64,000 nt of DNA, taken from an uncultured Sphingopyxis sp. (GTDB lineage Bacteria > Pseudomonadota > Alphaproteobacteria > Sphingomonadales > Sphingomonadaceae). Where the stretch lies: NCBI GenBank assembly GCA_966250105.1, contig CBINGC010000015.1, positions 2,496 through 66,495 on the forward strand. Reading direction: 5' to 3'. The translations under genes were made by a program, and so were the position numbers. Of this stretch, positions 1 through 64,000 are shown one piece after another (position 1 is the stretch's first letter; each line of letters begins with the position of its first letter). The notes beneath the pieces are model-generated. The model saw only the letters and a list, made by a program, of their open reading frames with translations. It was not told the DNA's origin and searched no databases.

Positions 1-744
1 GCGGAACGGTTTGGCTTCGTCGGCGGCGCTGCCGATCTCGACATTTTCGAGATGCTCGATCAGCGCCGGCCCCGTGAACCAGGGCATATTGTCCGACAGC
101 GCGGTGATATTATCGCCCTTGAAGCCCGAGATCGGGATCGCGGTAAAATTGGTGATGCCGATCTCGCTCGCGAAGGCGCGGTAGGCCAGCGTGATACGGT
201 CGAACACGGCCTTCTCGTAACCGACAAGGTCCATCTTGTTCACCGCGAGCACGATATGCTTGATGCCGATCAGATGCGCGAGGAAGCTGTGGCGGCGCGT
301 CTGGGTGAGCACGCCCTTGCGCGCGTCGATCAGGATGACAGCAAGGTCGGCGGTCGAGGCGCCGGTGACCATGTTGCGCGTATATTGCTCATGCCCCGGC
401 GTGTCGGCGACGATGAACTTGCGCTTTTCGGTGGTGAAGAAGCGATAGGCGACGTCGATCGTGATCCCCTGCTCACGCTCGGCGGCAAGACCATCGACGA
501 GCAGCGCGAAGTCGATCTCCTGCCCCTGCGTGCCGACGCGCTTGCTGTCGGCCTCGAGCGCGGCGAGCTGGTCCTCGAAGATCATCTTCGAATCATAGAG
601 CAACCGCCCGATCAGCGTCGACTTGCCGTCGTCAACCGAACCGCAGGTGATGAAGCGCAGCAGCGACTTCTTTTCATGCCCCGCGAGATAGGCGTCGATG
701 TCCTCGGCGATTAGCGCGTCGGTGACGTAAACAGGATCGGTCAT
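1..744 (-). CDS. cysN: Sulfate adenylyltransferase subunit 1 (CysN GTPase), N-terminal part; the gene runs off the left edge
   Basis: Absent from the ORF track because it is truncated by the window edge. The reverse complement from the ATG (744..742) reads [48 protein letters not shown]..., with a GxxxxGKS/T G1 motif typical of CysN. It lies downstream of cysD. The +strand ORF 52..714 is its antisense shadow. Confidence 0.9.
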
Positions 745-760
745 ATCTTTAACTTCGTCA

Positions 761-832
761 TTCCCGCGAAGGCGGGAATCCCGCTCCGCTCGTTGGTTCC
801 GAAAGAGGCCCCCGCCTTCGCGGGGGTTGACC
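761..832. repeat. GC-rich double-hairpin repeat element (family B) flanked by the 8-bp direct repeat CTTCGTCA
   Basis: Hairpin TTCCCGC-GAAG-GCGGGAA at 761..778 and hairpin CCCCCGC-CTTC-GCGGGGG at 809..826. CTTCGTCA occurs at 753..760 and again at 833..840. The element shares the 12-mer CCTTCGCGGGGG and the 8-mer GACCCTTC with the element at 19991..20129. Confidence 0.6.
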
Positions 833-861
833 CTTCGTCAATCTGAAGATTGACGTGGCGG

Positions 862-1767
862 TCAAAAATACCCCTCCTGCTTTTTCTTCTCCATGCTGGC
901 GTCACCGCCATCCTTGTCGATGATCCGGCCTTGTCGCTCGGAGGTGGTCGTGAGCAGCATTTCCTGAATGACCTCGGAGAGCGTTTTCGCCTCGCTCTCG
1001 ACCGCGCCGGTAAGCGGATAGCAGCCGAGGGTACGGAACCGCACCGAGCGTTCGACCGGCGTCTCGCCGGGACGCAGCGGAAAGCGGTCGTCGTCGACCA
1101 TCAGCAGCAGGCCGTCGCGCTCCACGGTCGGGCGCGGCGCGGCGAAATAGAGCGGGACGATCGGAATATTCTCGCGCGCGATATATTGCCAGATGTCGAG
1201 CTCGGTCCAGTTGGAGATCGGGAAGACGCGGATGCTCTCCCCCTTCGCCTTGCGGGCGTTGTAGAGGTTCCAGAGCTCGGGACGCTGCTTCTTCGGGTCC
1301 CAGCCGTGGCTCGCGGTGCGGAACGAGAAAATGCGCTCCTTGGCGCGGCTTTTTTCCTCGTCGCGCCGCGCGCCGCCAAAGGCGACATCGAAGCCGTGCA
1401 GGTCGAGCGCCTGCTTCAGCCCCTCAGTCTTCCACATGTCGGTGTGCAAGGGGCCATGGTCGAAGGGATTGATGCCGCGCTCCTTGGCCTCCGGGTTCTG
1501 ATAGACGATCAGGTCCATACCGCTTTCGGCCGCCATCCGGTCGCGCAGCTCGTACATCGCCTGGAATTTCCATGTCGTATCGACATGGAGCAAAGGGAAC
1601 GGCGGCGGCGAGGGATAGAAGGCCTTGCGCGCGAGATGAAGCATGACGGCGCTGTCCTTGCCCACGCTGTAAAGCATCACGGGCTTCGCCGCGTCGGCCA
1701 TCACTTCGCGCATGATATGGATGCTCTCGGCCTCGAGCCGGTCGAGATGGGTCAGCGTATCGGTCAT
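862..1767 (-). CDS. cysD: Sulfate adenylyltransferase subunit 2 (CysD, PAPS-reductase/ATP-sulfurylase fold)
   Basis: [22 protein letters not shown]...[17 protein letters not shown]...[15 protein letters not shown] is a near-textbook CysD sequence. I chose the internal ATG (1767..1765, residue 21 of track ORF 862..1827) because the sequence from that point matches the usual CysD N-terminus. Confidence 0.93.
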
Positions 1768-1849
1768 GCCCCGCCCTTGCCTCCCCCGATTGCAGCGCGC
1801 AAACTGTATGGCCTTTCGAGGGGGCAAGCCAGACTTGTGATGCGCGGCG

Positions 1850-2752
1850 TCATGCGGTGATATCGACTTTCATCTGCCGCCATTCGGCCGCGATCGCGGC
1901 GATCGTTTCAAGCGCATGCGTCAGCCGCGGCGCGATGTCGGGAAGCCTGCGCCACGCGGGATCGGCGATCAGCCCGAGTTCGCGGCGGAAATCATAGCCC
2001 GCCACCTTCAAGGGAAGCACCCCCTCGATCGCAAGCGAGACGGGCGCCGTGGTGATCCCGATCCCCGCGGCGACCATACGCAAACATCGCTCGTCGCTTT
2101 CGCTGCGCAGCGCAAAGCGCGGGCGGACGCCGTGGCGCGTAAAGAAGCGGCTCGTCGCGTCGAGGAATTCGCACGACCGGCGCGCAATCATCGTTTCGGC
2201 GGCAAGCTCTTCGGGGCCGACCTCGATGCGTCCGGCCAGCGGATGATCCGCCGCGACAAACATCACGAGCGGCTCCCCATAGAGCGGCGTCACATGGTCG
2301 CCGCGCTCGCCATCGCGCAGCGGAACCAGCGCCATATGGATGCGGCCGCTACTCAGCGCGGCGCGCAATTCGGAGTCGCTGTTTTCGACCAGTTCGATCG
2401 CGAAGCTCGGCCGCAGCGCCGCAGCGATCGCCTGCAGCAACTCCGCGGGCGCCGAGCGAATGACCCCAAGCTTGAGTTCGGCCGCCTGACGGTCGCTCTC
2501 GCGCCCGAAACTGTCGGCGGAACGAAAGCCGCGTTCCAGGTCGCGCGCGATCGGCAGAAAGCGCCCGCCCGCTTCGGTCAGGCGGATCTGCCGGCGATTA
2601 CGAATGAACAGCGGCGTTCCGACAAGCTTTTCGAGCTCGGCGATCCCCGTCGACAGCGCCGGCTGGGTCACGCGGATGCGCAGCGCCGCCTGCGTGAAGC
2701 TGCCGGCATCGACGACGGCGAGAAACTGCCGGATGTGCGCGCGCTTTATCAT
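1850..2752 (-). CDS. LysR-family transcriptional regulator, divergent from ivd
   Basis: N-terminal HTH ([43 protein letters not shown]) followed by a LysR substrate-binding domain, 300 aa. It is divergently arranged with the isovaleryl-CoA dehydrogenase gene. Confidence 0.9.
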
Positions 2753-2853
2753 AAATTTTTCTTATGCCAAATCTTACCCTGTTTCAATTTCCATATGCAG
2801 AAATTTTGATGCACTATCGCGGCCTGTACCGCCCCCAGACCGATAGGTAATCC

Positions 2854-4023
2854 ATGCGCGCCACCCCCGACTTCGATTTCGCGCTCGGCGAAACCGCCGA
2901 CATGATCCGCGATACGACCGCCCGCTTCGCCGACGAACAGATCGCGCCGCTCGCGGCAAAGGCCGATGCGCAGGACTGGTTTCCGCGCGAAGAGCTATGG
3001 ACGCAGATGGGCGCGCTCGGCCTGCACGGCATCACCGTCGAGGAAGAATATGGCGGGCTCGGCCTCGGCTATCTCGAGCATGTCATCGCCGTAGAGGAAG
3101 TCAGCCGCGCATCGGCCGCGATCGGTCTTTCCTATGGCGCGCATTCGAACCTGTGCGTCAACCAGATCCGCCGCTGGGGCAACGCCGATCAGAAAGCAAA
3201 ATATCTCCCCAAGCTGATCTCGGGCGAGCATGTCGGCAGTCTCGCGATGTCCGAAGCGGGCGCCGGCAGCGACGTCGTGTCGATGAAGCTGAAGGCCGAC
3301 AGGGTTCAGGGCGGCTATGTCCTCAACGGCACCAAATTCTGGATCACCAATGCGACCTGTGCCGACACGCTCGTCGTCTATGCCAAGACGAGCCCCGAGG
3401 CGGGATCGCGCGGCATCACCGCCTTCCTGATCGAAAAGGACATGCCGGGGTTCAACATCGGGCAAAAGATCGACAAGGTCGGCATGCGCGGCTCGCCGAC
3501 CGCCGAGCTGGTCTTCACCGATTGCGAAGTGTCCGAAGACCAGGTCATGGGGCCGGAGAATGGCGGCGTCGGCGTGCTGATGTCGGGGCTCGATTACGAG
3601 CGCGTCGTGCTCGCCGGGCTCCAGCTCGGCATCATGCAGGCATGCCTCGATACGGTCATCCCTTACGTGCGCGAGCGCAAGCAGTTCGGCAAGCCGATCG
3701 GCTCGTTCCAGCTGATGCAGGCGAAGGTCGCCGACATGTATGTCATGCTCCAGTCGGCGCGTTCCTATGTTTACAACGTCGCGAAAGCCTGCGACGCGGG
3801 GCAGACGACGCGCTTCGACGCTGCGGGCTGCATCCTGCTCGCGAGCGAGAATGCGGTGAAGGTCGCGGGCGAAGCGATCCAGGCGCTCGGCGGCGCGGGC
3901 TATACCAAGGACTGGCCGGTCGAACGTTACTGGCGCGACGCCAAGCTGCTCGACATCGGCGCGGGCACGAACGAGATCCGCCGCATGCTGATCGGCCGCG
4001 AGCTGATCGGCGCCGGCGCGTGA
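2854..4023 (+). CDS. ivd: Isovaleryl-CoA dehydrogenase
   Basis: 389-aa acyl-CoA dehydrogenase with the typical IVD N-terminus ([60 protein letters not shown]) and C-terminus ([10 protein letters not shown]). It lies in the same cluster as mccA and mccB. Confidence 0.93.
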
Positions 4024-4367
4024 TCTGGCTCTGGCTGTCGGCCGCCTTCATGGTGACCACGGCCGGGGTTCATGGCTATCTGGGCGAACGCAGGCTGATG
4101 GGACCGTTGATGACGCTCGATCAGGGGGTGATGGGCATCGATCTGGCGCGCCGGGTGTTTCGTCTCGCGTGGCATGCGCTTTCGCTCCTCATGCTCGTAT
4201 CGGCTGCGTCGGTCGTCTGGCCGGGCACTCCGCGCGGGCTGATCCTGCTGATCGGCGCGGCGTGGACCGCGACCGGGCTGTTCGACGCTATCTATACGAG
4301 CGGCAGGCATATCGGCTGGCCCTTCCTGACCGCCTCGGGCGTGTTCGCGCTGCTGGGTACGTCATGA
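4020..4367 (+). CDS. Hypothetical small integral membrane protein (start uncertain)
   Basis: This is the tail of track ORF 2997..4367. An in-frame GTG at 4020 overlaps the ivd stop (GTGA). The product [17 protein letters not shown]...[19 protein letters not shown]...[14 protein letters not shown] has several hydrophobic helices. I recognise no family. Confidence 0.45.
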
Positions 4368-4404
4368 GCCTGCTGCCGTTTCATGTTATCGGCTGCGATC
4401 GCCG

Positions 4405-4692
4405 GTGAGCGACACCTTGCTCACCGTCCTGCAATATTATGGCGCGGGCGCAGCGACGCTCGCGGCGCTGCTCGTCTCGCTCAATCTCGGGCGGCGCTGG
4501 ACCGGCTGGGCTTTCGTCATCTTCGTGACGAGCAGCCTCGCGCTGATCGGCTGGGGTTTCCTGCAACCCGACAGCGAGGGCATCGGGTGGCAGAATATCG
4601 CGCTGCTCGGCATCAACTGCGTCGGCGTCTATCGCTATCTGATCCTGAAGGAAAAGCCCGGCGAGCCGGCGGATCAGGGCGGGACCGACTGA
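4405..4692 (+). CDS. Hypothetical 95-aa membrane protein with 3 predicted TM segments (GTG start)
   Basis: GTG at 4405. Hydrophobic segments are GAGAATLAALLVSL, WAFVIFVTSSLALIGWGF and IALLGINCVGVYRYLIL. Codon usage matches the host. I recognise no family. Confidence 0.5.
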   Translation: MSDTLLTVLQYYGAGAATLAALLVSLNLGRRWTGWAFVIFVTSSLALIGWGFLQPDSEGIGWQNIALLGINCVGVYRYLILKEKPGEPADQGGTD

Positions 4693-4713
4693 GTGCCCCG
4701 CCCTTGCCCGTCA

Positions 4714-6807
4714 TCAGCCCCAGACGCGGACGCGCTTGTCGGGCGCGAGGTAGAGCTTGTCGCCTTCCTTGACGTCGAACGCCTTGTACCAGGCGTCGAG
4801 GTTGCGGACGGTGAGCGCGCGATAATTGCCCGGCGCATGGCCGTCGGTCGCGACGCGCGCGCGGAGCGCCTCGTCGCGCATCTTGGTCGCCCAGGTCTGC
4901 GCATAGGCGATGAAGAAACGCTGGTCGCCGGTGAAGCCGCCGATCACCGGCGCGTCCTTGCCGTTCAGCGACGCGCGATACGCGTCATACGCGGCCTGCA
5001 GACCCGCGACGTCGGCGATATTCTCACCCAGCGTCAGCTTGCCGTTCACCGCGAGGTCGGGGAACGGCTTATACGTGTCATATTGCGCGGCGAGCGCCGA
5101 GCCCGCTTCCCCGAACTTCTTGAGGTCGGCGGCGGTCCACCAGTTGCGCAGTGCCCCCGTCGAGTCGAACGCCGCGCCATTATTGTCGAAACTGTGGCTG
5201 ATCTCGTGGCCGATGACGGCGCCGATCGCGCCATAGTTGTAGGCCGGGTCGGCCTTGGCGTTGAAGAAGGGCGGCTGGAGGATCGCGGCGGGGAAGTTCA
5301 GCGCGTTCTGCACCGGCAGGTTGACCGCGTTGACCGTCTGTGGGGTCATCCACCATTCGCCCTTGTCCATCGGCTTGCCGATCTTGGCGAGCTGGTGCGC
5401 ATATTCCGCCTTTTGCCCCGCGACCTCGTTCGCATAGGCGTTGTCGGCGCTGACGCTATAGCTGCCATAGTCGCGCCAGCTTTCGGGATAGCCGACGCCG
5501 ACGACGATCGTCTCGACCTTCTTGATCGCTTCCTTCTTCGTTTCGGGCGCCATCCAGTCGATGCCGTTCACGCGCGTCGCAAAAGCCGCCTTGATACCCT
5601 TCACCATGTCCCCGACTTCGGCCTTGGCGGAGGCGGGGAAATATTTCTCGGCATAGACGCGGCCGACCGCGTCGCCGAGGTCGGTGTTCAGCGCATCGAG
5701 CGCGCGCTTGTCGCGGCTGCGCTGCTGCGGTGTGCCCGCAAGCGTCGTGCCGTAAAAAGCGAAGTGCGCGCTGTCGATCGCGCTCGGCAGCACGTCACTA
5801 TGGCTGTTGATCTGGTGGAACGTCAGCCAGTCCTTCCACGCATCGAGCGGCTCCGACGCCACAAGCGCCGACAGGCCGGTGATCGCGTTCGCATGATAGG
5901 CGCCGAACTTGCCCGCCTTGTCGAGCTTCGCCGCGGCAAAATAGGCATCCCAGTCGATGCCGGGCGCCTTCTTCGCGAAATCGGCCTTCGTCCAGACGTC
6001 GGCCGATTGAGTGAAGTCCTCGCTCTGTTCGCGGCTGGCGTGCGCGCGCGCGATCTTGAGTTCGAGGTCGTAGATGCGCTTCGCCTTCGCCGCGGCGTCG
6101 CTCTGCCCCGCTGCGCTCAGCAGCTTTTCGATATAGGCCTGATAGTCGGTGCGGATCGCCGCCATCTTCGGATCGGCCGACAGATAATATTCGCGCTCGG
6201 GAAGCCCCAGCCCGCCCTGCAACATATAGGGGATCACTTCGCCCGGGGTCGCGAGCCCTTGAGTCACGAAAACACCGAAGAGATTCTCGGTGCCAAAGTC
6301 GGTCGCGTTGAGCGGGTCGACGTCGGCGCGGGTCTGTTCGCCGAGGACCTTCGACAGCGTCGCCTTGTCGGCGATCGCGGCGAAACGCGCGAGGTCGGCT
6401 TCGACCGGCTTCATACCCGCGGCGTCGATCGCCGGCCTGTTCATATAGGCTTTGTAGAAAGCGGCGATGCGGCCTTCGTCGGTGCCCGGTTCGCCGCCCT
6501 TCTGGACGATCGCGCCGACGAGTTCGCGGACGCGCTTCTCGGTTTCGAGAAAGGCGATGTAGAAAGCGCCGATCGAGGAACGGTCGGCGGGGATTTCAGT
6601 CGTCTTTTGCCAATTGCCGTTCGCATAGGCGTAGAAATCGTCGCCCGGCTTCACGCTGGTATCCATCGCGGCCTTGCTGATGCCGAGTTCGGTCCCGACG
6701 GTGTAGGCGGCGGCGGCCTTTTCGGCTTGGTCGCCCTTCGAACAGGCGACGGGTCCCGCGACGATCGCAGCGGTCGAAAGCAATATGGCGAAGGCGGCTT
6801 TTTTCAT
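4714..6807 (-). CDS. M13-family zinc metallopeptidase (PepO / endothelin-converting-enzyme-like), lipoprotein
   Basis: HEISH (HExxH) and ENIADVAGL (ExxxD) motifs, about 700 aa. The start is placed at the ATG at 6807 (MKKAAFAILLSTAAIVAGPVAC, signal peptide with lipobox) rather than the track start at 6963. Confidence 0.9.
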   Translation of the reverse strand: MKKAAFAILLSTAAIVAGPVACSKGDQAEKAAAAYTVGTELGISKAAMDTSVKPGDDFYAYANGNWQKTTEIPADRSSIGAFYIAFLETEKRVRELVGAIVQKGGEPGTDEGRIAAFYKAYMNRPAIDAAGMKPVEADLARFAAIADKATLSKVLGEQTRADVDPLNATDFGTENLFGVFVTQGLATPGEVIPYMLQGGLGLPEREYYLSADPKMAAIRTDYQAYIEKLLSAAGQSDAAAKAKRIYDLELKIARAHASREQSEDFTQSADVWTKADFAKKAPGIDWDAYFAAAKLDKAGKFGAYHANAITGLSALVASEPLDAWKDWLTFHQINSHSDVLPSAIDSAHFAFYGTTLAGTPQQRSRDKRALDALNTDLGDAVGRVYAEKYFPASAKAEVGDMVKGIKAAFATRVNGIDWMAPETKKEAIKKVETIVVGVGYPESWRDYGSYSVSADNAYANEVAGQKAEYAHQLAKIGKPMDKGEWWMTPQTVNAVNLPVQNALNFPAAILQPPFFNAKADPAYNYGAIGAVIGHEISHSFDNNGAAFDSTGALRNWWTAADLKKFGEAGSALAAQYDTYKPFPDLAVNGKLTLGENIADVAGLQAAYDAYRASLNGKDAPVIGGFTGDQRFFIAYAQTWATKMRDEALRARVATDGHAPGNYRALTVRNLDAWYKAFDVKEGDKLYLAPDKRVRVWG

Positions 6808-6953
6808 AAGAATGACCTTGTTTTTAAGCGGGCATGCAGGGGGCATAGGCCTGTGACGAATTGGTTTCAACGCCAACCATTTTCGGCCTGCGGTCCTTGT
6901 CGCTCGACGAGCGGCGGGATAGTCCGGCCCGACTTCAGAGGAGATTTCGAAAC

Positions 6954-8552
6954 GTGAGCGCACCTGTTCTGGGCACGATGGTCAACGCGGAGAGCGACAC
7001 GTTCCACGCCAATGCCGCGCACAATCGCGGCTTACGCGACGAGCTTTACGCGCGCGTCGCCGAAGCCGGGCTTGGCGGCAACGAGAAGTCGCGCGAGCGC
7101 CACACGAGCCGCGGCAAGCTGCTGCCACGCCAGCGCGTCGAGCGGTTGCTCGATCCGGGCTCGCCCTTCCTCGAAATCGGCCAGCTCGCGGCGTGCGACA
7201 TGTATGAGGGTGAGGTGCCGGGCGCGGGCATGATCGCGGGCATCGGCCGCGTGTCGGGGCGGCAGACGATGATCGTGTGCAACGATGCGACGGTGAAGGG
7301 CGGCACTTATTATCCGATGACGGTGAAGAAGCATCTTCGCGCACAGGAGATCGCCGAGGCGAACCGCCTGCCGTGCGTCTACCTCGTCGATTCGGGCGGC
7401 GCGAACCTGCCGCATCAGGACCAGGTGTTTCCCGACCGCGACCATTTCGGGCGCATCTTCTTCAATCAGGCGAACATGTCGGCGAAACGCATCCCACAGA
7501 TCGCGTGCGTGATGGGAAGCTGCACCGCAGGGGGTGCCTATGTCCCCGCGATGAGCGACGAAACCGTCATCGTGCGGGGTCAGGGCACGATCTTCCTCGC
7601 CGGCCCCCCGCTGGTGAAGGCCGCGACGGGCGAGGAGATCAGCGCCGAGGATCTCGGCGGCGGCGACCTCCACGCGAAGAAATCGGGCGTCGTCGACCAT
7701 CTCGCCGAAAATGACGAACATGCGCTGACGATCGTGCGCGATATCGTCAGCCATCTCGGAGCCGACGATGGCTTCAAGGTCGAGATGAAGGAACCGCGGC
7801 CGCCGAAATATGACCTCGAAGAGCTTTACGGCATCATTCCGCAGGACGTTCGCGCGCCCTATGACGTGCACGAGGTCATCGCGCGCATCGTCGACGGCAG
7901 CGAGTTCCACGAGTTCAAGGCGAATTACGGCAGCACGCTCGTCTGCGGCTTCGCGCATATCTGGGGCATTCCCGTCGCGATCCTTGCGAACAATGGCGTG
8001 CTGTTCAGCGAGAGCGCGGTCAAGGGCGCGCATTTCATCGAACTGGCGCAGCAGCGGCGCATCCCCCTGCTCTTCCTTCAGAATATCAGCGGCTTCATGG
8101 TCGGCGGCAAATATGAGGCCGAGGGCATCGCCAAGCATGGCGCCAAGCTGGTGACCGCGGTCGCGACCGCGACGGTGCCGAAGATCACCGTGCTGATCGG
8201 CGGCAGCTTTGGCGCGGGCAATTACGGCATGTGCGGGCGCGCTTACTCGCCCCGCTTCCTGTTCACATGGCCCAATGCGCGGATCAGCGTGATGGGCGGC
8301 GAACAGGCGGCGTCGGTGTTGGCAACCGTCCACCGCGACGCCGACAAATGGACGCCGGAGGAGGCCGAGGCCTTCAAGGCGCCGATCCGCCAGAAATATG
8401 AGGATGAAGGCAACCCCTATCACGCCACCGCGCGCCTCTGGGACGACGGCATCATCGACCCCGCGCAGACCCGCGACGTGCTCGGGCTCGCTTTTGCGGC
8501 AACGCTGAACGCCCCGGTCGAGGACCGCGGCTTCGGGCTGTTCAGGATGTGA
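6954..8552 (+). CDS. mccB: 3-methylcrotonyl-CoA carboxylase beta (carboxyltransferase) subunit
   Basis: Acyl-CoA carboxyltransferase sequence ([27 protein letters not shown]...[14 protein letters not shown]...). The start is probably the in-frame GTG at 6954 ([27 protein letters not shown]); the alternative is the ATG at 6978. Confidence 0.92.
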
Positions 8553-8556
8553 TGCG

Positions 8557-8997
8557 ATGCAAAGTCTTGTAAATTCAATTGTTCAGAACCAGACCCTTAC
8601 CGCGCTCTCCATCCTGAGCGGGCTGATTGCGTTAATCGTGTTTGGCTATCAACTCATGAAGCGGGCCCACGCCTTATTTCAAGGGCGAATGGATAGAGTA
8701 ACCGAACGAAATATAACAGACGCGCGAAAAGGCATCGATAACGCACCCTATCTGGTAGCCGTTCTCTTTAATCACGCGATAATATTGGCTGTTTTTGTTT
8801 GGTTTTATTCAATAGTTAAAAACCTAAGAGCTGAAGTTTTGGCCTCGAGCACTCAATCTGAAGCCGTGAATTTATTATCCATAATCCTCGTGGTTTTAAT
8901 GAGTGTTTTATCATTACTCATCGGTGATAGAGGTGCCGATATTTGGCTAATTTCTCGAAGAGTAATTCGCGAGACGAAAGAACGAGACGGCGAATGA
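8557..8997 (+). CDS. AT-rich orphan ORF encoding a 146-aa predicted 3-TM membrane protein, inserted between mccB and mccA
   Basis: The frame stays open for 146 codons in a locally AT-rich block. The ATG lies 4 nt after the mccB stop, and an AGGA is 8-11 nt upstream of it. The stop overlaps the mccA ATG (ATGA at 8994..8997). Hydrophobic segments are LTALSILSGLIALIVFGY, YLVAVLFNHAIILAVFVWFYSIV and LLSIILVVLMSVLSLLIG. Confidence 0.7.
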   Translation: MQSLVNSIVQNQTLTALSILSGLIALIVFGYQLMKRAHALFQGRMDRVTERNITDARKGIDNAPYLVAVLFNHAIILAVFVWFYSIVKNLRAEVLASSTQSEAVNLLSIILVVLMSVLSLLIGDRGADIWLISRRVIRETKERDGE

Positions 8998-10835
8998 TCA
9001 ACTCCCTCCTCATCGCCAATCGCGGCGAAATCGCCTGCCGTATCATCCGCACTGCGCGCGAGATGGGCATAAGAACCGTTGCGGTCTATTCGGACGCCGA
9101 CGCCAAGGCGCTGCATGTGCGCGAGGCCGACGCGGCCGTGCATATCGGGCCTTCGCCGGCGCGCGAATCCTATCTGATCGGCGAGAAGATCATCGCCGCC
9201 GCGAAAGCGACTGGCGCCGAGGCGATCCATCCGGGCTATGGCTTCCTCTCCGAAAATGCCGAGTTCGCGCAGGCGGTCGCCGATGCGGGCCTCGTGTGGG
9301 TCGGCCCGAAGCCTTCGTCGATCACCGCCATGGGGCTGAAGGATGCCGCAAAGAAGTTGATGGCCGATGCCGGGGTGCCGGTGACGCCCGGCTATATGGG
9401 CGAAAATCAGAACCCCGCTTTCCTCGCCGAACAGGCGGCCGAAATCGGCTACCCCGTGCTGATCAAGGCGGTGGCGGGCGGCGGCGGCAAGGGGATGCGC
9501 AAGGTGGATACCGCGGCGGATTTCATCGACGCGCTCGCCTCATGCCAGCGCGAGGCAGCGGCATCGTTCGGCAATGATCATGTGCTGATCGAGAAATATA
9601 TCCTGACCCCGCGCCATATCGAAGTGCAGGTGTTCGGCGACACGCACGGCAATGTCGTCCATCTGTTCGAGCGCGACTGCTCACTTCAGCGGCGGCATCA
9701 GAAGGTCATCGAGGAGGCCCCCGCCCCCGGCATGGACGAAGCGACGCGCGCCGACCTCTGCGCCGCCGCGGTGCGCGCCGCAAAGGCGGTCGACTATGTC
9801 GGCGCGGGAACGATCGAGTTCATCGCCGACGGGTCGGAGGGCCTCCGCGCCGATCGCATCTGGTTCATGGAAATGAACACGCGGCTGCAGGTCGAGCATC
9901 CGGTGACGGAGGAAATCACCGGCGTCGATCTCGTCGAATGGCAGCTGCGCGTTGCCTCCGGCGAGCCGATTCCGCTCGCGCAGGAAGAACTCGCGATCAA
10001 CGGCTGGGCGATGGAGGCGCGGCTTTACGCGGAAGACCCGGCAAAAGGCTTCCTGCCCTCGATCGGCACGCTCGAACTCTTCCAACTCGCCGAGCATAGC
10101 GGCCGCGTCGACACCGGCGTCTATGAAGGCGCCGAAGTGTCGCCCTTCTATGACCCGATGATCGCCAAGGTCATCGCTTGGGGCGAGGACCGCGAGGAAG
10201 CGCGCGAACTTCTGTCGGAGATGCTGGAGGACAGCGCGATCTGGCCGGTGAGGACCAACTCGGCCTTTCTGATCAATGCGCTCGATCATCCCGATTTCGT
10301 GGCGGGTACGGTCGATACCGGCCTCATCGGCCGCGACGGCGACGCCATGGCCGAGGAGGCGGTGCCGACCACGCAGGCGCTGACGAACGCCGCAATGGCG
10401 ATGGTGCCGCGCGCGTTGCAAGCGGGCTTCCGCCTCAACGCGCCCGACGTGCGCAGCGCGCCCTTCCTGCTCGACGGCAAGCGCGTCGAGGTCGAACTCC
10501 ACGGCCCCGGCGCCGAGGAACCCGCGCCCGCGATGCTCGTCGCCGAGAATGGTTCGGTGTGGCAGCTTGCGCCGTGGCGCGCCGACGCGAGCGCCGGCGG
10601 CGCGGCGGGCGACGGCGCTATCCTCTCGCCGATGCCCGGCAAGGTGATCGCGGTCGATGTCGCTGCGGGCGACAAAGTGACCAAGGGGCAGAAATTGCTC
10701 ACGCTCGAAGCGATGAAGATGGAGCATAGCCTGACCGCGCCGTTCGACGGCATCGTCGCCGAACTCAATGCGACCGCGGGCGCGCAGGTGCAGGTCGAAG
10801 CGCTGCTCGCGCGGATCGAGAAGGAAGACGCATAA
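8994..10835 (+). CDS. mccA: 3-methylcrotonyl-CoA carboxylase alpha subunit (biotin carboxylase + biotinyl carrier domain)
   Basis: [26 protein letters not shown] biotin-carboxylase N-terminus, ATP-grasp core, and the C-terminal biotinylation motif EAMKMEH. The start is the ATG at 8994 (residue 18 of track ORF 8943..10835). Confidence 0.93.
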
Positions 10836-11287
10836 TGGCCGGCAAATATTTCGACGAGTGGGCGATCGGCGACACGCTGACCCACGAAATCCGCCGCACC
10901 GTCACAGAAACCGACAATCTGCTGTTCACGACGATGACGCACAATCCGCAGCCGCTCCACCTCGATGTCGAGGCGGCGAAGGCGTCGGAGTTCGGCCAGA
11001 TCCTCGTCAACGGCACTTTCACCTTCAGCCTGATGGTCGGGCTGTCGGTCGGCGACACGACGCTCGGCACGCTCGTCGCGAACCTCGGCTATGACAAGCT
11101 CGTCATGCCCAAGCCGGTGTTCATAGGCGACACGCTTCGGGCCGAATCCGAGGTCGTTGGTCTCAAGGAGTCCAAATCGCGGCCGAATGCGGGTATCGTG
11201 ACCTTCCTGCACCGTTGCCTCAACCAGCGCGATGAAGTCGTCTGTCAGTGCGAACGCTCGGCTTTGATCAAGAAAACTGCACAATAA
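10835..11287 (+). CDS. MaoC-like (R-specific hot-dog fold) enoyl-CoA hydratase/dehydratase
   Basis: 150-aa single hot-dog protein ([45 protein letters not shown]). Its ATG overlaps the mccA stop (TAATG). Confidence 0.82.
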
Positions 11288-11288
11288 A

Positions 11289-11373
11289 CCGTTTGTGCTG
11301 AGCTTGTCGAAGCACCGTCCTGTCTTTGCGGCCACGAAAGAAGAACAGCCCTTCGACAAGCTCAGGGCGAACG
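11289..11373. repeat. ~85-bp palindromic repeat element, family A, copy 1 (intergenic)
   Basis: ccgtttgtgCTGAGCTTGTCGAAGcaccg...gcCCTTCGACAAGCTCAGggcgaacg carries perfect 15-bp terminal inverted repeats. The ends are near-identical to the reverse complement of the copy at 16691..16780. Confidence 0.85.
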
Positions 11374-11387
11374 AGTAGGAAAGATTG

Positions 11388-12239
11388 ATGCGCCTCCGCT
11401 CCCTCCTCTTCGTTCCCGGCGACCGGCCCGAACGCTTCGCCAAGGCCGCGGCGTCGGGCGCAGACGCGATCATCCTCGATCTCGAGGATTCGGTTGCGCT
11501 CGCGAACAAGGAAGCGGCGCGCAGCGCGGTCGCCGACTATCTTTCGGGCGAGCGGGAGGTCATCACGCTGGTGCGCGTCAACCCGCTCGACGGCCATTTG
11601 ACCGCGGCCGACATCGCCGCGATCTCTGCGGCCCGCCCCGACGCGATCATGTTGCCCAAGGCGGAAGGCGCGCCGAGCATCCTGCAACTCGACACCATCC
11701 TGCGCAGCGAATCCGTTCAGGGCGCCTCGCTGCCCGCGATCCTGCCCATCGCGACCGAAACGCCCGCCGCAATCTTCACGCTCGGCAGCTACCGCGAAGT
11801 GAAGGATCGCCTGCTCGGTCTGACCTGGGGCGCCGAGGACCTGCCCGCCGCGATCGGCGCGACGACCAGCCGGCACGACGACGGCAGTTACACCGCGCCC
11901 TATGAAATCGCGCGCACGCTGACCCTGTTCGCGGCGCACGGCGCGAACACCGCCGCGATCGATACCGTGTTTCCCGCGATCAAGGACGAGGCCGGCCTTG
12001 CCGCTTATGCCGCCCGCGCGCGGCGCGACGGCTTTACCGGGATGATGGCGATCCACCCCTCACAGGTCGGCCCGATCAATGCGGCCTTCACGCCCTCGAC
12101 CGAAGAGGTGGCGCGCGCGCAGGCGATCGTCGATGCATTCGCGGCCAACCCCGGGGTCGGCGTGCTCCAAGTCGATGGCAAGATGGTCGACGCGCCGCAC
12201 CTCAAGCAAGCGCATCATATATTGTCGCTGGCGGATTGA
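11388..12239 (+). CDS. CitE / HpcH-HpaI family beta-hydroxyacyl-CoA lyase-like protein
   Basis: MRLRSLLFVPGDRPERFAKAAASGADAIILDLEDSV...ILPIATETPAAI...GMMAIHPSQV is the typical citrate-lyase-beta / malyl-CoA-lyase-like signature. ATG at 11388; the track start at 11385 is a TTG. Confidence 0.85.
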   Translation: MRLRSLLFVPGDRPERFAKAAASGADAIILDLEDSVALANKEAARSAVADYLSGEREVITLVRVNPLDGHLTAADIAAISAARPDAIMLPKAEGAPSILQLDTILRSESVQGASLPAILPIATETPAAIFTLGSYREVKDRLLGLTWGAEDLPAAIGATTSRHDDGSYTAPYEIARTLTLFAAHGANTAAIDTVFPAIKDEAGLAAYAARARRDGFTGMMAIHPSQVGPINAAFTPSTEEVARAQAIVDAFAANPGVGVLQVDGKMVDAPHLKQAHHILSLAD

Positions 12240-12256
12240 TCGCGCGGCCTTCCGGA

Positions 12257-13741
12257 TTATCGAAACGGCCGCCGCCGCTTCATCCATGCCCTGCCGCGAT
12301 GCCAACTCTTCCTGAGGCCGCGCTCGGTCAGGCTTTCGAACATCTCGTCGGGGCTCGTCGGATCTAGCAGTTCATTATCGGCGATAAATTCGTCGAACGG
12401 CCCCGGCTTGGTGAGATCGAGTAGTTCGAGCGAGCGCCCCTCCCCGCGAAGCCCCTCGATCGTCGCGATCAGCGACCCCACCTCATCGAACCGGCGGCCG
12501 ACCTCGGCCGGATCGACGTCCAGATGCTCCGCGATCAGCGATTCGCGCAGGCGCCGGATCACCGGCTCCACCCCCGCGTTCGCGGGCAAGGCGGCGTCGA
12601 TCGTCACGTCGCATTCGCTGTCGAGCCCCATCGAGCGGTTGTTCATATTCGCGGAGCCGACGCGGATCATCCGGTCGTCGACCACCGCGGTCTTGGCATG
12701 AACATAGATGGGCTCGCCCTTCGCCGTCCGCGGATAATAGACCTTCAGCCGGTCGCCATGCTTCGCCTTCGCGATTTCGCGGACGAGCTGCACGCGCGCG
12801 GCGTCCATCGCCATCTGCTCGAGCCAGCCGTCGGCGGTCTCGGGCATCACCATCACGAATTCGGGCGGATCATCCTCGCCCAATCGCTCGGCGATCGCGG
12901 CGGCGATCTTGCCGCAGGTAAAATATTGATTCTCGAAATAGATGAAGCGCTTCGCCGCCGCGATCATGTCGAGATAGAGCTGTTCGATCTCGCGAACTTC
13001 CTCGCAGCCGTCATATTCGGCGCGCGTGCGCGAGATGGCGACATCGACGCCCTCGAAATCGGGCTCCAGATCGCCCGGCCAATTCTCGCCCTTGCCCTGC
13101 AAATCGCGCAGTTCATTTTTCGTCGCGCGCTGCCAGCGCTCGTTGCCGAGGTCGGCGAGCGCATTACCCACCCGCCCGGCAAGAATCATCGTGCTGTCGT
13201 GCCAGGGCATATAGGGCTTGCCGCCGGGCGCGGTGCGGTGCGGGTCGCCGTCCTTGTGATCGCGCGTATCCCAGCGACGCGCGCCGACGTCGATCCCGCC
13301 GCACACGGCAAGATGGTCGTCGAATATCGCGACCTTCTGGTGATGGCTGCACCCGACGGGATGCGCGCTGTCGAGCCGGAAGCTGATCGAGCGCGTCAGT
13401 TTCCAGCGCGCGACCATCCAAAGGATGCGCGGCACCGCGAACTGCTTGAGCCCTCCGAAATTCCAGCGCAAAATATCGATGTCGCGGTCGGGCTTTTCAT
13501 GCGCGAGCCGCAGCAGATACTCGCCAAGCGGTTCGCCCTTTCCGTCCTTGTCCGGCTTCAGCGCGATGCGCGGGTCGAAATCCCAACCGATGAGCAGGAT
13601 GCGCTCCTTCGCGTCGGCCATCAGCCGTTCGAGCAGCGCGTAATAATCGGCGGCATCGACGATCATTCGCGCCTTGTCGGCGCGTTCGATCCGCCAGCAA
13701 TTGCGGCCTTCGACGACTATCGGTGCCAATTCACTCCCCAT
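12257..13741 (-). CDS. Phospholipase D superfamily protein with two HKD motifs
   Basis: Two HxKxxxxD motifs: HHQKVAIFDD and VHAKTAVVDDRMIRVGSANMNNRS. The first ATG is at 13741 (MGSELAPIVVEGRNCWRIE); the track start at 13783 is a TTG only 3 nt from the upstream stop. Confidence 0.85.
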   Translation of the reverse strand: MGSELAPIVVEGRNCWRIERADKARMIVDAADYYALLERLMADAKERILLIGWDFDPRIALKPDKDGKGEPLGEYLLRLAHEKPDRDIDILRWNFGGLKQFAVPRILWMVARWKLTRSISFRLDSAHPVGCSHHQKVAIFDDHLAVCGGIDVGARRWDTRDHKDGDPHRTAPGGKPYMPWHDSTMILAGRVGNALADLGNERWQRATKNELRDLQGKGENWPGDLEPDFEGVDVAISRTRAEYDGCEEVREIEQLYLDMIAAAKRFIYFENQYFTCGKIAAAIAERLGEDDPPEFVMVMPETADGWLEQMAMDAARVQLVREIAKAKHGDRLKVYYPRTAKGEPIYVHAKTAVVDDRMIRVGSANMNNRSMGLDSECDVTIDAALPANAGVEPVIRRLRESLIAEHLDVDPAEVGRRFDEVGSLIATIEGLRGEGRSLELLDLTKPGPFDEFIADNELLDPTSPDEMFESLTERGLRKSWHRGRAWMKRRRPFR

Positions 13742-13786
13742 CGCCGCCACCACGCATGATGGCAGCGATGGTTGCAAGCCCAATGT

Positions 13787-15589
13787 TCAGGCGGCGGCGA
13801 ACTGTTCGGGGGTCAGCGCCATCATCGCCTCGCTGCCCGCCTCGATCTTGCGGCGGAGCGAGCCCGCATCGGGCAGGAAGCGTTCGCCGAAATAGCGCGC
13901 GGTGACGAGCTTGGCGTCGAGGAACGCCTTGTTCCCGCGACCTTCGGCAAGCGCCTTGCCGGCCGCCTCGGCCATCATCAGCCACATCGAACCCAGCGCG
14001 ACGATCCCCAGGATGTGCATATAATGGTGCGCGCCGGCGCCGACATTGTTGGGATTCGCCATGCCGTTCTGCATGAACCACATCGTCGCGGCCTTGAGTT
14101 CGCCATTCGCCTTTTCGAGCCGGCCCGCGAAATCGGCGAGCGCCTCATTGTCCTTCGCGCGGGCGCATTCCTCGTCGACGATCGCAAAGAAGGCTTGAAT
14201 CGCGCGGCCGCCATTCTGTGCGAGCTTGCGGCCGACGAGGTCCATCGCCTGCACGCCGTTCGCGCCTTCGTAGATCATCGTGATGCGGGCATCGCGGACA
14301 TATTGGCTCATGCCCTGTTCCTCGATGTAGCCGTGGCCGCCGAACACCTGCTGCGCGTTGGTCGCGACTTCATAGCCCTTGTCGGTGCCGAAGCCCTTGA
14401 TGACAGGCGTGAGCAGGCTGACGAGGTCGTCGGCGCGCTGGCGCTCCTCTTCGGTCTCGGCGAGATGCGCCAGGTCGACCTGAAGAGCGCCCCAGGTGCA
14501 CAGCGCGCGGAGGCCCTCGACGGTCGCCTTGCCATCCATCAGCATCCGGCGCACGTCGGGGTGGACGAACAGCGGATCGGCCTTTTCCTGCGGGTCCTTC
14601 GGCCCGGTGAGCGCGCGGCCCTGACGGCGATCCTGCGCATATTGGACCGCGTTCTGATACGCGACATCGGCCTGCCCCAGCCCCTGGATGCCGACGCCGA
14701 GGCGCGCGGCGTTCATCATCACGAACATCGCGGCGAGGCCCTTATTCTCCTCGCCGACCATCCAGCCCTTCGCGCCGTCATAGTTCATCACGCAGGTCGA
14801 ATTCGCATGGATACCCATCTTGTGCTCGATCGATCCGCACGAGAGCGTATTACGATCACCCAGGGAGCCGTCGTCGTTGACGATGAACTTGGGCACGATG
14901 AACAGCGAGATGCCCTTGACGCTGTCGGGCGCGTCGGGGGTCTTCGCCAGCACGAGATGGATGATATTCTCGGTCAGGTCATGCTCGCCCGACGAGATGA
15001 AGATTTTCGTGCCCGTGACCGCATAGCTGCCGTCGACATTCGGCACCGCGCGGGTACGGATGAGACCGAGGTCGGTGCCGCAATGCGGCTCGGTCAGGTT
15101 CATCGTCCCGCCCCAGTCGCCCGCGATCATCCTGGGAACATAAGTCGCCTTCTGCTCGTCCGAGCCCTTGACGAGGATCGCGGCGGTCGCGCCCTGCGTC
15201 AGCCCCGGATACATGGCGAACGCCTGATTGGCGGCATTGCGATATTCCTCGACCGGGAAACCGATCACGTGCGGCAGCCCCTGCCCGCCGAACTCCTCGG
15301 GCGCGGTCAGCAGGCCCCAGCCGGCTTCCGAATAGGCCTTATACGCCTCCTTGAAACCCTTCGGCGTCGTCACCGATCCGTCCTCGTGGCGCGTGCAACC
15401 TTCGAGGTCGCCCGACTGGTTGATCGGAAACAGGACTTCCTCGCAGAATTTGCCCGCCTCGGTCAGCACTGCCTCGACCATGTCGGGGGTCGCATTGGCG
15501 AAGCCGGGCAGGTTCGCATAACGCTCGATCCCGAGCACATCGTTGAGGAGGAAAAGCGTGTCCTGCACGGGAGCGCGATAGACGGGCAT
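13787..15589 (-). CDS. Long-form (~600 aa) acyl-CoA dehydrogenase
   Basis: [30 protein letters not shown]...[22 protein letters not shown]...[16 protein letters not shown] matches the ACAD N/M/C domains plus the C-terminal extension typical of this subfamily. Confidence 0.9.
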
Positions 15590-15658
15590 GAGAAATCCTT
15601 CTGAAAAGCAGTTCGATGTCGGCTTGCCTGGGGAGGCTAGGATGAGCAGCCGGGCGGC

Positions 15659-16081
15659 CTAGCGGCCCGCGTCGACTTTCTTCACCATATCGATGAAGCG
15701 TGACAGCTCATCTACAGCAGAGTCAATATCGTCGCGCTGACGGCGAAGCAGCGCGATACGCTCCTCGCATTTTTCGACCGTGACCTGCCGCTGCAATTTG
15801 CGGCCGTCGCCGACGTCGTAAAGGTCGATCATCTCGCGAATGTCAGCGAGGCTGAACCCCGTGCGCTTTGCGCGCAGGATCCACGCGAGCCGCGCGCGAT
15901 CACGCTTCGAATAGATGCGCGACAGCCCCTTGCGCGACGGGCTGATGAGCCCTTCATCCTCATAGAAACGCAGCGCACGCGCCGTGACCCCGAACTCGGT
16001 CGACAAGTCGGTGATGCTGAATTGCTCGCGCCCCAGATGATCGGGCGTATCGATATGGGCGTGGCCGTAGGGTTCGGTCAT
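15659..16081 (-). CDS. MerR-family transcriptional regulator (LiuR-like)
   Basis: HTH sequence FSITDLSTEFGVTARALRFYEDEGLISPSRKGLSRIYSKRDRARLAWILRAKRTGFSLADIREMI. The start is placed at the ATG at 16081 (MTEPYGH) because the track start at 16117 would lie inside the palindromic operator. Confidence 0.85.
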   Translation of the reverse strand: MTEPYGHAHIDTPDHLGREQFSITDLSTEFGVTARALRFYEDEGLISPSRKGLSRIYSKRDRARLAWILRAKRTGFSLADIREMIDLYDVGDGRKLQRQVTVEKCEERIALLRRQRDDIDSAVDELSRFIDMVKKVDAGR

Positions 16082-16101
16082 GCCGGTGAAACTAGTTTCC
16101 G

Positions 16102-16117
16102 TTGACGTGAACGTCAA
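16102..16117 (-). promoter_or_regulatory. Perfect dyad TTGACGT-GA-ACGTCAA, a candidate MerR/LiuR operator
   Basis: The 7+7 half-sites are exact reverse complements and lie 21 nt upstream of the MerR-family gene start. Confidence 0.5.
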
Positions 16118-16147
16118 TAGCGCCGGATCGAGCGATTTCGGGGCAGG

Positions 16148-16816
16148 TCACCCCGCGCAAGGACGCACTATATTGCCGCTTTGATCGGCAATCCGCAAGT
16201 CCTGCGCATCATCGACCGACCAGCTCGCGCGCGGCAGGCGCAAACCCGAAAGCGAGGCGCGGTTGGGGCAGAGGTGCGCGCACTGCGGCGGCAGACGTCC
16301 CGGCAGGCGCAATTCATCCTCTTCCTCGTGCACCAGCGCCTCGCAGCCCTCCGCACCCGCAAAACGCATCCGCCACTTGTCGCCCTCACGCACCATCGTT
16401 CCGGTCGCGAGGCACGACAGCGTCGTTCCGAAGGAAGCGGTGATCGCGAAGCGCCATTTCCCAGCCTCGTCGGGAACGACGCACATCGCGTCGCGGCCGA
16501 GGTCGTGCCTGCGTTCGAACACCCCGACCGGCGAGCCCGCTTCCGCGCGAACGACACCGCGCTCGCGCGCCGCGACCTCGAGCGGATTGCTTGCATCGAT
16601 CCCCTTCGCCTCGGGTTCTGGCCGCTCGCACCCCGCGAGCAATGGCGAAATGACGAGTGCGACGGCGGGCAGCCATGCGACCGATATAGTCCGTTCGCCC
16701 TGAGCTTGTCGAAGGGCCGTCCTTTCTTCTCTCAACGCCGGAAAAGAAGTGCGGTGCTTCGACAAGCTCAGCACGAACGGAAGGAGAAGTGGCGTCAAGG
16801 CGCTAATCTTGCGCAT
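16148..16816 (-). CDS. Hypothetical lipoprotein whose signal-peptide coding region carries an in-frame 90-bp repeat insertion
   Basis: The ATG at 16816 gives [12 protein letters not shown] + 30 repeat-encoded residues ([30 protein letters not shown]) + [21 protein letters not shown] (lipobox). No in-frame ATG, GTG or TTG exists between the repeat and the lipobox. The mature part has 6 Cys, and I recognise no family. Confidence 0.55.
16691..16780. repeat. 90-bp palindromic repeat element, family A, copy 2 (inverted relative to copy 1; inside a CDS)
   Basis: ccgttcgccCTGAGCTTGTCGAAGggccg...gtgCTTCGACAAGCTCAGcacgaacgg has the same 15-bp inverted repeats as copy 1. Confidence 0.85.
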
Positions 16817-17183
16817 CGTCCGCCAAAAAGGTCAGCGCGCCGTCGGCCTCAACGCGGCGATAGAAGCAGGACCGCCGCCCGGTGTGGCACGCGGGGCCCG
16901 CCGGCCGCACGCGCAGGAGCAGCGCATCCTGATCGCAGTCGACGCGCATCTCGACCAAAGTCAGCCCGTTGCCTGACGTTTCGCCCTTGCGCCACAGCGA
17001 AGCGCGCGAGCGCGACCAGAAATGCGCCTGCCCGGTTTCGCGCGTCCTTGCGATCGCCTCTTCGTTCATATGGGCGACCATCAGCAGGACATGGCTGTCG
17101 GCGTCGATGACGATCGCGGTCACCAGTCCCGCGGCATCGAAACGCGGAAGAAATCGGTCGGTCGTGTCGCGCTGATCATCCAT
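16803..17183 (-). CDS. hisI: Phosphoribosyl-AMP cyclohydrolase
   Basis: [109 protein letters not shown]. Only the last 126 codons of track ORF 16803..19187 are real. Confidence 0.9.
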
Positions 17184-17339
17184 GAAGTGCGCTCTAGAAC
17201 AGGATCGAAGCCGCTGCCACCCCGCCCGTCGCACCCCATGTGACAATATCGTGATTAGGGGGGCGACATTTGCGATTCCCGTCCCTATATGCGCCGCAGT
17301 CACTGCCCCCCTGCCCCTGGCCCCTGCCCCTGGAATGAC

Positions 17340-18797
17340 ATGCTGACGACCCATCCTTTCGACGACGACAAGCTCCGCGAGGAGTGCGGCGTATTTGGTA
17401 TTCATGGCGCCGACAGCGCCGCGGCGGTTGTCGCGCTGGGCCTTCACGCCCTGCAACACCGCGGACAGGAAGCCGCGGGCATCACCGCCTTTGACGGCAA
17501 GGATTTCCACACCCATCGCGCGATGGGCCATGTCGCGGGCAATTTCGACCGCGACGACATCATGCGCCAGCTCGCCGGCAATTCGGCGGCCGGCCATGTC
17601 CGCTATTCGACGACGGGCGAGACCGCGCTGCGCAACGTGCAGCCGCTGTTCGCCGACCTGTCGACGGGCGGTTTCGCGGTGGCGCACAACGGCAATATCT
17701 CCAATGCGGCGGCGCTGAAGAAGGTGCTCGTCCGCCGCGGTTCGATCTTTCAATCGACCAGCGATACCGAGGTGATCATTCACCTTGTCGCCACGTCGAA
17801 CTATCGTTCGCTGCTCGACCGCTTCATCGACGCGCTGAAGCAGGTCGAGGGCGCCTATTCGCTGATCTGCCTGACCGCCGAAGGCATGATCGGCTGCCGC
17901 GATCCGCTCGGTATCCGCCCGCTCGTGATCGGCAAGCTCGGCGAGGCACATATCCTCGCGTCCGAAACGGTGGCGCTCGACGTCGTCGGCGCCGAATTCG
18001 TGCGTTCGGTCGAGCCGGGCGAGCTCGTCATCGTTCGCGATGGCCAGCTCACCTCGCACCGCCCTTTCGCCGAGCAATCGGCGCGGCCGTGCATCTTCGA
18101 ATATGTCTATTTCTCGCGCCCCGATTCGATCGTCGACGGGACGAGCGTCTATTCGGTGCGCAAGGCGATCGGCGCCGAACTCGCGCGCGAAAATCCGGTC
18201 GATGCCGATCTTGTCATCCCTGTCCCCGATTCGGGCACGCCCGCGGCGATCGGCTATGCGCAGGAATCGGGCATTCCGTTCGAACTCGGCATCATCCGTT
18301 CGCACTATGTCGGGCGCACCTTCATCCAGCCGGGCGACAAGGTCCGCCACCTGGGCGTCAAACTGAAGCACAACGCCAACCGCGCACTGATCGCGGGCAA
18401 GCGCATCGTGCTCATCGACGATTCGATCGTGCGCGGGACGACCAGCCTCAAAATCGTGCAGATGATGCGCGATGCCGGCGCCGCCGAAGTGCATATGCGG
18501 ATCGCGAGCCCGCCGACCCAGCACAGCTGCTTTTACGGCGTCGACACGCCGGAACGGGCAAAATTGCTCGCGGCGCAGATGACGGTCGGCCAGATGGCGA
18601 ATTTCATCAACGCCGACAGCCTTTCCTTCCTGACGATCGACGGTCTTTATCGCGCGCTGGGCGAAGCCGATCGCAAGCAAGACGCCCCGCAATATTGCGA
18701 CGCCTGCTTCACCGGCGACTATCCGACCACGCTGACCGATTTCGACGAGCATGGACTGGAAGATCAATTTTCGCTGCTTGCCGAACGGGTTGTCTGA
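17340..18797 (+). CDS. purF: Amidophosphoribosyltransferase
   Basis: Propeptide followed by the catalytic CGVFGIHG, a PRPP-binding motif ([12 protein letters not shown]) and C-terminal Cys ligands. The start is the ATG at 17340 ([16 protein letters not shown]). Confidence 0.93.
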
Positions 18798-18801
18798 CGC
18801 A

Positions 18802-19536
18802 ATGACTGTGACGTCTAAAGAATTGGCGGGCCAGGTTGCGCTCGTCACCGGGTCGAGCCGCGGCATCGGCGAAGCGATCGCCGAATCGCTTGCCGCACGC
18901 GGCGCGCATGTCGTGATCACCGCGCGCACGGCGGGCGGGCTCGAGGAACTCGAAGACCGCATCCACGAAGCCGGCGGCAGCGCGACGATCGCACCGCTCG
19001 ACCTCACCGATGGCGACAGCATCGCGCGCCTCGCCAGCGCAATCGCCGAACGCTGGCAGCAGCTCGACATGCTCGTGCTCAACGCCGCGATGCTCGGCAC
19101 GCTGACCCCCGTCGCCGCGATCGACGGCAAGGAATTCAACAAGCTGCTGACGCTCAACCTGATCGCGCAGCAGGCGCTGATCGCCAATTTCGACCCGCTG
19201 CTGCGCCGCGCCGCAAACGGCCGGCTGGTCGCACTGTCGAGCGGCGTCGCGCGCGAGCCGCGTGCTTATTGGGGCGCCTATGCGGCGTCGAAGGCAGCGT
19301 TCGAGACGCTCGTGACGAGCTATGGCGCCGAAATGCGCAACATTTCGACCGTGCGCACCGCGATCCTCGACCCCGGCGGCACGCGCACCCAGATGCGCGC
19401 GCGCGCCTATCCGGGCGAGGATCCGCAGAGCATCAAGGACCCAGCCGCGGTCGGCGAATTTGTCGCCGATCTGATGGTTGAGGGTTTCGACAGCACCGCG
19501 TTCCACGCGCTGCCCAAGGTCATGGAAAAAGCTTAA
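18802..19536 (+). CDS. Short-chain dehydrogenase/reductase (SDR) family oxidoreductase
   Basis: TGSSRGIG cofactor motif and YAASK catalytic motif. The start is the ATG at 18802 ([17 protein letters not shown]). Confidence 0.85.
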
Positions 19537-19599
19537 CGCCATCTTCGTTTTCCTGCGCTAAGACACTCGCATAAGAGGGTTTGCGAGGGCGCGGGAACA

Positions 19600-19986
19600 A
19601 TGACCAAGACATTTTTGCGATCGGCGATCGCCGCGATCATCGGCATCGTCGTCGCTTTCGGGCTGATCTGGCTGGCGCAATATGCCGGCAGCGAAATTTC
19701 CCCCGATGTTTACGACCCCAATAGCGGCGAAATCCTGATCCCCGTGGGATCGACGATCGCACTGATCGTCGGCTGGTTCATCGGAACCTTCGCCGGCGGC
19801 TGGCTCGCGATGCGCGTGTCGGCGGGCAGCGGCCCAGGCTGGATCGTTGCTGGCGCTGTCATCGGCGCCGCGCTCTACCGCGCAGTCACCCTCGCCGACA
19901 GCTGGTGGATCATGGTGCTGGGCGTCGCTGTCCCGCTCGTGGCGGTGTGGCTGGCCCAGCGCGCGACGAATATGGCGGCTGAATAA
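19600..19986 (+). CDS. Hypothetical 128-aa integral membrane protein
   Basis: Four hydrophobic segments and host-like codon usage. I recognise no family. Confidence 0.55.
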   Translation: MTKTFLRSAIAAIIGIVVAFGLIWLAQYAGSEISPDVYDPNSGEILIPVGSTIALIVGWFIGTFAGGWLAMRVSAGSGPGWIVAGAVIGAALYRAVTLADSWWIMVLGVAVPLVAVWLAQRATNMAAE

Positions 19987-19990
19987 AACT

Positions 19991-20129
19991 CGTCGCCCCC
20001 GTGAAGGCGGGGCCGCTGGCAACCTTGCGCTATGCCGATTGCGGCCAGTTAAGGGTTGGGCATGCCCCGGCATGTCCAAAGGGTTGTCCGGGGGACAACC
20101 CGACCCTTCACTCCTTCGCGGGGGCGACG
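19991..20129. repeat. ~140-bp MITE/REP-like element (family B) with 17-nt terminal inverted repeats and an internal palindrome
   Basis: Left arm CGTCGCCCCCGTGAAGG (19991..20007) and right arm CCTTCGCGGGGGCGACG (20113..20129) match 16/17 as reverse complements. An internal palindrome GGGTTGTCC-GGG-GGACAACCC lies at 20081..20101. The element sits between convergent genes. Confidence 0.6.
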
Positions 20130-20140
20130 TTCTGTTTGGC

Positions 20141-21325
20141 CTATTTGGCCTCCTTATCCACCGCCGCCTGCACGCTCTTGTAGAAGGCCTCACGCGCCGC
20201 ACCGACGCCTTCGGGATCGGTCGCGGTCGGCCAATTGCCGTTCGACGCGATCACCAGTTTGCGCTTGGGGTCGATGAAGATGCCCTGCCCGAAGATGCCC
20301 TGCGCGGCGAAGCTGCCGTCGTCGTTGGTCCACCATTGATAGCCATAGCCGCGACCCGGCACGTCGATCCCCGCCTGCTTCGTCGTCGCCGCTGCGAGCC
20401 AGTCGTCGGGCAGCACCTTCTTACCACCCGCGACGCCCCCATTCAGGATGAACTGACCGAAACGCGCATAGTCCTTGAGGCTAGCCGACATGCAGCAGCC
20501 GCTGATCTCATGCCCCGTCGCGCCGAGCATCCACACCGCGTCCTGCTCCATGCCGAACGGCTGCCAGATCTTCTCGGACAGATATTGCGAGAGCGTCTTG
20601 CCGGTCGCGCTCGACACGAGCACGCCGATCAAATTGGTCTCGCCGGTCTTGTACACCCACTTCGACCCTGCCGGCGCTTCGCGCGGCAAGGTCTTCATAT
20701 AGCTGACCGTTATGTCCTCGCCCGCGACGGGCTTCTGCAGGTTGAACAGCGCGACGTCGGACTTGGGATCGGTATAATCCTCGTTCCATTTGACGCCCGA
20801 TGTCATCGTCAGCAACTGCTTTACCGAGACATCGTCATAGGCCGAACCCTTGAGCCCCGGGATATAGGCGGTGACCTTGTCGTCGAGGCTCTTGATATAG
20901 CCGTCCTTCACCGCCGCGCCGACGAGGGTCGAGGTGAAGCTCTTCGCGACCGAAAAACTTGTCCAACGCCCCGCCGCGCCATAACCGAGCGCATATTTCT
21001 CGAGGCGGACCTTGCCGTCCTGCACGATGATCAGCCCCGCGTTGCGTTGCTTGGCCATATAGGCATCGACATCGGCGCCGAGGTCGAGCGGTTCGCCCTG
21101 CGGCAGCGGATAGACGGGTCCGCCCGCCTTCACCGTGTTCACGACCACCTTCGGAACCGTCTCCATCGTGCGGAAGGCGGCGTCGCGTTGATCCTGGGTC
21201 CAGAACAGCACATTCAAATCCTTTGGCAGATCTTTCGACAGTTGGTCGGTGGTTTGCGTTGTCGCGGGCGCGCTGCATGCCGCCGCCGCGGTGCCGAGCA
21301 GCACCGCCGCCAAAAATCTTCGCAT
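20141..21325 (-). CDS. Serine hydrolase, beta-lactamase/PBP4*-like (class C fold), lipoprotein
   Basis: SxxK motif (SVAKS) and the YGYQWW region. The start is the ATG at 21325 (MRRFLAAVLLGTAAAAC). Confidence 0.85.
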   Translation of the reverse strand: MRRFLAAVLLGTAAAACSAPATTQTTDQLSKDLPKDLNVLFWTQDQRDAAFRTMETVPKVVVNTVKAGGPVYPLPQGEPLDLGADVDAYMAKQRNAGLIIVQDGKVRLEKYALGYGAAGRWTSFSVAKSFTSTLVGAAVKDGYIKSLDDKVTAYIPGLKGSAYDDVSVKQLLTMTSGVKWNEDYTDPKSDVALFNLQKPVAGEDITVSYMKTLPREAPAGSKWVYKTGETNLIGVLVSSATGKTLSQYLSEKIWQPFGMEQDAVWMLGATGHEISGCCMSASLKDYARFGQFILNGGVAGGKKVLPDDWLAAATTKQAGIDVPGRGYGYQWWTNDDGSFAAQGIFGQGIFIDPKRKLVIASNGNWPTATDPEGVGAAREAFYKSVQAAVDKEAK

Positions 21326-21344
21326 ATGATGTCCTCCCCTGTTT

Positions 21345-22625
21345 TCAGGCTGTCTTTTCAAGCGTGACTTGCGCGACGTCGATCCCGCCGCCGCGAAAGC
21401 CGCCCTCGCAATATTGCAGATAATAGCGCCAGAGCCGGATGAAGCGCTCGTCGAACCCTGCCGGGAGCTGGTCGGCGGCCACCGCCGCGTCGAAGCGTTC
21501 GCGCCACTGGCGCAACGTCTCGGCATAGTCGCCGCCAAACCGGCGCACGTCGCGCCAAGCGAGCCCGCGCGCCTCGGCGAGCGCGCGAAAGCGGCTTTCC
21601 GAAATCAGGCAGCCGCCGGGAAAGATATAGGCCTGGATGAAATCGCTGCTCGCCGCATAGCGTTCGAACAGCGCATCGTTGATCAAGATGTACTGGATCG
21701 CCGCCTTGCCGCCGGGGCGCAGCAACCGTGCGATCGCGTCGAGATAGGCCGGCCAATAGGCCTCTCCGACCGCCTCGACCATCTCGACGCTGGCGATCGC
21801 GTCATAGGGGCCCTGCGCGTCGCGATAATCGCACAGCTCGATCCGCGAACGTCCCGACAGGTCGACCGCGTGAAGCCGCGCGTCGGCGATTTCGGCCTGC
21901 GCCGGCGACAGCGTGATCCCCGTGTAAAGCACGTCATGCCGCTCGACCGCGCGCTCGGCGAGCGCCCCCCAGCCGCAGCCGATTTCGAGCAGCCGGCTCC
22001 CCGAACGCAGGTCGAGCCGGTCGAGGATCGCGTCGACCTTTGCCGCCTGCGCATCCTCGAGCGACTGGCGGGGATCGGCAAACAACGCACTCGAATAATT
22101 CATGGCATCATCGAGCCATAAGCGATAGAAATCATTGCCCAAATCATAGTGGGCGTGGATGTTACGCTTGGCTCCGCGGCGGTCGTTGCGGTTCAGCGCA
22201 TGGATTGCGCGGTTCAGCCAGCGCCACGGCCCCCGCGCTCGCCCTGCCTTGCCCAAGGCCTCACCATTGCGCATGAACAGGTCGAACAGTGGCACCGGAT
22301 CGGGCGACGACCATTCGCGCGCTTCCCAAGCGCGATACCAGCCGACCGACCCCGACAGTGCGAGGCGCGCGAGCGCCGCCCAGCTGTTAAGGTGGACGAC
22401 CGCGACCGGCCCCTTCCCGCGCCCGCCGAGCAGGCGGACGCTACCATCGGGCAGATGGCCCTCGATCGTGCCCTGCGCCAATCCCGCGTCGATCCGGTCG
22501 AGCATGCGATGGAAAAGGCGCGCGGGCGCCAGCGCGATCAGCCGTGCCATGCCGCCGCCCGCGCGATAGGCGCGATCGGCGCGGAGCAGTTCCTTACCGC
22601 GGCGCGGGCTGACATGCGTGTTCAT
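21345..22625 (-). CDS. cfa: Cyclopropane-fatty-acyl-phospholipid synthase family SAM methyltransferase
   Basis: NIHAHYDLGNDFYRLWLDDAMNYSSALF...LLEIGCGWGALAERAV...QYCEGGFRGGGIDVAQVTLEK. Confidence 0.88.
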   Translation of the reverse strand: MNTHVSPRRGKELLRADRAYRAGGGMARLIALAPARLFHRMLDRIDAGLAQGTIEGHLPDGSVRLLGGRGKGPVAVVHLNSWAALARLALSGSVGWYRAWEAREWSSPDPVPLFDLFMRNGEALGKAGRARGPWRWLNRAIHALNRNDRRGAKRNIHAHYDLGNDFYRLWLDDAMNYSSALFADPRQSLEDAQAAKVDAILDRLDLRSGSRLLEIGCGWGALAERAVERHDVLYTGITLSPAQAEIADARLHAVDLSGRSRIELCDYRDAQGPYDAIASVEMVEAVGEAYWPAYLDAIARLLRPGGKAAIQYILINDALFERYAASSDFIQAYIFPGGCLISESRFRALAEARGLAWRDVRRFGGDYAETLRQWRERFDAAVAADQLPAGFDERFIRLWRYYLQYCEGGFRGGGIDVAQVTLEKTA

Positions 22626-22702
22626 TGCCCCCTTCCTGCCTCAAACGCACCGCGCTGACAATCGATTGAAACGCGCGCCGCCATGACGTCACGCGCCCGC
22701 AC

Positions 22703-23656
22703 TCATTCGGGATGGCTCGCGGTATCGGGCGCGGTCAGGCGCACCTGAAAACGCTCCTGCGCGAGCGGATGCATGAAACGCTGATCGCGTAGCAGGATCG
22801 CGTCGCCATCGCGCTCCGCCACGGGCATCCGCGACCAGAACAGGAAAGCGCGCGCCGCGGGATTGGCTTTCGTCCAGCTTCCGATCCGGGGATCGTCCAT
22901 GCCCGTGGGACTGCCGGTCAAATCGACGTTGCCGCCCAGGCCGGGCACGAAACTCGCGGTGCCGTAGCGATCGTCCGTGCGCCAGAAGACGTCACGTTTC
23001 CAGAATGCCAGCGGCGGCGGGCTCGCCACGACGAGCGCGTCTTTCCGTCCGCCCGCATCGAGCGCAATCAATGCCATGCGCTCGGCGGCGCCTGTGATCA
23101 GGCCATTGACGAAGACATAGGCGCATACGCCCGCGAAACCGATCCATGCCGGCCGCTGCCAGCGCGCCGCGGCGCGCCGCTCCCGGCGGAGCGAGAGCCA
23201 GATCGACACGCCGAGCGCGATCCATATCCACAAATCGATGATGAAAATGCTGTCGCCATAGAACCAGCGAGGACTGAACGGTTCGAGCAGGCGGATCCCG
23301 TAATTGTTGAGCCAATCGAGCGCCGGATGACTGAGACAGCCGATATAGGCGAGCGCGAGCAGCCAGCTCTTATGAACCGGCAACCGCCCCGCCGGCCTTT
23401 TGCCGCGCCGCTCCTGCCAGCGATCGAATCCGAGCATCAGCGCCCATAGCAGGATCGGCAGCAGGATGAGCGCGATCGGCCCGTGCGTGATCCCGCGTCG
23501 CATCGAGAGCGATTCGATGCCATAAATTGCGCAGGTCGCGTCGATATCGGGCAGGTTCGCCGCGATGATCAGCGTCGGCATCGCGAGCCCGGTCTTCTTC
23601 TTGAGCCCCATCTGCCCAAGCAGCGCGCCAACAAGGCTGTGCGTCAGATTATCCAT
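22703..23656 (-). CDS. YdjM-like membrane-bound metal-dependent hydrolase
   Basis: MDNLTHSLVGALLGQMGLKKKTG...ANLPDIDA N-terminus typical of the YdjM family, with multiple TM segments. Confidence 0.75.
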   Translation of the reverse strand: MDNLTHSLVGALLGQMGLKKKTGLAMPTLIIAANLPDIDATCAIYGIESLSMRRGITHGPIALILLPILLWALMLGFDRWQERRGKRPAGRLPVHKSWLLALAYIGCLSHPALDWLNNYGIRLLEPFSPRWFYGDSIFIIDLWIWIALGVSIWLSLRRERRAAARWQRPAWIGFAGVCAYVFVNGLITGAAERMALIALDAGGRKDALVVASPPPLAFWKRDVFWRTDDRYGTASFVPGLGGNVDLTGSPTGMDDPRIGSWTKANPAARAFLFWSRMPVAERDGDAILLRDQRFMHPLAQERFQVRLTAPDTASHPE

Positions 23657-23668
23657 GGCGGCGAAAGA

Positions 23669-24706
23669 TCAGAGCTCAGGCCCGCTTTCCGTCACCGTCC
23701 AGGTCTGTCCCTTCTTGAGTAGGCCTTGGAGATCAGCCTTCTTGCCCTCGGCCGCCGCCTTGTTCTGACGAACGACATCGGCCTCGAACGTCGGGCGCGG
23801 ATCGTCGTAAAGGACGCCGAGCGCCATCGGGAATTCGCCGAAACGCATCTCGACGAGCATGTGCGCGACGCTGCGGTTGGTGACGTCATGGACGATCACG
23901 CCCGCCGCCTGCCAGTCGCCATCGACGACATCGACGGTCTTGAGGTGCAGCGCCCCGGCGTCGAGCGCGATGCCCCTGGTGCCCTTGGCATAAAGCATCG
24001 GTTCGCCCTGCTTGAGCCAGAGCTGCCGGTCCTCGGCGCCCTTCGGCGCAGCGAAATCCTCGAACACGTCTTTGTTATAGACGATACAGTTCTGAAAAAT
24101 TTCGATAAATGCCGCACCCTTGTGCGCATGTGCCGCCTTCAGCACGTTCGGCAGTTCCTTCGACACGTCGAACCCGCGCGCGACGAAGCGCGCGCCCGCG
24201 CCCAATGCGAAGGCCGCGGGCTGCGCGGGGCGGTCGACCGAACCATAGGGCGTGGACGGGCTCGTCGTCCCGACACGGCTGGTGGGCGAATATTGCCCCT
24301 TTGTCAGGCCATAGATCTCGTTGTTGAAGAGCATGATCTGGCAATCGAGATTGCGGCGGATCAGATGCATCGTGTGGTTGCCGCCGATCGACAGCCCGTC
24401 GCCATCGCCGGTGACGATCCAGATATCGAGTTCGGGGTTGGCGAGCTTCAGCCCCGTCGCGAACGCCGGGGCACGGCCGTGGATCGTATGAAAGCCATAG
24501 GTTTCCATATAATAGGGAAAGCGCGACGAGCAGCCGATGCCGCTGATGAACACCGTATTTTCGGGCGCGGTGCCGATCTCGGGCATCGTGCGCTGCACCG
24601 CCTTCAGGATCGCATAATCGCCACAGCCGGGGCACCAGCGGACTTCCTGATCGGTTTCCCAATCTTTCAGCGTCGTCGTCCGCGCGATGGTCGTCATCTC
24701 GTTCAT
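23669..24706 (-). CDS. korB: 2-oxoglutarate:ferredoxin oxidoreductase beta subunit
   Basis: WCPGCGDYAILKAVQRTM...GIGCSSRFPYYM...GDGDGLSIGGNH is the TPP-binding OFOR beta signature. Confidence 0.9.
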   Translation of the reverse strand: MNEMTTIARTTTLKDWETDQEVRWCPGCGDYAILKAVQRTMPEIGTAPENTVFISGIGCSSRFPYYMETYGFHTIHGRAPAFATGLKLANPELDIWIVTGDGDGLSIGGNHTMHLIRRNLDCQIMLFNNEIYGLTKGQYSPTSRVGTTSPSTPYGSVDRPAQPAAFALGAGARFVARGFDVSKELPNVLKAAHAHKGAAFIEIFQNCIVYNKDVFEDFAAPKGAEDRQLWLKQGEPMLYAKGTRGIALDAGALHLKTVDVVDGDWQAAGVIVHDVTNRSVAHMLVEMRFGEFPMALGVLYDDPRPTFEADVVRQNKAAAEGKKADLQGLLKKGQTWTVTESGPEL

Positions 24707-24738
24707 TGCATATCCTCTCGGGGCAACACGCTTCCGCG

Positions 24739-26604
24739 TCAGCCCAGTGCCTCCTCGATGGCGGCTTCGATTTCGGCGATGGTGAAGGGCTGGCCCGACA
24801 CCTTGTTCACCGGCTTCGCATCGACCAGATATTGGTCGCGCAGCACCGTCTTCAATTGCCCCGTATTCATTTCGGGCACGATCACCCGGTTATAGCTCTT
24901 CAAAAGCTCGCCGAGGTTCGCAGGCAGCGGCCAGATATGGCGAATATGGACATGGCTGACGTCTTGGCCCTCGGCGCGCTTGCGGCGCACCGCCTGATGG
25001 ATCGGGCCGAAGGTCGATCCCCAGCCGACGACCGCGAGCTTGCCGCCCTCGGCGCCGAGTTCGACGACCTGATCGGGCACCTTGATGCCGTCGATCTTGG
25101 CCTTGCGGATGTCGGTCATCGCCTGGTGATTGCCCGGCGCGTAATTGATGTGGCCGGTATCGAGTTCCTTTTCGATCCCGCCGATGCGGTGGAGCAGCTC
25201 CGGCGTGCCCGGCTTGACCCATGGACGCGCGAGCTTTTCGTCGCGGCCATAGGGCTTGAAACCGCCCTCGGGCACCTCCGTCAGGAACTCGACCGGGAAT
25301 GCCTCATAGGTCGTAAGGTCGGGCACCGCCCATGGCTCGGCGGCGTTGGCGATATAGCCATCGGTGAGCAGCATCACCGGGGTCATATATTGCACCGCGA
25401 TGCGCACCGCCTCGATCGCGCATTCGAACGCGTCGCCGGGCGAACGCGCGGCGACGACGGGCATCGGCGCGTCGCCGTTGCGGCCATAGACAGCCTGATA
25501 CAGATCCGACTGCTCGGTCTTGGTCGGCAGGCCCGTCGACGGCCCGCCGCGCTGCGAATTGACGATGACGAGCGGCAGCTCGGTCATGATCGCGAGCCCC
25601 ATCGCCTCGCCCTTCAGTGCGATGCCCGGGCCCGACGACGAGGTCACGCCAAGCGAGCCGCCATAGCTCGCTCCGATCGCCGAACAGATCGCCGCGATCT
25701 CGTCCTCGGCCTGAAAAGTCGTGACGTCATATTCCTTGAGCCGCGACAGATGATGGAGGATCGCTGAGGCTGGCGTGATCGGGTAGCCGCCGAAGAACAT
25801 CGGAAGCTTGGCCAGCTGCGCCCCCGCGACGAGCCCGAGCGCAATGCCCTCGGCGCCCGTCAGCGTGCGATAGAGGCCCGGCGCCGCCGGCGCGGGATCG
25901 ACATGATGCTGCTTGAGCGGCCCTGCCAGCTCGGCGGTCTCGCCATAGGCGTGCCCAGCGTTGAGCGCGGCGACGTTCGCCGCGGCCAGATCGGGCGCCT
26001 TCGCAAACTTGGCATTGAGCCAGTCGATCAGAGGCTGACGGTCGCGATCGAACATCCAGAGCGCAAGCCCCAGCGTCCACATATTCTTGCAGCGCAGGGC
26101 TTCCTTGTTGCCGAGCCCGAAGGGCTTCACCGCGTCCATCGTCAGCTGGCTGATATTGAGCTTCAGCAGCTGCCATTTGGCGAGGCTGCCGTCGTCGAGC
26201 GGGTTCGCCTCATATTTCGCCTTGGCGAGGTTGCGGTCGTTGAACTCGCCTTCATCGGCGATGATGAGCCCGCCCTGCTTCAACTGCGGCACATTGGTCT
26301 TGAGCGCCGCCGGGTTCATCGCGACCAGCACGTCGGGCGCATCCCCCGCGGTGTCGATGGCCGAAGACCCGAAATTGATCTGGAAGGCCGAGACGCCAAA
26401 GAGCGTGCCCTGCGGCGCGCGAATCTCGGCGGGAAAATCGGGGAAGGTCGCGAAATCATTGCCCGCGAGCGCCGAGGACAGGGTGAACTGGCCGCCGGTC
26501 AGCTGCATCCCGTCGCCGCTATCGCCGGCAAAGCGAACCACCACCGCATCCGAAAGGGGGGACTGGCGCTCGCCGTCGGCCCGGTCCTCTACCGCTGTCG
26601 CCAT
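24739..26604 (-). CDS. korA: 2-oxoglutarate:ferredoxin oxidoreductase alpha subunit (alpha/gamma fusion)
   Basis: VVVRFAGDSGDGMQLTGGQFT...GYPITPAS... The start is the ATG at 26604 (MATAVEDRADG). Confidence 0.9.
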   Translation of the reverse strand: MATAVEDRADGERQSPLSDAVVVRFAGDSGDGMQLTGGQFTLSSALAGNDFATFPDFPAEIRAPQGTLFGVSAFQINFGSSAIDTAGDAPDVLVAMNPAALKTNVPQLKQGGLIIADEGEFNDRNLAKAKYEANPLDDGSLAKWQLLKLNISQLTMDAVKPFGLGNKEALRCKNMWTLGLALWMFDRDRQPLIDWLNAKFAKAPDLAAANVAALNAGHAYGETAELAGPLKQHHVDPAPAAPGLYRTLTGAEGIALGLVAGAQLAKLPMFFGGYPITPASAILHHLSRLKEYDVTTFQAEDEIAAICSAIGASYGGSLGVTSSSGPGIALKGEAMGLAIMTELPLVIVNSQRGGPSTGLPTKTEQSDLYQAVYGRNGDAPMPVVAARSPGDAFECAIEAVRIAVQYMTPVMLLTDGYIANAAEPWAVPDLTTYEAFPVEFLTEVPEGGFKPYGRDEKLARPWVKPGTPELLHRIGGIEKELDTGHINYAPGNHQAMTDIRKAKIDGIKVPDQVVELGAEGGKLAVVGWGSTFGPIHQAVRRKRAEGQDVSHVHIRHIWPLPANLGELLKSYNRVIVPEMNTGQLKTVLRDQYLVDAKPVNKVSGQPFTIAEIEAAIEEALG

Positions 26605-26782
26605 TTTTTCCTCTGCCTCAAATCTTTTCAACCTGTGACATGGGCCTAGGCCTCTGCGTCTCAAGCCGCAATTGAGAAAAAATTGTGCGCCGCAAAGGGC
26701 GAAGCGCAGGTGAGTTTCATTTCGGGATTGAATTTACCCCGCCGATCCCGAATAGCATTGCGAAAATATCGATCAGGGAGAG

Positions 26783-27736
26783 ATGCGAATGACCGACGGC
26801 ACCACCCAGCAAGCACGCGCCGACGTGGCGGCTTTCCTCGCCTTCCTGAACGCGCAGGAAGGCCCGAAGATGGAGGACATGCCGCCCGAAGGCGCGCGCG
26901 AGATGTTCCGGGCTATGGGCCAGCTCGCCGATGTCCCGCGCGGCGAGATCGCGCATGTCGAGAATCGGACGATCCCGGGACCTGCCGGCGACATCGCCAT
27001 CCGCATCTACGACGATCGTCCGACCCGCGAAGCCGGCCCGGTGATGGTCTTCTATCATGGCGGCGGCTGGGTGATCGGCGACCTCGATACGCATGACCCC
27101 TATTGCGCCGAAGCCGCGCGCCTTCTCGACATGCCGGTGATCGCGGTCGACTATCGCCTGGCCCCCGAACACCCCTTCCCCGCCGCGCCGGAAGATTGCG
27201 AAGCCGCGACGCGCTGGGTCGCCGACAATATTCCGTGCACCGGGCTCGTCCTGTCGGGCGAAAGCGCCGGCGGCAATCTGACGATTGCTACCGCGCTGAC
27301 GCTGCGCGACAAGCCGGCGTCGAAACCGGTGATCGCGATCCATCCCATCTATCCCGCCGTGACCACGCACGACGACTGGCAAAGCTATCGCGATTTCGGC
27401 GAGGGCCATTTGCTGACGCAGGGCGGCATGACCTGGTTCGGCAATCATTACGCCGCCGACCCCGCCGACTATCGCGCATCGCCGCTCGATTTCCCGGCCG
27501 AAGGCCTGCCGCCGACGTTGCTGATCACCGCCGGCCTCGACCCGCTGCGCGATCAGGGGCGCGCCTATGCCGCGAAGCTGATCGGAGCCGGCGTGCCCAC
27601 GACCTACCGGGAGGCGAAGGGCAATATCCACGGCTATATCAACCTGTCGCAGGGCATCCCGAGCGCGCGCGAAGATATTCGCGGTGCATTGACGGTATTG
27701 AAGGCGATCGTCGCCGAAGCTAACGGGGCGCCATGA
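26783..27736 (+). CDS. Alpha/beta hydrolase, hormone-sensitive-lipase-type esterase
   Basis: HGGGW oxyanion motif and the GESAGG nucleophile elbow. Confidence 0.85.
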   Translation: MRMTDGTTQQARADVAAFLAFLNAQEGPKMEDMPPEGAREMFRAMGQLADVPRGEIAHVENRTIPGPAGDIAIRIYDDRPTREAGPVMVFYHGGGWVIGDLDTHDPYCAEAARLLDMPVIAVDYRLAPEHPFPAAPEDCEAATRWVADNIPCTGLVLSGESAGGNLTIATALTLRDKPASKPVIAIHPIYPAVTTHDDWQSYRDFGEGHLLTQGGMTWFGNHYAADPADYRASPLDFPAEGLPPTLLITAGLDPLRDQGRAYAAKLIGAGVPTTYREAKGNIHGYINLSQGIPSAREDIRGALTVLKAIVAEANGAP

Positions 27737-28209
27737 TCGACCATAGTAAACTCCCCTATCGCCCCTGTGCGGGCGTCATGCTCGCCAACCGCGACGGCCG
27801 CGTCTTCGTTGGCCAACGGCTCGATACGACGAGCGAGGCGTGGCAGATGCCGCAGGGCGGAATCGACGATGGTGAGGACGCCGAAACGGCAGCAATCCGC
27901 GAACTCGGCGAGGAAACCGGCGTACATGGCGGGCTGGTCGAGATCATTGCGCGCAGCCGCGAGGAATATTTCTACGACCTGCCCGATCATCTGATCGGCA
28001 AGATGTGGGGCGGCAAATATCGCGGCCAGCGCCAGCACTGGTTCCTGATGCGCTTCATGGGTGAGGATAGCGACGTTAACATCCACACCGATCACCAGGA
28101 ATTTCGCGCCTGGAAGTGGGCCGGACTGAACGAGATCGAGAAACTGATCGTCCCGTTCAAGCGCGTGCTTTACCGCGGACTGGTCGATGAATTCGGGCCG
28201 CTCGTCTGA
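27733..28209 (+). CDS. rppH: RNA pyrophosphohydrolase (Nudix)
   Basis: YRPCAGVMLANRDGRVFVGQR...WQMPQGGIDDGEDAETAAIRELGEETGV Nudix box. ATGA overlap with the esterase stop. Confidence 0.9.
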   Translation: MIDHSKLPYRPCAGVMLANRDGRVFVGQRLDTTSEAWQMPQGGIDDGEDAETAAIRELGEETGVHGGLVEIIARSREEYFYDLPDHLIGKMWGGKYRGQRQHWFLMRFMGEDSDVNIHTDHQEFRAWKWAGLNEIEKLIVPFKRVLYRGLVDEFGPLV

Positions 28210-28859
28210 TTCCGGATCGCGATCGCGGTGCGAAAGACGTCAGCGAACATTTCGGCCGTTAGCCGCCCGGTGTTCGTGTTGTAGCGCGAGCAATGATAGC
28301 TATCGACGAGGCGACGCCCATCAGGCAGCGCGTGGACCGCGCCATGCGCGAAGGGGTGCGCCGCGAGGCGCTCGCCCGCCGCGCGCAGCGCCGCATCATG
28401 CGCGATCCGCCCGAGCGCGATGATCACGCGCACGTTCGGGAGCGCCGCCAGCTGCGTCTCGAAAAATGGCCTGCAATTCGCGATTTCCAGGGGGATCGGC
28501 TTGTTCTGCGGCGGCAGGCATTTGACGCTGTTGACGATAATCGCGCCGTCGAGCCTCAGCCCGTCGTCGATCCGCGCATCATATCGCCCCCGGCTCAGCC
28601 CGAATTGGGCGAGCGTCGCGAACAGCAGGTCACCCGCATAGTCCCCGGTGAACGGCCGCCCCGTCCGGTTCGCCCCATGTTTGCCCGGCGCCAGCCCCGC
28701 GAACGCCAGCCAGGCATCGGGATCGCCGAACGCATGGACCGGGGCATTCCACCAATCGGGATATTCCGCCTGACATTCGCGCCGCAGCGCGACGAGCCGC
28801 GGGCAGCGCGGGCAATCGCGCGGCGGCTCGGTTCCGGGTAACGGGCTACCAATCTCCAT
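28170..28859 (-). CDS. Uracil-DNA glycosylase, family 4/5 (Fe-S type)
   Basis: CPRCPRL Cys cluster and GLAPGKHGANRTGRPFTGDYAG motif. The start is the ATG at 28859 (MEIGSPLPG). The 3' end overlaps the rppH 3' end by 40 nt. Confidence 0.85.
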   Translation of the reverse strand: MEIGSPLPGTEPPRDCPRCPRLVALRRECQAEYPDWWNAPVHAFGDPDAWLAFAGLAPGKHGANRTGRPFTGDYAGDLLFATLAQFGLSRGRYDARIDDGLRLDGAIIVNSVKCLPPQNKPIPLEIANCRPFFETQLAALPNVRVIIALGRIAHDAALRAAGERLAAHPFAHGAVHALPDGRRLVDSYHCSRYNTNTGRLTAEMFADVFRTAIAIRNQTSGPNSSTSPR

Positions 28860-28882
28860 AGGTCTGCGATAGGCGCGGCGGC

Positions 28883-29419
28883 ATGAGCAACGCAATGCCG
28901 ACATCAAGGGAACCCTTGGCCCTCTATGCGATCGGCCTCGGGTCGAACCGCCGCCACGCGCGCTATGGCGATCCGCGCGCGGTGCTGCTCGCGGCGCTCA
29001 CGGCGCTGGAGAGCGACGACATCGAAGCGGTCGATGCGAGTCCGATCATCGCGAGCGATCCGCTCGGGCCCTCGCGCAGGCGCTATGCCAATGCCGTCGC
29101 GCTCGTCGCTTCGCCGCTGAGCCCGCCCGCGATGCTCGAACGCCTACAGGAAATCGAAGCGAGCTTCGGCCGCCGCACCGGCCAACGCTGGAGCGCGCGG
29201 ACGCTCGATCTCGATATCTTGCTCTGGTCGGGCGGCGTCTGGTCCGACGCGACTCTGACGATTCCTCATCCCGCCATGGTCCAGCGCGCCTTCGTGCTCG
29301 GCCCGCTGCGCGCGATCGTCCCCGAATGGCAGCACCCGCTGACCGGACGCAGCATACGTCAACTCGCGGCGCGTCTGACGCGTCCGAAGCCGGTTGACCG
29401 GCGCGCCTCCGCGCACTAG
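28883..29419 (+). CDS. folK: 2-amino-4-hydroxy-6-hydroxymethyldihydropteridine diphosphokinase
   Basis: YAIGLGSN...RWSARTLDLDILLW...TIPHPAMVQRAFVLGPL are HPPK signatures. Confidence 0.85.
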   Translation: MSNAMPTSREPLALYAIGLGSNRRHARYGDPRAVLLAALTALESDDIEAVDASPIIASDPLGPSRRRYANAVALVASPLSPPAMLERLQEIEASFGRRTGQRWSARTLDLDILLWSGGVWSDATLTIPHPAMVQRAFVLGPLRAIVPEWQHPLTGRSIRQLAARLTRPKPVDRRASAH

Positions 29420-29462
29420 GGCGACGGCTCACTTCGCGCGCCGCGACATTCCGGCGCCGGAT

Positions 29463-29538
29463 GGGCCCTTAGCTCAGTCGGTAGAGCAACTGACTTTTAA
29501 TCAGTAGGTCGCTGGTTCGAACCCAGCAGGGCTCACCA
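29463..29538 (+). tRNA. tRNA-Lys (anticodon UUU), CCA encoded
   Basis: GGGCCCTTAGCTCAGTCGGTAGAGCAACTGACTTTTAATCAGTAGGTCGCTGGTTCGAACCCAGCAGGGCTCACCA folds as a cloverleaf with a 7-bp acceptor stem (GGGCCCT/AGGGCTC), anticodon loop CTTTTAA and T-loop TTCGAAC. Confidence 0.95.
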
Positions 29539-29568
29539 TATTTCGCCGTTATCGGCGTCGTGACGCGC

Positions 29569-30216
29569 CTACCAGCGCAGGAAGCGCGGCAGGATCAACC
29601 GTCCGGCAACCGCTGAAAGCAGGACCGCTGTGCCGTGCCAGAGCGCGATATGCACGACGTCATCGCTCGCACAATGGAGCGCGACGATCGTCGCGCCGGC
29701 AGCACCCGCGGCGATACCGATGACCCAGCCCGCGCGCGTCGGCGACGTCGGCGCGCCCGCCCGGAGCCAAAAGAACAGCGCCGCACCGACGCCGAGCCCT
29801 GCCGCTACGCCTTGCAGGAGGCAGCGCAAGCCGAAGCCGTGGCGCGCGGCTTCCATAGCGGCATGGCCGTCGGTGATGCACGCCGCCAGCGCCGCGAGCG
29901 GCAGCGACAGCGAGGCGCCGACCGCCCAGCGCCAGCCGCCATAGTCGCGCCCGACTCCCGGCAATCCCATGCGCAGCGCGCTCCATGTCGCGGCGAGGCC
30001 CGTCGCCGCGGTCAGCCAGAAAGCGAGCATCGATAGCGGCGGCATTCCGCGTGCCGCCAGATCCTGACGTAGCCCGAACAGCAATAACAACGCCGTAGCG
30101 CCCGCCACCCAACCGGCCGCAACCCACATGGACCCGCGCGCAACGCGCCGCGGACGGACGGGCGTCAAGTCCCCGGTCAACTCGTCGATCAAATTGTCGA
30201 TCGATGCGTCCTTCAT
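29569..30216 (-). CDS. nrsF: NrsF-family (DUF1109) membrane anti-sigma-F factor
   Basis: MKDASIDNLIDELTGDLTPVRPRR N-terminus followed by six hydrophobic segments with loop Cys residues. The ATG at 30216 is 1 nt after the sigma-factor stop; the track start at 30231 is a TTG. Confidence 0.8.
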   Translation of the reverse strand: MKDASIDNLIDELTGDLTPVRPRRVARGSMWVAAGWVAGATALLLLFGLRQDLAARGMPPLSMLAFWLTAATGLAATWSALRMGLPGVGRDYGGWRWAVGASLSLPLAALAACITDGHAAMEAARHGFGLRCLLQGVAAGLGVGAALFFWLRAGAPTSPTRAGWVIGIAAGAAGATIVALHCASDDVVHIALWHGTAVLLSAVAGRLILPRFLRW

Positions 30217-30217
30217 C

Positions 30218-30739
30218 TCATTCGCTTTCAATCAGTTCGGCGAGCTTCTTGAGCCCACGATGGATGTTCACCTTGACGAGCGATTCGCTCTGCCCGCAAA
30301 TCTGCGATGCCTCGGCGATCGACGCGCCCTCGATCTTGACCAGCGTGATCGCCTGCGCCTGCTTCGGCGGCAGCAGCGTGAGCAGATGATCGATGCTGAG
30401 CCGTGCATGGACAGCCTCGTCCTCGGCACCGACCGCGGCGTCGTTATCACCCAGTTCGGCCTCGTCGCGCTGGCGGCGCAGCATGTCGATCCAGCGATAG
30501 CGCGCGATCGCAGCGAGCCAAGGCAGGAACGCCCGTCCGCTGTCCCAGGTCGCGAGCTTGCGGTGCATCGACACGAGCGTTTCCTGGACGAGATCGTCGA
30601 TATGGTGCGGCGCGATCCGCCGCGCGAAATAACGTTCGAGCCACTTGCGGCAATCGACGAGCAACGCGCGATAGGCGCTGCGATCCCCCCGCTGCGATGC
30701 GGCCATCAAGCGCGCCAGCGAAGGTTCGTCGATGCTCAT
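30218..30739 (-). CDS. sigF: ECF (group IV) sigma-70 factor, SigF-type
   Basis: Region 2 (DDLVQETLVSMHRKLATWD...FLPWLAAIARYRWIDMLRR) and region 4 (ITLVKIEGASIAEASQICGQSESLVKVNIHRGLKKL). ATGA overlap with the doxX stop. Confidence 0.88.
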   Translation of the reverse strand: MSIDEPSLARLMAASQRGDRSAYRALLVDCRKWLERYFARRIAPHHIDDLVQETLVSMHRKLATWDSGRAFLPWLAAIARYRWIDMLRRQRDEAELGDNDAAVGAEDEAVHARLSIDHLLTLLPPKQAQAITLVKIEGASIAEASQICGQSESLVKVNIHRGLKKLAELIESE

Positions 30740-31197
30740 TTCGCGCGCACCTTAGCAATCAGCGCGTCGAGCGAGAACAGCCCGCCGCCGCGCACGATCA
30801 GGATCGCCGCCATCGCCGCCCACAGCGAGTGGACCGGCCACCAGGCCTCAGGAAAGACGAAAATCTGGATGACGAGCGTCATCACGAGCAGTGCCCCCGC
30901 CGAAAGTCGCGTCGCGAGACCGAATAGCAGCAGCGCGGGAAATAAATGCTCGGAAAAGGTCGTCAGCGGCACTGCGATCGCTGGCTCGAGCGGCAGACCC
31001 GAAAATTCACTGCGGAACAGATCATATTGCGACGGGTCGATCCGCAGGAAACTTCCCTCGACCACCTTTGTTTGCCCCGAGCGCCAAAATACGCCCGCGA
31101 GCGCGACGCGCAGCAGCAACAGCGTAGCGCCCTCGACGAGCCGCGAGCCGGCGATCGCTACGCCCTTGTCATAAAGTCCCGTAATCACATCCATCAC
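30736..31197 (-). CDS. DoxX-family membrane protein (BufD-like)
   Basis: RVALAGVFWRSGQTK...FSEHLFPALLLFGLATRLSAGALLVMTLVIQIFVF is typical of DoxX. The start is GTG 31197 or ATG 31194, directly after the upstream stop. Confidence 0.85.
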   Translation of the reverse strand: MMDVITGLYDKGVAIAGSRLVEGATLLLLRVALAGVFWRSGQTKVVEGSFLRIDPSQYDLFRSEFSGLPLEPAIAVPLTTFSEHLFPALLLFGLATRLSAGALLVMTLVIQIFVFPEAWWPVHSLWAAMAAILIVRGGGLFSLDALIAKVRAK

Positions 31198-31896
31198 TCA
31201 AACCCTCTCGAAAGCTCCGGCCTCGATCAGCCCAGCGATCGCGGTGCCGCCGTCCGGATGCTGTTCGGCGAGATGGGCGATCAGGTTACCAAGCGGCGCG
31301 ATGTCGCCTGCCATGCCGAGCGCCGCCGCGGCGGCAGGCTCGATCGCGAACAGGCGGACATCGGCATCGGGACGCGTGACGAGTAGCGCGCGCGTGTCGG
31401 CCGCAAATGCCGGTTCAACAAGCCGCGCGGCATCGCTGGCGAGCGCGATTGTGCGCGTTGCCGGGTGCCGGCGGACCGCGAGACCGAGCAGGTCAGCTTG
31501 GCTCAGGCTGGCCAGATCGGCGAACGCCAGCGCGCGCGCATCGGCAGCGTGATAACTTTCGAGCCACGCCCATTCTACGCGCGCCATGTCGGCGGCAGAC
31601 TGATCGGCGAGCCAGTCGGCAAAGCTCGCGCCGATGTCGTTCAGCGCGCGCCGCCGCGCGCCGCCTTCCTCGACGAACCGGCGCGACAGCCGGTTGAACT
31701 CCTCCTCGCCCAGATAAACGCGGGTGCGCGGAAACGTCTCTTCGAGCGCGACAAGCCGCGCGTGCGATATGGTGTTGGCATGGATACGAAGCCCGCGCAG
31801 CACGGCAGCCTCCCTTCCTGCGAACAGATCGGCCGGCAGGTGCGCTGGCCCTTGCAGCAAGGTCGCTGCGATAGCCGCCTGTGCCTGCTCAAGCAT
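31198..31896 (-). CDS. bufC: DUF2063-family protein (MNIO partner, BufC-like)
   Basis: 232 aa, sitting immediately 3' of the DUF692 gene with an 8-nt overlap. The N-terminal pattern (LRIHANTISHARLVALEETFPRTR) is typical of DUF2063 ('putative DNA-binding domain') proteins. Confidence 0.78.
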   Translation of the reverse strand: MLEQAQAAIAATLLQGPAHLPADLFAGREAAVLRGLRIHANTISHARLVALEETFPRTRVYLGEEEFNRLSRRFVEEGGARRRALNDIGASFADWLADQSAADMARVEWAWLESYHAADARALAFADLASLSQADLLGLAVRRHPATRTIALASDAARLVEPAFAADTRALLVTRPDADVRLFAIEPAAAAALGMAGDIAPLGNLIAHLAEQHPDGGTAIAGLIEAGAFERV

Positions 31897-32752
31897 GGAC
31901 CGGCGCCCGCAGCAGCGCGTCGGCCTTGGCGGCTTCGGCGATCAGCGTCGCATAGTCGGGAACCGCGCTATCCCATTCGATCAACACGGGCCTTGGCCCC
32001 GACCGGCCCAGAAACAGCGCCAGCAGGTCCCAACAGCTCGCGCGCACCGGTGATCCATGGTCGTCGATCGCCACCAATCCGCCCATATCATCATCCTTGA
32101 CCGCATGGCCCGCGACATGGATTTCGCCGACATGCCGCGGATCGAAGGCATTAATCCAGGCCACCGGATCGAGCCCGAGATTGAAAGCCGAGACCTCGAC
32201 ATTGTTGATATCGAGCAGCAGGCCGCAGCCGCTGCGCCGGCAAAGCTCGTGCAGGAAATCAACCTCGCCCCAATCGTCGCCCGCGTAAGCGAGGTAGCGC
32301 GAAGGATTTTCGATCAGCATCGGCCGAAGTAGCCGGTCCTGAACGCGGCCGACCTCGCCCGTAAAATGATCGAGTGCGGCATGGCTATAAGGGGTCGGCA
32401 AGAGATCCGGAAACTTGTCGTCGGGCCCGTTGCTCCAACTGAGGTGATCGGAAACCATCGCAGGATTATAACGACGGCAAAGCGCCGCGAGCGCGTCGAG
32501 TTCGTCGCGATCGACGCCCGCCGCCGATCCCAGCGACAGCCCGACTGAATGAAAGCTCAGCGGCAGTTGCTCCGCGATCGCGGTCAGCCAGCGATGCGGC
32601 GGCCCGCCCGCGCCGAAATAATTCTGGGGGTGGACTTCGGCCCAGGCGGGCGCCGTCCCCTGCTCCGCCGCCGCCAGCACATCGGCATAATGCTGCGGCT
32701 TGAGCCCGATGCCGGCGCGTGCGGGCAGCGGCGAACGCAGGGAAGCGGTCAC
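31889..32752 (-). CDS. bufB: DUF692 / MNIO (multinuclear non-heme iron oxidative) enzyme, BufB-like
   Basis: GIGLKPQHYADVL...AWAEVHPQNYFGAGGPPHRWL...LSFHSVGLSLGS...VSDHLSW...LIENPSRYL...GEIHVAGH is the TIM-barrel DUF692 signature. GTG start at 32752. Confidence 0.88.
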   Translation of the reverse strand: MTASLRSPLPARAGIGLKPQHYADVLAAAEQGTAPAWAEVHPQNYFGAGGPPHRWLTAIAEQLPLSFHSVGLSLGSAAGVDRDELDALAALCRRYNPAMVSDHLSWSNGPDDKFPDLLPTPYSHAALDHFTGEVGRVQDRLLRPMLIENPSRYLAYAGDDWGEVDFLHELCRRSGCGLLLDINNVEVSAFNLGLDPVAWINAFDPRHVGEIHVAGHAVKDDDMGGLVAIDDHGSPVRASCWDLLALFLGRSGPRPVLIEWDSAVPDYATLIAEAAKADALLRAPVHA

Positions 32753-32758
32753 GCCTCG

Positions 32759-33055
32759 TCAGCCCTTCTTGGCGACGGGCTTGGCATTGCCTTTGTGCGC
32801 GGTCAGTGTGCCGCCCATCTTGACGCAGCTGCCGGCGGGCACATGCTTCCAGGCATTGCCCTGATAATCGACGGTCGATGTCCCGGCGCAGCTCGTGCCC
32901 GGCCCGGCGGCGCAGTCATTTTTTCCCTTGAGCGAAACGCCGTAGCATTTTTCCTTGGCGCCCTCGGCGGCGACCGCGGTGCCGCCGATCGCGGTGCCGG
33001 CGGCCATGGCAAGAACGGCCGAAGCGGCGAGCGACAGTTTCAGTGCATTGGTCAT
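32759..33055 (-). CDS. bufA: DUF2282-type secreted Cys-containing RiPP precursor (bufferin-like, BufA1 type)
   Basis: 98 aa. Sec signal [29 protein letters not shown]|AEG. The core has four Cys in the typical contexts EKCYGV, KNDCAAG, TSCAG and GSCVK. It lies directly upstream of the DUF692 and DUF2063 genes. Confidence 0.85.
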
Positions 33056-33108
33056 GGATAATCTCCCTTTGAGAAAATGGACGATGCGGAGGATGGCATC
33101 GTCACCAG

Positions 33109-33134
33109 TTCGCGGGGGAAGGTGGGAAAGTTAC
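33109..33134 (-). promoter_or_regulatory. Candidate sigma-F (ECF) promoter GTAACT-N16-CGAA upstream of bufA
   Basis: The minus strand reads GTAACTttcccaccttcccccgCGAA, with a spacer of exactly 16 nt. The CGAA ends 53 nt upstream of the bufA ATG. This matches the GTAACC-N16-CGAA consensus I recall for Caulobacter sigma-F. Confidence 0.55.
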
Positions 33135-33224
33135 GCCGAGGCGGGAGGCAATGATTTGGCAGGATGGAGCCGATAGAATAGGCCCTGCGTCGAACGAGAA
33201 CTCACGAATGGAGACGGACAAGGC

Positions 33225-34241
33225 ATGAATATTCTGCTGACAGGCGGCGCCGGCTATATCGGCAGCCACGTCGCCGCGCCGCTGGTGTCGGCCGGGCACC
33301 GCGTCATCTGCTTCGACAATCTGTCTAACAGCGATCCCGCCGTCATGGACCGGCTCGAGGCGATCACCGGCCATGTTGTTCCGCTCGTCACCGGTGACAT
33401 CCGTGATGGCGACGCGCTGCGCAGGGTGATGCAAGACCATGCGATCGAGGCCGTGATCCACTTCGCAGGGCTGAAGGCGGTCGGCGAATCGGTCGCCGAG
33501 CCGATGAAATATTACGACAACAACGTCCGCGGCACCCTTTCGCTGCTCGAAGCGATGGCCGATTGCGGGACCAAGACGCTCGTCTTCTCGTCAAGCGCCA
33601 CTGTCTATGGCCAGCCGCGATATCTGCCGCTCGACGAGAGTCACCCCACGTCGGCGACCAATCCCTATGGTCGCACGAAGCTGATGATCGAGGAAATGCT
33701 CGCCGACGTCGCCGCCGCCGATCCCGAATGGCGCATTGCGATTTTGCGCTATTTCAACCCCGTCGGCGCGCACGACAGCGGGCTGATCGGCGAGAATCCC
33801 AACGGCATTCCGAACAATCTGATGCCTTTCGTCAGCCGCGTCGCCGCCGGGCGGCTTGCCGAACTGTCGGTGTTCGGCGACGATTACGGCACGCCCGACG
33901 GCACCGGGGTGCGCGATTATATCCACGTCGTCGATCTCGCCGAGGGCCATGTCGCCGCGCTCGGCGCCATCGCAAAGAGCGAAGAACCGCTGGCAATCTG
34001 GAACCTCGGCACCGGTCAGGGCTATTCGGTGCTCGACATGGTCAAGGCGTTCGAACGCGTGAATGGCGTGAGCATCCCCTATCGCATCGCACCGCGCCGC
34101 GATGGCGATGTCGCAAGCTGCTTCGCCAGTCCCGAGCGCGCGGCGCGCGAGCTCGGTTGGAAGGCCGAGCGCGGTCTCGAGGCAATGTGCGCGTCGAGCT
34201 GGAACTTCGAGCGCACGCTCGCCGGGCGCAATTCGGACTAA
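33225..34241 (+). CDS. galE: UDP-glucose 4-epimerase
   Basis: MNILLTGGAGYIGSH...SSSATVYG...YGRTKLMIEEML...YFNPVGAH is canonical GalE. Confidence 0.93.
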   Translation: MNILLTGGAGYIGSHVAAPLVSAGHRVICFDNLSNSDPAVMDRLEAITGHVVPLVTGDIRDGDALRRVMQDHAIEAVIHFAGLKAVGESVAEPMKYYDNNVRGTLSLLEAMADCGTKTLVFSSSATVYGQPRYLPLDESHPTSATNPYGRTKLMIEEMLADVAAADPEWRIAILRYFNPVGAHDSGLIGENPNGIPNNLMPFVSRVAAGRLAELSVFGDDYGTPDGTGVRDYIHVVDLAEGHVAALGAIAKSEEPLAIWNLGTGQGYSVLDMVKAFERVNGVSIPYRIAPRRDGDVASCFASPERAARELGWKAERGLEAMCASSWNFERTLAGRNSD

Positions 34242-34810
34242 CCGATCCAGCCCGCGGTCTGGGCGAGCACCCACAGGCCGATCACGAGAAACAGGCCGGC
34301 GGCAACGACGCGGAATTTCGCGAGATCGACACGCTTCAGCAGCTCATTTCCGAGGAAGATCGCCGGCACATTGGCGATCATCATCCCGAGCGTCGTGCCC
34401 GCGGTGACCGCGACGACATCGTGATATTGGGCGCCCAGCGCGATCGTCGCCACCTGCGTCTTGTCGCCCATCTCGACGAGGAAAAAGGCGATGAGTGTCG
34501 TCAGGAACGCCCCGAAGCGCGGCTTCGGCGCGTCGTCGTCGTCGAACTTGTCGGGGACCAGCGCCCACGCCGCCATCGCGATGAACGAAGCGCCGATCGC
34601 ATAGCGGAAGACCGGGCTGTCGAGAAAGGCCGCCGCCGACGCGCCGAGCAGCGCCGCGAGCGTATGGTTGGCGAGCGTCGCAACCAATATGCCTAAAATG
34701 ATCGGCAGCGGCCGCCTGAAACGCGCCGCGAGCAGGATCGCGAGCAGCTGCGTCTTGTCGCCGATCTCGGCGAGCGCGACGACCGCGGTCGAGGTGAACA
34801 GGGCTTCCAT
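34238..34810 (-). CDS. UPF0016 (GDT1/TMEM165) family cation (Mn2+/Ca2+) transporter
   Basis: Two E-x-G-D-K-T/S motifs (EIGDKTQ and EMGDKTQ). The start is the ATG at 34810 (MEALFTSTAVVALAEIGDKTQ). Confidence 0.85.
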   Translation of the reverse strand: MEALFTSTAVVALAEIGDKTQLLAILLAARFRRPLPIILGILVATLANHTLAALLGASAAAFLDSPVFRYAIGASFIAMAAWALVPDKFDDDDAPKPRFGAFLTTLIAFFLVEMGDKTQVATIALGAQYHDVVAVTAGTTLGMMIANVPAIFLGNELLKRVDLAKFRVVAAGLFLVIGLWVLAQTAGWIG

Positions 34811-35000
34811 GATGACTCCGGGGCCGGGCGGCAAGCGATTCCAATAGACATCGGACCCGCCGCCCGGCCTGGACGAAGGTCGATGCCATTGGTCTCGCCC
34901 AAGCGGTGCTCCCGCTTCCACCGCACCATGACCTCTCGGCCAAGTATGTTGACGCGGCGGCCCGTCCCGAAGGACGGCTGGCTACTCCCCAGATGACGCG
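34811..35000 (-). ncRNA. yybP-ykoY-like Mn2+ riboswitch leader (aptamer ~34885..34998 plus an expression-platform hairpin)
   Basis: The minus strand reads GGGGAGTAGCC, then hairpin CCGTCC-TTCG-GGACGG, then CGCCGC, then GTCAAC (L3-like), then hairpin TGGCC-GAGA-GGTCA, then GCGGTG (pairs with CGCCGC), then hairpin AAGCGG-GAGCA-CCGCTT, then GGCGAGACC. An 11-bp stem GGCCGGGCGGC/GCCGCCCGGCC (34859..34869 / 34822..34832) follows and abuts the GGAG Shine-Dalgarno. The outermost P1.1 pairing is weak. Confidence 0.6.
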
Positions 35001-35203
35001 GGCGGGTTAGACGGCTTGGCCTCGGCTTGCAAGCCCTTCGACGCCGCCGCGGCCGCCTTTTCGGACTCCGCAATGTCGGCATCCATCGCCTTGGCGCGTG
35101 CCTCGATTTCCTTCGCCGCCTTGTCGTAGCGCGTATCGAAGTCAGGCTCGTCCTTGCAGGCCGCGAGCATCAGTATCGGCACAAGCAGAAGACCGGCGCG
35201 CAT
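34982..35203 (-). CDS. Small (73-aa) lipoprotein translationally coupled to tamB
   Basis: MRAGLLLVPILMLAAC has a lipobox and is followed by a charged, Ala/Lys/Glu-rich helix. The ATG at 35203 overlaps the tamB stop (TGATG). Confidence 0.6.
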   Translation of the reverse strand: MRAGLLLVPILMLAACKDEPDFDTRYDKAAKEIEARAKAMDADIAESEKAAAAASKGLQAEAKPSNPPASSGE

Positions 35204-38200
35204 CAATAATCCTTGCGGTACCGAATGCTGAGGTTCGACTGCCCCGAGCCGCCCGCTTGGCTGAGCAGCGACAGCGCCCGGGTCAGGCTGATTTCGAGCT
35301 GAGTTGCGGTATAACCGCGCGCGTCGGTGATGACCTCAAGATAGATGTCCTTGGTGATATATTGGCCGGCGGCGAGCGCCGCCCCGCGCCCGACGGTATC
35401 GTCGGGTCCGAGCACGCGCAGCCGGTCGATTCCCGTCGCCGACTGAAGCGCGCCGAGCGGGCTCAGCCCCCCACCACCGCTACTCAGCGTGTTGAGCGAC
35501 GAAGCGAGCTGAACCGCCTGCAGCGGCGACAGCGTGGTAATCGAATCGCCGAACAGGATGCGCGAGACGATCTCGTCCTGCGGCAGACCGGGAACGCTCG
35601 AGAAGGCGACCTGCGGATTGCTCGCACGCCCCGTCACGCTGACAGTGACCGTCACCGTTTCGATCGTGTCATCTGCGATCAGGCGGATCGCGGGATCGAA
35701 CGCATCGCCGGTCGGGAAGGTCACCCTCCCTTCCTTAAGCTCGAATGAGCGACCCGCAAAGCCGAGCGTGCCGCGCACCAGTTCGATCTCGCCGGTCACC
35801 TGCGGCGCCTGCGTCGTTCCGCGGAGCACGATATCGGCGCTCCATTCGGATTCGAGCCCCATGCCCGAGACGTATATCTCGTCGGGCGCCTTCAGCGCGA
35901 TGTCGAGGCGGATGAGGTCGAACAGGCTGCCGCCGACCGCCGCGAGCCCGTCGCCGCTGATCCTCTGGCGCCCGGCGGGGGGTTTGCGCCGCACGCCGGT
36001 CAGAACCGGCACCTGCGCCGCGCCCTCGCGTACGATGCGATAGCGCGTTTCAGGAAGGCGAAGGCTGCCCGAGAGCAAGGCGGTTTGTCCCGCAACCTTT
36101 TCGAGTGTCAAATTGCCCGTCGCGCGCGCGGCGATGTTCTCGCTGCGCGCAAGCCGCGCGTTGTCGAGCGTCGCCGCGATGTTCATCGGATAACCGTCGG
36201 CCGAAGCGAGGCTGACGAAACCCTTCGCCTGTACCGTGCCGTCGCCGGCCTTCGCGGTCAGCTGCTCTATCTCCAGCCGGTTGCCCGTGAAACGGCCGTT
36301 CACGACGATATTCGTCAGCTTGGTGCCATAAGTCTGGTTCTCATACGTCATATCCTTGCCGCGCACCACGCCCTCCAGGCAGGGGTCGGCGACGCTGCAA
36401 CTGAAATCGGCGGCGACCGCGACCGGACCCGCGACGTGCTGATCGGCGGGACCGAAGAAAGAATAGAGCGTGTCGGCGGGGCCATTGTAGCGAATGCCGC
36501 CGCCGAGCGGCGCTGCCATCAGCCGCTCGGTCCAACTGCCCGCGCCGGCACCGAGCGGGCGCAGCGACGCCTGCACCCGGCCGATGACGCTGCCGCGCTT
36601 GCGCATCACCGCCCGCGCCTCGCCGCCGTCGGCCAGCAGCTTGCCGGCGAAATTGACGTCGACCGGCTGGCTCACCGATGCGGCGGTCGTGCGCGTGAAG
36701 CCGGTGATCGTCAGCCGCGCGTCGGCACGGGGAAAGCTCTCGGAATTCGCCTGTTCGAAATCGAGACTGCCCGTCGCGCGGCCGCCCAGCCCCATGTCGG
36801 GATAGATGGCGTTGAGGATCGCCATGTTGACGCGCTCGAGCCGGCTTTGGATCATGATGCCATCACCGAAGCGACCCGCGACACGCGCGCTGCTGCCGCG
36901 GCCGAGATTGACCGTCGTCGGCAGCAATTCATATCCGTCGGCGCCGGGAATGATGCGCGCGGGCGTGGTAGTACGAAAATTGATGCCGGTCGCCCGCCCT
37001 TGCACCGACGCGCGCCACAGCTCGGGCGTCAGGTCGGCGTTCGCGGCGATGCGAAACGGCACCCCGCTCGTTCCCTCGACCAGCGCCTGCGCCTTGCCGC
37101 GGCCATCGCGATAGTCGATCTTCACCCGTCCGACGGCGATATCATATTCGCGGATTTGCGTGTCGGCGATCTGGATGTCGGCGACGATATGCGGCTGGTC
37201 ATAGAGAGTGACGTCGGCATCGACGATCGCCGAGCCGACCGCGAGTTGCGCCGGGCCGGGCAGCACGACATCGTTTGCGCGGATATTGATCGCCGCCGTC
37301 TGATATTCGCCAGCGGCGCCCAGCCGGACGAGCCCGCCCAACCCCTGTCCCGACGCGTTGAGCTGGCCGGTGAACGGCCCGGCCTCGCTCTGCACGAGCC
37401 GGCCGTTGAACCCGATGCCCGCCAGGTCGCCGCGTTCGACGTCGATCGTCAACGGCCCCGCCGCCATCAGCAGCACGACGTCGGCCGACAGCGGCCCATA
37501 GTCGGTGTCGCCCGTCGCCGCGAGGCGGTAGCCGTTCGGCGCGCCATTGATCCGCGCGACGAGATTGGCGAGCCCGATGCCGAGCCCCGGTCGCTCGGCA
37601 GTCACCACCGCACGCGGGTCGCTGATCGTCCCGGCAAGCTGGACGCCGATCGGACCATAATCGGTCGAGTTCGCGCGCGCGGTCAGCCGGATCTGACCGT
37701 TCGGCGCATAGCTCCCCTGCCCGCCAGTGATGCGCAGGCGCGGTGCCGACAGACGGAGGCTGGAGAAGCGGATCATACCGTCGGTGCCGTAACGTACCGC
37801 GCTCGACGCGGTCGCATTGCCGCCGAGGAAATCGCGAACTCCCGAATTGAATAATCGCGTCGAGCGCGCGCGGACATTGCCAACGATCTCAAACCCGCCG
37901 CGCGGCGCGGTCTTCAGGTCCGCATCGGTGTCGATGTCGAAGATGCCGACGCTTTCGATGCGGTAATCGTTGATCCGCCCGTCGATCGCACCGGTATAAA
38001 AACCCTTGTTGAGATCGGCGATGACGATCGCCTTCGCGTCGATACGCGGTGAACGCAGCCGCAGATTATCGCTGAGGATGCGGCCGTCCGCATAAGCGAG
38101 ATCGCCGTCGAGGCGGACCTGCACGAGAGTCCCGCCCGCGACGGTGTCGAGCCCGCGAATCCGCGCTGCGCGCCCCGCGACCGGAATGACGATCTGGTCG

Positions 38201-39435
38201 GCATCGACGCGCGCTTTGCCCGCGAGGCTCAGCCCCTCGACGACAATGTCGTTGACCGCCAGGCTGCTCGCATTCGCCTGATAATCGACCGTCGGCAGCG
38301 CGAATTCGCCGTCGAGCGTCGCGGTCGCGCGCAGACCGCTCGCGCGCACGGCCGGCGCGATCGCGCCCGGGCGCAGAATATTGGCCGCGAGTTTCAACCC
38401 GTCGAACCGGTTGGCGCCAAGGTCGAGCCCGCCGCTGATCCCGAGCTGCGCCGCGTCCGACGAAAGCCGGCCGTCGACCGCCGCCTTGCGCTCCTGCAGC
38501 CGTGCCGTGAGGTCGATCGCGGTTTCGGCCCCCAGCAACTCAGCCGCGGGGCCGGTCAGCAGCCGCGAAGCCTGCGCCGTTCCTTTGGCAGCGAAGGTTC
38601 CGTCCCGCCCCGTCAGCGCGACGCGCGCAAGCGGCGCAGTGCCGAGATTCGCGGTCAGATTGCCGTTCCACGCCTTCCAGTCGCCGCGCCCGGCGAGCTT
38701 CGCGGTCAGCACTTCCTCGAACCCGCCCATCGCGGCGATCACGCCGCCCTGGGGCGCGGTCAGGTCGAGCGCGACCGTCAGCCGGTTCGCCTCGGGCACC
38801 GCATCGAGTACGAGCTTCAGCGCATCGCCCTGCCCGCCGCCGCCGCTGATCGTCTCGGCGTTGGCGCTGACCTGCGCGCGGCGATCGGCGATCGCGACCT
38901 TGCCGCTGAGCGTCGCTACCTGCCGCTCGCCGGCCACCGCGGGCTCGAAGACGAAGCGGTCGACGCGGAGCAGTCCGACATCGATATCGAGGTCGGGCAG
39001 CAGCGGCTCGCCCGTATCGGGCACCGCCTTGAACGCCGGGACCTTCTCCATCACCAGCGTCTTCGCCGTCGCCGACCTGACATCGATATGGTTCGCAAAA
39101 TAGCGGATCGGCCGCCAATCAACACGAAGCTCGGGCGAGCGCAGGAAAACGCCCTTCGGATCGGACAGGGTGAAATCGCTAACGATCATCTCGCCATAGA
39201 GCGAGCCGTCGAGCCGGCCGATGCCGACCTTCATCCCGTTTTCGAATTCATATTTCTCGATCTGGGTGACGACGAAGCGCCGTCCGGCATCGCTGTTGAG
39301 CCCAATAAGGAACAGCGCAAAGAGCAGGACGAGCCCTAGCAGGGCGAGCCCGACCCAGCGCAGGATCGTGAGCAGCCACGACCGCGGCTCTTCCGGCGCA
39401 GCGTCGTCGGGGGCGAAAGGCGCCTCCCCGGCCAT
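35203..39435 (-). CDS. tamB: Translocation and assembly module subunit TamB (DUF490 / AsmA-like), 1410 aa
   Basis: N-terminal TM anchor (WLLTILRWVGLALLGLVLLFALFLIGL), a very long beta-rich body and a C-terminal DUF490-like segment (...GQYITKDIYLEVITDARGYTATQLEISLTRALSLLSQAG). It lies immediately downstream of tamA with a 1-nt overlap. Confidence 0.9.
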   Translation of the reverse strand: MAGEAPFAPDDAAPEEPRSWLLTILRWVGLALLGLVLLFALFLIGLNSDAGRRFVVTQIEKYEFENGMKVGIGRLDGSLYGEMIVSDFTLSDPKGVFLRSPELRVDWRPIRYFANHIDVRSATAKTLVMEKVPAFKAVPDTGEPLLPDLDIDVGLLRVDRFVFEPAVAGERQVATLSGKVAIADRRAQVSANAETISGGGGQGDALKLVLDAVPEANRLTVALDLTAPQGGVIAAMGGFEEVLTAKLAGRGDWKAWNGNLTANLGTAPLARVALTGRDGTFAAKGTAQASRLLTGPAAELLGAETAIDLTARLQERKAAVDGRLSSDAAQLGISGGLDLGANRFDGLKLAANILRPGAIAPAVRASGLRATATLDGEFALPTVDYQANASSLAVNDIVVEGLSLAGKARVDADQIVIPVAGRAARIRGLDTVAGGTLVQVRLDGDLAYADGRILSDNLRLRSPRIDAKAIVIADLNKGFYTGAIDGRINDYRIESVGIFDIDTDADLKTAPRGGFEIVGNVRARSTRLFNSGVRDFLGGNATASSAVRYGTDGMIRFSSLRLSAPRLRITGGQGSYAPNGQIRLTARANSTDYGPIGVQLAGTISDPRAVVTAERPGLGIGLANLVARINGAPNGYRLAATGDTDYGPLSADVVLLMAAGPLTIDVERGDLAGIGFNGRLVQSEAGPFTGQLNASGQGLGGLVRLGAAGEYQTAAINIRANDVVLPGPAQLAVGSAIVDADVTLYDQPHIVADIQIADTQIREYDIAVGRVKIDYRDGRGKAQALVEGTSGVPFRIAANADLTPELWRASVQGRATGINFRTTTPARIIPGADGYELLPTTVNLGRGSSARVAGRFGDGIMIQSRLERVNMAILNAIYPDMGLGGRATGSLDFEQANSESFPRADARLTITGFTRTTAASVSQPVDVNFAGKLLADGGEARAVMRKRGSVIGRVQASLRPLGAGAGSWTERLMAAPLGGGIRYNGPADTLYSFFGPADQHVAGPVAVAADFSCSVADPCLEGVVRGKDMTYENQTYGTKLTNIVVNGRFTGNRLEIEQLTAKAGDGTVQAKGFVSLASADGYPMNIAATLDNARLARSENIAARATGNLTLEKVAGQTALLSGSLRLPETRYRIVREGAAQVPVLTGVRRKPPAGRQRISGDGLAAVGGSLFDLIRLDIALKAPDEIYVSGMGLESEWSADIVLRGTTQAPQVTGEIELVRGTLGFAGRSFELKEGRVTFPTGDAFDPAIRLIADDTIETVTVTVSVTGRASNPQVAFSSVPGLPQDEIVSRILFGDSITTLSPLQAVQLASSLNTLSSGGGGLSPLGALQSATGIDRLRVLGPDDTVGRGAALAAGQYITKDIYLEVITDARGYTATQLEISLTRALSLLSQAGGSGQSNLSIRYRKDY

Positions 39436-41783
39436 CAGAAGGCCTGCCCGATCGAGACATAGACGCTGACCCGCGCCTCACCCGGCTTGCGCCCGATCGG
39501 CGTCGCGACGTCGAGCCGCATCGGGCCAAAATTGGTGTAATAGCGCGCGCCGATCCCCGCGCCGAAGCGCAGATTCTGGAATGTCGGCGCCGACGAGCGA
39601 TAGACCTGCCCCGCATCGACGAAACCGACGACGCCGAAATTACCGAAGCGATAGCGCGCCTCGAACGCCGCCTCGTTCACGCTGCGGCCGCCGATCGGAT
39701 CGTTGTTGGGGTCCTTGGGGCCCAGCTCTTGAAAACCAAAGCCGCGCACCGATCCGCCACCGCCTGCATAGAAGCGCCGCGACGGGGCCAGCCGCTCACG
39801 CGCCGCCCCGACGATAGATCCGACGCGCACTCTTCCCGCGAGCACGATGCTGTCGGTCACGGGATAATAGCCGCTGATATCGGTGCGGAGCCGCGCATAG
39901 GGTGAGAAGCTCCCGGCGAGCGAGCCTTCGGGCTGGATCAGGCTCGTGATGCGAAAGCCCTTGGTCGGATCGAGCAGGCTGTCGGTCCGGTCCATCCCGA
40001 CCTGTCCGGTCAGGCCGAGGATCGTATAGAAGTCGTAGCTCCGGTTCCCCGTGGCGAAATCATAATCATCTTCGCGCGTCGCAATCAGTTCGACCCCATA
40101 GGCATAGGTGAATTTCTTCTGCCAGATCGGTGTCGAATCATAACTGACGCGCGCGCCGACACGGCCGGTGATCGCGTTGAACGCGTCATAGGTGTTGCGC
40201 GTGACTTCGGTGACGAGTTCGAAGGTGCGATCGCGGCGCCCGGCGTTCGAGCGGCGCAGCGTCGCGCCGATCCCCTGTTCCTGCGTTCCGAGCACGCCGC
40301 GGAAGGTCAGCGCGCCCTCGGGTGGCAGCAGGTTGCGGTGCGTCCAGCTGCCCTCGACCCGGATACCCTGACCCGTACCATAGCCGGCGCTTGCGGCCAG
40401 CGTGCGCGGCGGCCCCTCCTGCTGGGTCACCAGCATCGTCACATATTCGGTGTCGTCGCCCGCGCTCTCGCCGGTCGGCTGCGGTTCGGCGGCGACGGTC
40501 GCGAACAGGCCGGTCGCGACGAGGGCCTGGCGAAGATCGTCGACCATTCGGCTGTCATAGAGGTCACCGCGCTTGAAACGCGCGAGTACCTCGACATGCT
40601 CGGCGTCGAAGGCGAGGTCTCCTGTCGTCTCGATCCCGCCGAAGCGCGAGCGTTTGCCGATATCGACGGGCAGCGTATAGACGCCGTCGCCCGTCGCGCC
40701 GTCGAGCAAGATGTCGCGCTGCCCGACCTTGGCGAAGGGATAACCTTCCTCGGGCAGCTTGAGCGCGATCGCTGCCTCGGCACCCTGGATGCGCTGCGCG
40801 ACGATCGGCTCGCCGACGCTCAGCGGAAAATTGTCGGCGATCAGGTTCGGCGGAACGGTCGGATCGGCTTCAATGATGATGTCGGCCAAAGTGTAGCGTT
40901 TGCCAGGCTTCACATCGATGACCGCGGTGGTCGACCGGCGCCGGCGCTCCTGTCCCTCCTCGCGCGGGCCGCGGTCGATACGGGTGTCGACAACCGCGTC
41001 ATAATAGCCTTCGGACGCGAGAATGCGCTGCATCAGTTCGCCGTCGGCCGAGAGGCGCGCGCGGATCATCGCCGCATTGTCGGCCTTGCCGTCGCCGTCG
41101 TAGAGCGCCGACAGGTCGCCGAACAGGTCGGCAAGATCGACATCGGTGCTGTCGTCGGCATCGCTCAGCCCGTTGACCTGCACCGTATAGGCGATCTCGA
41201 CATTGTCGCTGTCGTCTTCGGGCTCGGCGAACTGAACGGGTTCCACGTCGAAATTTTCAAGCGGCGGCAGCGGCGCGGCGAGTTCGCTGTCGCTGATCGG
41301 CGCATCGCCGATCGCCTCGACCGCATCGCCGTCGGCCAGCGCGGGAACCGGCACCCCGTCCACCTGCGGGGCCGGGGCCTGCGCGGTCGCGCTCGCTGCG
41401 TCTTCGCTATCGCCGGTGCCCGCTGCGTCGCGCCTGGCCGCTTCGGCCGCCTGACGCTTCTCGAATTCGGCGATCGATTCGAGCGGCCGATCGAGTTCGG
41501 CATCGTCCTCGGCACGAATCGGCGGGATCGATCGTTCGAATTCCTCATCCTCGATGATCGGCTCGACGACGGGCAATTGCGCTTCGGGCGGCGGCGGCGA
41601 CGGGGCGGCGATCTCCGCCGAATCGGCATCAAGCGTCGGCACCACTTTCGGCGGCGCGACATCCTGCGCCTGCGCGGCGCTCGCCCAAGCCAAGCCGATG
41701 AGTGACGTCGCGCCGATCAGCAGCGGGCGCATCCGCCGGTGCGGGCGCCAACATAATCTGCGAAGAAAATCAGATTGTTTCAT
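39435..41783 (-). CDS. tamA: Omp85-family outer membrane protein TamA with a long acidic N-terminal extension
   Basis: POTRA region and a C-terminal beta-barrel ending ...VSVYVSIGQAF (terminal aromatic residue). The alternative start at ATG 41732 gives a cleaner signal peptide (MRPLLIGATSLIGLAWASAAQA). Confidence 0.88.
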   Translation of the reverse strand: MKQSDFLRRLCWRPHRRMRPLLIGATSLIGLAWASAAQAQDVAPPKVVPTLDADSAEIAAPSPPPPEAQLPVVEPIIEDEEFERSIPPIRAEDDAELDRPLESIAEFEKRQAAEAARRDAAGTGDSEDAASATAQAPAPQVDGVPVPALADGDAVEAIGDAPISDSELAAPLPPLENFDVEPVQFAEPEDDSDNVEIAYTVQVNGLSDADDSTDVDLADLFGDLSALYDGDGKADNAAMIRARLSADGELMQRILASEGYYDAVVDTRIDRGPREEGQERRRRSTTAVIDVKPGKRYTLADIIIEADPTVPPNLIADNFPLSVGEPIVAQRIQGAEAAIALKLPEEGYPFAKVGQRDILLDGATGDGVYTLPVDIGKRSRFGGIETTGDLAFDAEHVEVLARFKRGDLYDSRMVDDLRQALVATGLFATVAAEPQPTGESAGDDTEYVTMLVTQQEGPPRTLAASAGYGTGQGIRVEGSWTHRNLLPPEGALTFRGVLGTQEQGIGATLRRSNAGRRDRTFELVTEVTRNTYDAFNAITGRVGARVSYDSTPIWQKKFTYAYGVELIATREDDYDFATGNRSYDFYTILGLTGQVGMDRTDSLLDPTKGFRITSLIQPEGSLAGSFSPYARLRTDISGYYPVTDSIVLAGRVRVGSIVGAARERLAPSRRFYAGGGGSVRGFGFQELGPKDPNNDPIGGRSVNEAAFEARYRFGNFGVVGFVDAGQVYRSSAPTFQNLRFGAGIGARYYTNFGPMRLDVATPIGRKPGEARVSVYVSIGQAF

Positions 41784-41916
41784 CTGCTGGCCACCGGTGC
41801 ATCGTTGTGGCTCGCGAGATATGGCAGTGCAACCCGTTTCTCCCCTAATCCCACGCTAACTCGCCGAGATCGGGACAGTTCCCGGCGATGCGGCGAGTTG
41901 CGTCCCGGGGAAACAA

Positions 41917-43110
41917 TCAGGAATCGGCGCCGAACAGATCGCGGCTATAAACCTTGCCCGCGACGTCGGCGAGATCGTCGGTCACGCGGTTCGCGATGAT
42001 GACATCGGCCTCGGCCTTGAAAGCGTCCAGATCGCGGATCACGCGCGAATTGAACAACCTCTCCTCGTCGATCAGCGGCTCATAAACGATCACTTCGATC
42101 CCCTTCGCCTTGACGCGCTTCATCACGCCCAAAATGCTGCTGGCGCGAAAATTGTCCGATCCCGCCTTCATCGCGAGGCGATGGATGCCGACGATGCGGG
42201 GCCCACGCTTGATCACCTCGGACGCTACGAAATCCTTGCGCGTCGTGTTCGACGACACGATCGCCTGGATCAGATTCTGCGGCACATCCTGGTAATTGGC
42301 GAGCATCTGCTTGGTGTCCTTCGGCAGACAATAGCCGCCATAGCCGAAGGAAGGGTTGTTGTAGAAGCTGCCGATCCGGGGGTCGAGGCACACGCCCTCG
42401 ATCACCTGGCGCGGGTCGACGCCGTGCGCGGCGGCATAAGTGTCGAGTTCGTTGAAAAAGGCGACGCGCATCGCGAGATAAGTGTTGGCGAACAGCTTGA
42501 TCGCCTCGGCCTCGGTATTCCCCGTCTGCAGGATCGCGGCATCGGGCTTGAGCGATCCTTCCAGCAGCAGGCGCGCGAAATCAGCCGCGCGGGGATGCGT
42601 GTTGCCGACGATGATCCGCGAGGGATGGAGATTGTCGTAAAGCGCCCGCCCCTCGCGGAGGAACTCGGGCGAAAAGACGATTGCGTCACTACCATGCTCG
42701 GCGCGCATCCGGTCGGTGAAGCCAACCGGGACGGTCGATTTGACGATGATCAGGGCATCGGGCGCCATTACGAGCGCATCGGCGATCACCTTCTCGACCG
42801 TGCTGGTGTTGAAATAATTGGTATCGGGATCATAATCGGTCGGCGTTGCGACGATGACGAAGCGCGCGCCAGCATAAGCCGCGTCGCGATCGGTCGTCGC
42901 GATCAGGTTCAGGGGCCGGTTCGCCAGATAATCCTCGATCTCGGGATCGGCGATCGGCGATTGCTTCGCATTGAGCTGCTCGACCTTGCGCGCATCGATG
43001 TCGAGCGCGACGACCTCATTATGCTGCGCCAGCAATATCGCGTTGGAAATGCCGACATAGCCCGTGCCGACGACGGCGATCTTGACGGGCGAAACAGATG
43101 CTGGAGCCAA
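41917..43110 (-). CDS. ugd: UDP-glucose 6-dehydrogenase
   Basis: [30 protein letters not shown]...[11 protein letters not shown]... The track start at 43149 is a TTG. I prefer the in-frame TTG at 43110 ([15 protein letters not shown]) because it is preceded by GAGGA at a 7-nt spacing. The start remains uncertain. Confidence 0.88.
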
Positions 43111-43179
43111 TGACTTATCCTCTGAGTGATGCGGCGCCGTCCCTAGCAACTGCGATGCACCCGCTCAACCGCGGCCGCG

Positions 43180-44643
43180 TCAGGTGCCGCAGAACGTCTT
43201 GTACGGCCCCGCATCGGCCGGGGCGGGAAGTGTGAAGCGTTCGAGCCCGGGGCGGACCTCGTAAGGATTGCGGACCACGCCGAGCAATTGGAGCCAAGGC
43301 GCGAGATCGCCGGCCTCGGCCGCCTCCAGCACCTCCTCGACCAGATGATTGCGTGGGATATAAAGCGGGTTCACCGCGTCCATCGCCGCGGCATGTTCGA
43401 TCGGCCCCGCCGCGTCGTGCGCGATCCTGTCCCACCATAGAGCGATCCACGGCGCCATCGCGTCGGAACTGGGCAGCAGGCTTTCGAGCATTGCGCCGTC
43501 GCCGCGCAGCAGCATCGCGAGCGCGCGAAAAAAAGAGGTGAAATCGACGCTGTGCGTTTCGAGTTCGTCGAAAAGGCTGTCGATCAATTCGCCGTCGTCG
43601 GCCCCCTCGCCGCTCAGCCCCAGTTTCTTTCTGACCTTCGCATGCCAGCGGGCGCGGAACCGGCCCGGGATCGCATCGACGATCGCCTTCGCCGCCTCGA
43701 CGTCCTCCGGCGACACGCGGTGGATCGCCGGTAGCAACGCCTCGGCAAAGCGCGCCATGTTCCAGTGCATGATCTGCGGCTGACGGCCATAGGCATAGCG
43801 GCCATTGGCATCGATCGAGCTGAACACCGTGTTCACCGCAAAGCGGTCCATGAAGGCGCAGGGGCCGTAATCGATCGTTTCGCCGCTTATCGCGACATTG
43901 TCGGTGTTCATCACGCCATGGATGAAGCCGACTCCCAGCCAATGGGCGATCAACTCGCATTGCAAGCCGGTGACGCGGTCGAGCAGCGCAAGATGCGGAT
44001 TGGCCGCCTCGGCAAGGTCGGGAAAATGCCGCTGGATGCTGTAATCCGATAATTGCGTGACATGGTCGGCGCCGAAATGGGCGGCGAAGAACTGGAAGGT
44101 GCCGACGCGAATGTGGCTACTAGCGACCCGCGTCAATACCGCCCCCGGATGCGCGCGTTCGCGCTGCACCCTGTCGCCCGTCGCGACCGCCGCGAGCGCG
44201 CGAGTTGTCGGCACGCCCATCGCCGCCATCGCCTCGGACACGAGGAATTCGCGCAGCACCGGGCCGATCGCCGCTTTGCCATCGCCGTTGCGCGAGAAGG
44301 CGGTCGGACCCGATCCCTTGAGCTGAACATCGAAGCGCGCACCATCGGGCGCGACGATTTCGCCGAGCAGCAGCGCGCGCCCGTCGCCGAGCTGCGGCGA
44401 AAAACGCCCGAACTGATGCCCGGCATAGGCGAGCGCGAGCGGGTCGGCGCCGGGCGGCAACGCCTGACCGGAAAAGAGCCGCGCCAATTCCTCGCGATCG
44501 GCATTTCCGGCGTCGAGCCCCAGCCGCTCGGCAAGCGCATCGTTGAAAAGAAGCAGCTTCGGCGCCGCGGGCTTCGCGGCTTCGGCGGGAGCGTAGAAAC
44601 CCTCCATGTCGTCATGAAAACTATTGTCGAACGCGAAATCCAT
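43180..44643 (-). CDS. selO: Protein adenylyltransferase SelO (YdiU)
   Basis: LALAYAGHQFGRFSPQLGDGRALLLGE...GVMNTDNVAISGETIDYGPCAFMD is the canonical SelO pseudokinase signature. Confidence 0.9.
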   Translation of the reverse strand: MDFAFDNSFHDDMEGFYAPAEAAKPAAPKLLLFNDALAERLGLDAGNADREELARLFSGQALPPGADPLALAYAGHQFGRFSPQLGDGRALLLGEIVAPDGARFDVQLKGSGPTAFSRNGDGKAAIGPVLREFLVSEAMAAMGVPTTRALAAVATGDRVQRERAHPGAVLTRVASSHIRVGTFQFFAAHFGADHVTQLSDYSIQRHFPDLAEAANPHLALLDRVTGLQCELIAHWLGVGFIHGVMNTDNVAISGETIDYGPCAFMDRFAVNTVFSSIDANGRYAYGRQPQIMHWNMARFAEALLPAIHRVSPEDVEAAKAIVDAIPGRFRARWHAKVRKKLGLSGEGADDGELIDSLFDELETHSVDFTSFFRALAMLLRGDGAMLESLLPSSDAMAPWIALWWDRIAHDAAGPIEHAAAMDAVNPLYIPRNHLVEEVLEAAEAGDLAPWLQLLGVVRNPYEVRPGLERFTLPAPADAGPYKTFCGT

Positions 44644-44739
44644 GCGGCAGCTCCCGGCTGGCGCTTATGTCGAGCTTAGCCGCACCAATTGCAAGTTTTC
44701 GTGTTCGAAGCCGATGGACCCTCGAGGCCGGCAACGCCG

Positions 44740-46056
44740 TTATTTTGCGCCGATACCGTGAACAACCACCAAGACCGTCCTGAACAACACGACGAGATCG
44801 AGCCACAACGAGAAATTCTTGATATAATAGAAGTCGTACCGCAGCTTGTCATGAACCTCGCTGATTCCGGCCACATGTCCTTGGTTGACCTGCGCCCAAC
44901 CCGTAATTCCCGGCCGGACGATGTGGCGATAGGAATAGAAGGGAATCTCCCGCTCATACCATTCGGACAGCGGGCGCGCTTCGGGACGGGGACCAATCCA
45001 GCTCATCTCGCCGCGGAGGATATTGAGGATCTGCGGCAGTTCGTCGATACGAGATTGGCGAAGGAAGCGACCGATCCGGGTGACGCGGTCGTCGTCATCG
45101 CGGGTGATTGCCGCATGGACCTTGTCGTCGCCGTCCTCCGGCGCGGCATCGCGCATCGTGCGGAATTTGAGCACGCGAAAGGATTTCCCGCGATAGCCGA
45201 TCCGTTCTTGTCGAAAAAAGACCGATCCGGGCGAATCCAGGCGGATTAGCAACGCGACGACGGCCAGCGGCACCAAAAGAATGGGCAACGCGACCATCGT
45301 CAATGATATGTCAATCGCGCGCTTCATCTTCGCATAAGGATTGCTGGGAAGCAGCGATCCCAGACCGTTTTCGGACAGATGTTCGATGCGAACCTTGCCG
45401 GTCTGCGCCTCCCAAACCTGCTTATAGTGATAGACGCCAATCCCGTTGAGTGCCGCGGTCGCAAAAGCCCGCTCCCATTCCGGGGGATGGTCGAAATGGA
45501 GATCGGCGACGAGAACGGCGTTGGGGCCCGAAGGTACGCGCGGCTGGGTCAGGACCACCGAATGGCTTGCGACCGCGTCCCGCATCCGATCGATGTTCCC
45601 GCCCGGCACGAGGTGATAGAGGATATTATCACCCCGGCGCTCGACGGCATTCATCAGGAAGCGCGCCATAAGGCTCGCCGCGAAGGTCAGAAAGAGCAGC
45701 GCCCCGCTGTAAGGCGCGCGCAGCAACAGGATGAGAACCGTCGCGCAGCTATAGGTCGCGGCGAAGCTGGGAAAAATATATCGTGCTCCAACCGTTCCCG
45801 GGAACTCCCCGAACTTGCGGATCAAAACCACCGAGACCATTATCGCGAGCGCCGCGAGCAGAACGGTATTCTGCAAAAGCAGGCTTCTGCTCGCCGCGGC
45901 TACGTCGCCAAGGAAGAAAATCACGACGGGCAACAAAACGCCTACGCCAAGACAAACGACTAACTGCACGCGGAGCGAGGAACAGAACCGGACCCAGCTG
46001 AGGCGCTGGCCGGTCGATTGCCCCTCGACGGGTGATCTTCTGGTCATGTCGTGCAT
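44740..46056 (-). CDS. Polyprenyl-phosphate hexose-1-phosphate transferase (WbaP/ExoY-like priming glycosyltransferase)
   Basis: C-terminal bacterial sugar transferase domain (KFRTMRDAA...RIDELPQILNILRGEMSWIGPRPE...GITGWAQV) with N-terminal TM segments. ATG at 46056, preceded by GGAAGA; the track start at 46092 is a TTG. Confidence 0.88.
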   Translation of the reverse strand: MHDMTRRSPVEGQSTGQRLSWVRFCSSLRVQLVVCLGVGVLLPVVIFFLGDVAAASRSLLLQNTVLLAALAIMVSVVLIRKFGEFPGTVGARYIFPSFAATYSCATVLILLLRAPYSGALLFLTFAASLMARFLMNAVERRGDNILYHLVPGGNIDRMRDAVASHSVVLTQPRVPSGPNAVLVADLHFDHPPEWERAFATAALNGIGVYHYKQVWEAQTGKVRIEHLSENGLGSLLPSNPYAKMKRAIDISLTMVALPILLVPLAVVALLIRLDSPGSVFFRQERIGYRGKSFRVLKFRTMRDAAPEDGDDKVHAAITRDDDDRVTRIGRFLRQSRIDELPQILNILRGEMSWIGPRPEARPLSEWYEREIPFYSYRHIVRPGITGWAQVNQGHVAGISEVHDKLRYDFYYIKNFSLWLDLVVLFRTVLVVVHGIGAK

Positions 46057-46081
46057 GTCCGAACTTTCTTCCGTCCCCGGC

Positions 46082-47185
46082 TCAAACCGCAACGCGGCGA
46101 TCGTAATTGGCTTCGACCCAATCGCGATAGCTGCCGTCCATCACCGCACGCCACCAGGATTCATTGTCGAGATACCAGCGCAGCGTCGCTCCGAAATAAT
46201 CGGCGAACTCGCGGGCCGGCGCATAGCCCAATTCGGACCGTATCTTACGTTCATCGATTGCATAGCGGCGGTCGTGTCCAAGCCGATCCGTGACATGTTT
46301 CTTGAGCGTCGCCGTCGCCTTCCCCTTCACCGGGGCAGCGTCGGGAAAGCGCCGCGCAAGGTCGCCGTCCTCGGCGAAAGCCTGGTCGACCGCAGCGCAC
46401 AGCGTGTCGATCACATCGAGATTGGGCAGTTCCGCCCCACCGCCGATGTTGTAGCATTCGCCCACCCTGCCTTTGTCGAGGACAAGCTCGATGCCCCGGC
46501 AATGATCCTCGACGTAAAGCCAGTCGCGCACCTGTTGTCCGTCGCCGTAAATCGGCAAATCGCGCCCATGCAACGCGTTGATGAGGAAAAGCGGGATCAG
46601 CTTTTCAGGAAACTGGTACGGGCCATAATTGTTCGAGCAGTTCGATGTCGTGACCTGCAAGCCGTAAGTGTGGTGATAGGCCCGAACCAGGTGATCCGAA
46701 GATGCCTTCGATGCGGCATAGGGCGAATTGGGAGCGTAGGGGGTCGTTTCGCTGAACGCCGGATCATCGCGGCCAAGGGTTCCATACACCTCGTCGGTCG
46801 AGACGTGGTGAAAACGGTGCGGCTTGCCGCTTCCCTTATCCAGCCACTCGGCTTTCGCCGCCTTCAGCAGGTCGTGCGTCCCCAGCACATTCGTCTCGAT
46901 AAAGGCGTCAGGGCCGTGAATCGATCGATCGACGTGGCTTTCGGCTGCAAAATGCACCAGCGTGTCGATGGCATGATCGCGCAGCACCCGCTGAACGAGC
47001 GCACCATCGCGAATGTCGCCCTGAACGAATTGGACGTTGTCGATATCGTCCAGGTTGGCGCGATTTCCAGCATAGGTCATCGCGTCGAGGACGACCAGCC
47101 CGTCATCCGAATGGCGCTCGCGCCAATGACGGACGAAATTGGCGCCGATGAATCCGGCTCCTCCGGTTACGAGCAGGTTAGACAT
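46082..47185 (-). CDS. rmlB: dTDP-glucose 4,6-dehydratase
   Basis: MSNLLVTGGAGFIGANFV...STDEVYG...YAASKASSDHLVRAY. Confidence 0.93.
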   Translation of the reverse strand: MSNLLVTGGAGFIGANFVRHWRERHSDDGLVVLDAMTYAGNRANLDDIDNVQFVQGDIRDGALVQRVLRDHAIDTLVHFAAESHVDRSIHGPDAFIETNVLGTHDLLKAAKAEWLDKGSGKPHRFHHVSTDEVYGTLGRDDPAFSETTPYAPNSPYAASKASSDHLVRAYHHTYGLQVTTSNCSNNYGPYQFPEKLIPLFLINALHGRDLPIYGDGQQVRDWLYVEDHCRGIELVLDKGRVGECYNIGGGAELPNLDVIDTLCAAVDQAFAEDGDLARRFPDAAPVKGKATATLKKHVTDRLGHDRRYAIDERKIRSELGYAPAREFADYFGATLRWYLDNESWWRAVMDGSYRDWVEANYDRRVAV

Positions 47186-48069
47186 TCTGTCTGCTTTCCT
47201 TCATGTTTTTCATGACCCGCCAGCGAAGCGAGCGCGTCGCGCAGCTCCGCTCGCCAGTGCCGGGACGGTGCGCCGAGAAGCTTCCAGCAACTCGTCTTGT
47301 CAAGGACGGAGAAAGCGGGCCTTCGCGCGGGAGTGGGATAGTCGACCGCCGGAATCGGGATGACGGGGACATCGCGGTCCAAAAGACCGACCGCCCGCGC
47401 TTCTTCCGCTATCGCCACGGCGAAATCATACCAGGATGCAACCCCGGCATCCGTGAAATGGTGGACTCCCCGGACATTCTTTTCGACGAGCCGCCAAGTA
47501 GCGCGCGCCAGCGACAAGGCGTGCGTCGGGGTTCCCACCTGATCGGCGACGACGCGTACTTCGTCGCGTTCGGCCATCAGTCGCAACATGGTACCCAGAA
47601 AACTCGCGCCACCCGCCGAATAAACCCAGCTCGTGCGGAGAATCAGATTCGCCGGAATTGCCGCCGCAGCGGTCTCCCCGGCCAGCTTGCTGCGGCCATA
47701 GACACTCAGCGGTGCCGGCCGGTCATCGGGAGAATAGGGCCGCGACGACAAACCGTCGAAGATGAAATCGGTCGAATAATGAACCAACCGCACACCCCGC
47801 GCCGCGCAGGCGTCGGCCAGATTGGCAACCGCTGCGCCATTGATCCGGTCGGCGCTGTCCGCGTCGTTTTCGGCTCGATCGACCGCCGTATAAGCCGCGG
47901 CGTTAATCAGGATATCAGGTATCGCCGCGTCGATCGCTGCGCGCGCGGCATCAAAATCGGCAATATCGACCGCATCGCGCCCCACGACCGCAATGTCCCA
48001 GCCTTGCGGCGCGGTCGCGACCAAGGCCTTGCCGACCTGCCCGTTCCCCCCTGTGATCAATATCTTCAT
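47167..48069 (-). CDS. rmlD: dTDP-4-dehydrorhamnose reductase
   Basis: MKILITGGNGQVG...INAAAYTAVDRAE...STDFIFDG...YGRSKLAGE. Confidence 0.9.
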   Translation of the reverse strand: MKILITGGNGQVGKALVATAPQGWDIAVVGRDAVDIADFDAARAAIDAAIPDILINAAAYTAVDRAENDADSADRINGAAVANLADACAARGVRLVHYSTDFIFDGLSSRPYSPDDRPAPLSVYGRSKLAGETAAAAIPANLILRTSWVYSAGGASFLGTMLRLMAERDEVRVVADQVGTPTHALSLARATWRLVEKNVRGVHHFTDAGVASWYDFAVAIAEEARAVGLLDRDVPVIPIPAVDYPTPARRPAFSVLDKTSCWKLLGAPSRHWRAELRDALASLAGHEKHEGKQTECLTCS

Positions 48070-48611
48070 TCGTAAATTTCAGCTTCCGATAATGACCGTC
48101 CTGCCTCGTCTTTCGCGGACAACCGCGGCGTCATTCCATCCAGAGGCCACTCGATCCCGATCGTTGGATCGTCCCACCGAATGCTGCGCTCGTCCTTGGG
48201 CGAATAATATTCAGTGCACTTATAGAGAAAGTCCGTCCCATCCTCCAACGTCAAGAAACCATGCCCCAGACCCGGCGGAACCCACAGCATACGCTTGTTG
48301 TCGGCAGACAGTTCCACGCCGACCCATTTCCCGAAGCTGGGCGACGCCGCGCGCAGATCGACCACCGCATCGAATACACGTCCCGCAGCTACGCGGACGA
48401 GCTTTCCCTGCGGCTGGTTGACTTGATAGTGCAGACCTCGCAGCACGCCGCGCGCGGAGCGGCTATGATTGTCCTGAACGAACGCCGCATTGATCCCCGC
48501 CTCGGCAAAGCGCGCCGCGTTCCACGATTCCATGAAGAAGCCGCGGTCGTCGCCGAATACCGCGGGCTCGATGATGACGACATCCTCAATGGCAGTGCGC
48601 GTCAGTTTCAT
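48066..48611 (-). CDS. rmlC: dTDP-4-dehydrorhamnose 3,5-epimerase
   Basis: FGDDRGFFMESWN...RGLHYQ...GKLVRV..G.VFDVAVDLR...PPGLGHGF. The start is the ATG at 48611 ([11 protein letters not shown]), overlapping the rmlA stop. Confidence 0.9.
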   Translation of the reverse strand: MKLTRTAIEDVVIIEPAVFGDDRGFFMESWNAARFAEAGINAAFVQDNHSRSARGVLRGLHYQVNQPQGKLVRVAAGRVFDAVVDLRAASPSFGKWVGVELSADNKRMLWVPPGLGHGFLTLEDGTDFLYKCTEYYSPKDERSIRWDDPTIGIEWPLDGMTPRLSAKDEAGRSLSEAEIYE

Positions 48612-49492
48612 CACTTGCCCGCCGCGAGTTGCAACGCCAGATATCGACCATAGCCGCTTTTCTTGAGCGGTTCCGCCAGCCGTTCGAGCTGGCCATCGTC
48701 GATAAATCCCATTCTCCATGCGATCTCTTCGGGACAAGAGATTTTCAGCCCCTGTCTTTCCTCGACGATGCGGACGTAATTGCCGGCATCAAGGAGCGAG
48801 CCGTGCGTTCCGGTGTCAAGCCAGGCAAAGCCGCGCCCCATGATCTCGACGTTGAGCTTGCTCTCGTCGAGATAGAGCCGGTTGAGATCGGTAATTTCCA
48901 ACTCCCCCCGCGCCGACGGCTTGATGCTTCGCGCGCGCTCGACCACCGTATCGTCGTAGAAATACAGCCCGGTTACCGCATAGTGCGATCTGGGGTTGGC
49001 CGGCTTTTCCTCGATCGTTTCGGCGCGACCTTCGGCATCGAAGGACACGACGCCATAGGCAGTGGGATCGGCGACATAATAGCCGAATACCGTGGCGCCC
49101 GAGGTGCGGGCGTCCGCCGCGCGCAGCAATTCGGGAAAACCGTGACCGTAGAAGATATTGTCACCGAGGACGAGCGCCGAGGGCTCGCCTCCGATAAAGT
49201 CGGCGCCGATGGTGAAGGCTTGCGCGAGCCCCTCGGGTTTCGGCTGGACCGCATATTCGATCGCCAGCCCCCATTGCGCCCCGTCGCCGAGAAGCGCCTT
49301 GAAACCCTCCTGATCCTGCGGCGTGGTAATGATCAGAATGTCACGAATGCCGCCCATCATCAGGACCGACAGCGGATAATAGATCATCGGCTTGTCATAG
49401 ATGGGCATCAATTGCTTGCTGACCGGCAAGGTCAGCGGATGGAGCCGTGTGCCCGATCCGCCTGCCAAAATTATCCCCTTCCGCATGGTCAT
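48611..49492 (-). CDS. rmlA: Glucose-1-phosphate thymidylyltransferase
   Basis: [42 protein letters not shown]. The ATG at 49492 overlaps the upstream glycosyltransferase stop (ATGA). Confidence 0.93.
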
Positions 49493-50637
49493 ACTCCGTT
49501 GCTCGCCAATGCTGGCGGGTCGTCGTGGATGGCGGCGCCGGCCCTGGCAGGTTCCGCGCAGCCGATAAGTTCGAAATAGTCCCGGGCGATCACCGACCAG
49601 CGATAGCGGCGGTCGGCGATCTCTTTCATGATACCGGGGCGCGGTTCCAAGTCGCCCGTGGCGATCCGTTCGAGCAACGCGGCGAGTTGGTCGGCGCTCG
49701 CGAAATATTCGGCGGCGTCCTCGGTCGTCGCGCGGTTGAATCCGCAGTCGAACGCCAAGATCATCGCGTGGCAATGCATCGCCTCGACGAGCGAGGGATT
49801 GGTGCCCCCGGCGGAATGGCCGTGCATGTAGAGCGCCGCATTGTCGTGCAGCGTCCGCAATTTGCCCGCGTCGTAAATGGGATCGAGCAGGTGCAGGTGC
49901 GGCACGTCCGCATAGGTCCGCCGCAGGTCCTGACCATAGGAGCTGGCGTTCCAGTTGCCGACGAAGACCAGCGGCAGCGCATTCCCACGCGCGAAAGCCT
50001 CGAGGATCAGCGCCACATTATTCTCGGGCTCGATCCGACAGATCGACAATGCATAGCGCGAAGGCAAGCCGAGTTCGGCCGCGCTGGCGCTTGCCTCTAT
50101 TTCCAGCACATGGTCGCCACCATAGGGAATGACGCTGCATTCGACGTCATAGGACGCCGTGATATGGCGCGCGATCTCGACATTGTCGGCGATGACGGCG
50201 TGCGACCATTTCGACGCGATCCGCTCCGAAAGGCGCAGGAACCAGCGCGATATCCCCTTCCACTTCGCACGTTTCCATTCGATGCCGTCGACGTTGGTAA
50301 TGATGCGCATGGGTGACAGCAACCGCAACAGCGGGATCCCGATCGCGCCCGAGACGCCGAGCACCAGCAGCACGTCCGCGTCCCGGCGCCAGGCCGACAG
50401 CATCGACCATAAATCATAGGGCAGGCTCTGCGGCCCGTTCGCGTTGAGCGGCACATAGACGAGCGAAGCGCCGTGGAAGCGCCCCGGCCTTTCGTCATAG
50501 GCCTTGGCGCTGCAATAGACGGTCATCGCGCACGCAACGCCCTGCGCCTCGTGATAGCGCGCCAGATTGTCGACGAGCGTTTCGAAACCGCCGTAGCGGG
50601 CCGGCACGCCGACCGACCCTATGATCGCGACCCTCAT
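49489..50637 (-). CDS. Glycosyltransferase with a DUF1972-type N-terminus (GT4; probable rhamnosyltransferase class)
   Basis: [28 protein letters not shown] is the characteristic DUF1972 start. The rest is a GT-B fold. The alternative ATG is at 50652. Confidence 0.82.
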
Positions 50638-50638
50638 T

Positions 50639-51550
50639 CTACCCGCCCGCATTCCGTGCGATCATCAGCTGTCCGATATAGCGGAAGCCCACGGCGTGCA
50701 GCAGCTTGTCGATCGGCCACAGCAACGCATAGACCGCCCATTTTGACCGGTTGGCGATGCGGCGAAGCGGATCGACAATGCCGCGATGGCGAAATTCGCC
50801 GCCGCGCATGCTGGCCGAATCCTCGCTGCGGAATCGGACCCCGGTATAGTTGCGGACGAGATCGAACAGGCTGCTCTGCTCCGCCGAACTGACCGGATCG
50901 AGCCCGAAGCGCGTTGCCATGCTGCGCAGCGAGCGCGGGCTGAACCGCGACAGATGGTGCGGCGGAAAGTCCAGCGGAGGTCGCCAGCTCATCTCGTTGT
51001 TGGGCGCGGAGATCACCAGATGACCGCCGGGCTTGAGCAATGCGACGCAATCGCGCAGCACCGGATCGAAATCGTCGAGATGCTCGATAACTTCGAACAT
51101 GGTCACGACATCGAAGCGGCGGCCCTCGGCCAGCAGGTTCGCGACCGAACGATTCGAAATCCGTTCGTCGAGCCCGAACTGCCGCCGACCCCAGTCGAGC
51201 GCGGTACGGTTGAAATCGACGCCGTGGGCGTCGAATCCCCGGTCGCGGAGCTGGCGGACGAAAAACCCGTCGAAGCACCCGACGTCGAGCGTCTCGCCTC
51301 CGGAAGGCACTCGCTTTCCGATAAAGTCGAGCGCGCGCCGGTGATGCCACTGAATTCGGTCCCCGGCTTCGGGAAAAAGCTCAAGGTCGTCGAGATAATC
51401 GGTGTCGCCCTCATAATCGGTCGACTGCGTGGCGTCGTCGCTTTTGAAATATTCATAACCACAGGAATCGCAGCGGAAATGGTCATATTTCCCGAAATTG
51501 CCGATCGCCTGCATCGATGCGGCGCAACAGGCGCACGAAATCTGCATCAT
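50639..51550 (-). CDS. Class I SAM-dependent methyltransferase with an N-terminal Cys-rich (zinc-ribbon-like) segment
   Basis: MMQISCACC...FRCDSCGYEY followed by motif I (TLDVGCFDGFF) and VVTMFEVIEHLDD. The ATG at 51550 overlaps the upstream stop (ATGA). Confidence 0.8.
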   Translation of the reverse strand: MMQISCACCAASMQAIGNFGKYDHFRCDSCGYEYFKSDDATQSTDYEGDTDYLDDLELFPEAGDRIQWHHRRALDFIGKRVPSGGETLDVGCFDGFFVRQLRDRGFDAHGVDFNRTALDWGRRQFGLDERISNRSVANLLAEGRRFDVVTMFEVIEHLDDFDPVLRDCVALLKPGGHLVISAPNNEMSWRPPLDFPPHHLSRFSPRSLRSMATRFGLDPVSSAEQSSLFDLVRNYTGVRFRSEDSASMRGGEFRHRGIVDPLRRIANRSKWAVYALLWPIDKLLHAVGFRYIGQLMIARNAGG

Positions 51551-52713
51551 CGTCCGGTCTCCAAACCGTAAAGTGAAAAGGTCAGGGCGTTCAGATGCGC
51601 CACGTCGAATTTCTCCTCGCAATAGCGGCGCGACAGCAAACGGGCACCCTCTATCATCGCCGGATCGATCCGCATCATCGCCTCGGCCAGCGATTCCGCG
51701 CTGCGCGGCGCGCAGAGGAAGCCGTTGCTGCCGTCGATGACGGTCTCGCGGCAACCGGGGACATCGGTAGCGACGATCGTCTTGCCAAGCGCCAGCGCTT
51801 CAATCAGCGACCGCGGCACGCCTTCGCGATAGGAAGGCAGCGCGACAATGTCCGACGCGATCATATAATCGCGGATATTGTCCTTGAACCCAAGATAGTG
51901 AACGCCATGCGCGCGAGCGAACTCCGCGACGTTATCGGCGGAAAAATGCCCGCTCGTCGCGCTGTCGATCAGGCCGAGGTGCACGAAGCAATATCGCCCC
52001 GGCGCCGCCTCGCCGATCCGGCGCGCGGCTTCATAATATTCGAGAAACCCCTTTTCGCGCACCCCGCGCGCAGGAAAGAGCACGACCATCCGGTTCGCCA
52101 GGTCGGCGCCAATCTCGTGCGCGAGCATCGCGCGCATTCGGGCCGTCATATCCGCGCCCGGCAGTTCGAATTCGGACAGGTCGATGCCCGAACCGTTGGT
52201 GAGTTGCGCCTGCCCCCGCCTCACCGCGCCAAGCGAAACCATTTCTTCCATATCGTCGGGGTTCTGGAACAGCACCCTGACGCGATGCGACAGCGCGATA
52301 CGATATTGCGCCACCAGCGCGCGGCGAAGGAGCCGCGCGCGGGCATCGTCGCGGATGAACAAGGTTCCCAGCCCGGTCACCGTCATCACGATCCGCGACA
52401 CCCGCGCCAGCCGTGCTGCGAGCGACCCGTAGATCACCGACTTGTGGGTGAAACCGTGGACCACGTCGGGCGCTTCGTCGCGGATGATGCGCCACAGCCG
52501 GTGAAGCAGGCCCAGATTCTGGAACGGCGAAACCGAATGGCGCGCGAATTCGACCAGATGGATGCGTACGCCCATCGCGCGCAGCCGCTCGATATAATCG
52601 CCGTCCGGACAGATGCCGACGACCTCGTTCCCCGCATCGACAAGCGCACGGATCAGCGGATTGCGAAAGACATAAAGAGCGCCGTCGCTGTTACAGACGA
52701 GTAGAACCTTCAT
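51547..52713 (-). CDS. Glycosyltransferase family 4 (GT-B)
   Basis: MKVLLVCNSDGALYVFRNPLIRAL... and the C-terminal EGVPRSLIEALALGKTIVATDVPGCRE (E-x7-E region). The ATG at 52713 overlaps the upstream stop (ATGA). Confidence 0.85.
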   Translation of the reverse strand: MKVLLVCNSDGALYVFRNPLIRALVDAGNEVVGICPDGDYIERLRAMGVRIHLVEFARHSVSPFQNLGLLHRLWRIIRDEAPDVVHGFTHKSVIYGSLAARLARVSRIVMTVTGLGTLFIRDDARARLLRRALVAQYRIALSHRVRVLFQNPDDMEEMVSLGAVRRGQAQLTNGSGIDLSEFELPGADMTARMRAMLAHEIGADLANRMVVLFPARGVREKGFLEYYEAARRIGEAAPGRYCFVHLGLIDSATSGHFSADNVAEFARAHGVHYLGFKDNIRDYMIASDIVALPSYREGVPRSLIEALALGKTIVATDVPGCRETVIDGSNGFLCAPRSAESLAEAMMRIDPAMIEGARLLSRRYCEEKFDVAHLNALTFSLYGLETGR

Positions 52714-53813
52714 GCCGTCGCTCCGCGGCGCGATGCGGCCGCCTCGGCCAACAGCGCGGCGACGCGCGGCGCCATGACCTGCAGCGTATAGCCCTGTTCG
52801 ATTCGCGCACGTCCGGCTGCGCCCATCGCCGCGCGGCGTTCGGCGGACTCTGCGAGCGCGCGAAACGCGTCGAGCCATTCGGCCCCATCCGCTGCCATGA
52901 AGCCCGCGTTGCCGCCGACGATCGTCCCGTTCACCCCGACGGGCGAAGCGATCACCGGGCGTCCGCACGCCATATACTGGATCAACTTGTATCCGCACTT
53001 GCCCTGTTCCCACGGCGAATCGAGCAGCGGCATGACTCCGGCGTGGAATCCCTCGATCAGCCGCGCCTCGCTGTCGAGCGTCCAGGCATGCTGCTCTACC
53101 GGCACGCCCGGCACGTCGAGCGGCGGCGCCCCCACCGTGACCAGGCGAATTGGCCGTTCGGCCGCCAGCGCGCGTAGCGGTGCATGCAGGATGGAAAGAT
53201 AGGGCGCGGTCGAAGGGCTGCCGATCCAGCCGATGCGAAACGCCTCCCCCACCGGCTCGGGCACGTGGCGATAGCGGTCGATATCCACGACCGTCGGCAC
53301 TGACTCGACTCGCCGCGCTCCATGGCGCTGCGCATAATCGGCCAGATAGGAATTGCCGACCGTCACCGCGAAGGCGCCGCGCAGCAGCGGATCGAGCTTT
53401 GCGCCGAGCAGCCCTCGCACGAGACGCGACCGCGCCCGGTCGTAGCGATGAAAGATCGCATCGTCATAATCGACCACATAGGGCACGCCCACGCGCGCGA
53501 GTAGTCGCTCGAACAGCCCGGGAAGATAAGGAAAAAGCTCTTTTTCGACCCACACGACGTCATAGCGGCGCGCGCCGAGCAGCGCCGAGAGGCGCCGCGT
53601 CATCGCGGCAGCCACCCGCCCCGAACTGCGCGCGCGACCCGCAAGCCATCCGCCCGACCGATAGATTGTGTCGAGATAGACCGATCCGAACAGCGGCAAA
53701 TGCGTGACCGCAAAGCCGTGCGCCTCGAGCGCCGGGACATATTGCAGCGTCCGCAACCGGCTGCTGGCACCGCGAGCATCGTAGCGGCTGAGGAGGAGGA
53801 GATTGAGGGGCAC
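52710..53813 (-). CDS. Glycosyltransferase family 4 (GT-B)
   Basis: GTG start at 53813. The C-terminal region contains GYKLIQYMACGRPVIASPVGVN. Confidence 0.8.
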   Translation of the reverse strand: MPLNLLLLSRYDARGASSRLRTLQYVPALEAHGFAVTHLPLFGSVYLDTIYRSGGWLAGRARSSGRVAAAMTRRLSALLGARRYDVVWVEKELFPYLPGLFERLLARVGVPYVVDYDDAIFHRYDRARSRLVRGLLGAKLDPLLRGAFAVTVGNSYLADYAQRHGARRVESVPTVVDIDRYRHVPEPVGEAFRIGWIGSPSTAPYLSILHAPLRALAAERPIRLVTVGAPPLDVPGVPVEQHAWTLDSEARLIEGFHAGVMPLLDSPWEQGKCGYKLIQYMACGRPVIASPVGVNGTIVGGNAGFMAADGAEWLDAFRALAESAERRAAMGAAGRARIEQGYTLQVMAPRVAALLAEAAASRRGATA

Positions 53814-53849
53814 GGTGGACCTAATGATTGCTGTGAGCCCGGGACCGCC

Positions 53850-55100
53850 TCAAGCTGCCACGGTCTGCGGGAAACCGGCAGGCCGTGTCGCAGCCCTTGT
53901 TCCGCCCGATCTGCGCAAACCGATGAAATAGAGGCACGGAAGAACATACATCCACTGGAACGCGTAAGCCTCTATATAAGGGTTGGTATTCGCCCCTACA
54001 AAAGCTGCAATCGAAGCGCCGCAAAGGAATTTCTCTTGCGGGATCAAAAGATTGGCGCGCCACAGTCGAATGGACTTCGTCATCGCTAAAAGGAACGGCA
54101 GCGCATAGATAATCGTCCCAACGATGCCGACGCGATAGAGCGTCGCAAGTCCGACGATTTCATAGCGCCATGGATAGCGTTCGTTGACAACATATTGAAC
54201 GCCTATCCCGTGACCCGCTCCGAGAAAGCTGTCCTCAACCGCTCCGTAGAACAAATAGGGCAAATAATCGCTTCGTCCTGCGCCGCCGGCTGAAACGATT
54301 TTTTCTAGAAGGGCCTCCAGCGGAACCAGAATATCGATGCCATATAATTGCGCGAGAACGGCCCCGCAAATAGCCAATACAGCGCCAGCCATGGCGATGT
54401 TCAATATCGAATTCGACGACCGTTTCCTGACGAACATCGGCGACGCGACGAGGCTGACACCCACGCCCAAAAAGAGCGAGAGAATGAGAGCACTTCGTCC
54501 GGACGTGAAAGTTGAAGCGAAAGCCAGCGATATCAGCCAATATCGCAGCAACTTGCTCCTGACGATCTCGGGCGAGGCCATCAATCCACCGTAGAGAAAG
54601 ATCATGGAGCCAAAGACGTACATCACGGCGGCCGACGAATGCTCCGACAGATCAACGTTCGGATTGCCCGCCATGAATTCGACAGCCTGCGGTCCGAGTG
54701 CGCTGAAGGCCCAAAAGTAGAATGCCTGGGATGCGATCGCCACCACCGTCAGAATCACCAGCGCATCGACGATTTTCACGATACCATATCTCAGGATCAC
54801 GCCGTGTAGCGCTATCGCCCACAACATCGGCGAGATAATATAGATAAAAGGTATTTGAAGATAGGCATCCTCGGGCGCGCCATTCAAATATCCGATAAAT
54901 AGATAGCCAATAGTGACAACGGAAGATGCCACCCACATCAGTAGAAAATTCCTGTCTATGCCGGTCCGCTTCGGCACGAACAGATAATAAGCTGCCAAAA
55001 TCAACAGAATTCCACCGGACACTTCCTTGAACGCGTTCGGAAGTACCACGGTCAACATGGCGAGAACGATCCACAAGAAGAGTTCCAGAAAACGCGGCAT
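53850..55100 (-). CDS. wzy: Polytopic membrane protein, probable Wzy-type repeat-unit polymerase
   Basis: About 416 aa with at least 10 hydrophobic segments, lower local GC, and a position directly downstream of wzx. ATG at 55100 (MPRFLELFLWIVLAML). The functional assignment rests on context. Confidence 0.65.
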   Translation of the reverse strand: MPRFLELFLWIVLAMLTVVLPNAFKEVSGGILLILAAYYLFVPKRTGIDRNFLLMWVASSVVTIGYLFIGYLNGAPEDAYLQIPFIYIISPMLWAIALHGVILRYGIVKIVDALVILTVVAIASQAFYFWAFSALGPQAVEFMAGNPNVDLSEHSSAAVMYVFGSMIFLYGGLMASPEIVRSKLLRYWLISLAFASTFTSGRSALILSLFLGVGVSLVASPMFVRKRSSNSILNIAMAGAVLAICGAVLAQLYGIDILVPLEALLEKIVSAGGAGRSDYLPYLFYGAVEDSFLGAGHGIGVQYVVNERYPWRYEIVGLATLYRVGIVGTIIYALPFLLAMTKSIRLWRANLLIPQEKFLCGASIAAFVGANTNPYIEAYAFQWMYVLPCLYFIGLRRSGGTRAATRPAGFPQTVAA

Positions 55101-55105
55101 GGATA

Positions 55106-56428
55106 TTACTTCGCCAATCTCTTCTTGAAGATGCCGATGGTGCCCAACCCAGAATCCCGATTGGCGCGAAAATGCCAAATCAGCAGGACCAAGGCGTCGA
55201 CGGCGACGCGAATGCTCCATGCGATGGCCGCACCTTCTACACCGTAATGCCGGATCGCCCAATAGGATAGCCCGAGGTAGAGGGGAGCCTGCAAAAGATG
55301 GGATTTGGCAGTTACGTCCGGACGCCGATAGGCGTGTACCAGTGAAACCATCAGCGTCCCGATCGTATAGGGGACCAGTCCGATGGCGATGATTTGTGCG
55401 ACGAATACCGCGCCTTCGGGCAGCGCTGTCCCGAGCCAAAGCCCCAACAACCAAGGCGCGGCGACATAGAAAGCCGTTGACACGACGACCATCGACGCCG
55501 TGGTCGCAAAAAACCAGCGCCAGAATATGTGCAAAGCTTCCGCCTGGTTACGCACCAGACTGGCGGTAACGGCAGGGAAGAGGACGGTCGTTACCGCGCC
55601 TGGAATGATCAGGAGCTTGGTCGCCACCTCATAGGGAACGGTATAGGCCGACACTGCCGCAACCGTAAGGACGGCGCCGATAATAAAACGGTCGCTTTGC
55701 GCCATCAGAGGATTCAGTACCGAACTCACGGTGTTCCAAAGGCCAAAGCCCAGCAGACTATGCGCCGCAGCGCGTTCAAATACACTCTTTCCGCCTTCCG
55801 CCGCGAGGTCCGGTTCTATCTGGCGTATGGCCAGTATCCGGAAAGCCGCGAGCGCAACCAGTCGCGAAACCAGCAAGGTCGCGATCAACGCCGTCAGATT
55901 GGTCGTGAAAAAGGACACCAGCGCAGGAAGCAGGAAATTTGCGACGCCCAGTGCGACACGGATGATGCTGATCCCGCGATATTGGCCATAAGCCTCATTG
56001 ACGCCGCGATACATGGCACTGACGACCTGCAACGGCATCGTCGCTGCGACGATCCACGCCGACCAGATCACGTCGCTCTCCAACGCCGACGAATAGTTCA
56101 ACGACCGATACAGGCCCGACTGGATCAGCACGGCGACCGCCAGCGTTCCCAGTAGCCCGCTGGTCCAGGCCACGCGCTCCGCCGTGCCGAAAATCACTCC
56201 GACGCGGCCCGCGGCCTCCCCGCTATCGCGCTTGGAAAGCTCATGCGTTGTGGCACGGCCGATGCCAAGATCGAGGATGCTCGAAAAGCCGACGAGTCCC
56301 CACGCCAGCATGAAGATGCCGAACTTTTCGTCGCCAATCGCATGCAACAGGACCGGAATCGCGACGACCGCGAACAACAGCGGCGCGCCCAGGCCGAAGA
56401 TATTCCAGGCGACATTGGCGCGCTTCAT
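55106..56428 (-). CDS. wzx: Wzx-type oligosaccharide flippase (MOP superfamily)
   Basis: 440 aa with about 12 TM segments. The N-terminus MKRANVAWNIFGLGAPLLFAVVAIPVLLHAIGDEKFGIFMLAWGLVGF is typical of polysaccharide biosynthesis flippases. Confidence 0.82.
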   Translation of the reverse strand: MKRANVAWNIFGLGAPLLFAVVAIPVLLHAIGDEKFGIFMLAWGLVGFSSILDLGIGRATTHELSKRDSGEAAGRVGVIFGTAERVAWTSGLLGTLAVAVLIQSGLYRSLNYSSALESDVIWSAWIVAATMPLQVVSAMYRGVNEAYGQYRGISIIRVALGVANFLLPALVSFFTTNLTALIATLLVSRLVALAAFRILAIRQIEPDLAAEGGKSVFERAAAHSLLGFGLWNTVSSVLNPLMAQSDRFIIGAVLTVAAVSAYTVPYEVATKLLIIPGAVTTVLFPAVTASLVRNQAEALHIFWRWFFATTASMVVVSTAFYVAAPWLLGLWLGTALPEGAVFVAQIIAIGLVPYTIGTLMVSLVHAYRRPDVTAKSHLLQAPLYLGLSYWAIRHYGVEGAAIAWSIRVAVDALVLLIWHFRANRDSGLGTIGIFKKRLAK

Positions 56429-56497
56429 CGCGTTTCCATTCGAAATATCATGGCCATGTCGGTTTCTGCCAACGCCCGGTAAGCGACCTGCCACGGC

Positions 56498-57787
56498 TCA
56501 AAGCCTCAGATCGCTTTCGCCGCGGCCGAATACATATTTCAAGTCATAGAGTATATGGTCCGCCTTGCCCAAGCGCCGCACGGCGTCGGCGCCCATCTCG
56601 CGGAACTGATTATGTCCGACCGCCAGGATGATGCCGTCATAATGTCCCTCGGCCGGCTTGGTCAGCGGACGAAGCCCATATTCGCGCTCGGCCTCCTCGG
56701 CATCCACCCACGGGTCGATCACATCGACCGTCACGCCATATTCGGCGAGTTCCTGCACGACATCGACCACCCGCGTGTTGCGCAGGTCGGGGCAATTTTC
56801 CTTGAAGGCGAGGCCGAGGATCAGCACGCGCGCGCCGTCGACCTGGATGCGCTTCTTCAGCATCGCTTTGACCATCTGTTCGGCGACATAAGCGCCCATG
56901 CCGTGATTCAGGCGGCGGCCCGCCAGGATAATCTCCGGGTGATAGCCGGTCGCTTCGGCCGCATGCGTCAGATAATAGGGATCGACCCCGATGCAGTGCC
57001 CACCGACCAGACCCGGTCGAAAAGGCAGGAAATTCCATTTCGTTCCCGCCGCCTCCAGAACCGCTTCGGTATCGATACCCATGCGGCCGAAGATGATGGC
57101 AAGCTCGTTGATCAGCGCGATGTTGAGGTCGCGCTGCGTATTCTCGATCACCTTCGCGGCTTCGGCGACGCGGATGCTTTCGGCAAGGAAGGTGCCCGCC
57201 GTCACGATCTGCCGATATAGCGCGTCGACCCGCTCACCCGCGTCCGGCGTCGAGCCCGAGGTGACCTTCAAGATATTCGGCAGACGGTGCTGCTTGTCGC
57301 CGGGATTGATGCGCTCCGGCGAGTAGCCTACGGTGAAATCCTCGTTGAATGTCAGGCCCGACAGCTTCTCGATCACCGGCACGCAATCCTGTTCGGTGCA
57401 GCCGGGATAGACGGTCGATTCGAAAATCACCGTATCGCCCTTTTTAAGCACCCGCCCGACCGTGTCCGACGCGGCAAGGATCGGGCCGAGATCGGGGCGC
57501 TTGTGGGCATCGATCGGCGTCGGTACGGTTACGATAAAGACATTGCAGCGGCGCAAGTCTTCGCGATCCGTGCTGAATTTAAGCTGCGTCGCGCGTGCCA
57601 ACTCTTCGGGCTCGGTTTCCAGCGTGTGGTCGTGCCCCGCGCGCAGCGACGCGATGCGCGCCGCGTCGATATCGAAACCGAGCGTCGGGAATTTCGCGCC
57701 GAACTCGACCGCGAGCGGCAGTCCGACGTAACCGAGACCGATGATGGCAATCCTAGCGTCGCCGAGCCATTGGGAGAGGACGGTCAT
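56498..57787 (-). CDS. Nucleotide-sugar 6-dehydrogenase (TviB/WbpO/Cap5O-like, UDP-HexNAc dehydrogenase class)
   Basis: [18 protein letters not shown]...VTVPTPID...[11 protein letters not shown]...[13 protein letters not shown]. Confidence 0.88.
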
Positions 57788-57793
57788 AATATC

Positions 57794-58855
57794 CTACTTC
57801 GCGTAATAGTCACGAAACCAACGGACGAAATCGGCGATTCCATCCTGAAACGGCGTCTGCGGCCGATAGCCGGTCAGCCGCTGCAGCAGCGAGGCGTCGG
57901 CCCAGGTCGCCGGCACGTCGCCCATCTGCATCGGCATATAATTGCGGACCGCATCGATCCCGAGTTCCTTTTCGATCGCATCGACGAAATCGAGCAGGCG
58001 GACCTTGTCCGAATTGCCGATATTGACGACGCGGTAAGGCGCGACGGGCGACAGGCTGTCGCCTTCCTCGATCGCTTCGGCGTTAGCGGGCCGCACCGGC
58101 GCCGCGTCGATCAGCAGCCGGATCGCACGGACCAGATCGCCGACATAGGTGAAGTCGCGATACATCTCGCCATGATTATAGATGTCGATCGGGCGCCCAT
58201 CGAGGATCGCGTCGACGAACTTGAACAGCGCCAGGTCGGGGCGCCCCCATGGGCCGTAAACGGTGAAGAAGCGGAACATCGTGGTCGGCAGATTCCACAG
58301 ATGGGCATAGCTGTGCGCCATGCTCTCGTTCGCCTTCTTCGTCGCCGCATAGATGGTCAGCTGCGTGTCCGCCTTTTCGGTCTCGGTGAAGGGCATCTCC
58401 TCGTTCGCGCCATAGACCGAGGACGTCGATGCCATCAGCAGATGCTGCACCTCGAGCTTGCGCGCCGCTTCCATGACATTCAGCGTGCCGATGACATTGC
58501 TGTCGATATAGGCGCGCGGATTTTCGAGACTGTAGCGGACGCCCGCCTGCGCCGCGAGGTGGACGATGATGTCGGGGCGAAAGGCTTCGGCGACCTCCCA
58601 CAGGCGTTTTTCGTCTTCCAGCAATGCCTCGGTAGCGGCGAATCCCGCATGTTGAAGCAGCATCTGGTGACGGCGCCGCTTGAGCTTTACGTCGTAATAA
58701 TCGGACATGCCGTCATATCCGTGGACGACAAATCCCTCTGCCAGCAGCAGCTTCGCCAGGTGAAAACCTATGAAGCCCGCTGTGCCGGTGATCAGGACGC
58801 GGCGCGGCGGCGACGCCGGGGCGCTGGATTGTCCGTCAGGAAAAGCGGATGCCAT
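57794..58855 (-). CDS. NAD-dependent nucleotide-sugar (UDP-glucuronate-type) 4-epimerase
   Basis: VLITGTAGFIGFHL...DYYDVKLK...STSSVYG...YAATKKANE...FFTVYGPWGRPD. Confidence 0.88.
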   Translation of the reverse strand: MASAFPDGQSSAPASPPRRVLITGTAGFIGFHLAKLLLAEGFVVHGYDGMSDYYDVKLKRRRHQMLLQHAGFAATEALLEDEKRLWEVAEAFRPDIIVHLAAQAGVRYSLENPRAYIDSNVIGTLNVMEAARKLEVQHLLMASTSSVYGANEEMPFTETEKADTQLTIYAATKKANESMAHSYAHLWNLPTTMFRFFTVYGPWGRPDLALFKFVDAILDGRPIDIYNHGEMYRDFTYVGDLVRAIRLLIDAAPVRPANAEAIEEGDSLSPVAPYRVVNIGNSDKVRLLDFVDAIEKELGIDAVRNYMPMQMGDVPATWADASLLQRLTGYRPQTPFQDGIADFVRWFRDYYAK

Positions 58856-58932
58856 AGACTGTCCTTGCTGGGTGGTTACACATCATCATAATCGAAATCG
58901 CGCGTGCCGCGGCGCCCCGCGCGCCAGCGAGC

Positions 58933-60180
58933 TTACTCGCCCTCTTCGGCAGCCTGGTCGCTGGCGCGCACGCCACGCACGAGCGAAATATTTCGCAGCG
59001 CCGCGTCAAAACCCATCGCGGCGTCATCGGTGGCGACATTGATCGCGAGCCAACGCCAGCGACAATCGCCGTCTGGTACGCGCAGACGCATGCTGGCCTT
59101 CCCCGTCTTCATGGGCAGACGAACGAAGTCGCCGCCCTCGGCCGCGGGTGATTCGGCGCAACGGAGGGTCGCAAAAATCGGCGGGGCGCTCGCGGCGTCG
59201 GAGGTAAGCGTCCATCCCAATCGGTAAACCCCTGGTTCCACCCATATCAATTGCCGCGCCGCGTAGGTCTGGGCACCGCCGATCGCCGACATGGCCAAGG
59301 CCTTGCCGCCGGTATCGATGGATGCAGCGAGCGCGCCGGTGGCCGCAAGCGACCAATCGAACGGAGGGAGACGGGGAGAATGGCCGAAGTCGCCGTTGAA
59401 GACCAGATTGCCGTCATTCCGCAGCGACGGGATCGGTTGACCCAGAGCCTGCGCGAGTTGCTGCGCCTCGCCCATTTGCTGCCGGCTCACCAGGGCGCCG
59501 ATCAGCGCGCGCTCGGAATCTTCGATCTCATGCTGGTTCCAGGGCTCGCGCGCCAGCGCGCCACGTAGAGCAGCAGCGTTGGCCAGGCTGTTCGGACGGC
59601 CGATCACATGCTGCCAATATTGATCGGTCCATGACGGGCGCGGACCGATCAAGGGCAATAGCGCGTTCACGGCGCCATCCTGCGCTGTAACCTCCGCCAT
59701 CGCCCGGACATAATCGCCGCGCGCGGCCGCGTCGGTTTCGATGGTGTGCGCCATCCAGCGAAACGCCGTATTCCGATCACCGGTGGTCGCCGCGAGTTGG
59801 ATCAGCTGGGCCGCAACTAATCCGTCACGCCGGTTCAGTTTGCCTACGGCATGCAGCAAGGCCAGCCGCTTCGCGTCGGGTTTATCGGCCCAAGCCGCCG
59901 CAATCAGGCCAAGCGACCCCGTTTCCAGCGGTTCGGCAGCATAAGACCGGCGTGCCATATTTTCCCAGCCGGCTTTTACCTTCGCATTCCGGTCGGCGCC
60001 CAGCGCCCGCCGGTAGAGATCAAAGGCCATCCGCCCTTGCGCGACGCCGGTGGGCTCCACCCCGATCGCGAGCGCCCGGGCGGGCACGCGGACCTGGTTT
60101 ACCACCACGAAGCTCGACAAGCCTACAAACCCCGCGAGCGCGAGCGCGGCCGTCCATCCTATGGCTCGACCCCATTTCAC
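58933..60180 (-). CDS. Hypothetical membrane-anchored protein of unknown function within the polysaccharide locus
   Basis: GTG start at 60180, preceded by GGAAGGGA. It has an N-terminal TM anchor (AIGWTAALALAGFVGLSSFVVV), a helical Ala/Leu-rich middle and a C-terminal region beginning NGDFGH...FDWSL that resembles a jelly-roll/CBM-type domain. I recognise no family. Confidence 0.6.
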   Translation of the reverse strand: MKWGRAIGWTAALALAGFVGLSSFVVVNQVRVPARALAIGVEPTGVAQGRMAFDLYRRALGADRNAKVKAGWENMARRSYAAEPLETGSLGLIAAAWADKPDAKRLALLHAVGKLNRRDGLVAAQLIQLAATTGDRNTAFRWMAHTIETDAAARGDYVRAMAEVTAQDGAVNALLPLIGPRPSWTDQYWQHVIGRPNSLANAAALRGALAREPWNQHEIEDSERALIGALVSRQQMGEAQQLAQALGQPIPSLRNDGNLVFNGDFGHSPRLPPFDWSLAATGALAASIDTGGKALAMSAIGGAQTYAARQLIWVEPGVYRLGWTLTSDAASAPPIFATLRCAESPAAEGGDFVRLPMKTGKASMRLRVPDGDCRWRWLAINVATDDAAMGFDAALRNISLVRGVRASDQAAEEGE

Positions 60181-60216
60181 GATGTCATCCCTTCCGAAAG
60201 CGAAGGAACGCGCGTG

Positions 60217-62418
60217 TCATTCGGCATCGCGGTTAGCGCCATAGCCATATCCGTAACCATAGCCGTAGCCATAACCGTAAATCTGGTTCTTGCGTCCAAC
60301 CTTTGTCACCACAACGCCAAAGATGCGGGCGCCGGCCATGCGCAGCCGCGACAGGGCCGTAGCGATGGCGCGGGTGCGCGTCGAGTTAGCTTCGACGACG
60401 AACAATACGCCCTCGACCCGCCGGGAGATCAGCGGCGCATCGGCAAGCCCCAGCACCGGCGGCGCGTCGACGATCACATGGTCATATTGCTGACTCAGCG
60501 TATCGAGCAGGGTCGAGAGGCGATCGAGTCCCAGGATTTCCGCCGCGTTCGGCGGCGTCTTGCCCGCCGTGATCACCGAAAAGCCCCGTGTCGAGAAGGG
60601 CATGATCATTGAAGCGAGATCGTCGTCGCCGGTCAGATAATGGCTGAGCCCTTTCTGGTTCGGAATTTCCAGATAGCGATTGAGCGACGGATTTCGCACG
60701 TCGGCATCGACGAGGATTACCGATTTGTTCGACGACGCCAGCACCGTGGCGATACTGATGGCCGAATTGCTCTTGCCTTCCGCCGGCCGCGACGAAGTCA
60801 TCATTATGACCTTTGGCGCGCCATGATCGGTGAGGAACGACAGGTTTGTCATCAGCGACAGATAGGCTTCGTAGGCCTCCGATTTCTTGTCGGACATCGC
60901 CGTGAATACGTCCCCGTCGACCACCTCGGGGATCGAGCCCAGCAAGGGCACGCCGAAGCGCGTCGGGATCGACTGCGGATCGCGGACCGAGTTGTCCATC
61001 TGTTCGAGCAGGAACACCAGACCGGCGCCTACGATCGTTCCGAGCAACAAGGCGATCGCCAGGTTCAGAACGAGGTTGGGGCTGGAGGGACTCGTTTCGA
61101 CGTTAGGGGCATCGACGATCGAGATATTGTTCGCCCCGACCCCAGCCGCGCCGATTTCCTTGAAGCGTTGCAGCAGTCCTTCGTAAAGCTGCCGGTTTGA
61201 ATCGACCTCGCGTTGCAGAATCGCCAGTTCGATCGACTGGCGCTGCTGGCTGTTGTAGCGAGCTGTCAGTTCGTCCAGTTGAGCCTGCAGATCGCGCTCG
61301 AGTTTCACCGCCGCTTCATAGGTCTCGCGATTGCCACGCGATGATCGCGCTTCCTCGGCCTTGATGCTCCGGTCAAGGGTCTCCAGCTGCGCGCGAAGCG
61401 ACACGATACCGGGATAGCCATCCTCAAAAGTAGTGCTGAGCCGCGCGAGTTCGGCAGCCGCCTCGGCGCGGCGCTGACGGAGATTGTTGATGGCAAGGCT
61501 GTTCACCTGCGCGGCACCGGTCAACGTGCTTGCCAGGTTGCTTTCGGCCGCGGCGCGGTTTTCGCGAGCCCGTGCCAAGGCGGAGGTGGTCGCCGCGAGT
61601 TCCGCACCAACCAGCGTCTGCGACGTCCGCGTCCTGCCTTCCGCATTGGTTTCGGTCGCAAGGGTGACGATCTTCTTGTTAGTCGAATAATTTACCAGGG
61701 CTCGCTCGGATTGTTCCAGGCTTTGGCGCAGCAGCGTCAACCGGTCCTCCAGAAAGCGCCGCGCGTCGGATGTCGCGGCGAACCGGCGATCGATAGTCGC
61801 GGCGATGAACTGCTTTGCCCAGAGGTCGGCAAGCTTGGCCGAGAGACGCGGATTGGGAGTCGCAATGGTGACATCGACGAGGCTCGAGGCTCGAACGGGT
61901 TCCACCTCGACAAGCTCGAGCAGCAAGGCCGCCATCTCTTCGGCCTGTTGGCGGCGGTCCGTGCTGGCCAGCACCCCGCCGTCCCCGTCGAATTCGAATG
62001 CCGCGCGAAAATCTTTGTCGGCGAGCAGATTGCCGGCGCGAACGACGCGATCCGCCAGCGACCGGGATCTCAGCAGCGAATATTGGGTGTTATAAAATTC
62101 CAGATTGTTGATCGCCGGTCGGTTCTGATCCTCCGCGACCGAAGTTTCGACCGGAGCATAGGGGAGAATCTCGACGCGGGCAGTCGATGAATATTGCGGT
62201 GTGGCAAGAAAGGTCAGCAACAGACCCAGCGTCAGGGCGCCGGCAATGCTGCCGACCAGCCACCATCGATGGTTGAGGACGGCCGCGAATACGCGCTCGA
62301 CCATGTCAAGTCGCGATCCCCGCTCAGCCTCCTCGCCGTCCCCATATCCATAGGGGATCAACGAGGGGTCCAGCGGGCTTTCGGCCATCTGAGTGCCGAC
62401 AGACGATTTCATCTGCAT
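60217..62418 (-). CDS. wzc: Polysaccharide co-polymerase / BY tyrosine autokinase (Wzc/ExoP/GumC-like)
   Basis: Wzz-type N-terminal domain with two TM segments and a long coiled-coil periplasmic region. The cytoplasmic P-loop kinase carries Walker A SRPAEGKS and a VIVDAPP Walker-B-like motif. The C-terminal tail carries seven consecutive Tyr-Gly repeats. Confidence 0.9.
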   Translation of the reverse strand: MQMKSSVGTQMAESPLDPSLIPYGYGDGEEAERGSRLDMVERVFAAVLNHRWWLVGSIAGALTLGLLLTFLATPQYSSTARVEILPYAPVETSVAEDQNRPAINNLEFYNTQYSLLRSRSLADRVVRAGNLLADKDFRAAFEFDGDGGVLASTDRRQQAEEMAALLLELVEVEPVRASSLVDVTIATPNPRLSAKLADLWAKQFIAATIDRRFAATSDARRFLEDRLTLLRQSLEQSERALVNYSTNKKIVTLATETNAEGRTRTSQTLVGAELAATTSALARARENRAAAESNLASTLTGAAQVNSLAINNLRQRRAEAAAELARLSTTFEDGYPGIVSLRAQLETLDRSIKAEEARSSRGNRETYEAAVKLERDLQAQLDELTARYNSQQRQSIELAILQREVDSNRQLYEGLLQRFKEIGAAGVGANNISIVDAPNVETSPSSPNLVLNLAIALLLGTIVGAGLVFLLEQMDNSVRDPQSIPTRFGVPLLGSIPEVVDGDVFTAMSDKKSEAYEAYLSLMTNLSFLTDHGAPKVIMMTSSRPAEGKSNSAISIATVLASSNKSVILVDADVRNPSLNRYLEIPNQKGLSHYLTGDDDLASMIMPFSTRGFSVITAGKTPPNAAEILGLDRLSTLLDTLSQQYDHVIVDAPPVLGLADAPLISRRVEGVLFVVEANSTRTRAIATALSRLRMAGARIFGVVVTKVGRKNQIYGYGYGYGYGYGYGANRDAE
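60238..60279 (-). repeat. Imperfect hexanucleotide repeat encoding (Tyr-Gly)x7 at the Wzc C-terminus
   Basis: Decoded codon by codon from the minus strand: TAC GGT TAT GGC TAC GGC TAT GGT TAC GGA TAT GGC TAT GGC. Confidence 0.9.
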
Positions 62419-62427
62419 TGGTCCAAT

Positions 62428-63171
62428 CTAGCGATTATTTTGAGTAAGAACGATCAAGGGCGTCGTGAGCAGCGGCGCTGACTGCAGGATATCCTTGAAC
62501 AGGCGCCGCTGAGGCGAATCGCCGACCACGACGAGGTCGTTCGCGAAAATTTCGGGATCCGGATAATTGCCGCGCCGGATCGCTTCCAAATTGTAGAGGC
62601 CGGCATATTGCTGCTCACCCACTTTGCGGAACACGATGACGTCGTTGAGCTTTGCAAATTCGGTCACGCCGCCAGCCAGCGCGACGGCGCGCATCAGGGT
62701 CACGCGACCGACCACAGGATAGGAACCGGGCTTGGTCACCTGTCCGTCCACGGTGACGGACAGCGACTGCAGGGCCAGCGAATTATTGTTGGGCGACTTG
62801 AAATTCACGGTGACATGGGGGTTTCGAACATATTCCGCGGCAAGCTTCTGCGTCACCTCGGCTTCGATCGAAGAGGGCGTCTTGCCAGCAGCGGCAATTG
62901 TGCCGATCAGAGGAAAGGAAAAATTACCCTCGCCATCGGTCAAGATATCGCGCTGCATTTCGGGAACGCCATACACTTCTACCCGCAACTCGGTGAACGG
63001 ACCGACGAAGGCAAGCCGCGACGACCGTACGATGTCCTCGGCGCCGGGCTCCGGCAATTCGGCAAGGGCGACCGTCCGGCCAGCCGGGTTGGTGGCAACC
63101 GGTGCGGGCTTGCCCATGCAGCCGCAGAGAATGAGCAGCAGGAACGAAAGAAGAGTGCGCTTGACCATCAT
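62428..63171 (-). CDS. wza: Polysaccharide export outer-membrane lipoprotein (Wza-like; Poly_export + SLBB domains)
   Basis: MMVKRTLLSFLLLILCGC carries a lipobox. The sequence continues ...PFPLIGTIAAAGKTPSSIE...VDGQVTKPGSYPV. ATG at 63171; the track start at 63177 is a TTG. Confidence 0.88.
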   Translation of the reverse strand: MMVKRTLLSFLLLILCGCMGKPAPVATNPAGRTVALAELPEPGAEDIVRSSRLAFVGPFTELRVEVYGVPEMQRDILTDGEGNFSFPLIGTIAAAGKTPSSIEAEVTQKLAAEYVRNPHVTVNFKSPNNNSLALQSLSVTVDGQVTKPGSYPVVGRVTLMRAVALAGGVTEFAKLNDVIVFRKVGEQQYAGLYNLEAIRRGNYPDPEIFANDLVVVGDSPQRRLFKDILQSAPLLTTPLIVLTQNNR

Positions 63172-63239
63172 GTGCAAAATTGTTTCCCGGCGGTGAAGAG
63201 GCGAGATACGCTATAGATTCTAGAACGGGCGTCGCAAGG

Positions 63240-64000
63240 TCAATCCCTCGCGCTACCCAGGGATTTGGGGCAAGCCAGCATGACCGTAAACAGGATGGCA
63301 AAGACCTGAAGCGATGGTACGCGAAGCGGGTAGTCGACCAAGCTGGCCACCGCGAGCATTCCGAGTATCGTCAGGCTCAGCAGTCTGAAATCACCGCGAT
63401 ATCCGCCCATAAGCCGATCGAGCCCCCGTATGCGGACCCGATAGCCGAGCCAGAGGATCGTCGCGACCAGAATGACCAAAAAGGGCACCCCTCCGGTCAT
63501 CAGGATTTCCGCCCAATCATTATGAGCGTGATTGAAATAACTCGGCGTCAAGAGACGGTCGGGCTCATATATTTTGTAGACTGGCGCAAAGCTGCCCACG
63601 CCGCTGCCCAGAATCCAATAATGTCCGATCATGGCGGTAATGATCGGCCATGCGATCACGCGCATATCGTCACCCACGCTCTTGGCGGCCAGGCGGTCGA
63701 GCGCGGTCACTCGCCCTGAAAACATATCGATTGCGAAAACAATTCCGATCAGCAGGATCGGAACCAGATAGGCCAGCCTGTTCCAGCGCCAGATTGGACC
63801 GGCCGCAGGCTTGGGCGACGTCGATGCCCGCCACGCCCGCACAGCGATCATGCCGCCAAACAACAATGATGCGAGCGACATCGCCAATCCGGCGCGCGAT
63901 CCAGTGAGGAGGCTCGTCACACCGAAAAGAACCCCCGCAACTGATAGAAGCACGATAATTTGCGGATTACGGCGACGCATCCCGAACTGGTCGCGCAGCA
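63240..64000 (-). CDS. O-antigen-ligase/Wzy_C-domain membrane protein, probably 5'-truncated by the window edge
   Basis: The FNHAHNDWAEILMTGGVPFLVILVATILW motif is typical of Wzy_C/O-antigen ligase family proteins. The reading frame stays open upstream of the ATG at 63980 up to position 64000. Confidence 0.72.
   Translation of the reverse strand, partial: LRDQFGMRRRNPQIIVLLSVAGVLFGVTSLLTGSRAGLAMSLASLLFGGMIAVRAWRASTSPKPAAGPIWRWNRLAYLVPILLIGIVFAIDMFSGRVTALDRLAAKSVGDDMRVIAWPIITAMIGHYWILGSGVGSFAPVYKIYEPDRLLTPSYFNHAHNDWAEILMTGGVPFLVILVATILWLGYRVRIRGLDRLMGGYRGDFRLLSLTILGMLAVASLVDYPLRVPSLQVFAILFTVMLACPKSLGSARD

Follow-up and report, generated by a model that had tools for sequence, protein, structure and literature searches.

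How does a small AT-rich gene come to lie seamlessly between the genes for the two subunits of a core catabolic enzyme, and does its product belong to that enzyme? The question is raised by a 64,000-nucleotide stretch of DNA from an uncultured Sphingopyxis sp., referred to here as the window, in which a single open reading frame (hereafter the passenger) separates mccB from mccA, the genes of methylcrotonyl-CoA carboxylase (MCC). A first, sequence-only reading described it as an AT-rich orphan membrane-protein gene, possibly inserted at the mccA start codon.

The mccB–mccA junction and its occupant

The passenger resides in a liu operon, whose main features comprise:

1850-2752, minus strand: LysR regulator, divergent (Pfam)
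2854..4023, plus strand: acyl-CoA dehydrogenase, probable isovaleryl-CoA dehydrogenase, upstream (Pfam)
6954..8552, plus strand: mccB (liuB), methylcrotonyl-CoA carboxylase carboxyltransferase (beta) subunit, 532 aa (Pfam Carboxyl_trans, E=4.9e-156)
8544..8547, plus strand: AGGA Shine-Dalgarno-like motif in the last mccB codons, 9 nt 5' of the passenger ATG
8553..8556, plus strand: ancestral 4-nt spacer tgcg, from the mccB stop to the start codon (comparison with relatives)
8557..8997, plus strand: passenger gene, 146-aa AT-rich three-helix inner-membrane protein (ORF, composition, slot-only homologues, purifying selection, AF2 pLDDT 83.6)
8994..10835, plus strand: mccA (liuD), biotin carboxylase / biotin carrier (alpha) subunit (Pfam Biotin_carb_N, CPSase_L_D2, Biotin_carb_C, Biotin_lipoyl)
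10835..11287, plus strand: MaoC-type hydratase, probable methylglutaconyl-CoA hydratase, same operon (Pfam MaoC_dehydratas, MC_hydratase)
11385..12239, plus strand: HpcH/HpaI (CitE-like) lyase, probable HMG-CoA lyase equivalent, same operon (Pfam HpcH_HpaI)

The mccB start appears better placed at GTG 6954, which is preceded by AGAGGAGA and yields a homologue-like product of 532 aa, than at TTG 6861 of the mechanical ORF list. The MaoC-type hydratase recurs in the same gene order in L001, L098, and L102, and the acyl-CoA dehydrogenase/LysR neighbourhood is kept in relatives.

The mccB stop codon TGA occupies positions 8550-8552 and the passenger ATG lies at 8557, 4 nt (tgcg) downstream, while at the opposite end the passenger stop TGA (8995-8997) overlaps the mccA ATG (8994-8996) within the tetranucleotide ATGA, so that the two gaps are 4 and -4 nt, respectively. 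The AGGA at 8544-8547 is a putative ribosome-binding site of the passenger. In addition, the purine-rich codons gaacgagacgg (8980-8990), encoding part of an acidic tail, stand at the position expected for ribosome binding to mccA and show a weak Shine-Dalgarno match; the tails of other alleles carry GAGG or AGGA just 5' of the mccA start, and the purine-rich tail codons are a candidate mccA ribosome-binding site. A search for promoter-like sites between 8400 and 9100 found none, including within the passenger, two minimal 5-bp terminator-like hairpins do not exceed chance across the region, and Rfam at E <= 1 returned one spurious snoRNA match only. The arrangement is consistent with co-transcription with the liu operon and translational coupling to mccA.

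The passenger shows a G+C content of 0.431 against a window mean of 0.636; no other segment of 441 bp in the window is as low, and the value falls about 5.5 SD under the mean of such segments, whereas the flanking mccB and mccA display 65-66% G+C and GC3 values of 0.83-0.85. By codon position (1/2/3), the G+C content is 0.51/0.36/0.42 in the passenger, compared to 0.66/0.45/0.84 in mccB and 0.70/0.46/0.83 in mccA. The frame has a codon adaptation index (CAI) of 0.23, against 0.61-0.80 for the 26 other window genes, and 41 of its 145 codons are rare (relative adaptiveness <0.1), against 3.6% in reference genes. At the base composition of the passenger the probability of 145 open codons is 1.5e-4, shuffling kept the frame open in 2 of 20,000 trials, and the other five frames of the segment hold 5-17 stops. 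The sequence-only reading had given the coordinates, the 4-nt gap, the AGGA, and the ATGA overlap correctly; its contrast between AT-rich DNA and flanks of about two-thirds G+C, and its argument that so long an open frame is improbable by chance, both hold, and the codon-adaptation comparison that it proposed sets the gene far below the others of the window.

Predicted architecture and distribution of the passenger family

The passenger product is predicted to comprise three transmembrane (TM) helices followed by a cytoplasmic C-terminal region:

8593..8649, plus strand: predicted TM helix 1, residues 13-31 (hydropathy, positive-inside counts; AF2 helix 12-61)
8749..8817, plus strand: predicted TM helix 2, residues ~65-87, opening with the family motif YLVAVLF-H (alignment, hydropathy, AF2)
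8866..8922, plus strand: predicted TM helix 3, residues 104-122 (hydropathy, AF2)
8923..8994, plus strand: conserved, predicted cytoplasmic C-terminal helix (DRGADIWLISRRVIRE) and acidic tail (alignments)

The 12-residue N-terminal tail carries neither Lys nor Arg and is therefore predicted to be periplasmic, and the 33-residue loop preceding TM helix 2 holds seven such residues and is therefore predicted to be cytoplasmic; the predicted topology, with the N-terminus out and the C-terminus in, obeys the positive-inside rule. The C-terminal helix is basic and conserved in the family (ISRRVIRE). The AF2 model reaches a pLDDT of 83.6 and, together with hydropathy, recovers the three hydrophobic helices and charged tail described from the sequence alone.

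An exhaustive protein search across 1.84 billion representatives disclosed about nine divergent homologue clusters, 23-60% identical, so that the supposed orphan belongs instead to a rare family. All nine clusters are AT-rich and located between mccB and mccA, flanked in each case by an mccB ending in ..FGxFRM and the stop codon and by an mccA with M, V, or L as its start codon residue, and no homologue was found outside the mccB|mccA slot among the 1.84 billion representatives. Family members comprise 142-162 aa with a common helix pattern, two alleles displaying a fourth hydrophobic segment. A GTDB genome scan with a three-sequence profile recovered an Allosphingosinicella MAG only; its patterns are specific to one subfamily and may miss other alleles, a gap filled by the exhaustive protein search. 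The window protein gave no tblastn match in 50,697 phage or 72,556 plasmid records, and an IMG/VR scan with the three-sequence profile, representing the closest subfamily, found none. The AT-rich slot occupants of L044, L036, L051, and L029 were considered as possible members and rejected, showing no match to the family HMM.

Pfam and NCBIfam (down to E = 0.1-10), PHROGs, and PADLOC disclose no consistent family across the nine members, in agreement with the first reading, which had recognised none. Two candidates were discarded: (i) Pfam DUF3169, at 18.2 bits against a cut-off of 31.6 and in one of the nine members only, and (ii) NCBIfam SLATT_5, below the cut-off at E = 7.6. A profile search of PDB sequences found no relative, Foldseek comparison of two AF2 models with PDB and BFVD gave generic long-helix matches (best E ~0.1-0.4; at least 0.13 in BFVD), and a literature search for a small ORF between mcc/liu subunit genes found nothing relevant. 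As judged from these searches, the passenger family is rare, undescribed, and restricted to the mccB|mccA slot.

Variability of the slot and age of its alleles

The closest relatives by MccB (96-97% identical, 532 aa), Sphingopyxis italica and S. soli, carry other genes at the same position, namely Barstar in S. italica and a DUF559 nuclease in S. soli and in a metagenomic Sphingopyxis. In metagenome loci whose mccB is close (29 loci), the junction is direct in 9 and filled by diverse passengers in 19; other occupants in relatives include SnoaL-like, Rce1/CPBP, DUF3088, and bioB genes, among others. Occupancy thus varies among close relatives, the presence/absence polymorphism that the sequence-only reading had suggested looking for, but its view that DNA of foreign composition inside this core operon is unusual does not stand, the slot being routinely filled by unrelated genes in this clade.

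Comparison of the junctions places the insertion point at the mccA ATG. The alignment of the window to S. italica breaks off at 8554 and restarts at 8994, and the insert is exactly 438 nt, the ORF alone. A direct junction (L045) reads TGA-tgcg-ATGATC, with a 4-nt spacer identical to that of the window, and TGA-tgcg-ATG also borders the insert of S. soli on its 5' side; relatives with a direct junction have a corresponding CGGA or AGGA in the 3' end of mccB, just 5' of the mccA ATG. Both the direct junction and the alignment break agree with the insertion at the mccA start proposed earlier. The ATGA overlap calls for no special cause: mccA begins with ATGATC in the clade, so that any one of the three upstream frames is closed at this point, and the genes of unrelated passengers terminate in the same way. 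The borders show neither terminal inverted repeats nor target duplication, only short chance repeats occurring elsewhere, and Pfam detects no enzyme domain (transposase, integrase, or nuclease) in the passenger, so that the repeat and domain searches confirm what had been noted by eye. A mobile element (IS, MITE, integron cassette, or homing-endonuclease gene) was considered and rejected on these grounds, the insert consisting of the ORF only.

Across the family, pN is 0.26-0.41 and pS is 0.72-0.86, 43 of 51 invariant degenerate residues show synonymous codon differences, and the ORF dN/dS is ~0.2-0.4 where computable; the passenger protein is under purifying selection. Between alleles the ORF dS is saturated, compared to 0.48-0.92 for the adjacent mccB, and the alleles are older than their flanks. 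Flank comparisons relied on gapped alignment of 100-770 nt of highly conserved coding sequence. The window and L011 preserve ~90% nucleotide identity in the flanks up to the ORF borders, with 28% amino acid identity in the ORF, and the rank correlation between allele and flank similarity is not significant (rho = -0.28). In addition, L094, L095, and L096 carry one allele, at 100% nucleotide identity, in different flank backgrounds, with breakpoints 83-137 nt upstream and ~310 nt downstream of the allele, on short metagenome contigs that are possibly assembly chimeras. As a technical aside, a frameshift in L009 upset the ungapped flank comparison, as did a one-codon indel.

All nine alleles display GC3 values of 0.42-0.57 with synonymous sites saturated between them, so that the low G+C has persisted through complete synonymous turnover; the low G+C of the family is a stable property rather than the trace of a recent import. 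The composition had been called foreign in the sequence-only reading: composition and codon usage are indeed atypical, but the implied recent arrival is contradicted by the low GC3 shared by all these saturated alleles. This stable low G+C amid synonymous turnover is the most curious feature of the locus.

Explanations for the passenger and comparison with known systems

We consider it reasonably probable that the passenger is a genuine accessory gene in a hypervariable slot, exchanged via conserved flanks and coupled to mccA, and not a carboxylase subunit. The passenger, apparently with no promoter of its own, would be transcribed as part of the liu operon, with translation probably starting behind the AGGA contained in the final mccB codons, and ribosomes ending the passenger would re-initiate at the overlapping mccA ATG, with the purine-rich stretch lying inside the acidic tail. 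Passenger expression would thereby be tied to leucine or isovalerate catabolism, and a nonsense mutation or an imprecise deletion would have a polar effect on mccA, aiding retention. The slot content is replaceable, close relatives having divergent family alleles, unrelated genes, or nothing there, and would be exchanged most likely through homologous recombination between the strongly conserved coding regions on either side. The passenger would therefore not be a component of the carboxylase but an accessory membrane protein, selected in its own right and differently from lineage to lineage. A protective or immunity-like role may be proposed, with low confidence. The searches found neither a toxin partner nor a sequence or fold match.

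The sequence-only reading had offered a membrane tether, a regulator, or a selfish or toxic peptide as possible functions. The proposal that the passenger is an accessory subunit or tether of MCC, co-translated with both subunits and binding the enzyme through its cytoplasmic C-terminal helix in the manner of the small auxiliary subunits of other biotin enzymes, merits consideration, because a family found in the mccB|mccA slot alone (9/9 clusters) might just as well be linked in function to the carboxylase. The junction geometry suits translational coupling, the basic C-terminal helix ISRRVIRE is conserved, and the protein is under purifying selection. However, relatives with 96-97% identical MccB hold Barstar or DUF559 and other close relatives have an empty slot, and the alleles are 23-48% identical, compared to 79-97% for the neighbouring MccB/MccA ends. 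The MccB C-termini of the window and L011 are one residue apart, yet their ORFs are 28% identical, which gives no sign of co-evolution; besides, a CAI of 0.23 is unlike that of a stoichiometric partner, and the Pfam matches include no family of biotin-enzyme small subunits. These observations weaken the case for a tether, which we regard as distinctly unlikely. Slightly less improbable, though still unlikely, is a frame-locked spacer devoid of protein function, remaining open because a premature stop would uncouple mccA or trigger Rho-dependent polarity, the hydrophobic helices then simply following from the T-richness of the DNA. This proposal is in keeping with the overlap of stop and start codons and with the weak mccA ribosome-binding site within the ORF, as it is with the very rapid protein divergence, the unbiased codon use, and the equally seamless joining of unrelated slot passengers. 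It is at odds with the conservation of amino acids through saturated synonymous turnover (the pN and pS values and the 43/51 codon changes given above), with the profile homology, motifs, length range of 142-162 aa, and helix pattern shared by all nine clusters, and with an AF2 confidence of 83.6 that exceeds random-sequence expectation.

Two further explanations concern the origin and coding nature of the segment. That the gene was acquired horizontally not long ago, from a donor of low G+C and with its composition yet unadjusted, was implicit in the sequence-only reading and would account for the strikingly foreign composition and codon usage and for the absence of the gene from the closest named relatives. 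We consider it very unlikely, given the GC3 of 0.42-0.57 in nine alleles across saturated synonymous sites, GC-rich flanks ~90% conserved up to the borders, and the failure to find homologues outside the slot in 1.84 billion representatives or, for the window protein and its closest subfamily, in phage, plasmid, and IMG/VR records. A chance ORF, or an AT-rich element that does not code for protein (a regulatory DNA site, an internal promoter, or a small RNA), is extremely unlikely: AT-rich tracts can bind nucleoid proteins, but nine divergent alleles all keep the frame open (P 1.5e-4 per allele), selection acts at the amino-acid level, and the region shows no promoter-like site, no above-chance terminator, and no credible Rfam match.

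A more speculative proposal, somewhat unlikely in our estimation, regards the slot as a natural experiment in which a cassette, kept open by coupling to mccA, would remain unrecombined and thus low in GC3, perhaps with a de novo origin. The cassette would be hard to delete, the downstream enzyme subunit depending on ribosomes that come through it. Because its versions in different lineages are too dissimilar for recombination within it, the cassette would escape the GC-biased gene conversion or linked selection that would hold the rest of the genome at GC3 ~0.85, and would rest at a near-unbiased GC3 of 0.42-0.57. Because the family exists nowhere else, it may have arisen de novo in the slot from T-rich spacer DNA. 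If low G+C does result from recombination exclusion, the locus bears on what maintains high bacterial G+C.

Returning to the accessory gene in an exchangeable slot, the closest published parallel is found in ORFans, which are commonly inserted into native operons and expressed from the promoter already there; genes are added at the ends of pre-existing operons far more often than they are inserted inside them (Price, Arkin and Alm 2006, PMC1480536). Like such ORFan or horizontally transferred operon genes, the passenger is taxonomically restricted, atypical in composition, and patchy in close relatives, and appears to have no promoter of its own and to be functionally unrelated to its neighbours. 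Unlike the cases described there (PMC1480536), it lies between two subunit genes of one enzyme with a stop-start overlap, the one junction is reused by many unrelated passengers, and the passenger family exists solely at this junction, as deeply divergent alleles. The analysis defines a new, unannotated small membrane-protein family and indicates that a junction between subunit genes of a core catabolic enzyme can receive unrelated accessory genes time and again, as a docking site open to reuse; such genes would inherit the operon's regulation and be shielded from loss by translational coupling. For annotation practice, wedged ORFs of this kind should not be called enzyme subunits.

Biotin-enzyme small subunits include the OadG, MmdD, and GcdD-type membrane subunits of Na+-pumping decarboxylases, and the epsilon subunits AccE and PccE of actinobacterial acyl-CoA carboxylases. 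The passenger resembles them in being small and encoded in a biotin-enzyme operon, with membrane helices as in OadG-type anchors. It differs in that none of the nine members matches the OadG, MmdD, AccE, or PccE families in Pfam/NCBIfam, and in its absence from most close relatives, and it does not co-vary with the enzyme; MCC itself is soluble and is not known to have a membrane partner.

Class I holins and the immunity proteins of pore-forming colicins are small inner-membrane conflict proteins of three or four helices. The passenger shares with class I holins a predicted architecture of 140-160 aa, three TM helices, N-out/C-in topology, and a charged C-terminal tail, and resembles colicin immunity proteins in its small size, its three to four TM segments, and its hypervariability between strains; the presence of Barstar and Rce1/CPBP-type genes in the slot of relatives also recalls a conflict-system setting. 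Unlike class I holins, the passenger lies amid liu genes with no phage or lysis gene nearby and no PHROG family common to its members, and, unlike bacteriocin immunity proteins, it has no toxin gene in the operon and no Pfam/PADLOC or plasmid match. The resemblance to conflict proteins is a lead, not membership.

O-antigen and capsule clusters are hypervariable low-G+C cassettes with conserved flanks, exchanged by flank recombination. The passenger slot is similar in its sharp borders, its alleles older than the flanks, its persistently low G+C in a G+C-rich genome, and its mosaic content, incongruent between close relatives, but comprises a single 0.44-kb gene in a catabolic operon, with no evident surface product or selective agent. 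The window itself contains a polysaccharide cluster at 44.7-56.5 kb, which displays a G+C dip like that of the passenger.

The passenger ORF and its setting

The 146-codon passenger ORF resides in a leucine-catabolism (liu) cluster, flanked according to Pfam by the carboxyltransferase (mccB) and biotin carboxylase/BCCP (mccA) subunit genes of methylcrotonyl-CoA carboxylase (MCC), with the window MccB 96-97% identical to the Sphingopyxis italica and S. soli proteins, which identifies the source of the window as a Sphingopyxis or something very closely related. The features assigned by Pfam or read from the sequence comprise:

1850-2752, minus strand, LysR regulator (Pfam, liu cluster)
2854-4023, plus strand, acyl-CoA dehydrogenase (Pfam, liu cluster)
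between the acyl-CoA dehydrogenase and mccB, minus strand, M13 peptidase (Pfam)
8544-8547, plus strand, AGGA motif within the last mccB codons, upstream of the ORF (sequence)
8557-8997, plus strand, passenger ORF, 146 codons (sequence)
10835-11287, plus strand, MaoC-type hydratase (Pfam, liu cluster)
11385-12239, plus strand, HpcH/CitE-like lyase (Pfam, liu cluster)

A 4-nt spacer, tgcg, separates the mccB stop (TGA, 8550-8552) from the ORF start, and the ORF stop (TGA, 8995-8997) overlaps the mccA ATG (8994-8996). The mccB start is placed at GTG 6954 (532 aa) on the basis of 532-aa homologues and the AGAGGAGA motif upstream, both of which disfavor the TTG at 6861 (563 aa) of the mechanical ORF list; the longer frame, extended by 6861-6953, overlaps the M13 peptidase gene, which is divergent, at its 5' end.

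The ORF is the lowest-G+C 441-bp stretch in the window, ca. 5.5 SD under the mean (43.1% versus 63.6%), with a GC3 of 0.42 (mccB, 0.84; mccA, 0.83), a codon adaptation index of 0.23 versus 0.61-0.80 in a reference set of 26 window genes, and 28% rare codons versus 3.6% in the reference genes. The probability of an open frame of this length and composition is 1.5e-4; the frame stays open in 2 of 20,000 shuffles, and each of the other five frames of the segment contains 5-17 stops. The sequence-only reading, which had described an AT-rich frame in GC-rich flanks, unlikely to be open by chance, with the 4-nt spacer, the AGGA and the ATGA overlap, thus agrees with the computed values at every one of these points.

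Replaceable content of the mccB|mccA junction

The mccB|mccA slot is a general docking site with replaceable content. The three closest relatives, all Sphingopyxis, carry other genes there, all overlapping the mccA start (coordinates of each relative's locus):

S. italica (L098), 5602-5883, 93-aa Barstar-family gene, GC3 0.77
S. soli (L100), 5780-6208, DUF559 (Vsr-like endonuclease domain) gene, GC3 0.67
metagenomic Sphingopyxis (L102), 5679-6125, DUF559 (Vsr-like endonuclease domain) gene, GC3 0.58

The borders are sharp: alignment of the window with S. italica (92%) breaks off at 8554 and is taken up again at 8994 (91%), with nothing aligned between. In addition, the direct junction of a relative (L045) reads TGA-tgcg-ATGATC, and since it has the same tgcg spacer, the window insert equals the ORF itself, 438 nt set in at the mccA ATG, the insertion point that the sequence-only reading had proposed. 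The seamless 3' junction that it stressed is present, but calls for no special mechanism: mccA here starts ATGATC, which supplies a TGA in one upstream frame, and several unrelated passengers likewise terminate ..ATGATC.

A survey of 80 metagenome loci with a close mccB extended the comparison. Of the 29 nearest loci whose contig carries both subunit genes, 9 join the two directly (gap ≤ 14 bp), 1 leaves a short gap and 19 hold an insert; presence of the ORF varies among close relatives. Among the inserts with an assignable product are SnoaL/lumazine-binding-like secreted proteins, DUF3088, Barstar, an Rce1/CPBP membrane protease, DUF3667, DUF559, bioB and enoyl-CoA hydratase, others being AT-shifted ORFs without a family; none matched the HMM of the passenger family.

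The bioB-like radical-SAM (biotin synthase) ORFs (loci L036, 1978-2961; L049, 1283-2320; L051, 582-1631) place cofactor synthesis inside a biotin-enzyme operon; in L036 and L051, mccB is moreover followed immediately by AT-shifted ORFs that belong to no family. The mccA/MaoC hydratase junction is a second passenger-tolerant junction of the same operon, with a GNAT acetyltransferase wedged there in S. soli (L100, 8040-8498). CCCCGG...GGGGAGG hairpin-like motifs accompany the DUF559 inserts (L100, ~5600-5780; L102, ~5600-5680), occur also in the gap regions of loci L015, L023 and L024, and read ..PLHHP..GPPP..GED in translation where ORFs end, a pattern suggestive of a small repeated element tied to sphingomonad DUF559 genes.

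A family of divergent alleles confined to the slot

The ORF, initially regarded as an orphan, proved to be one of nine protein clusters. A word-indexed protein search retrieved two relatives at 44-46% identity, and exhaustive HMMER with a three-sequence profile against 1.84 billion representatives yielded 8 clusters (E ≤ 0.001), each 142-162 aa long and aligning over the full length; cluster P0002, from the word-indexed search, brings the total to nine, and a nine-sequence profile found no further clusters. Each comprises one to five contigs, and only one has a named genome behind it, an Allosphingosinicella MAG. DNA checked for all nine places the gene between an mccB ending ..FGxFRM-stop and an mccA starting with M, V or L; the ORF stop overlaps or just passes the mccA start in all but two alleles, which stop just short. 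All alleles are AT-rich (G+C 0.40-0.53, GC3 0.42-0.57; flank GC3 0.78-0.91). As anticipated from the sequence, no member has a consistent family match in Pfam, NCBIfam, PHROGs or PADLOC; PDB sequences gave no match to the family, nor did phage records, plasmid records or IMG/VR, for which the queries were the window protein or the subfamily closest to it.

The alleles are older than their flanks and incongruent with them. Synonymous sites of the ORF are saturated in every pair, compared with a dS (NG86) of 0.48-0.92 in the adjacent 339 nt of mccB, and ORF identity does not correlate with flank identity (rho = -0.28, p = 0.10; nucleotide identity of the flanks 0.79-0.90 in the terminal 360 nt of mccB). 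The clearest mismatch is with loci L011/L012, ~90% identical to the window in the flanks as far as the ORF borders (766 nt on the mccB side, 190 nt on the mccA side), but ~37% (nt) and 28% (aa) within the ORF; with the Allosphingosinicella allele, whose flanks are less similar, the window allele shares 47% identity. The allele of cluster P0008 is 100% identical in three contigs (L094, L095, L096) with differing outer flanks, namely five synonymous mccB differences 83-137 nt upstream and a run of 34 differences in ~220 nt of mccA from ~310 nt downstream, a pattern that may be the signature either of exchange via the flanks or of chimeric assemblies. In locus L009 (~1990-2150), what looks like a frameshift close to the 3' end of mccB, probably an assembly indel, made the gene caller run on into the passenger ORF.

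Among described phenomena, the closest is that of ORFans inserting into native operons, where they use native promoters, insertions inside operons being the less common case (Price et al. 2006, PMC1480536). New here are (i) a place between two subunit genes, with overlapping stop and start codons, (ii) one junction being used again and again by unrelated passengers, (iii) a family existing solely as divergent alleles at one junction, and (iv) the stable low G+C. A literature search found no paper on a small ORF between mcc/liu subunit genes.

Predicted protein, constraint and low G+C

Hydropathy and charge counts agree with the three hydrophobic helices and charged tail noted earlier: helices at residues ~13-31, ~65-87 and ~104-122, and an acidic tail bearing K/R. 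Since K/R residues are absent from the N-tail and second loop and present in the first loop (7) and C-tail (6), the predicted topology is N-out, C-in; two alleles (clusters P0005 and P0009) have an additional hydrophobic segment within loop 1. AlphaFold2 with the nine sequences (pLDDT 83.6) predicts long helices at 12-61, 63-96 and 102-145, for which Foldseek returned only generic helical matches (E ≥ 0.1). Conserved elements comprise an N-terminal M-[DE]-x-L-x3-I-A-x-N-x2-L-Q-A motif, YLVAVLF-H where helix 2 begins, and a C-terminal helix ISRRVIRE. The acidic tail is encoded by purine-rich codons, with GAGG or AGGA directly before the mccA start in most other alleles, so that part of it is probably the mccA ribosome-binding site.

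No promoter-like sites were found within the ORF region and its terminator signal is not above chance; transcription would thus proceed from the liu promoter. Translation would start from the AGGA in the mccB end, with mccA translated via termination-reinitiation at ATGA. Because of this putative coupling, nonsense mutations or imprecise deletions would be polar on mccA, stabilizing any slot occupant. Inter-lineage exchange most likely proceeds through the coding flanks, whose strong conservation would permit homologous recombination.

Such polarity could by itself keep a mere spacer open. Nevertheless, the three closest alleles display pN of 0.26-0.41 versus pS of 0.72-0.86, dN/dS is ~0.2-0.4 where distances are computable, and at 43 of the 51 invariant positions with a degenerate codon the alleles differ by one or more synonymous changes. 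Since the amino-acid sequence is conserved despite synonymous differences, the ORF is a real, constrained protein-coding gene; a chance ORF is largely ruled out and a pure spacer unlikely. That the product is an MCC subunit or tether is quite improbable, because relatives with a conserved enzyme lack the ORF or hold unrelated genes, and an accessory role at the membrane, varying between lineages, is the likelier one. An immunity-like or protective function might be suggested by the architecture of the protein, its hypervariability and the presence of Barstar and CPBP-type genes in the slot of relatives.

Recent import would account for the low G+C, but we regard it as very improbable: nine alleles with complete synonymous turnover all remain at GC3 0.42-0.57 in host genomes of ~0.85, and the flanks keep their high G+C down to the final base. 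The low G+C may instead reflect either selected low codon adaptation, for example holding a membrane protein scarce within a well-expressed operon, or escape from recombination-linked G+C enrichment, which published hypotheses on gBGC and mutation bias underlie; speculatively, the cassette escapes this force as divergent alleles cannot recombine internally.

The sole other strongly AT-shifted stretch in the window (44700-56500, minus strand, especially 53850-55454) is a surface-polysaccharide biosynthesis cluster including:

44740-46092, minus strand, sugar transferase
46082-49774, minus strand, dTDP-rhamnose-pathway genes
55106-56494, minus strand, Polysacc_synt flippase

Such clusters are classical exchange-prone hypervariable loci and share the low G+C with the passenger ORF. 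The G+C minimum (0.52-0.57) contains a 534-aa ORF that no Pfam family matches and that may encode a membrane protein of the polymerase or ligase type.

Follow-up and report, generated by a model that had tools for sequence, protein, structure and literature searches.

In a 64-kb window of Sphingopyxis DNA (the whole stretch of DNA that was analysed), an ORF check revealed six abutting, same-direction genes on the minus strand, in the order bufA-bufB-bufC-doxX-sigF-nrsF (33055..29569). These genes, one leader hairpin and two predicted promoters make up the locus:

33109..33134, minus strand: P1, predicted ECF16/sigma-F-type promoter, GTAACT-N16-CGAA, ~50 nt upstream of the bufA ATG
33080..33103, minus strand: conserved hairpin in the bufA 5′ leader, GACGATGC-CATCCTCC-GCATCGTC, then CATTTTCTC (terminator-like flag and folding)
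32759..33055, minus strand: bufA, Buf1-type bufferin precursor, 98 aa (Pfam DUF2282)
31889..32752, minus strand: bufB, MNIO (DUF692) bufferin maturase (Pfam MbnB_TglH_ChrH and NCBIfam MNIO_BufB)
31198..31896, minus strand: bufC, DUF2063 partner protein of the MNIO enzyme (Pfam DUF2063)
31264..31289, minus strand: P2, predicted internal ECF16/sigma-F-type promoter, GTAACC-N16-CGAA, inside the bufC 3′ end, ~67 nt upstream of doxX
30736..31197, minus strand: doxX (bufD), DoxX-family membrane protein (Pfam DoxX)
30218..30739, minus strand: sigF, ECF sigma factor, 173 aa (Pfam Sigma70_r2, Sigma70_r4_2 and Sigma70_ECF)
29569..30216, minus strand: nrsF, DUF1109/NrsF membrane anti-sigma factor (Pfam NrsF)

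A preliminary description of this DNA had reported six minus-strand genes with almost no spacing, and the ORFs, coordinates and junctions were found as described. The bufA stop is followed by a 6-nt gap, which holds a GAGG Shine-Dalgarno sequence, and then by the bufB GTG; bufB and bufC overlap by 8 nt (ATGCTTGA); the doxX GTG directly abuts the bufC stop; doxX and sigF share an ATGA overlap; and one base separates the sigF stop from the nrsF ATG. The true doxX start may be ATG 31194 and not GTG 31197, since alignments with homologues only start from residue 2, and such alignments place the nrsF start at ATG 30216 (the longer ORF has a TTG start at 30231). A terminator scan found no internal terminator above chance inside the six-gene block, and this tight coupling of the six genes suggests co-transcription.

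Profile-HMM searches, proposed in the same description, placed all six families above their Pfam cut-offs, and the gene content supports a Buf1-type bufferin cluster (bufABCD) joined by a predicted ECF16-type sigma/NrsF anti-sigma pair. BufA matched DUF2282 (PF10048) at 85.2 bits (cut-off 22.4, E = 2.9e-24). Its Cys37, Cys48, Cys56 and Cys77 are invariant in 66/66 aligned homologues, the spacing between CysII and CysIII is 8 residues, and the four contexts noted earlier (EKCYGV, KNDCAAG, TSCAG and GSCVK) are exact. The N-terminus, read by eye-level motifs (Lys6, hydrophobic residues 5–29, AVA/VAA), has a pattern that fits a Sec signal. The cleavage proposed earlier, AVA|AEG, agrees with the −3/−1 rule and would leave a 69-aa core, although VAA|EG fits equally well and would leave 68 aa; the computed monoisotopic masses of the predicted modified core are 6837.27 Da (69 aa) and 6766.24 Da (68 aa).

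BufB matched Pfam MbnB_TglH_ChrH (formerly DUF692; E = 4.2e-90) and scored 323 bits on the NCBIfam MNIO_BufB equivalog, past the curated cut-off of 310; it also matches solved DUF692/MbnB structures, and its His/Glu/Asp/Asn positions are invariant in the homologue alignment. Residues 5–96 of BufC matched DUF2063 (55.4 bits, cut-off 27.2, E = 7.9e-15), with a weak, below-cut-off match of BufC to NCBIfam HvfC. In all loci examined bufC lies directly 3′ of bufB, and the strict bufABC order is found here. The DoxX protein matched Pfam DoxX (2.9e-15) and DoxD (7e-07) and contains hydrophobic segments.

SigF consists of regions 2 and 4 only (Sigma70_r2 and Sigma70_r4_2) and is 82–100% conserved across Sphingopyxis. 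Against the NCBIfam sigma models its best matches stayed under their cut-offs, and the putative ECF16-type assignment is based on the ECF16 promoter motif and on the NrsF gene as cognate partner, not on the sigma sequence class. NrsF matched the full Pfam NrsF model (1–204 of 204; 134 bits, E = 7.1e-39) and did not reach the cut-off of the narrow NCBIfam NrsF equivalog (47.6 bits, cut-off 300). It has five or six hydrophobic segments and keeps Cys132 in 57/57 homologues and Cys182 in 53/57; these residues correspond to the functional cysteines C131 and C181 of Caulobacter (PMC3511200) and C129/C179 of Brucella (PMC8315932).

We then considered the promoters. The published consensus is GTAACC-N16-CGAA for Caulobacter SigF (PMC3511200) and (T/C)GTAAC-N17-CGAA for ECF16 (PMC8315932). 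GTAAC-N17-CGAA occurs twice in the 64 kb (0.17 expected), both times in this locus and on the coding strand, and both sites are positionally kept across about 45 species. P1 recurs in essentially every Sphingopyxis locus at an unchanged position (about 74–79 nt from motif start to ATG), and its hexamers do not vary, whereas its spacer is hypervariable; the sigma-F-type promoter previously placed in front of the genes is thus real as a motif, at 33134..33109. P2 matches the Caulobacter consensus perfectly, and in nearly all Sphingopyxis loci its distance to the bufC stop is 88 nt. If both promoters were purely SigF-dependent, a further basal promoter would be needed; a sigma-70 promoter scan returned no sites. 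Our search for published start-site, RNA-seq or reporter evidence on P1/P2 in Sphingopyxis, S. granuli TFA supplements included, found none. Between P1 and bufA, the site flagged as terminator-like in the terminator scan folds into an 8-bp stem and hardly varies in stem or loop across Sphingopyxis; distant bufA leaders carry a hairpin of unrelated sequence at the same place, and an Rfam search with the hairpin gave no family match.

The six-gene order is conserved across the genus Sphingopyxis and in some other Sphingomonadales. Fusion of sigF-nrsF to buf operons, which the preliminary description had suggested surveying, is therefore genus-wide in its in-line form and not unique to this genome. 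Elsewhere the in-line order is more loosely spaced, with 4 non-Sphingopyxis loci compared with 13 divergent ones among the loci sampled, and it is seen outside Sphingomonadales as well. Most divergent-type loci have back-to-back motifs in the intergenic region, an equivalent two-promoter layout. The six-gene block is intact in at least two different genomic neighbourhoods, which fits the earlier idea of a self-contained module.

The closest comparison is with buf1 of Caulobacter vibrioides/crescentus (CCNA_03363-03366 = CC3254-CC3257; sigF = CC3253, nrsF = CC3252; PMC3511200, PMC11626156). Both systems have the six gene families, the bufA-bufB-bufC-doxX order, the promoter consensus, an adjacent regulator pair, a DUF2282 precursor with four Cys and two conserved NrsF cysteines; the Sec signal and the ~68-residue mature peptide described for Caulobacter have their predicted counterparts in the Sec-like N-terminus and 68/69-aa core here. 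Caulobacter sigF-nrsF had been given earlier as a separate locus, but CC3253-CC3252 adjoin bufABCD (CC3254-CC3257; PMC3511200, PMC11626156). There, sigF-nrsF and bufABCD are separate transcription units with their own upstream promoters (PMC3511200), whereas here they share a strand and sigF overlaps doxX; the gene numbering and the operon order "sigF-CC3252", in the available part of the source, imply divergent transcription of the Caulobacter pair and cluster. PMC3511200 also describes the regulon of SigF, its consensus promoter and Cys mutants of NrsF. Caulobacter Buf1 carries thiooxazoles on CysII/III and a CysI-CysIV disulfide, is exported by Sec and binds Cu, with BufB and BufC required and DoxX dispensable (PMC11626156).

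Similarly, in Sinorhizobium meliloti an ECF16 sigma/anti-sigma pair, rpoE7-ecfR7, controls an adjacent four-gene unit (SMb20530-SMb20527) with two TGTAAC-N17-CGAA promoters; the four products are a conserved membrane protein that is probably the DUF2282 precursor, the DUF692 and DUF2063 proteins, and one further conserved hypothetical protein, but the pair is transcribed divergently and was not induced by the stresses tried (PMC6180224). In Cupriavidus metallidurans, the bufferin-type gig operon with a copper-resistance role (gigPABT) also adjoins an ECF16 pair, rpoQ-rsqA; that pair is on the opposite strand, stated to be divergent, and no ECF16 motif was found upstream of gig (PMC13492112), in contrast to the canonical motif before bufA here. 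No dependence of gig on RpoQ could be demonstrated (PMC13492112), so adjacency of sigma gene and cluster is no guarantee of control. The available part of the catalogue of Antoine et al. 2025 lists Sigma-70 r2/r4_2 and NrsF genes in Buf1, not Buf2, clusters; among about 14,000 MNIO genes, 12% have NrsF no more than five genes away, and DUF2282 co-occurrence is 39% (PMC12452194); an embedded promoter, tight translational coupling, orientation and promoters are not described in that part. The effector-regulator association, stressed in the preliminary description, was thus already published, and only the in-line order differs.

That description had the six genes form a single operon transcribed from P1 only, a model under which the bufC motif is no functional promoter. 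All junctions overlap or span at most 6 nt with no internal terminator above chance, as this model expects, and two equally tight in-line loci of other Sphingomonadales (L045 and L048) have no P2-like motif; P2 is therefore not required for the in-line order to work, and P1 read-through is evidently enough there. We nevertheless consider the model improbable, given how P2 is conserved. Across 46/46 loci it keeps the codons xGT-AAC and xxC-GAA, although conserved codons next to them change freely; four synonymous or otherwise free positions are thereby fixed, against a background frequency of 4.1% for invariant third positions. Amino-acid changes at the site (Gly to Ser; Ala to Asp/Gly/Ile) spare the motif bases, and the motif persists in L043, where the codon phase differs, and in L046, where the surrounding protein is non-homologous. 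Furthermore, it is present in 46/51 loci with in-line sigF but in only 2/53 others, both of them truncated Sphingopyxis contigs. These results show that P2 is under nucleotide-level constraint beyond the coding requirement. Such constraint might instead reflect an RNA-level signal, a site bound by some other protein, or local codon bias acting together with selection on the BufC peptide—P2 does overlap the conserved BufC segment LGNLIAxLAE—yet we regard a non-initiation role as highly improbable. Codon bias cannot explain P2, because the fixed GGT accounts for only 12.7% of Gly codons and the other conserved codons of the segment vary freely; the fixed bases coincide exactly with the two ECF16 promoter elements at canonical spacing, and P2 tracks the presence of sigF downstream. 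Judged from these alignments, the cluster probably comprises two nested sigma-F-dependent transcription units and not one; the earlier view of one unit with a promoter in front stands as to the P1 motif and the tight coupling, but it missed the conserved second motif in bufC.

The module may also be built as described and yet respond primarily to something other than copper (oxidative, chlorine or thiol-reactive stress, or other metals), with a peptide that binds a different metal. ECF16 cues do differ: the Caulobacter system responds to dichromate and cadmium (PMC3511200), that of Brucella to HOCl and that of Bradyrhizobium to ROS (PMC8315932), while S. meliloti rpoE7 was uninduced by H2O2, Cd or chromate (PMC6180224); MerC-bufferin fusions suggest other metals (PMC12452194). 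We hold this to be unlikely, though still credible, since in Caulobacter Cu, unlike Fe, Zn or Mn, induces both buf1 and buf2, the affinity of Buf1 for Cu(I) and Cu(II) is very high (PMC11626156), and BufA here keeps the four cysteines and the CysII-CysIII spacing.

We therefore favour, as the likely reading, an in-line Buf1 cluster with SigF/NrsF, two predicted SigF-type promoters and a copper-sequestering product. By analogy with Caulobacter, BufB and BufC would turn the central pair of BufA, Cys48 and Cys56, into 5-thiooxazoles, the outer pair, Cys37 and Cys77, would be joined as a disulfide, and the Sec signal peptide would send the 68/69-aa product to the periplasm, where excess copper would be sequestered; metal specificity and modification chemistry are extrapolated from published accounts of the Caulobacter protein, not from its direct alignment to BufA. 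NrsF would tether SigF to the membrane, and a metal or thiol-reactive signal acting on the two conserved cysteines of NrsF would release it. P1 would then drive the biosynthetic genes and probably read through the whole block, and P2, in the last 90 nt of bufC, would drive doxX-sigF-nrsF. P2 may represent a relocated autoregulatory sigF promoter, which in other lineages lies in the divergent intergenic region (S. meliloti, divergent metagenome loci) or upstream of sigF (Caulobacter). The outcome would be a portable six-gene module with positive feedback via sigF and co-produced negative feedback via nrsF. The locus is a known system whose operon layout is lineage-specific: bufferin biosynthesis itself was already known, and what is new here is a second, previously unnoticed regulator-type promoter motif inside bufC.

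The six tightly packed minus-strand open reading frames of the preliminary description were all found in the sequence as it had placed them, and every one of their family assignments was matched by profile search (values in brackets).

Genes of the cluster
33055..32759, minus strand: bufA, precursor (DUF2282, 2.9e-24); 6-nt gap to bufB
32752..31889, minus strand: bufB (MbnB_TglH_ChrH/DUF692, 4.2e-90); 8-nt overlap with bufC
31896..31198, minus strand: bufC (DUF2063, 7.9e-15); abuts doxX
31197..30736, minus strand: doxX (DoxX, 2.9e-15); ATGA overlap with sigF
30739..30218, minus strand: sigF, ECF16-type sigma factor (Sigma70_r2 and r4_2); one base before nrsF
30216..29569, minus strand: nrsF, membrane anti-sigma factor (NrsF, 7.1e-39; full-length match)

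BufB scored 323 bits, exceeding the cut-off of 310 set for the NCBI curated MNIO_BufB equivalog. The four cysteines attributed to the precursor lie in the contexts reported for them, at positions 37, 48, 56 and 77, and are invariant in 66/66 homologues. NrsF Cys132 (57/57 homologues) and Cys182 (53/57) are likewise kept, and match the two cysteines that matter for function in Caulobacter NrsF (PMC3511200); the correspondence of cysteine positions to the Caulobacter proteins was made via the published numbering. Solved structures were sought by sequence for BufA and BufC, and none was detectable; the NrsF protein homologue search returned close Sphingopyxis relatives only.

In Caulobacter, CC3252 (nrsF) and CC3253 (sigF) are neighbours of CC3254-CC3257 (DUF2282, DUF692, DUF2063 and DoxX; Kohler et al. 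2012, PMC3511200), and these genes form two transcription units with a GTAACC-N16-CGAA promoter on each (PMC3511200). CC3254-CC3257 are the buf1 bufferin genes, with sigF-nrsF "in the vicinity" (Leprevost et al. 2024, PMC11626156). For S. meliloti, the sigma and anti-sigma genes are described as running divergently from the cluster (PMC6180224). The survey by Antoine et al. 2025 (PMC12452194) counts sigma and NrsF genes among Buf1 cluster components, and gives NrsF as co-occurring with 12% of about 14,000 MNIO genes. Because of these accounts, the earlier view of Caulobacter sigF-nrsF as a separate locus is wrong, nor is the association of effector and regulator new; compared with the characterised models, the sole difference of the window is that sigF-nrsF is co-directional and downstream. 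The components, the chemistry, the regulator and its association with the cluster are all already published, and this is no new kind of system; the locus is a known Buf1 bufferin cluster with ECF16 SigF/NrsF, whose operon layout is specific to the lineage and includes a predicted promoter embedded in a gene.

We investigated how widely this layout occurs. A search with BufB, limited to one genome per species, yielded 52 loci, onto which the six window proteins were mapped. The order bufA-bufB-bufC-doxX-sigF-nrsF was seen in all Sphingopyxis loci of sufficient length (about 45) and in two loci of other Sphingomonadales (L045 and L048), and a further Sphingomonadales MAG (L046, 4582-7131) carries bufA-bufB-bufC-sigF without doxX; the more distant alphaproteobacterial loci (L049-L052) contain bufABCD, with neither sigF nor nrsF lying within 5 kb. 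Scanning metagenome contigs with a BufB profile gave 80 loci, mostly 43-52% identical to the query, which were annotated by purpose-built HMMs. Thirty-five were classifiable: 13 divergent, 6 co-directional downstream and 16 without sigF in the flanks. Two of the 6 co-directional loci are from Sphingopyxis, and the other four have doxX-sigF gaps of 96-300 nt. The in-line order is a minority arrangement, yet recurrent, and its form with tight overlaps is characteristic of Sphingomonadales.

The 64-kb window contains exactly two matches to GTAAC-N17-CGAA where 0.17 would be expected, both on the minus strand and inside the buf locus:

33134..33109, minus strand: P1, predicted promoter upstream of bufA
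31289..31264, minus strand: P2, predicted promoter within the bufC coding sequence; the bufC stop follows after 88 nt and doxX begins about 67 nt downstream

P2 matches the Caulobacter consensus GTAACC-N16-CGAA perfectly, and P1 has invariant elements flanking a hypervariable spacer; both positions are kept in essentially all Sphingopyxis loci. Since P2 lies in coding sequence, its codon usage was tested.

Codon usage at P2
xGT codon (Gly; twice Ser as AGT): GT in 46/46; background, GGT 12.7% of Gly codons
AAC codon: 46/46; background, 52% of Asn codons
Third-position C before GAA: 46/46, in Ala, Asp, Gly and Ile codons alike; background, GCC 36% of Ala codons
GAA codon: 46/46; background, 55% of Glu codons

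Codon bias and constraint on the protein were weighed as explanations of P2 and rejected on these data: the conserved Ala, Leu and Gly codons beside P2 occur in 3-5 synonymous forms each, and across the six genes the third base is invariant in only 27/660 conserved degenerate codons (4.1%). The case for constraint on P2 is strengthened by two loci that keep the motif in other surroundings. The L043 equivalent (3517-3543) has an 18-nt spacer and its -35 element in another codon phase, as GTA-ACC (Val-Thr) rather than the GGT-AAC of other Sphingopyxis; L046 carries GTAACC-N16-CGAA at the bufC 3' end, directly upstream of sigF, in a non-homologous protein context. Furthermore, a motif inside bufC was found in 46/51 loci with in-line sigF versus 2/53 others, the latter two being truncated Sphingopyxis contigs, and most divergent-type loci have back-to-back motifs in the intergenic region instead. 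At one mismatch or fewer, no sigma-F motif was present between doxX and sigF in the four in-line loci from outside Sphingomonadales, nor a P2-like one in L045 or L048. The transcriptome supplements of S. granuli TFA contained no entries for these gene families. One Sphingopyxis MAG (L039, 8271-8296) has a third GTAAC-N17-CGAA match, on the nrsF strand and about 110 nt downstream of that gene, which may mark a further SigF target.

Taken together, the codon-level constraint, the association with in-line sigF and the intergenic motifs of divergent loci indicate that P2 most probably serves sigF as its autoregulatory promoter and has moved into bufC. Two nested SigF-dependent units would result, with P1 serving bufABC(D...) and P2 serving doxX-sigF-nrsF. 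Read-through from P1 evidently can suffice in some lineages, since L045 and L048 have the tight in-line order without P2. The preliminary description had proposed one unit with a promoter in front: a promoter motif does stand there (P1), and the single-promoter model is incomplete given the conserved second motif in bufC. Its functional interpretation was largely right; its premise of novelty was wrong.

The bufA leader contains a hairpin:

33103..33080, minus strand: 5' leader hairpin, GACGATGC-CATCCTCC-GCATCGTC, then CATTTTCTC; immediately downstream of the predicted P1 start

Its stem and loop are nearly invariant in about 40 Sphingopyxis loci, with a CCUCC-like sequence in the loop and a short U-rich run 3' of the stem. 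Distant bufA leaders have hairpins of unrelated sequence at the same position, 15/20 of which outdo shuffled controls in folding at z < -1. Rfam gave no match for the leader or elsewhere in the locus except the neighbouring tRNA, and covariation was uninformative, since the stem does not vary within the genus. The hairpin could be a stabiliser, an attenuator, a mask of the ribosome-binding site or an operator.

The window is Sphingopyxis DNA; the best matches of its BufB, at 90% identity, are from S. italica DSM 25229 (L040) and a Sphingopyxis MAG. A metal-resistance island or mobile element was rejected in view of the housekeeping neighbours (galE, GDT1, TamB, folK, UDG and NUDIX) and an unremarkable base composition. 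The sole other metal-related gene nearby encodes a GDT1/UPF0016-family divalent cation/proton antiporter (34238-34807, minus strand); this gene shares the strand of the cluster and lies about 1.2 kb upstream, past the divergent galE, and no sigma-F motif stands ahead of it. On the other side, tRNA-Lys(UUU) (29463-29538, plus strand) converges on the nrsF stop across a 30-nt gap without a recognisable terminator, a junction that recurs only in the closest relatives (L018, L020 and L040). Comparing the flanks of L001-L048 with window positions 33225-39435 and 26783-29419 revealed the six-gene block intact in at least two genomic neighbourhoods within Sphingopyxis: about 8 loci have the window's galE/GDT1/TamB side in common, and about 30 have in common a flavoprotein and a DEAD-box helicase on the upstream side and, downstream, a secreted protein of 236 aa. 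This fits, and suggests, relocation of the block as a unit. Sphingopyxis solisilvae has a second paralogue of the DUF2282 family (L007, 3550-3825), with 57% identity to BufA; it is encoded on the strand of the main bufA, about 1.1 kb upstream.

Caulobacter BufB and BufC form 5-thiooxazoles on CysII and CysIII, with a CysI-CysIV disulfide, and the Sec-exported bufferin binds copper (PMC11626156). By analogy, Cys48 and Cys56 would become thiooxazoles and Cys37-Cys77 a disulfide, and Sec export would let the peptide buffer periplasmic copper, with metal or thiol stress causing NrsF to let go of SigF. The predicted mature product has 68 or 69 residues, with a computed modified monoisotopic mass of 6766.24 or 6837.27 Da, respectively; the calculated shift is -10.08 Da relative to the unmodified peptide, with -4.03 Da on each central Cys after alkylation.

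Caulobacter DoxX is dispensable for bufferin modification and copper protection (PMC11626156). Since, in addition, P2 would put doxX in the doxX-sigF-nrsF unit, we raise as a long shot that DoxX works on the circuit's sensing or resetting side, e.g. as a membrane redox partner of the two periplasm-facing cysteines of NrsF, with the leader hairpin after P1 adding post-initiation control of the biosynthetic genes. What the locus adds is a natural architecture variant, in which an ECF sigma/anti-sigma pair and its own effector operon are coupled in translation, and in which a predicted autoregulatory promoter places protein and promoter constraint on one coding sequence at once—a clean case for the study of promoter accommodation inside genes. 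It is also a compact, portable six-gene module, probably for metal stress, and P2 offers a handle on what DoxX does in bufferin clusters.
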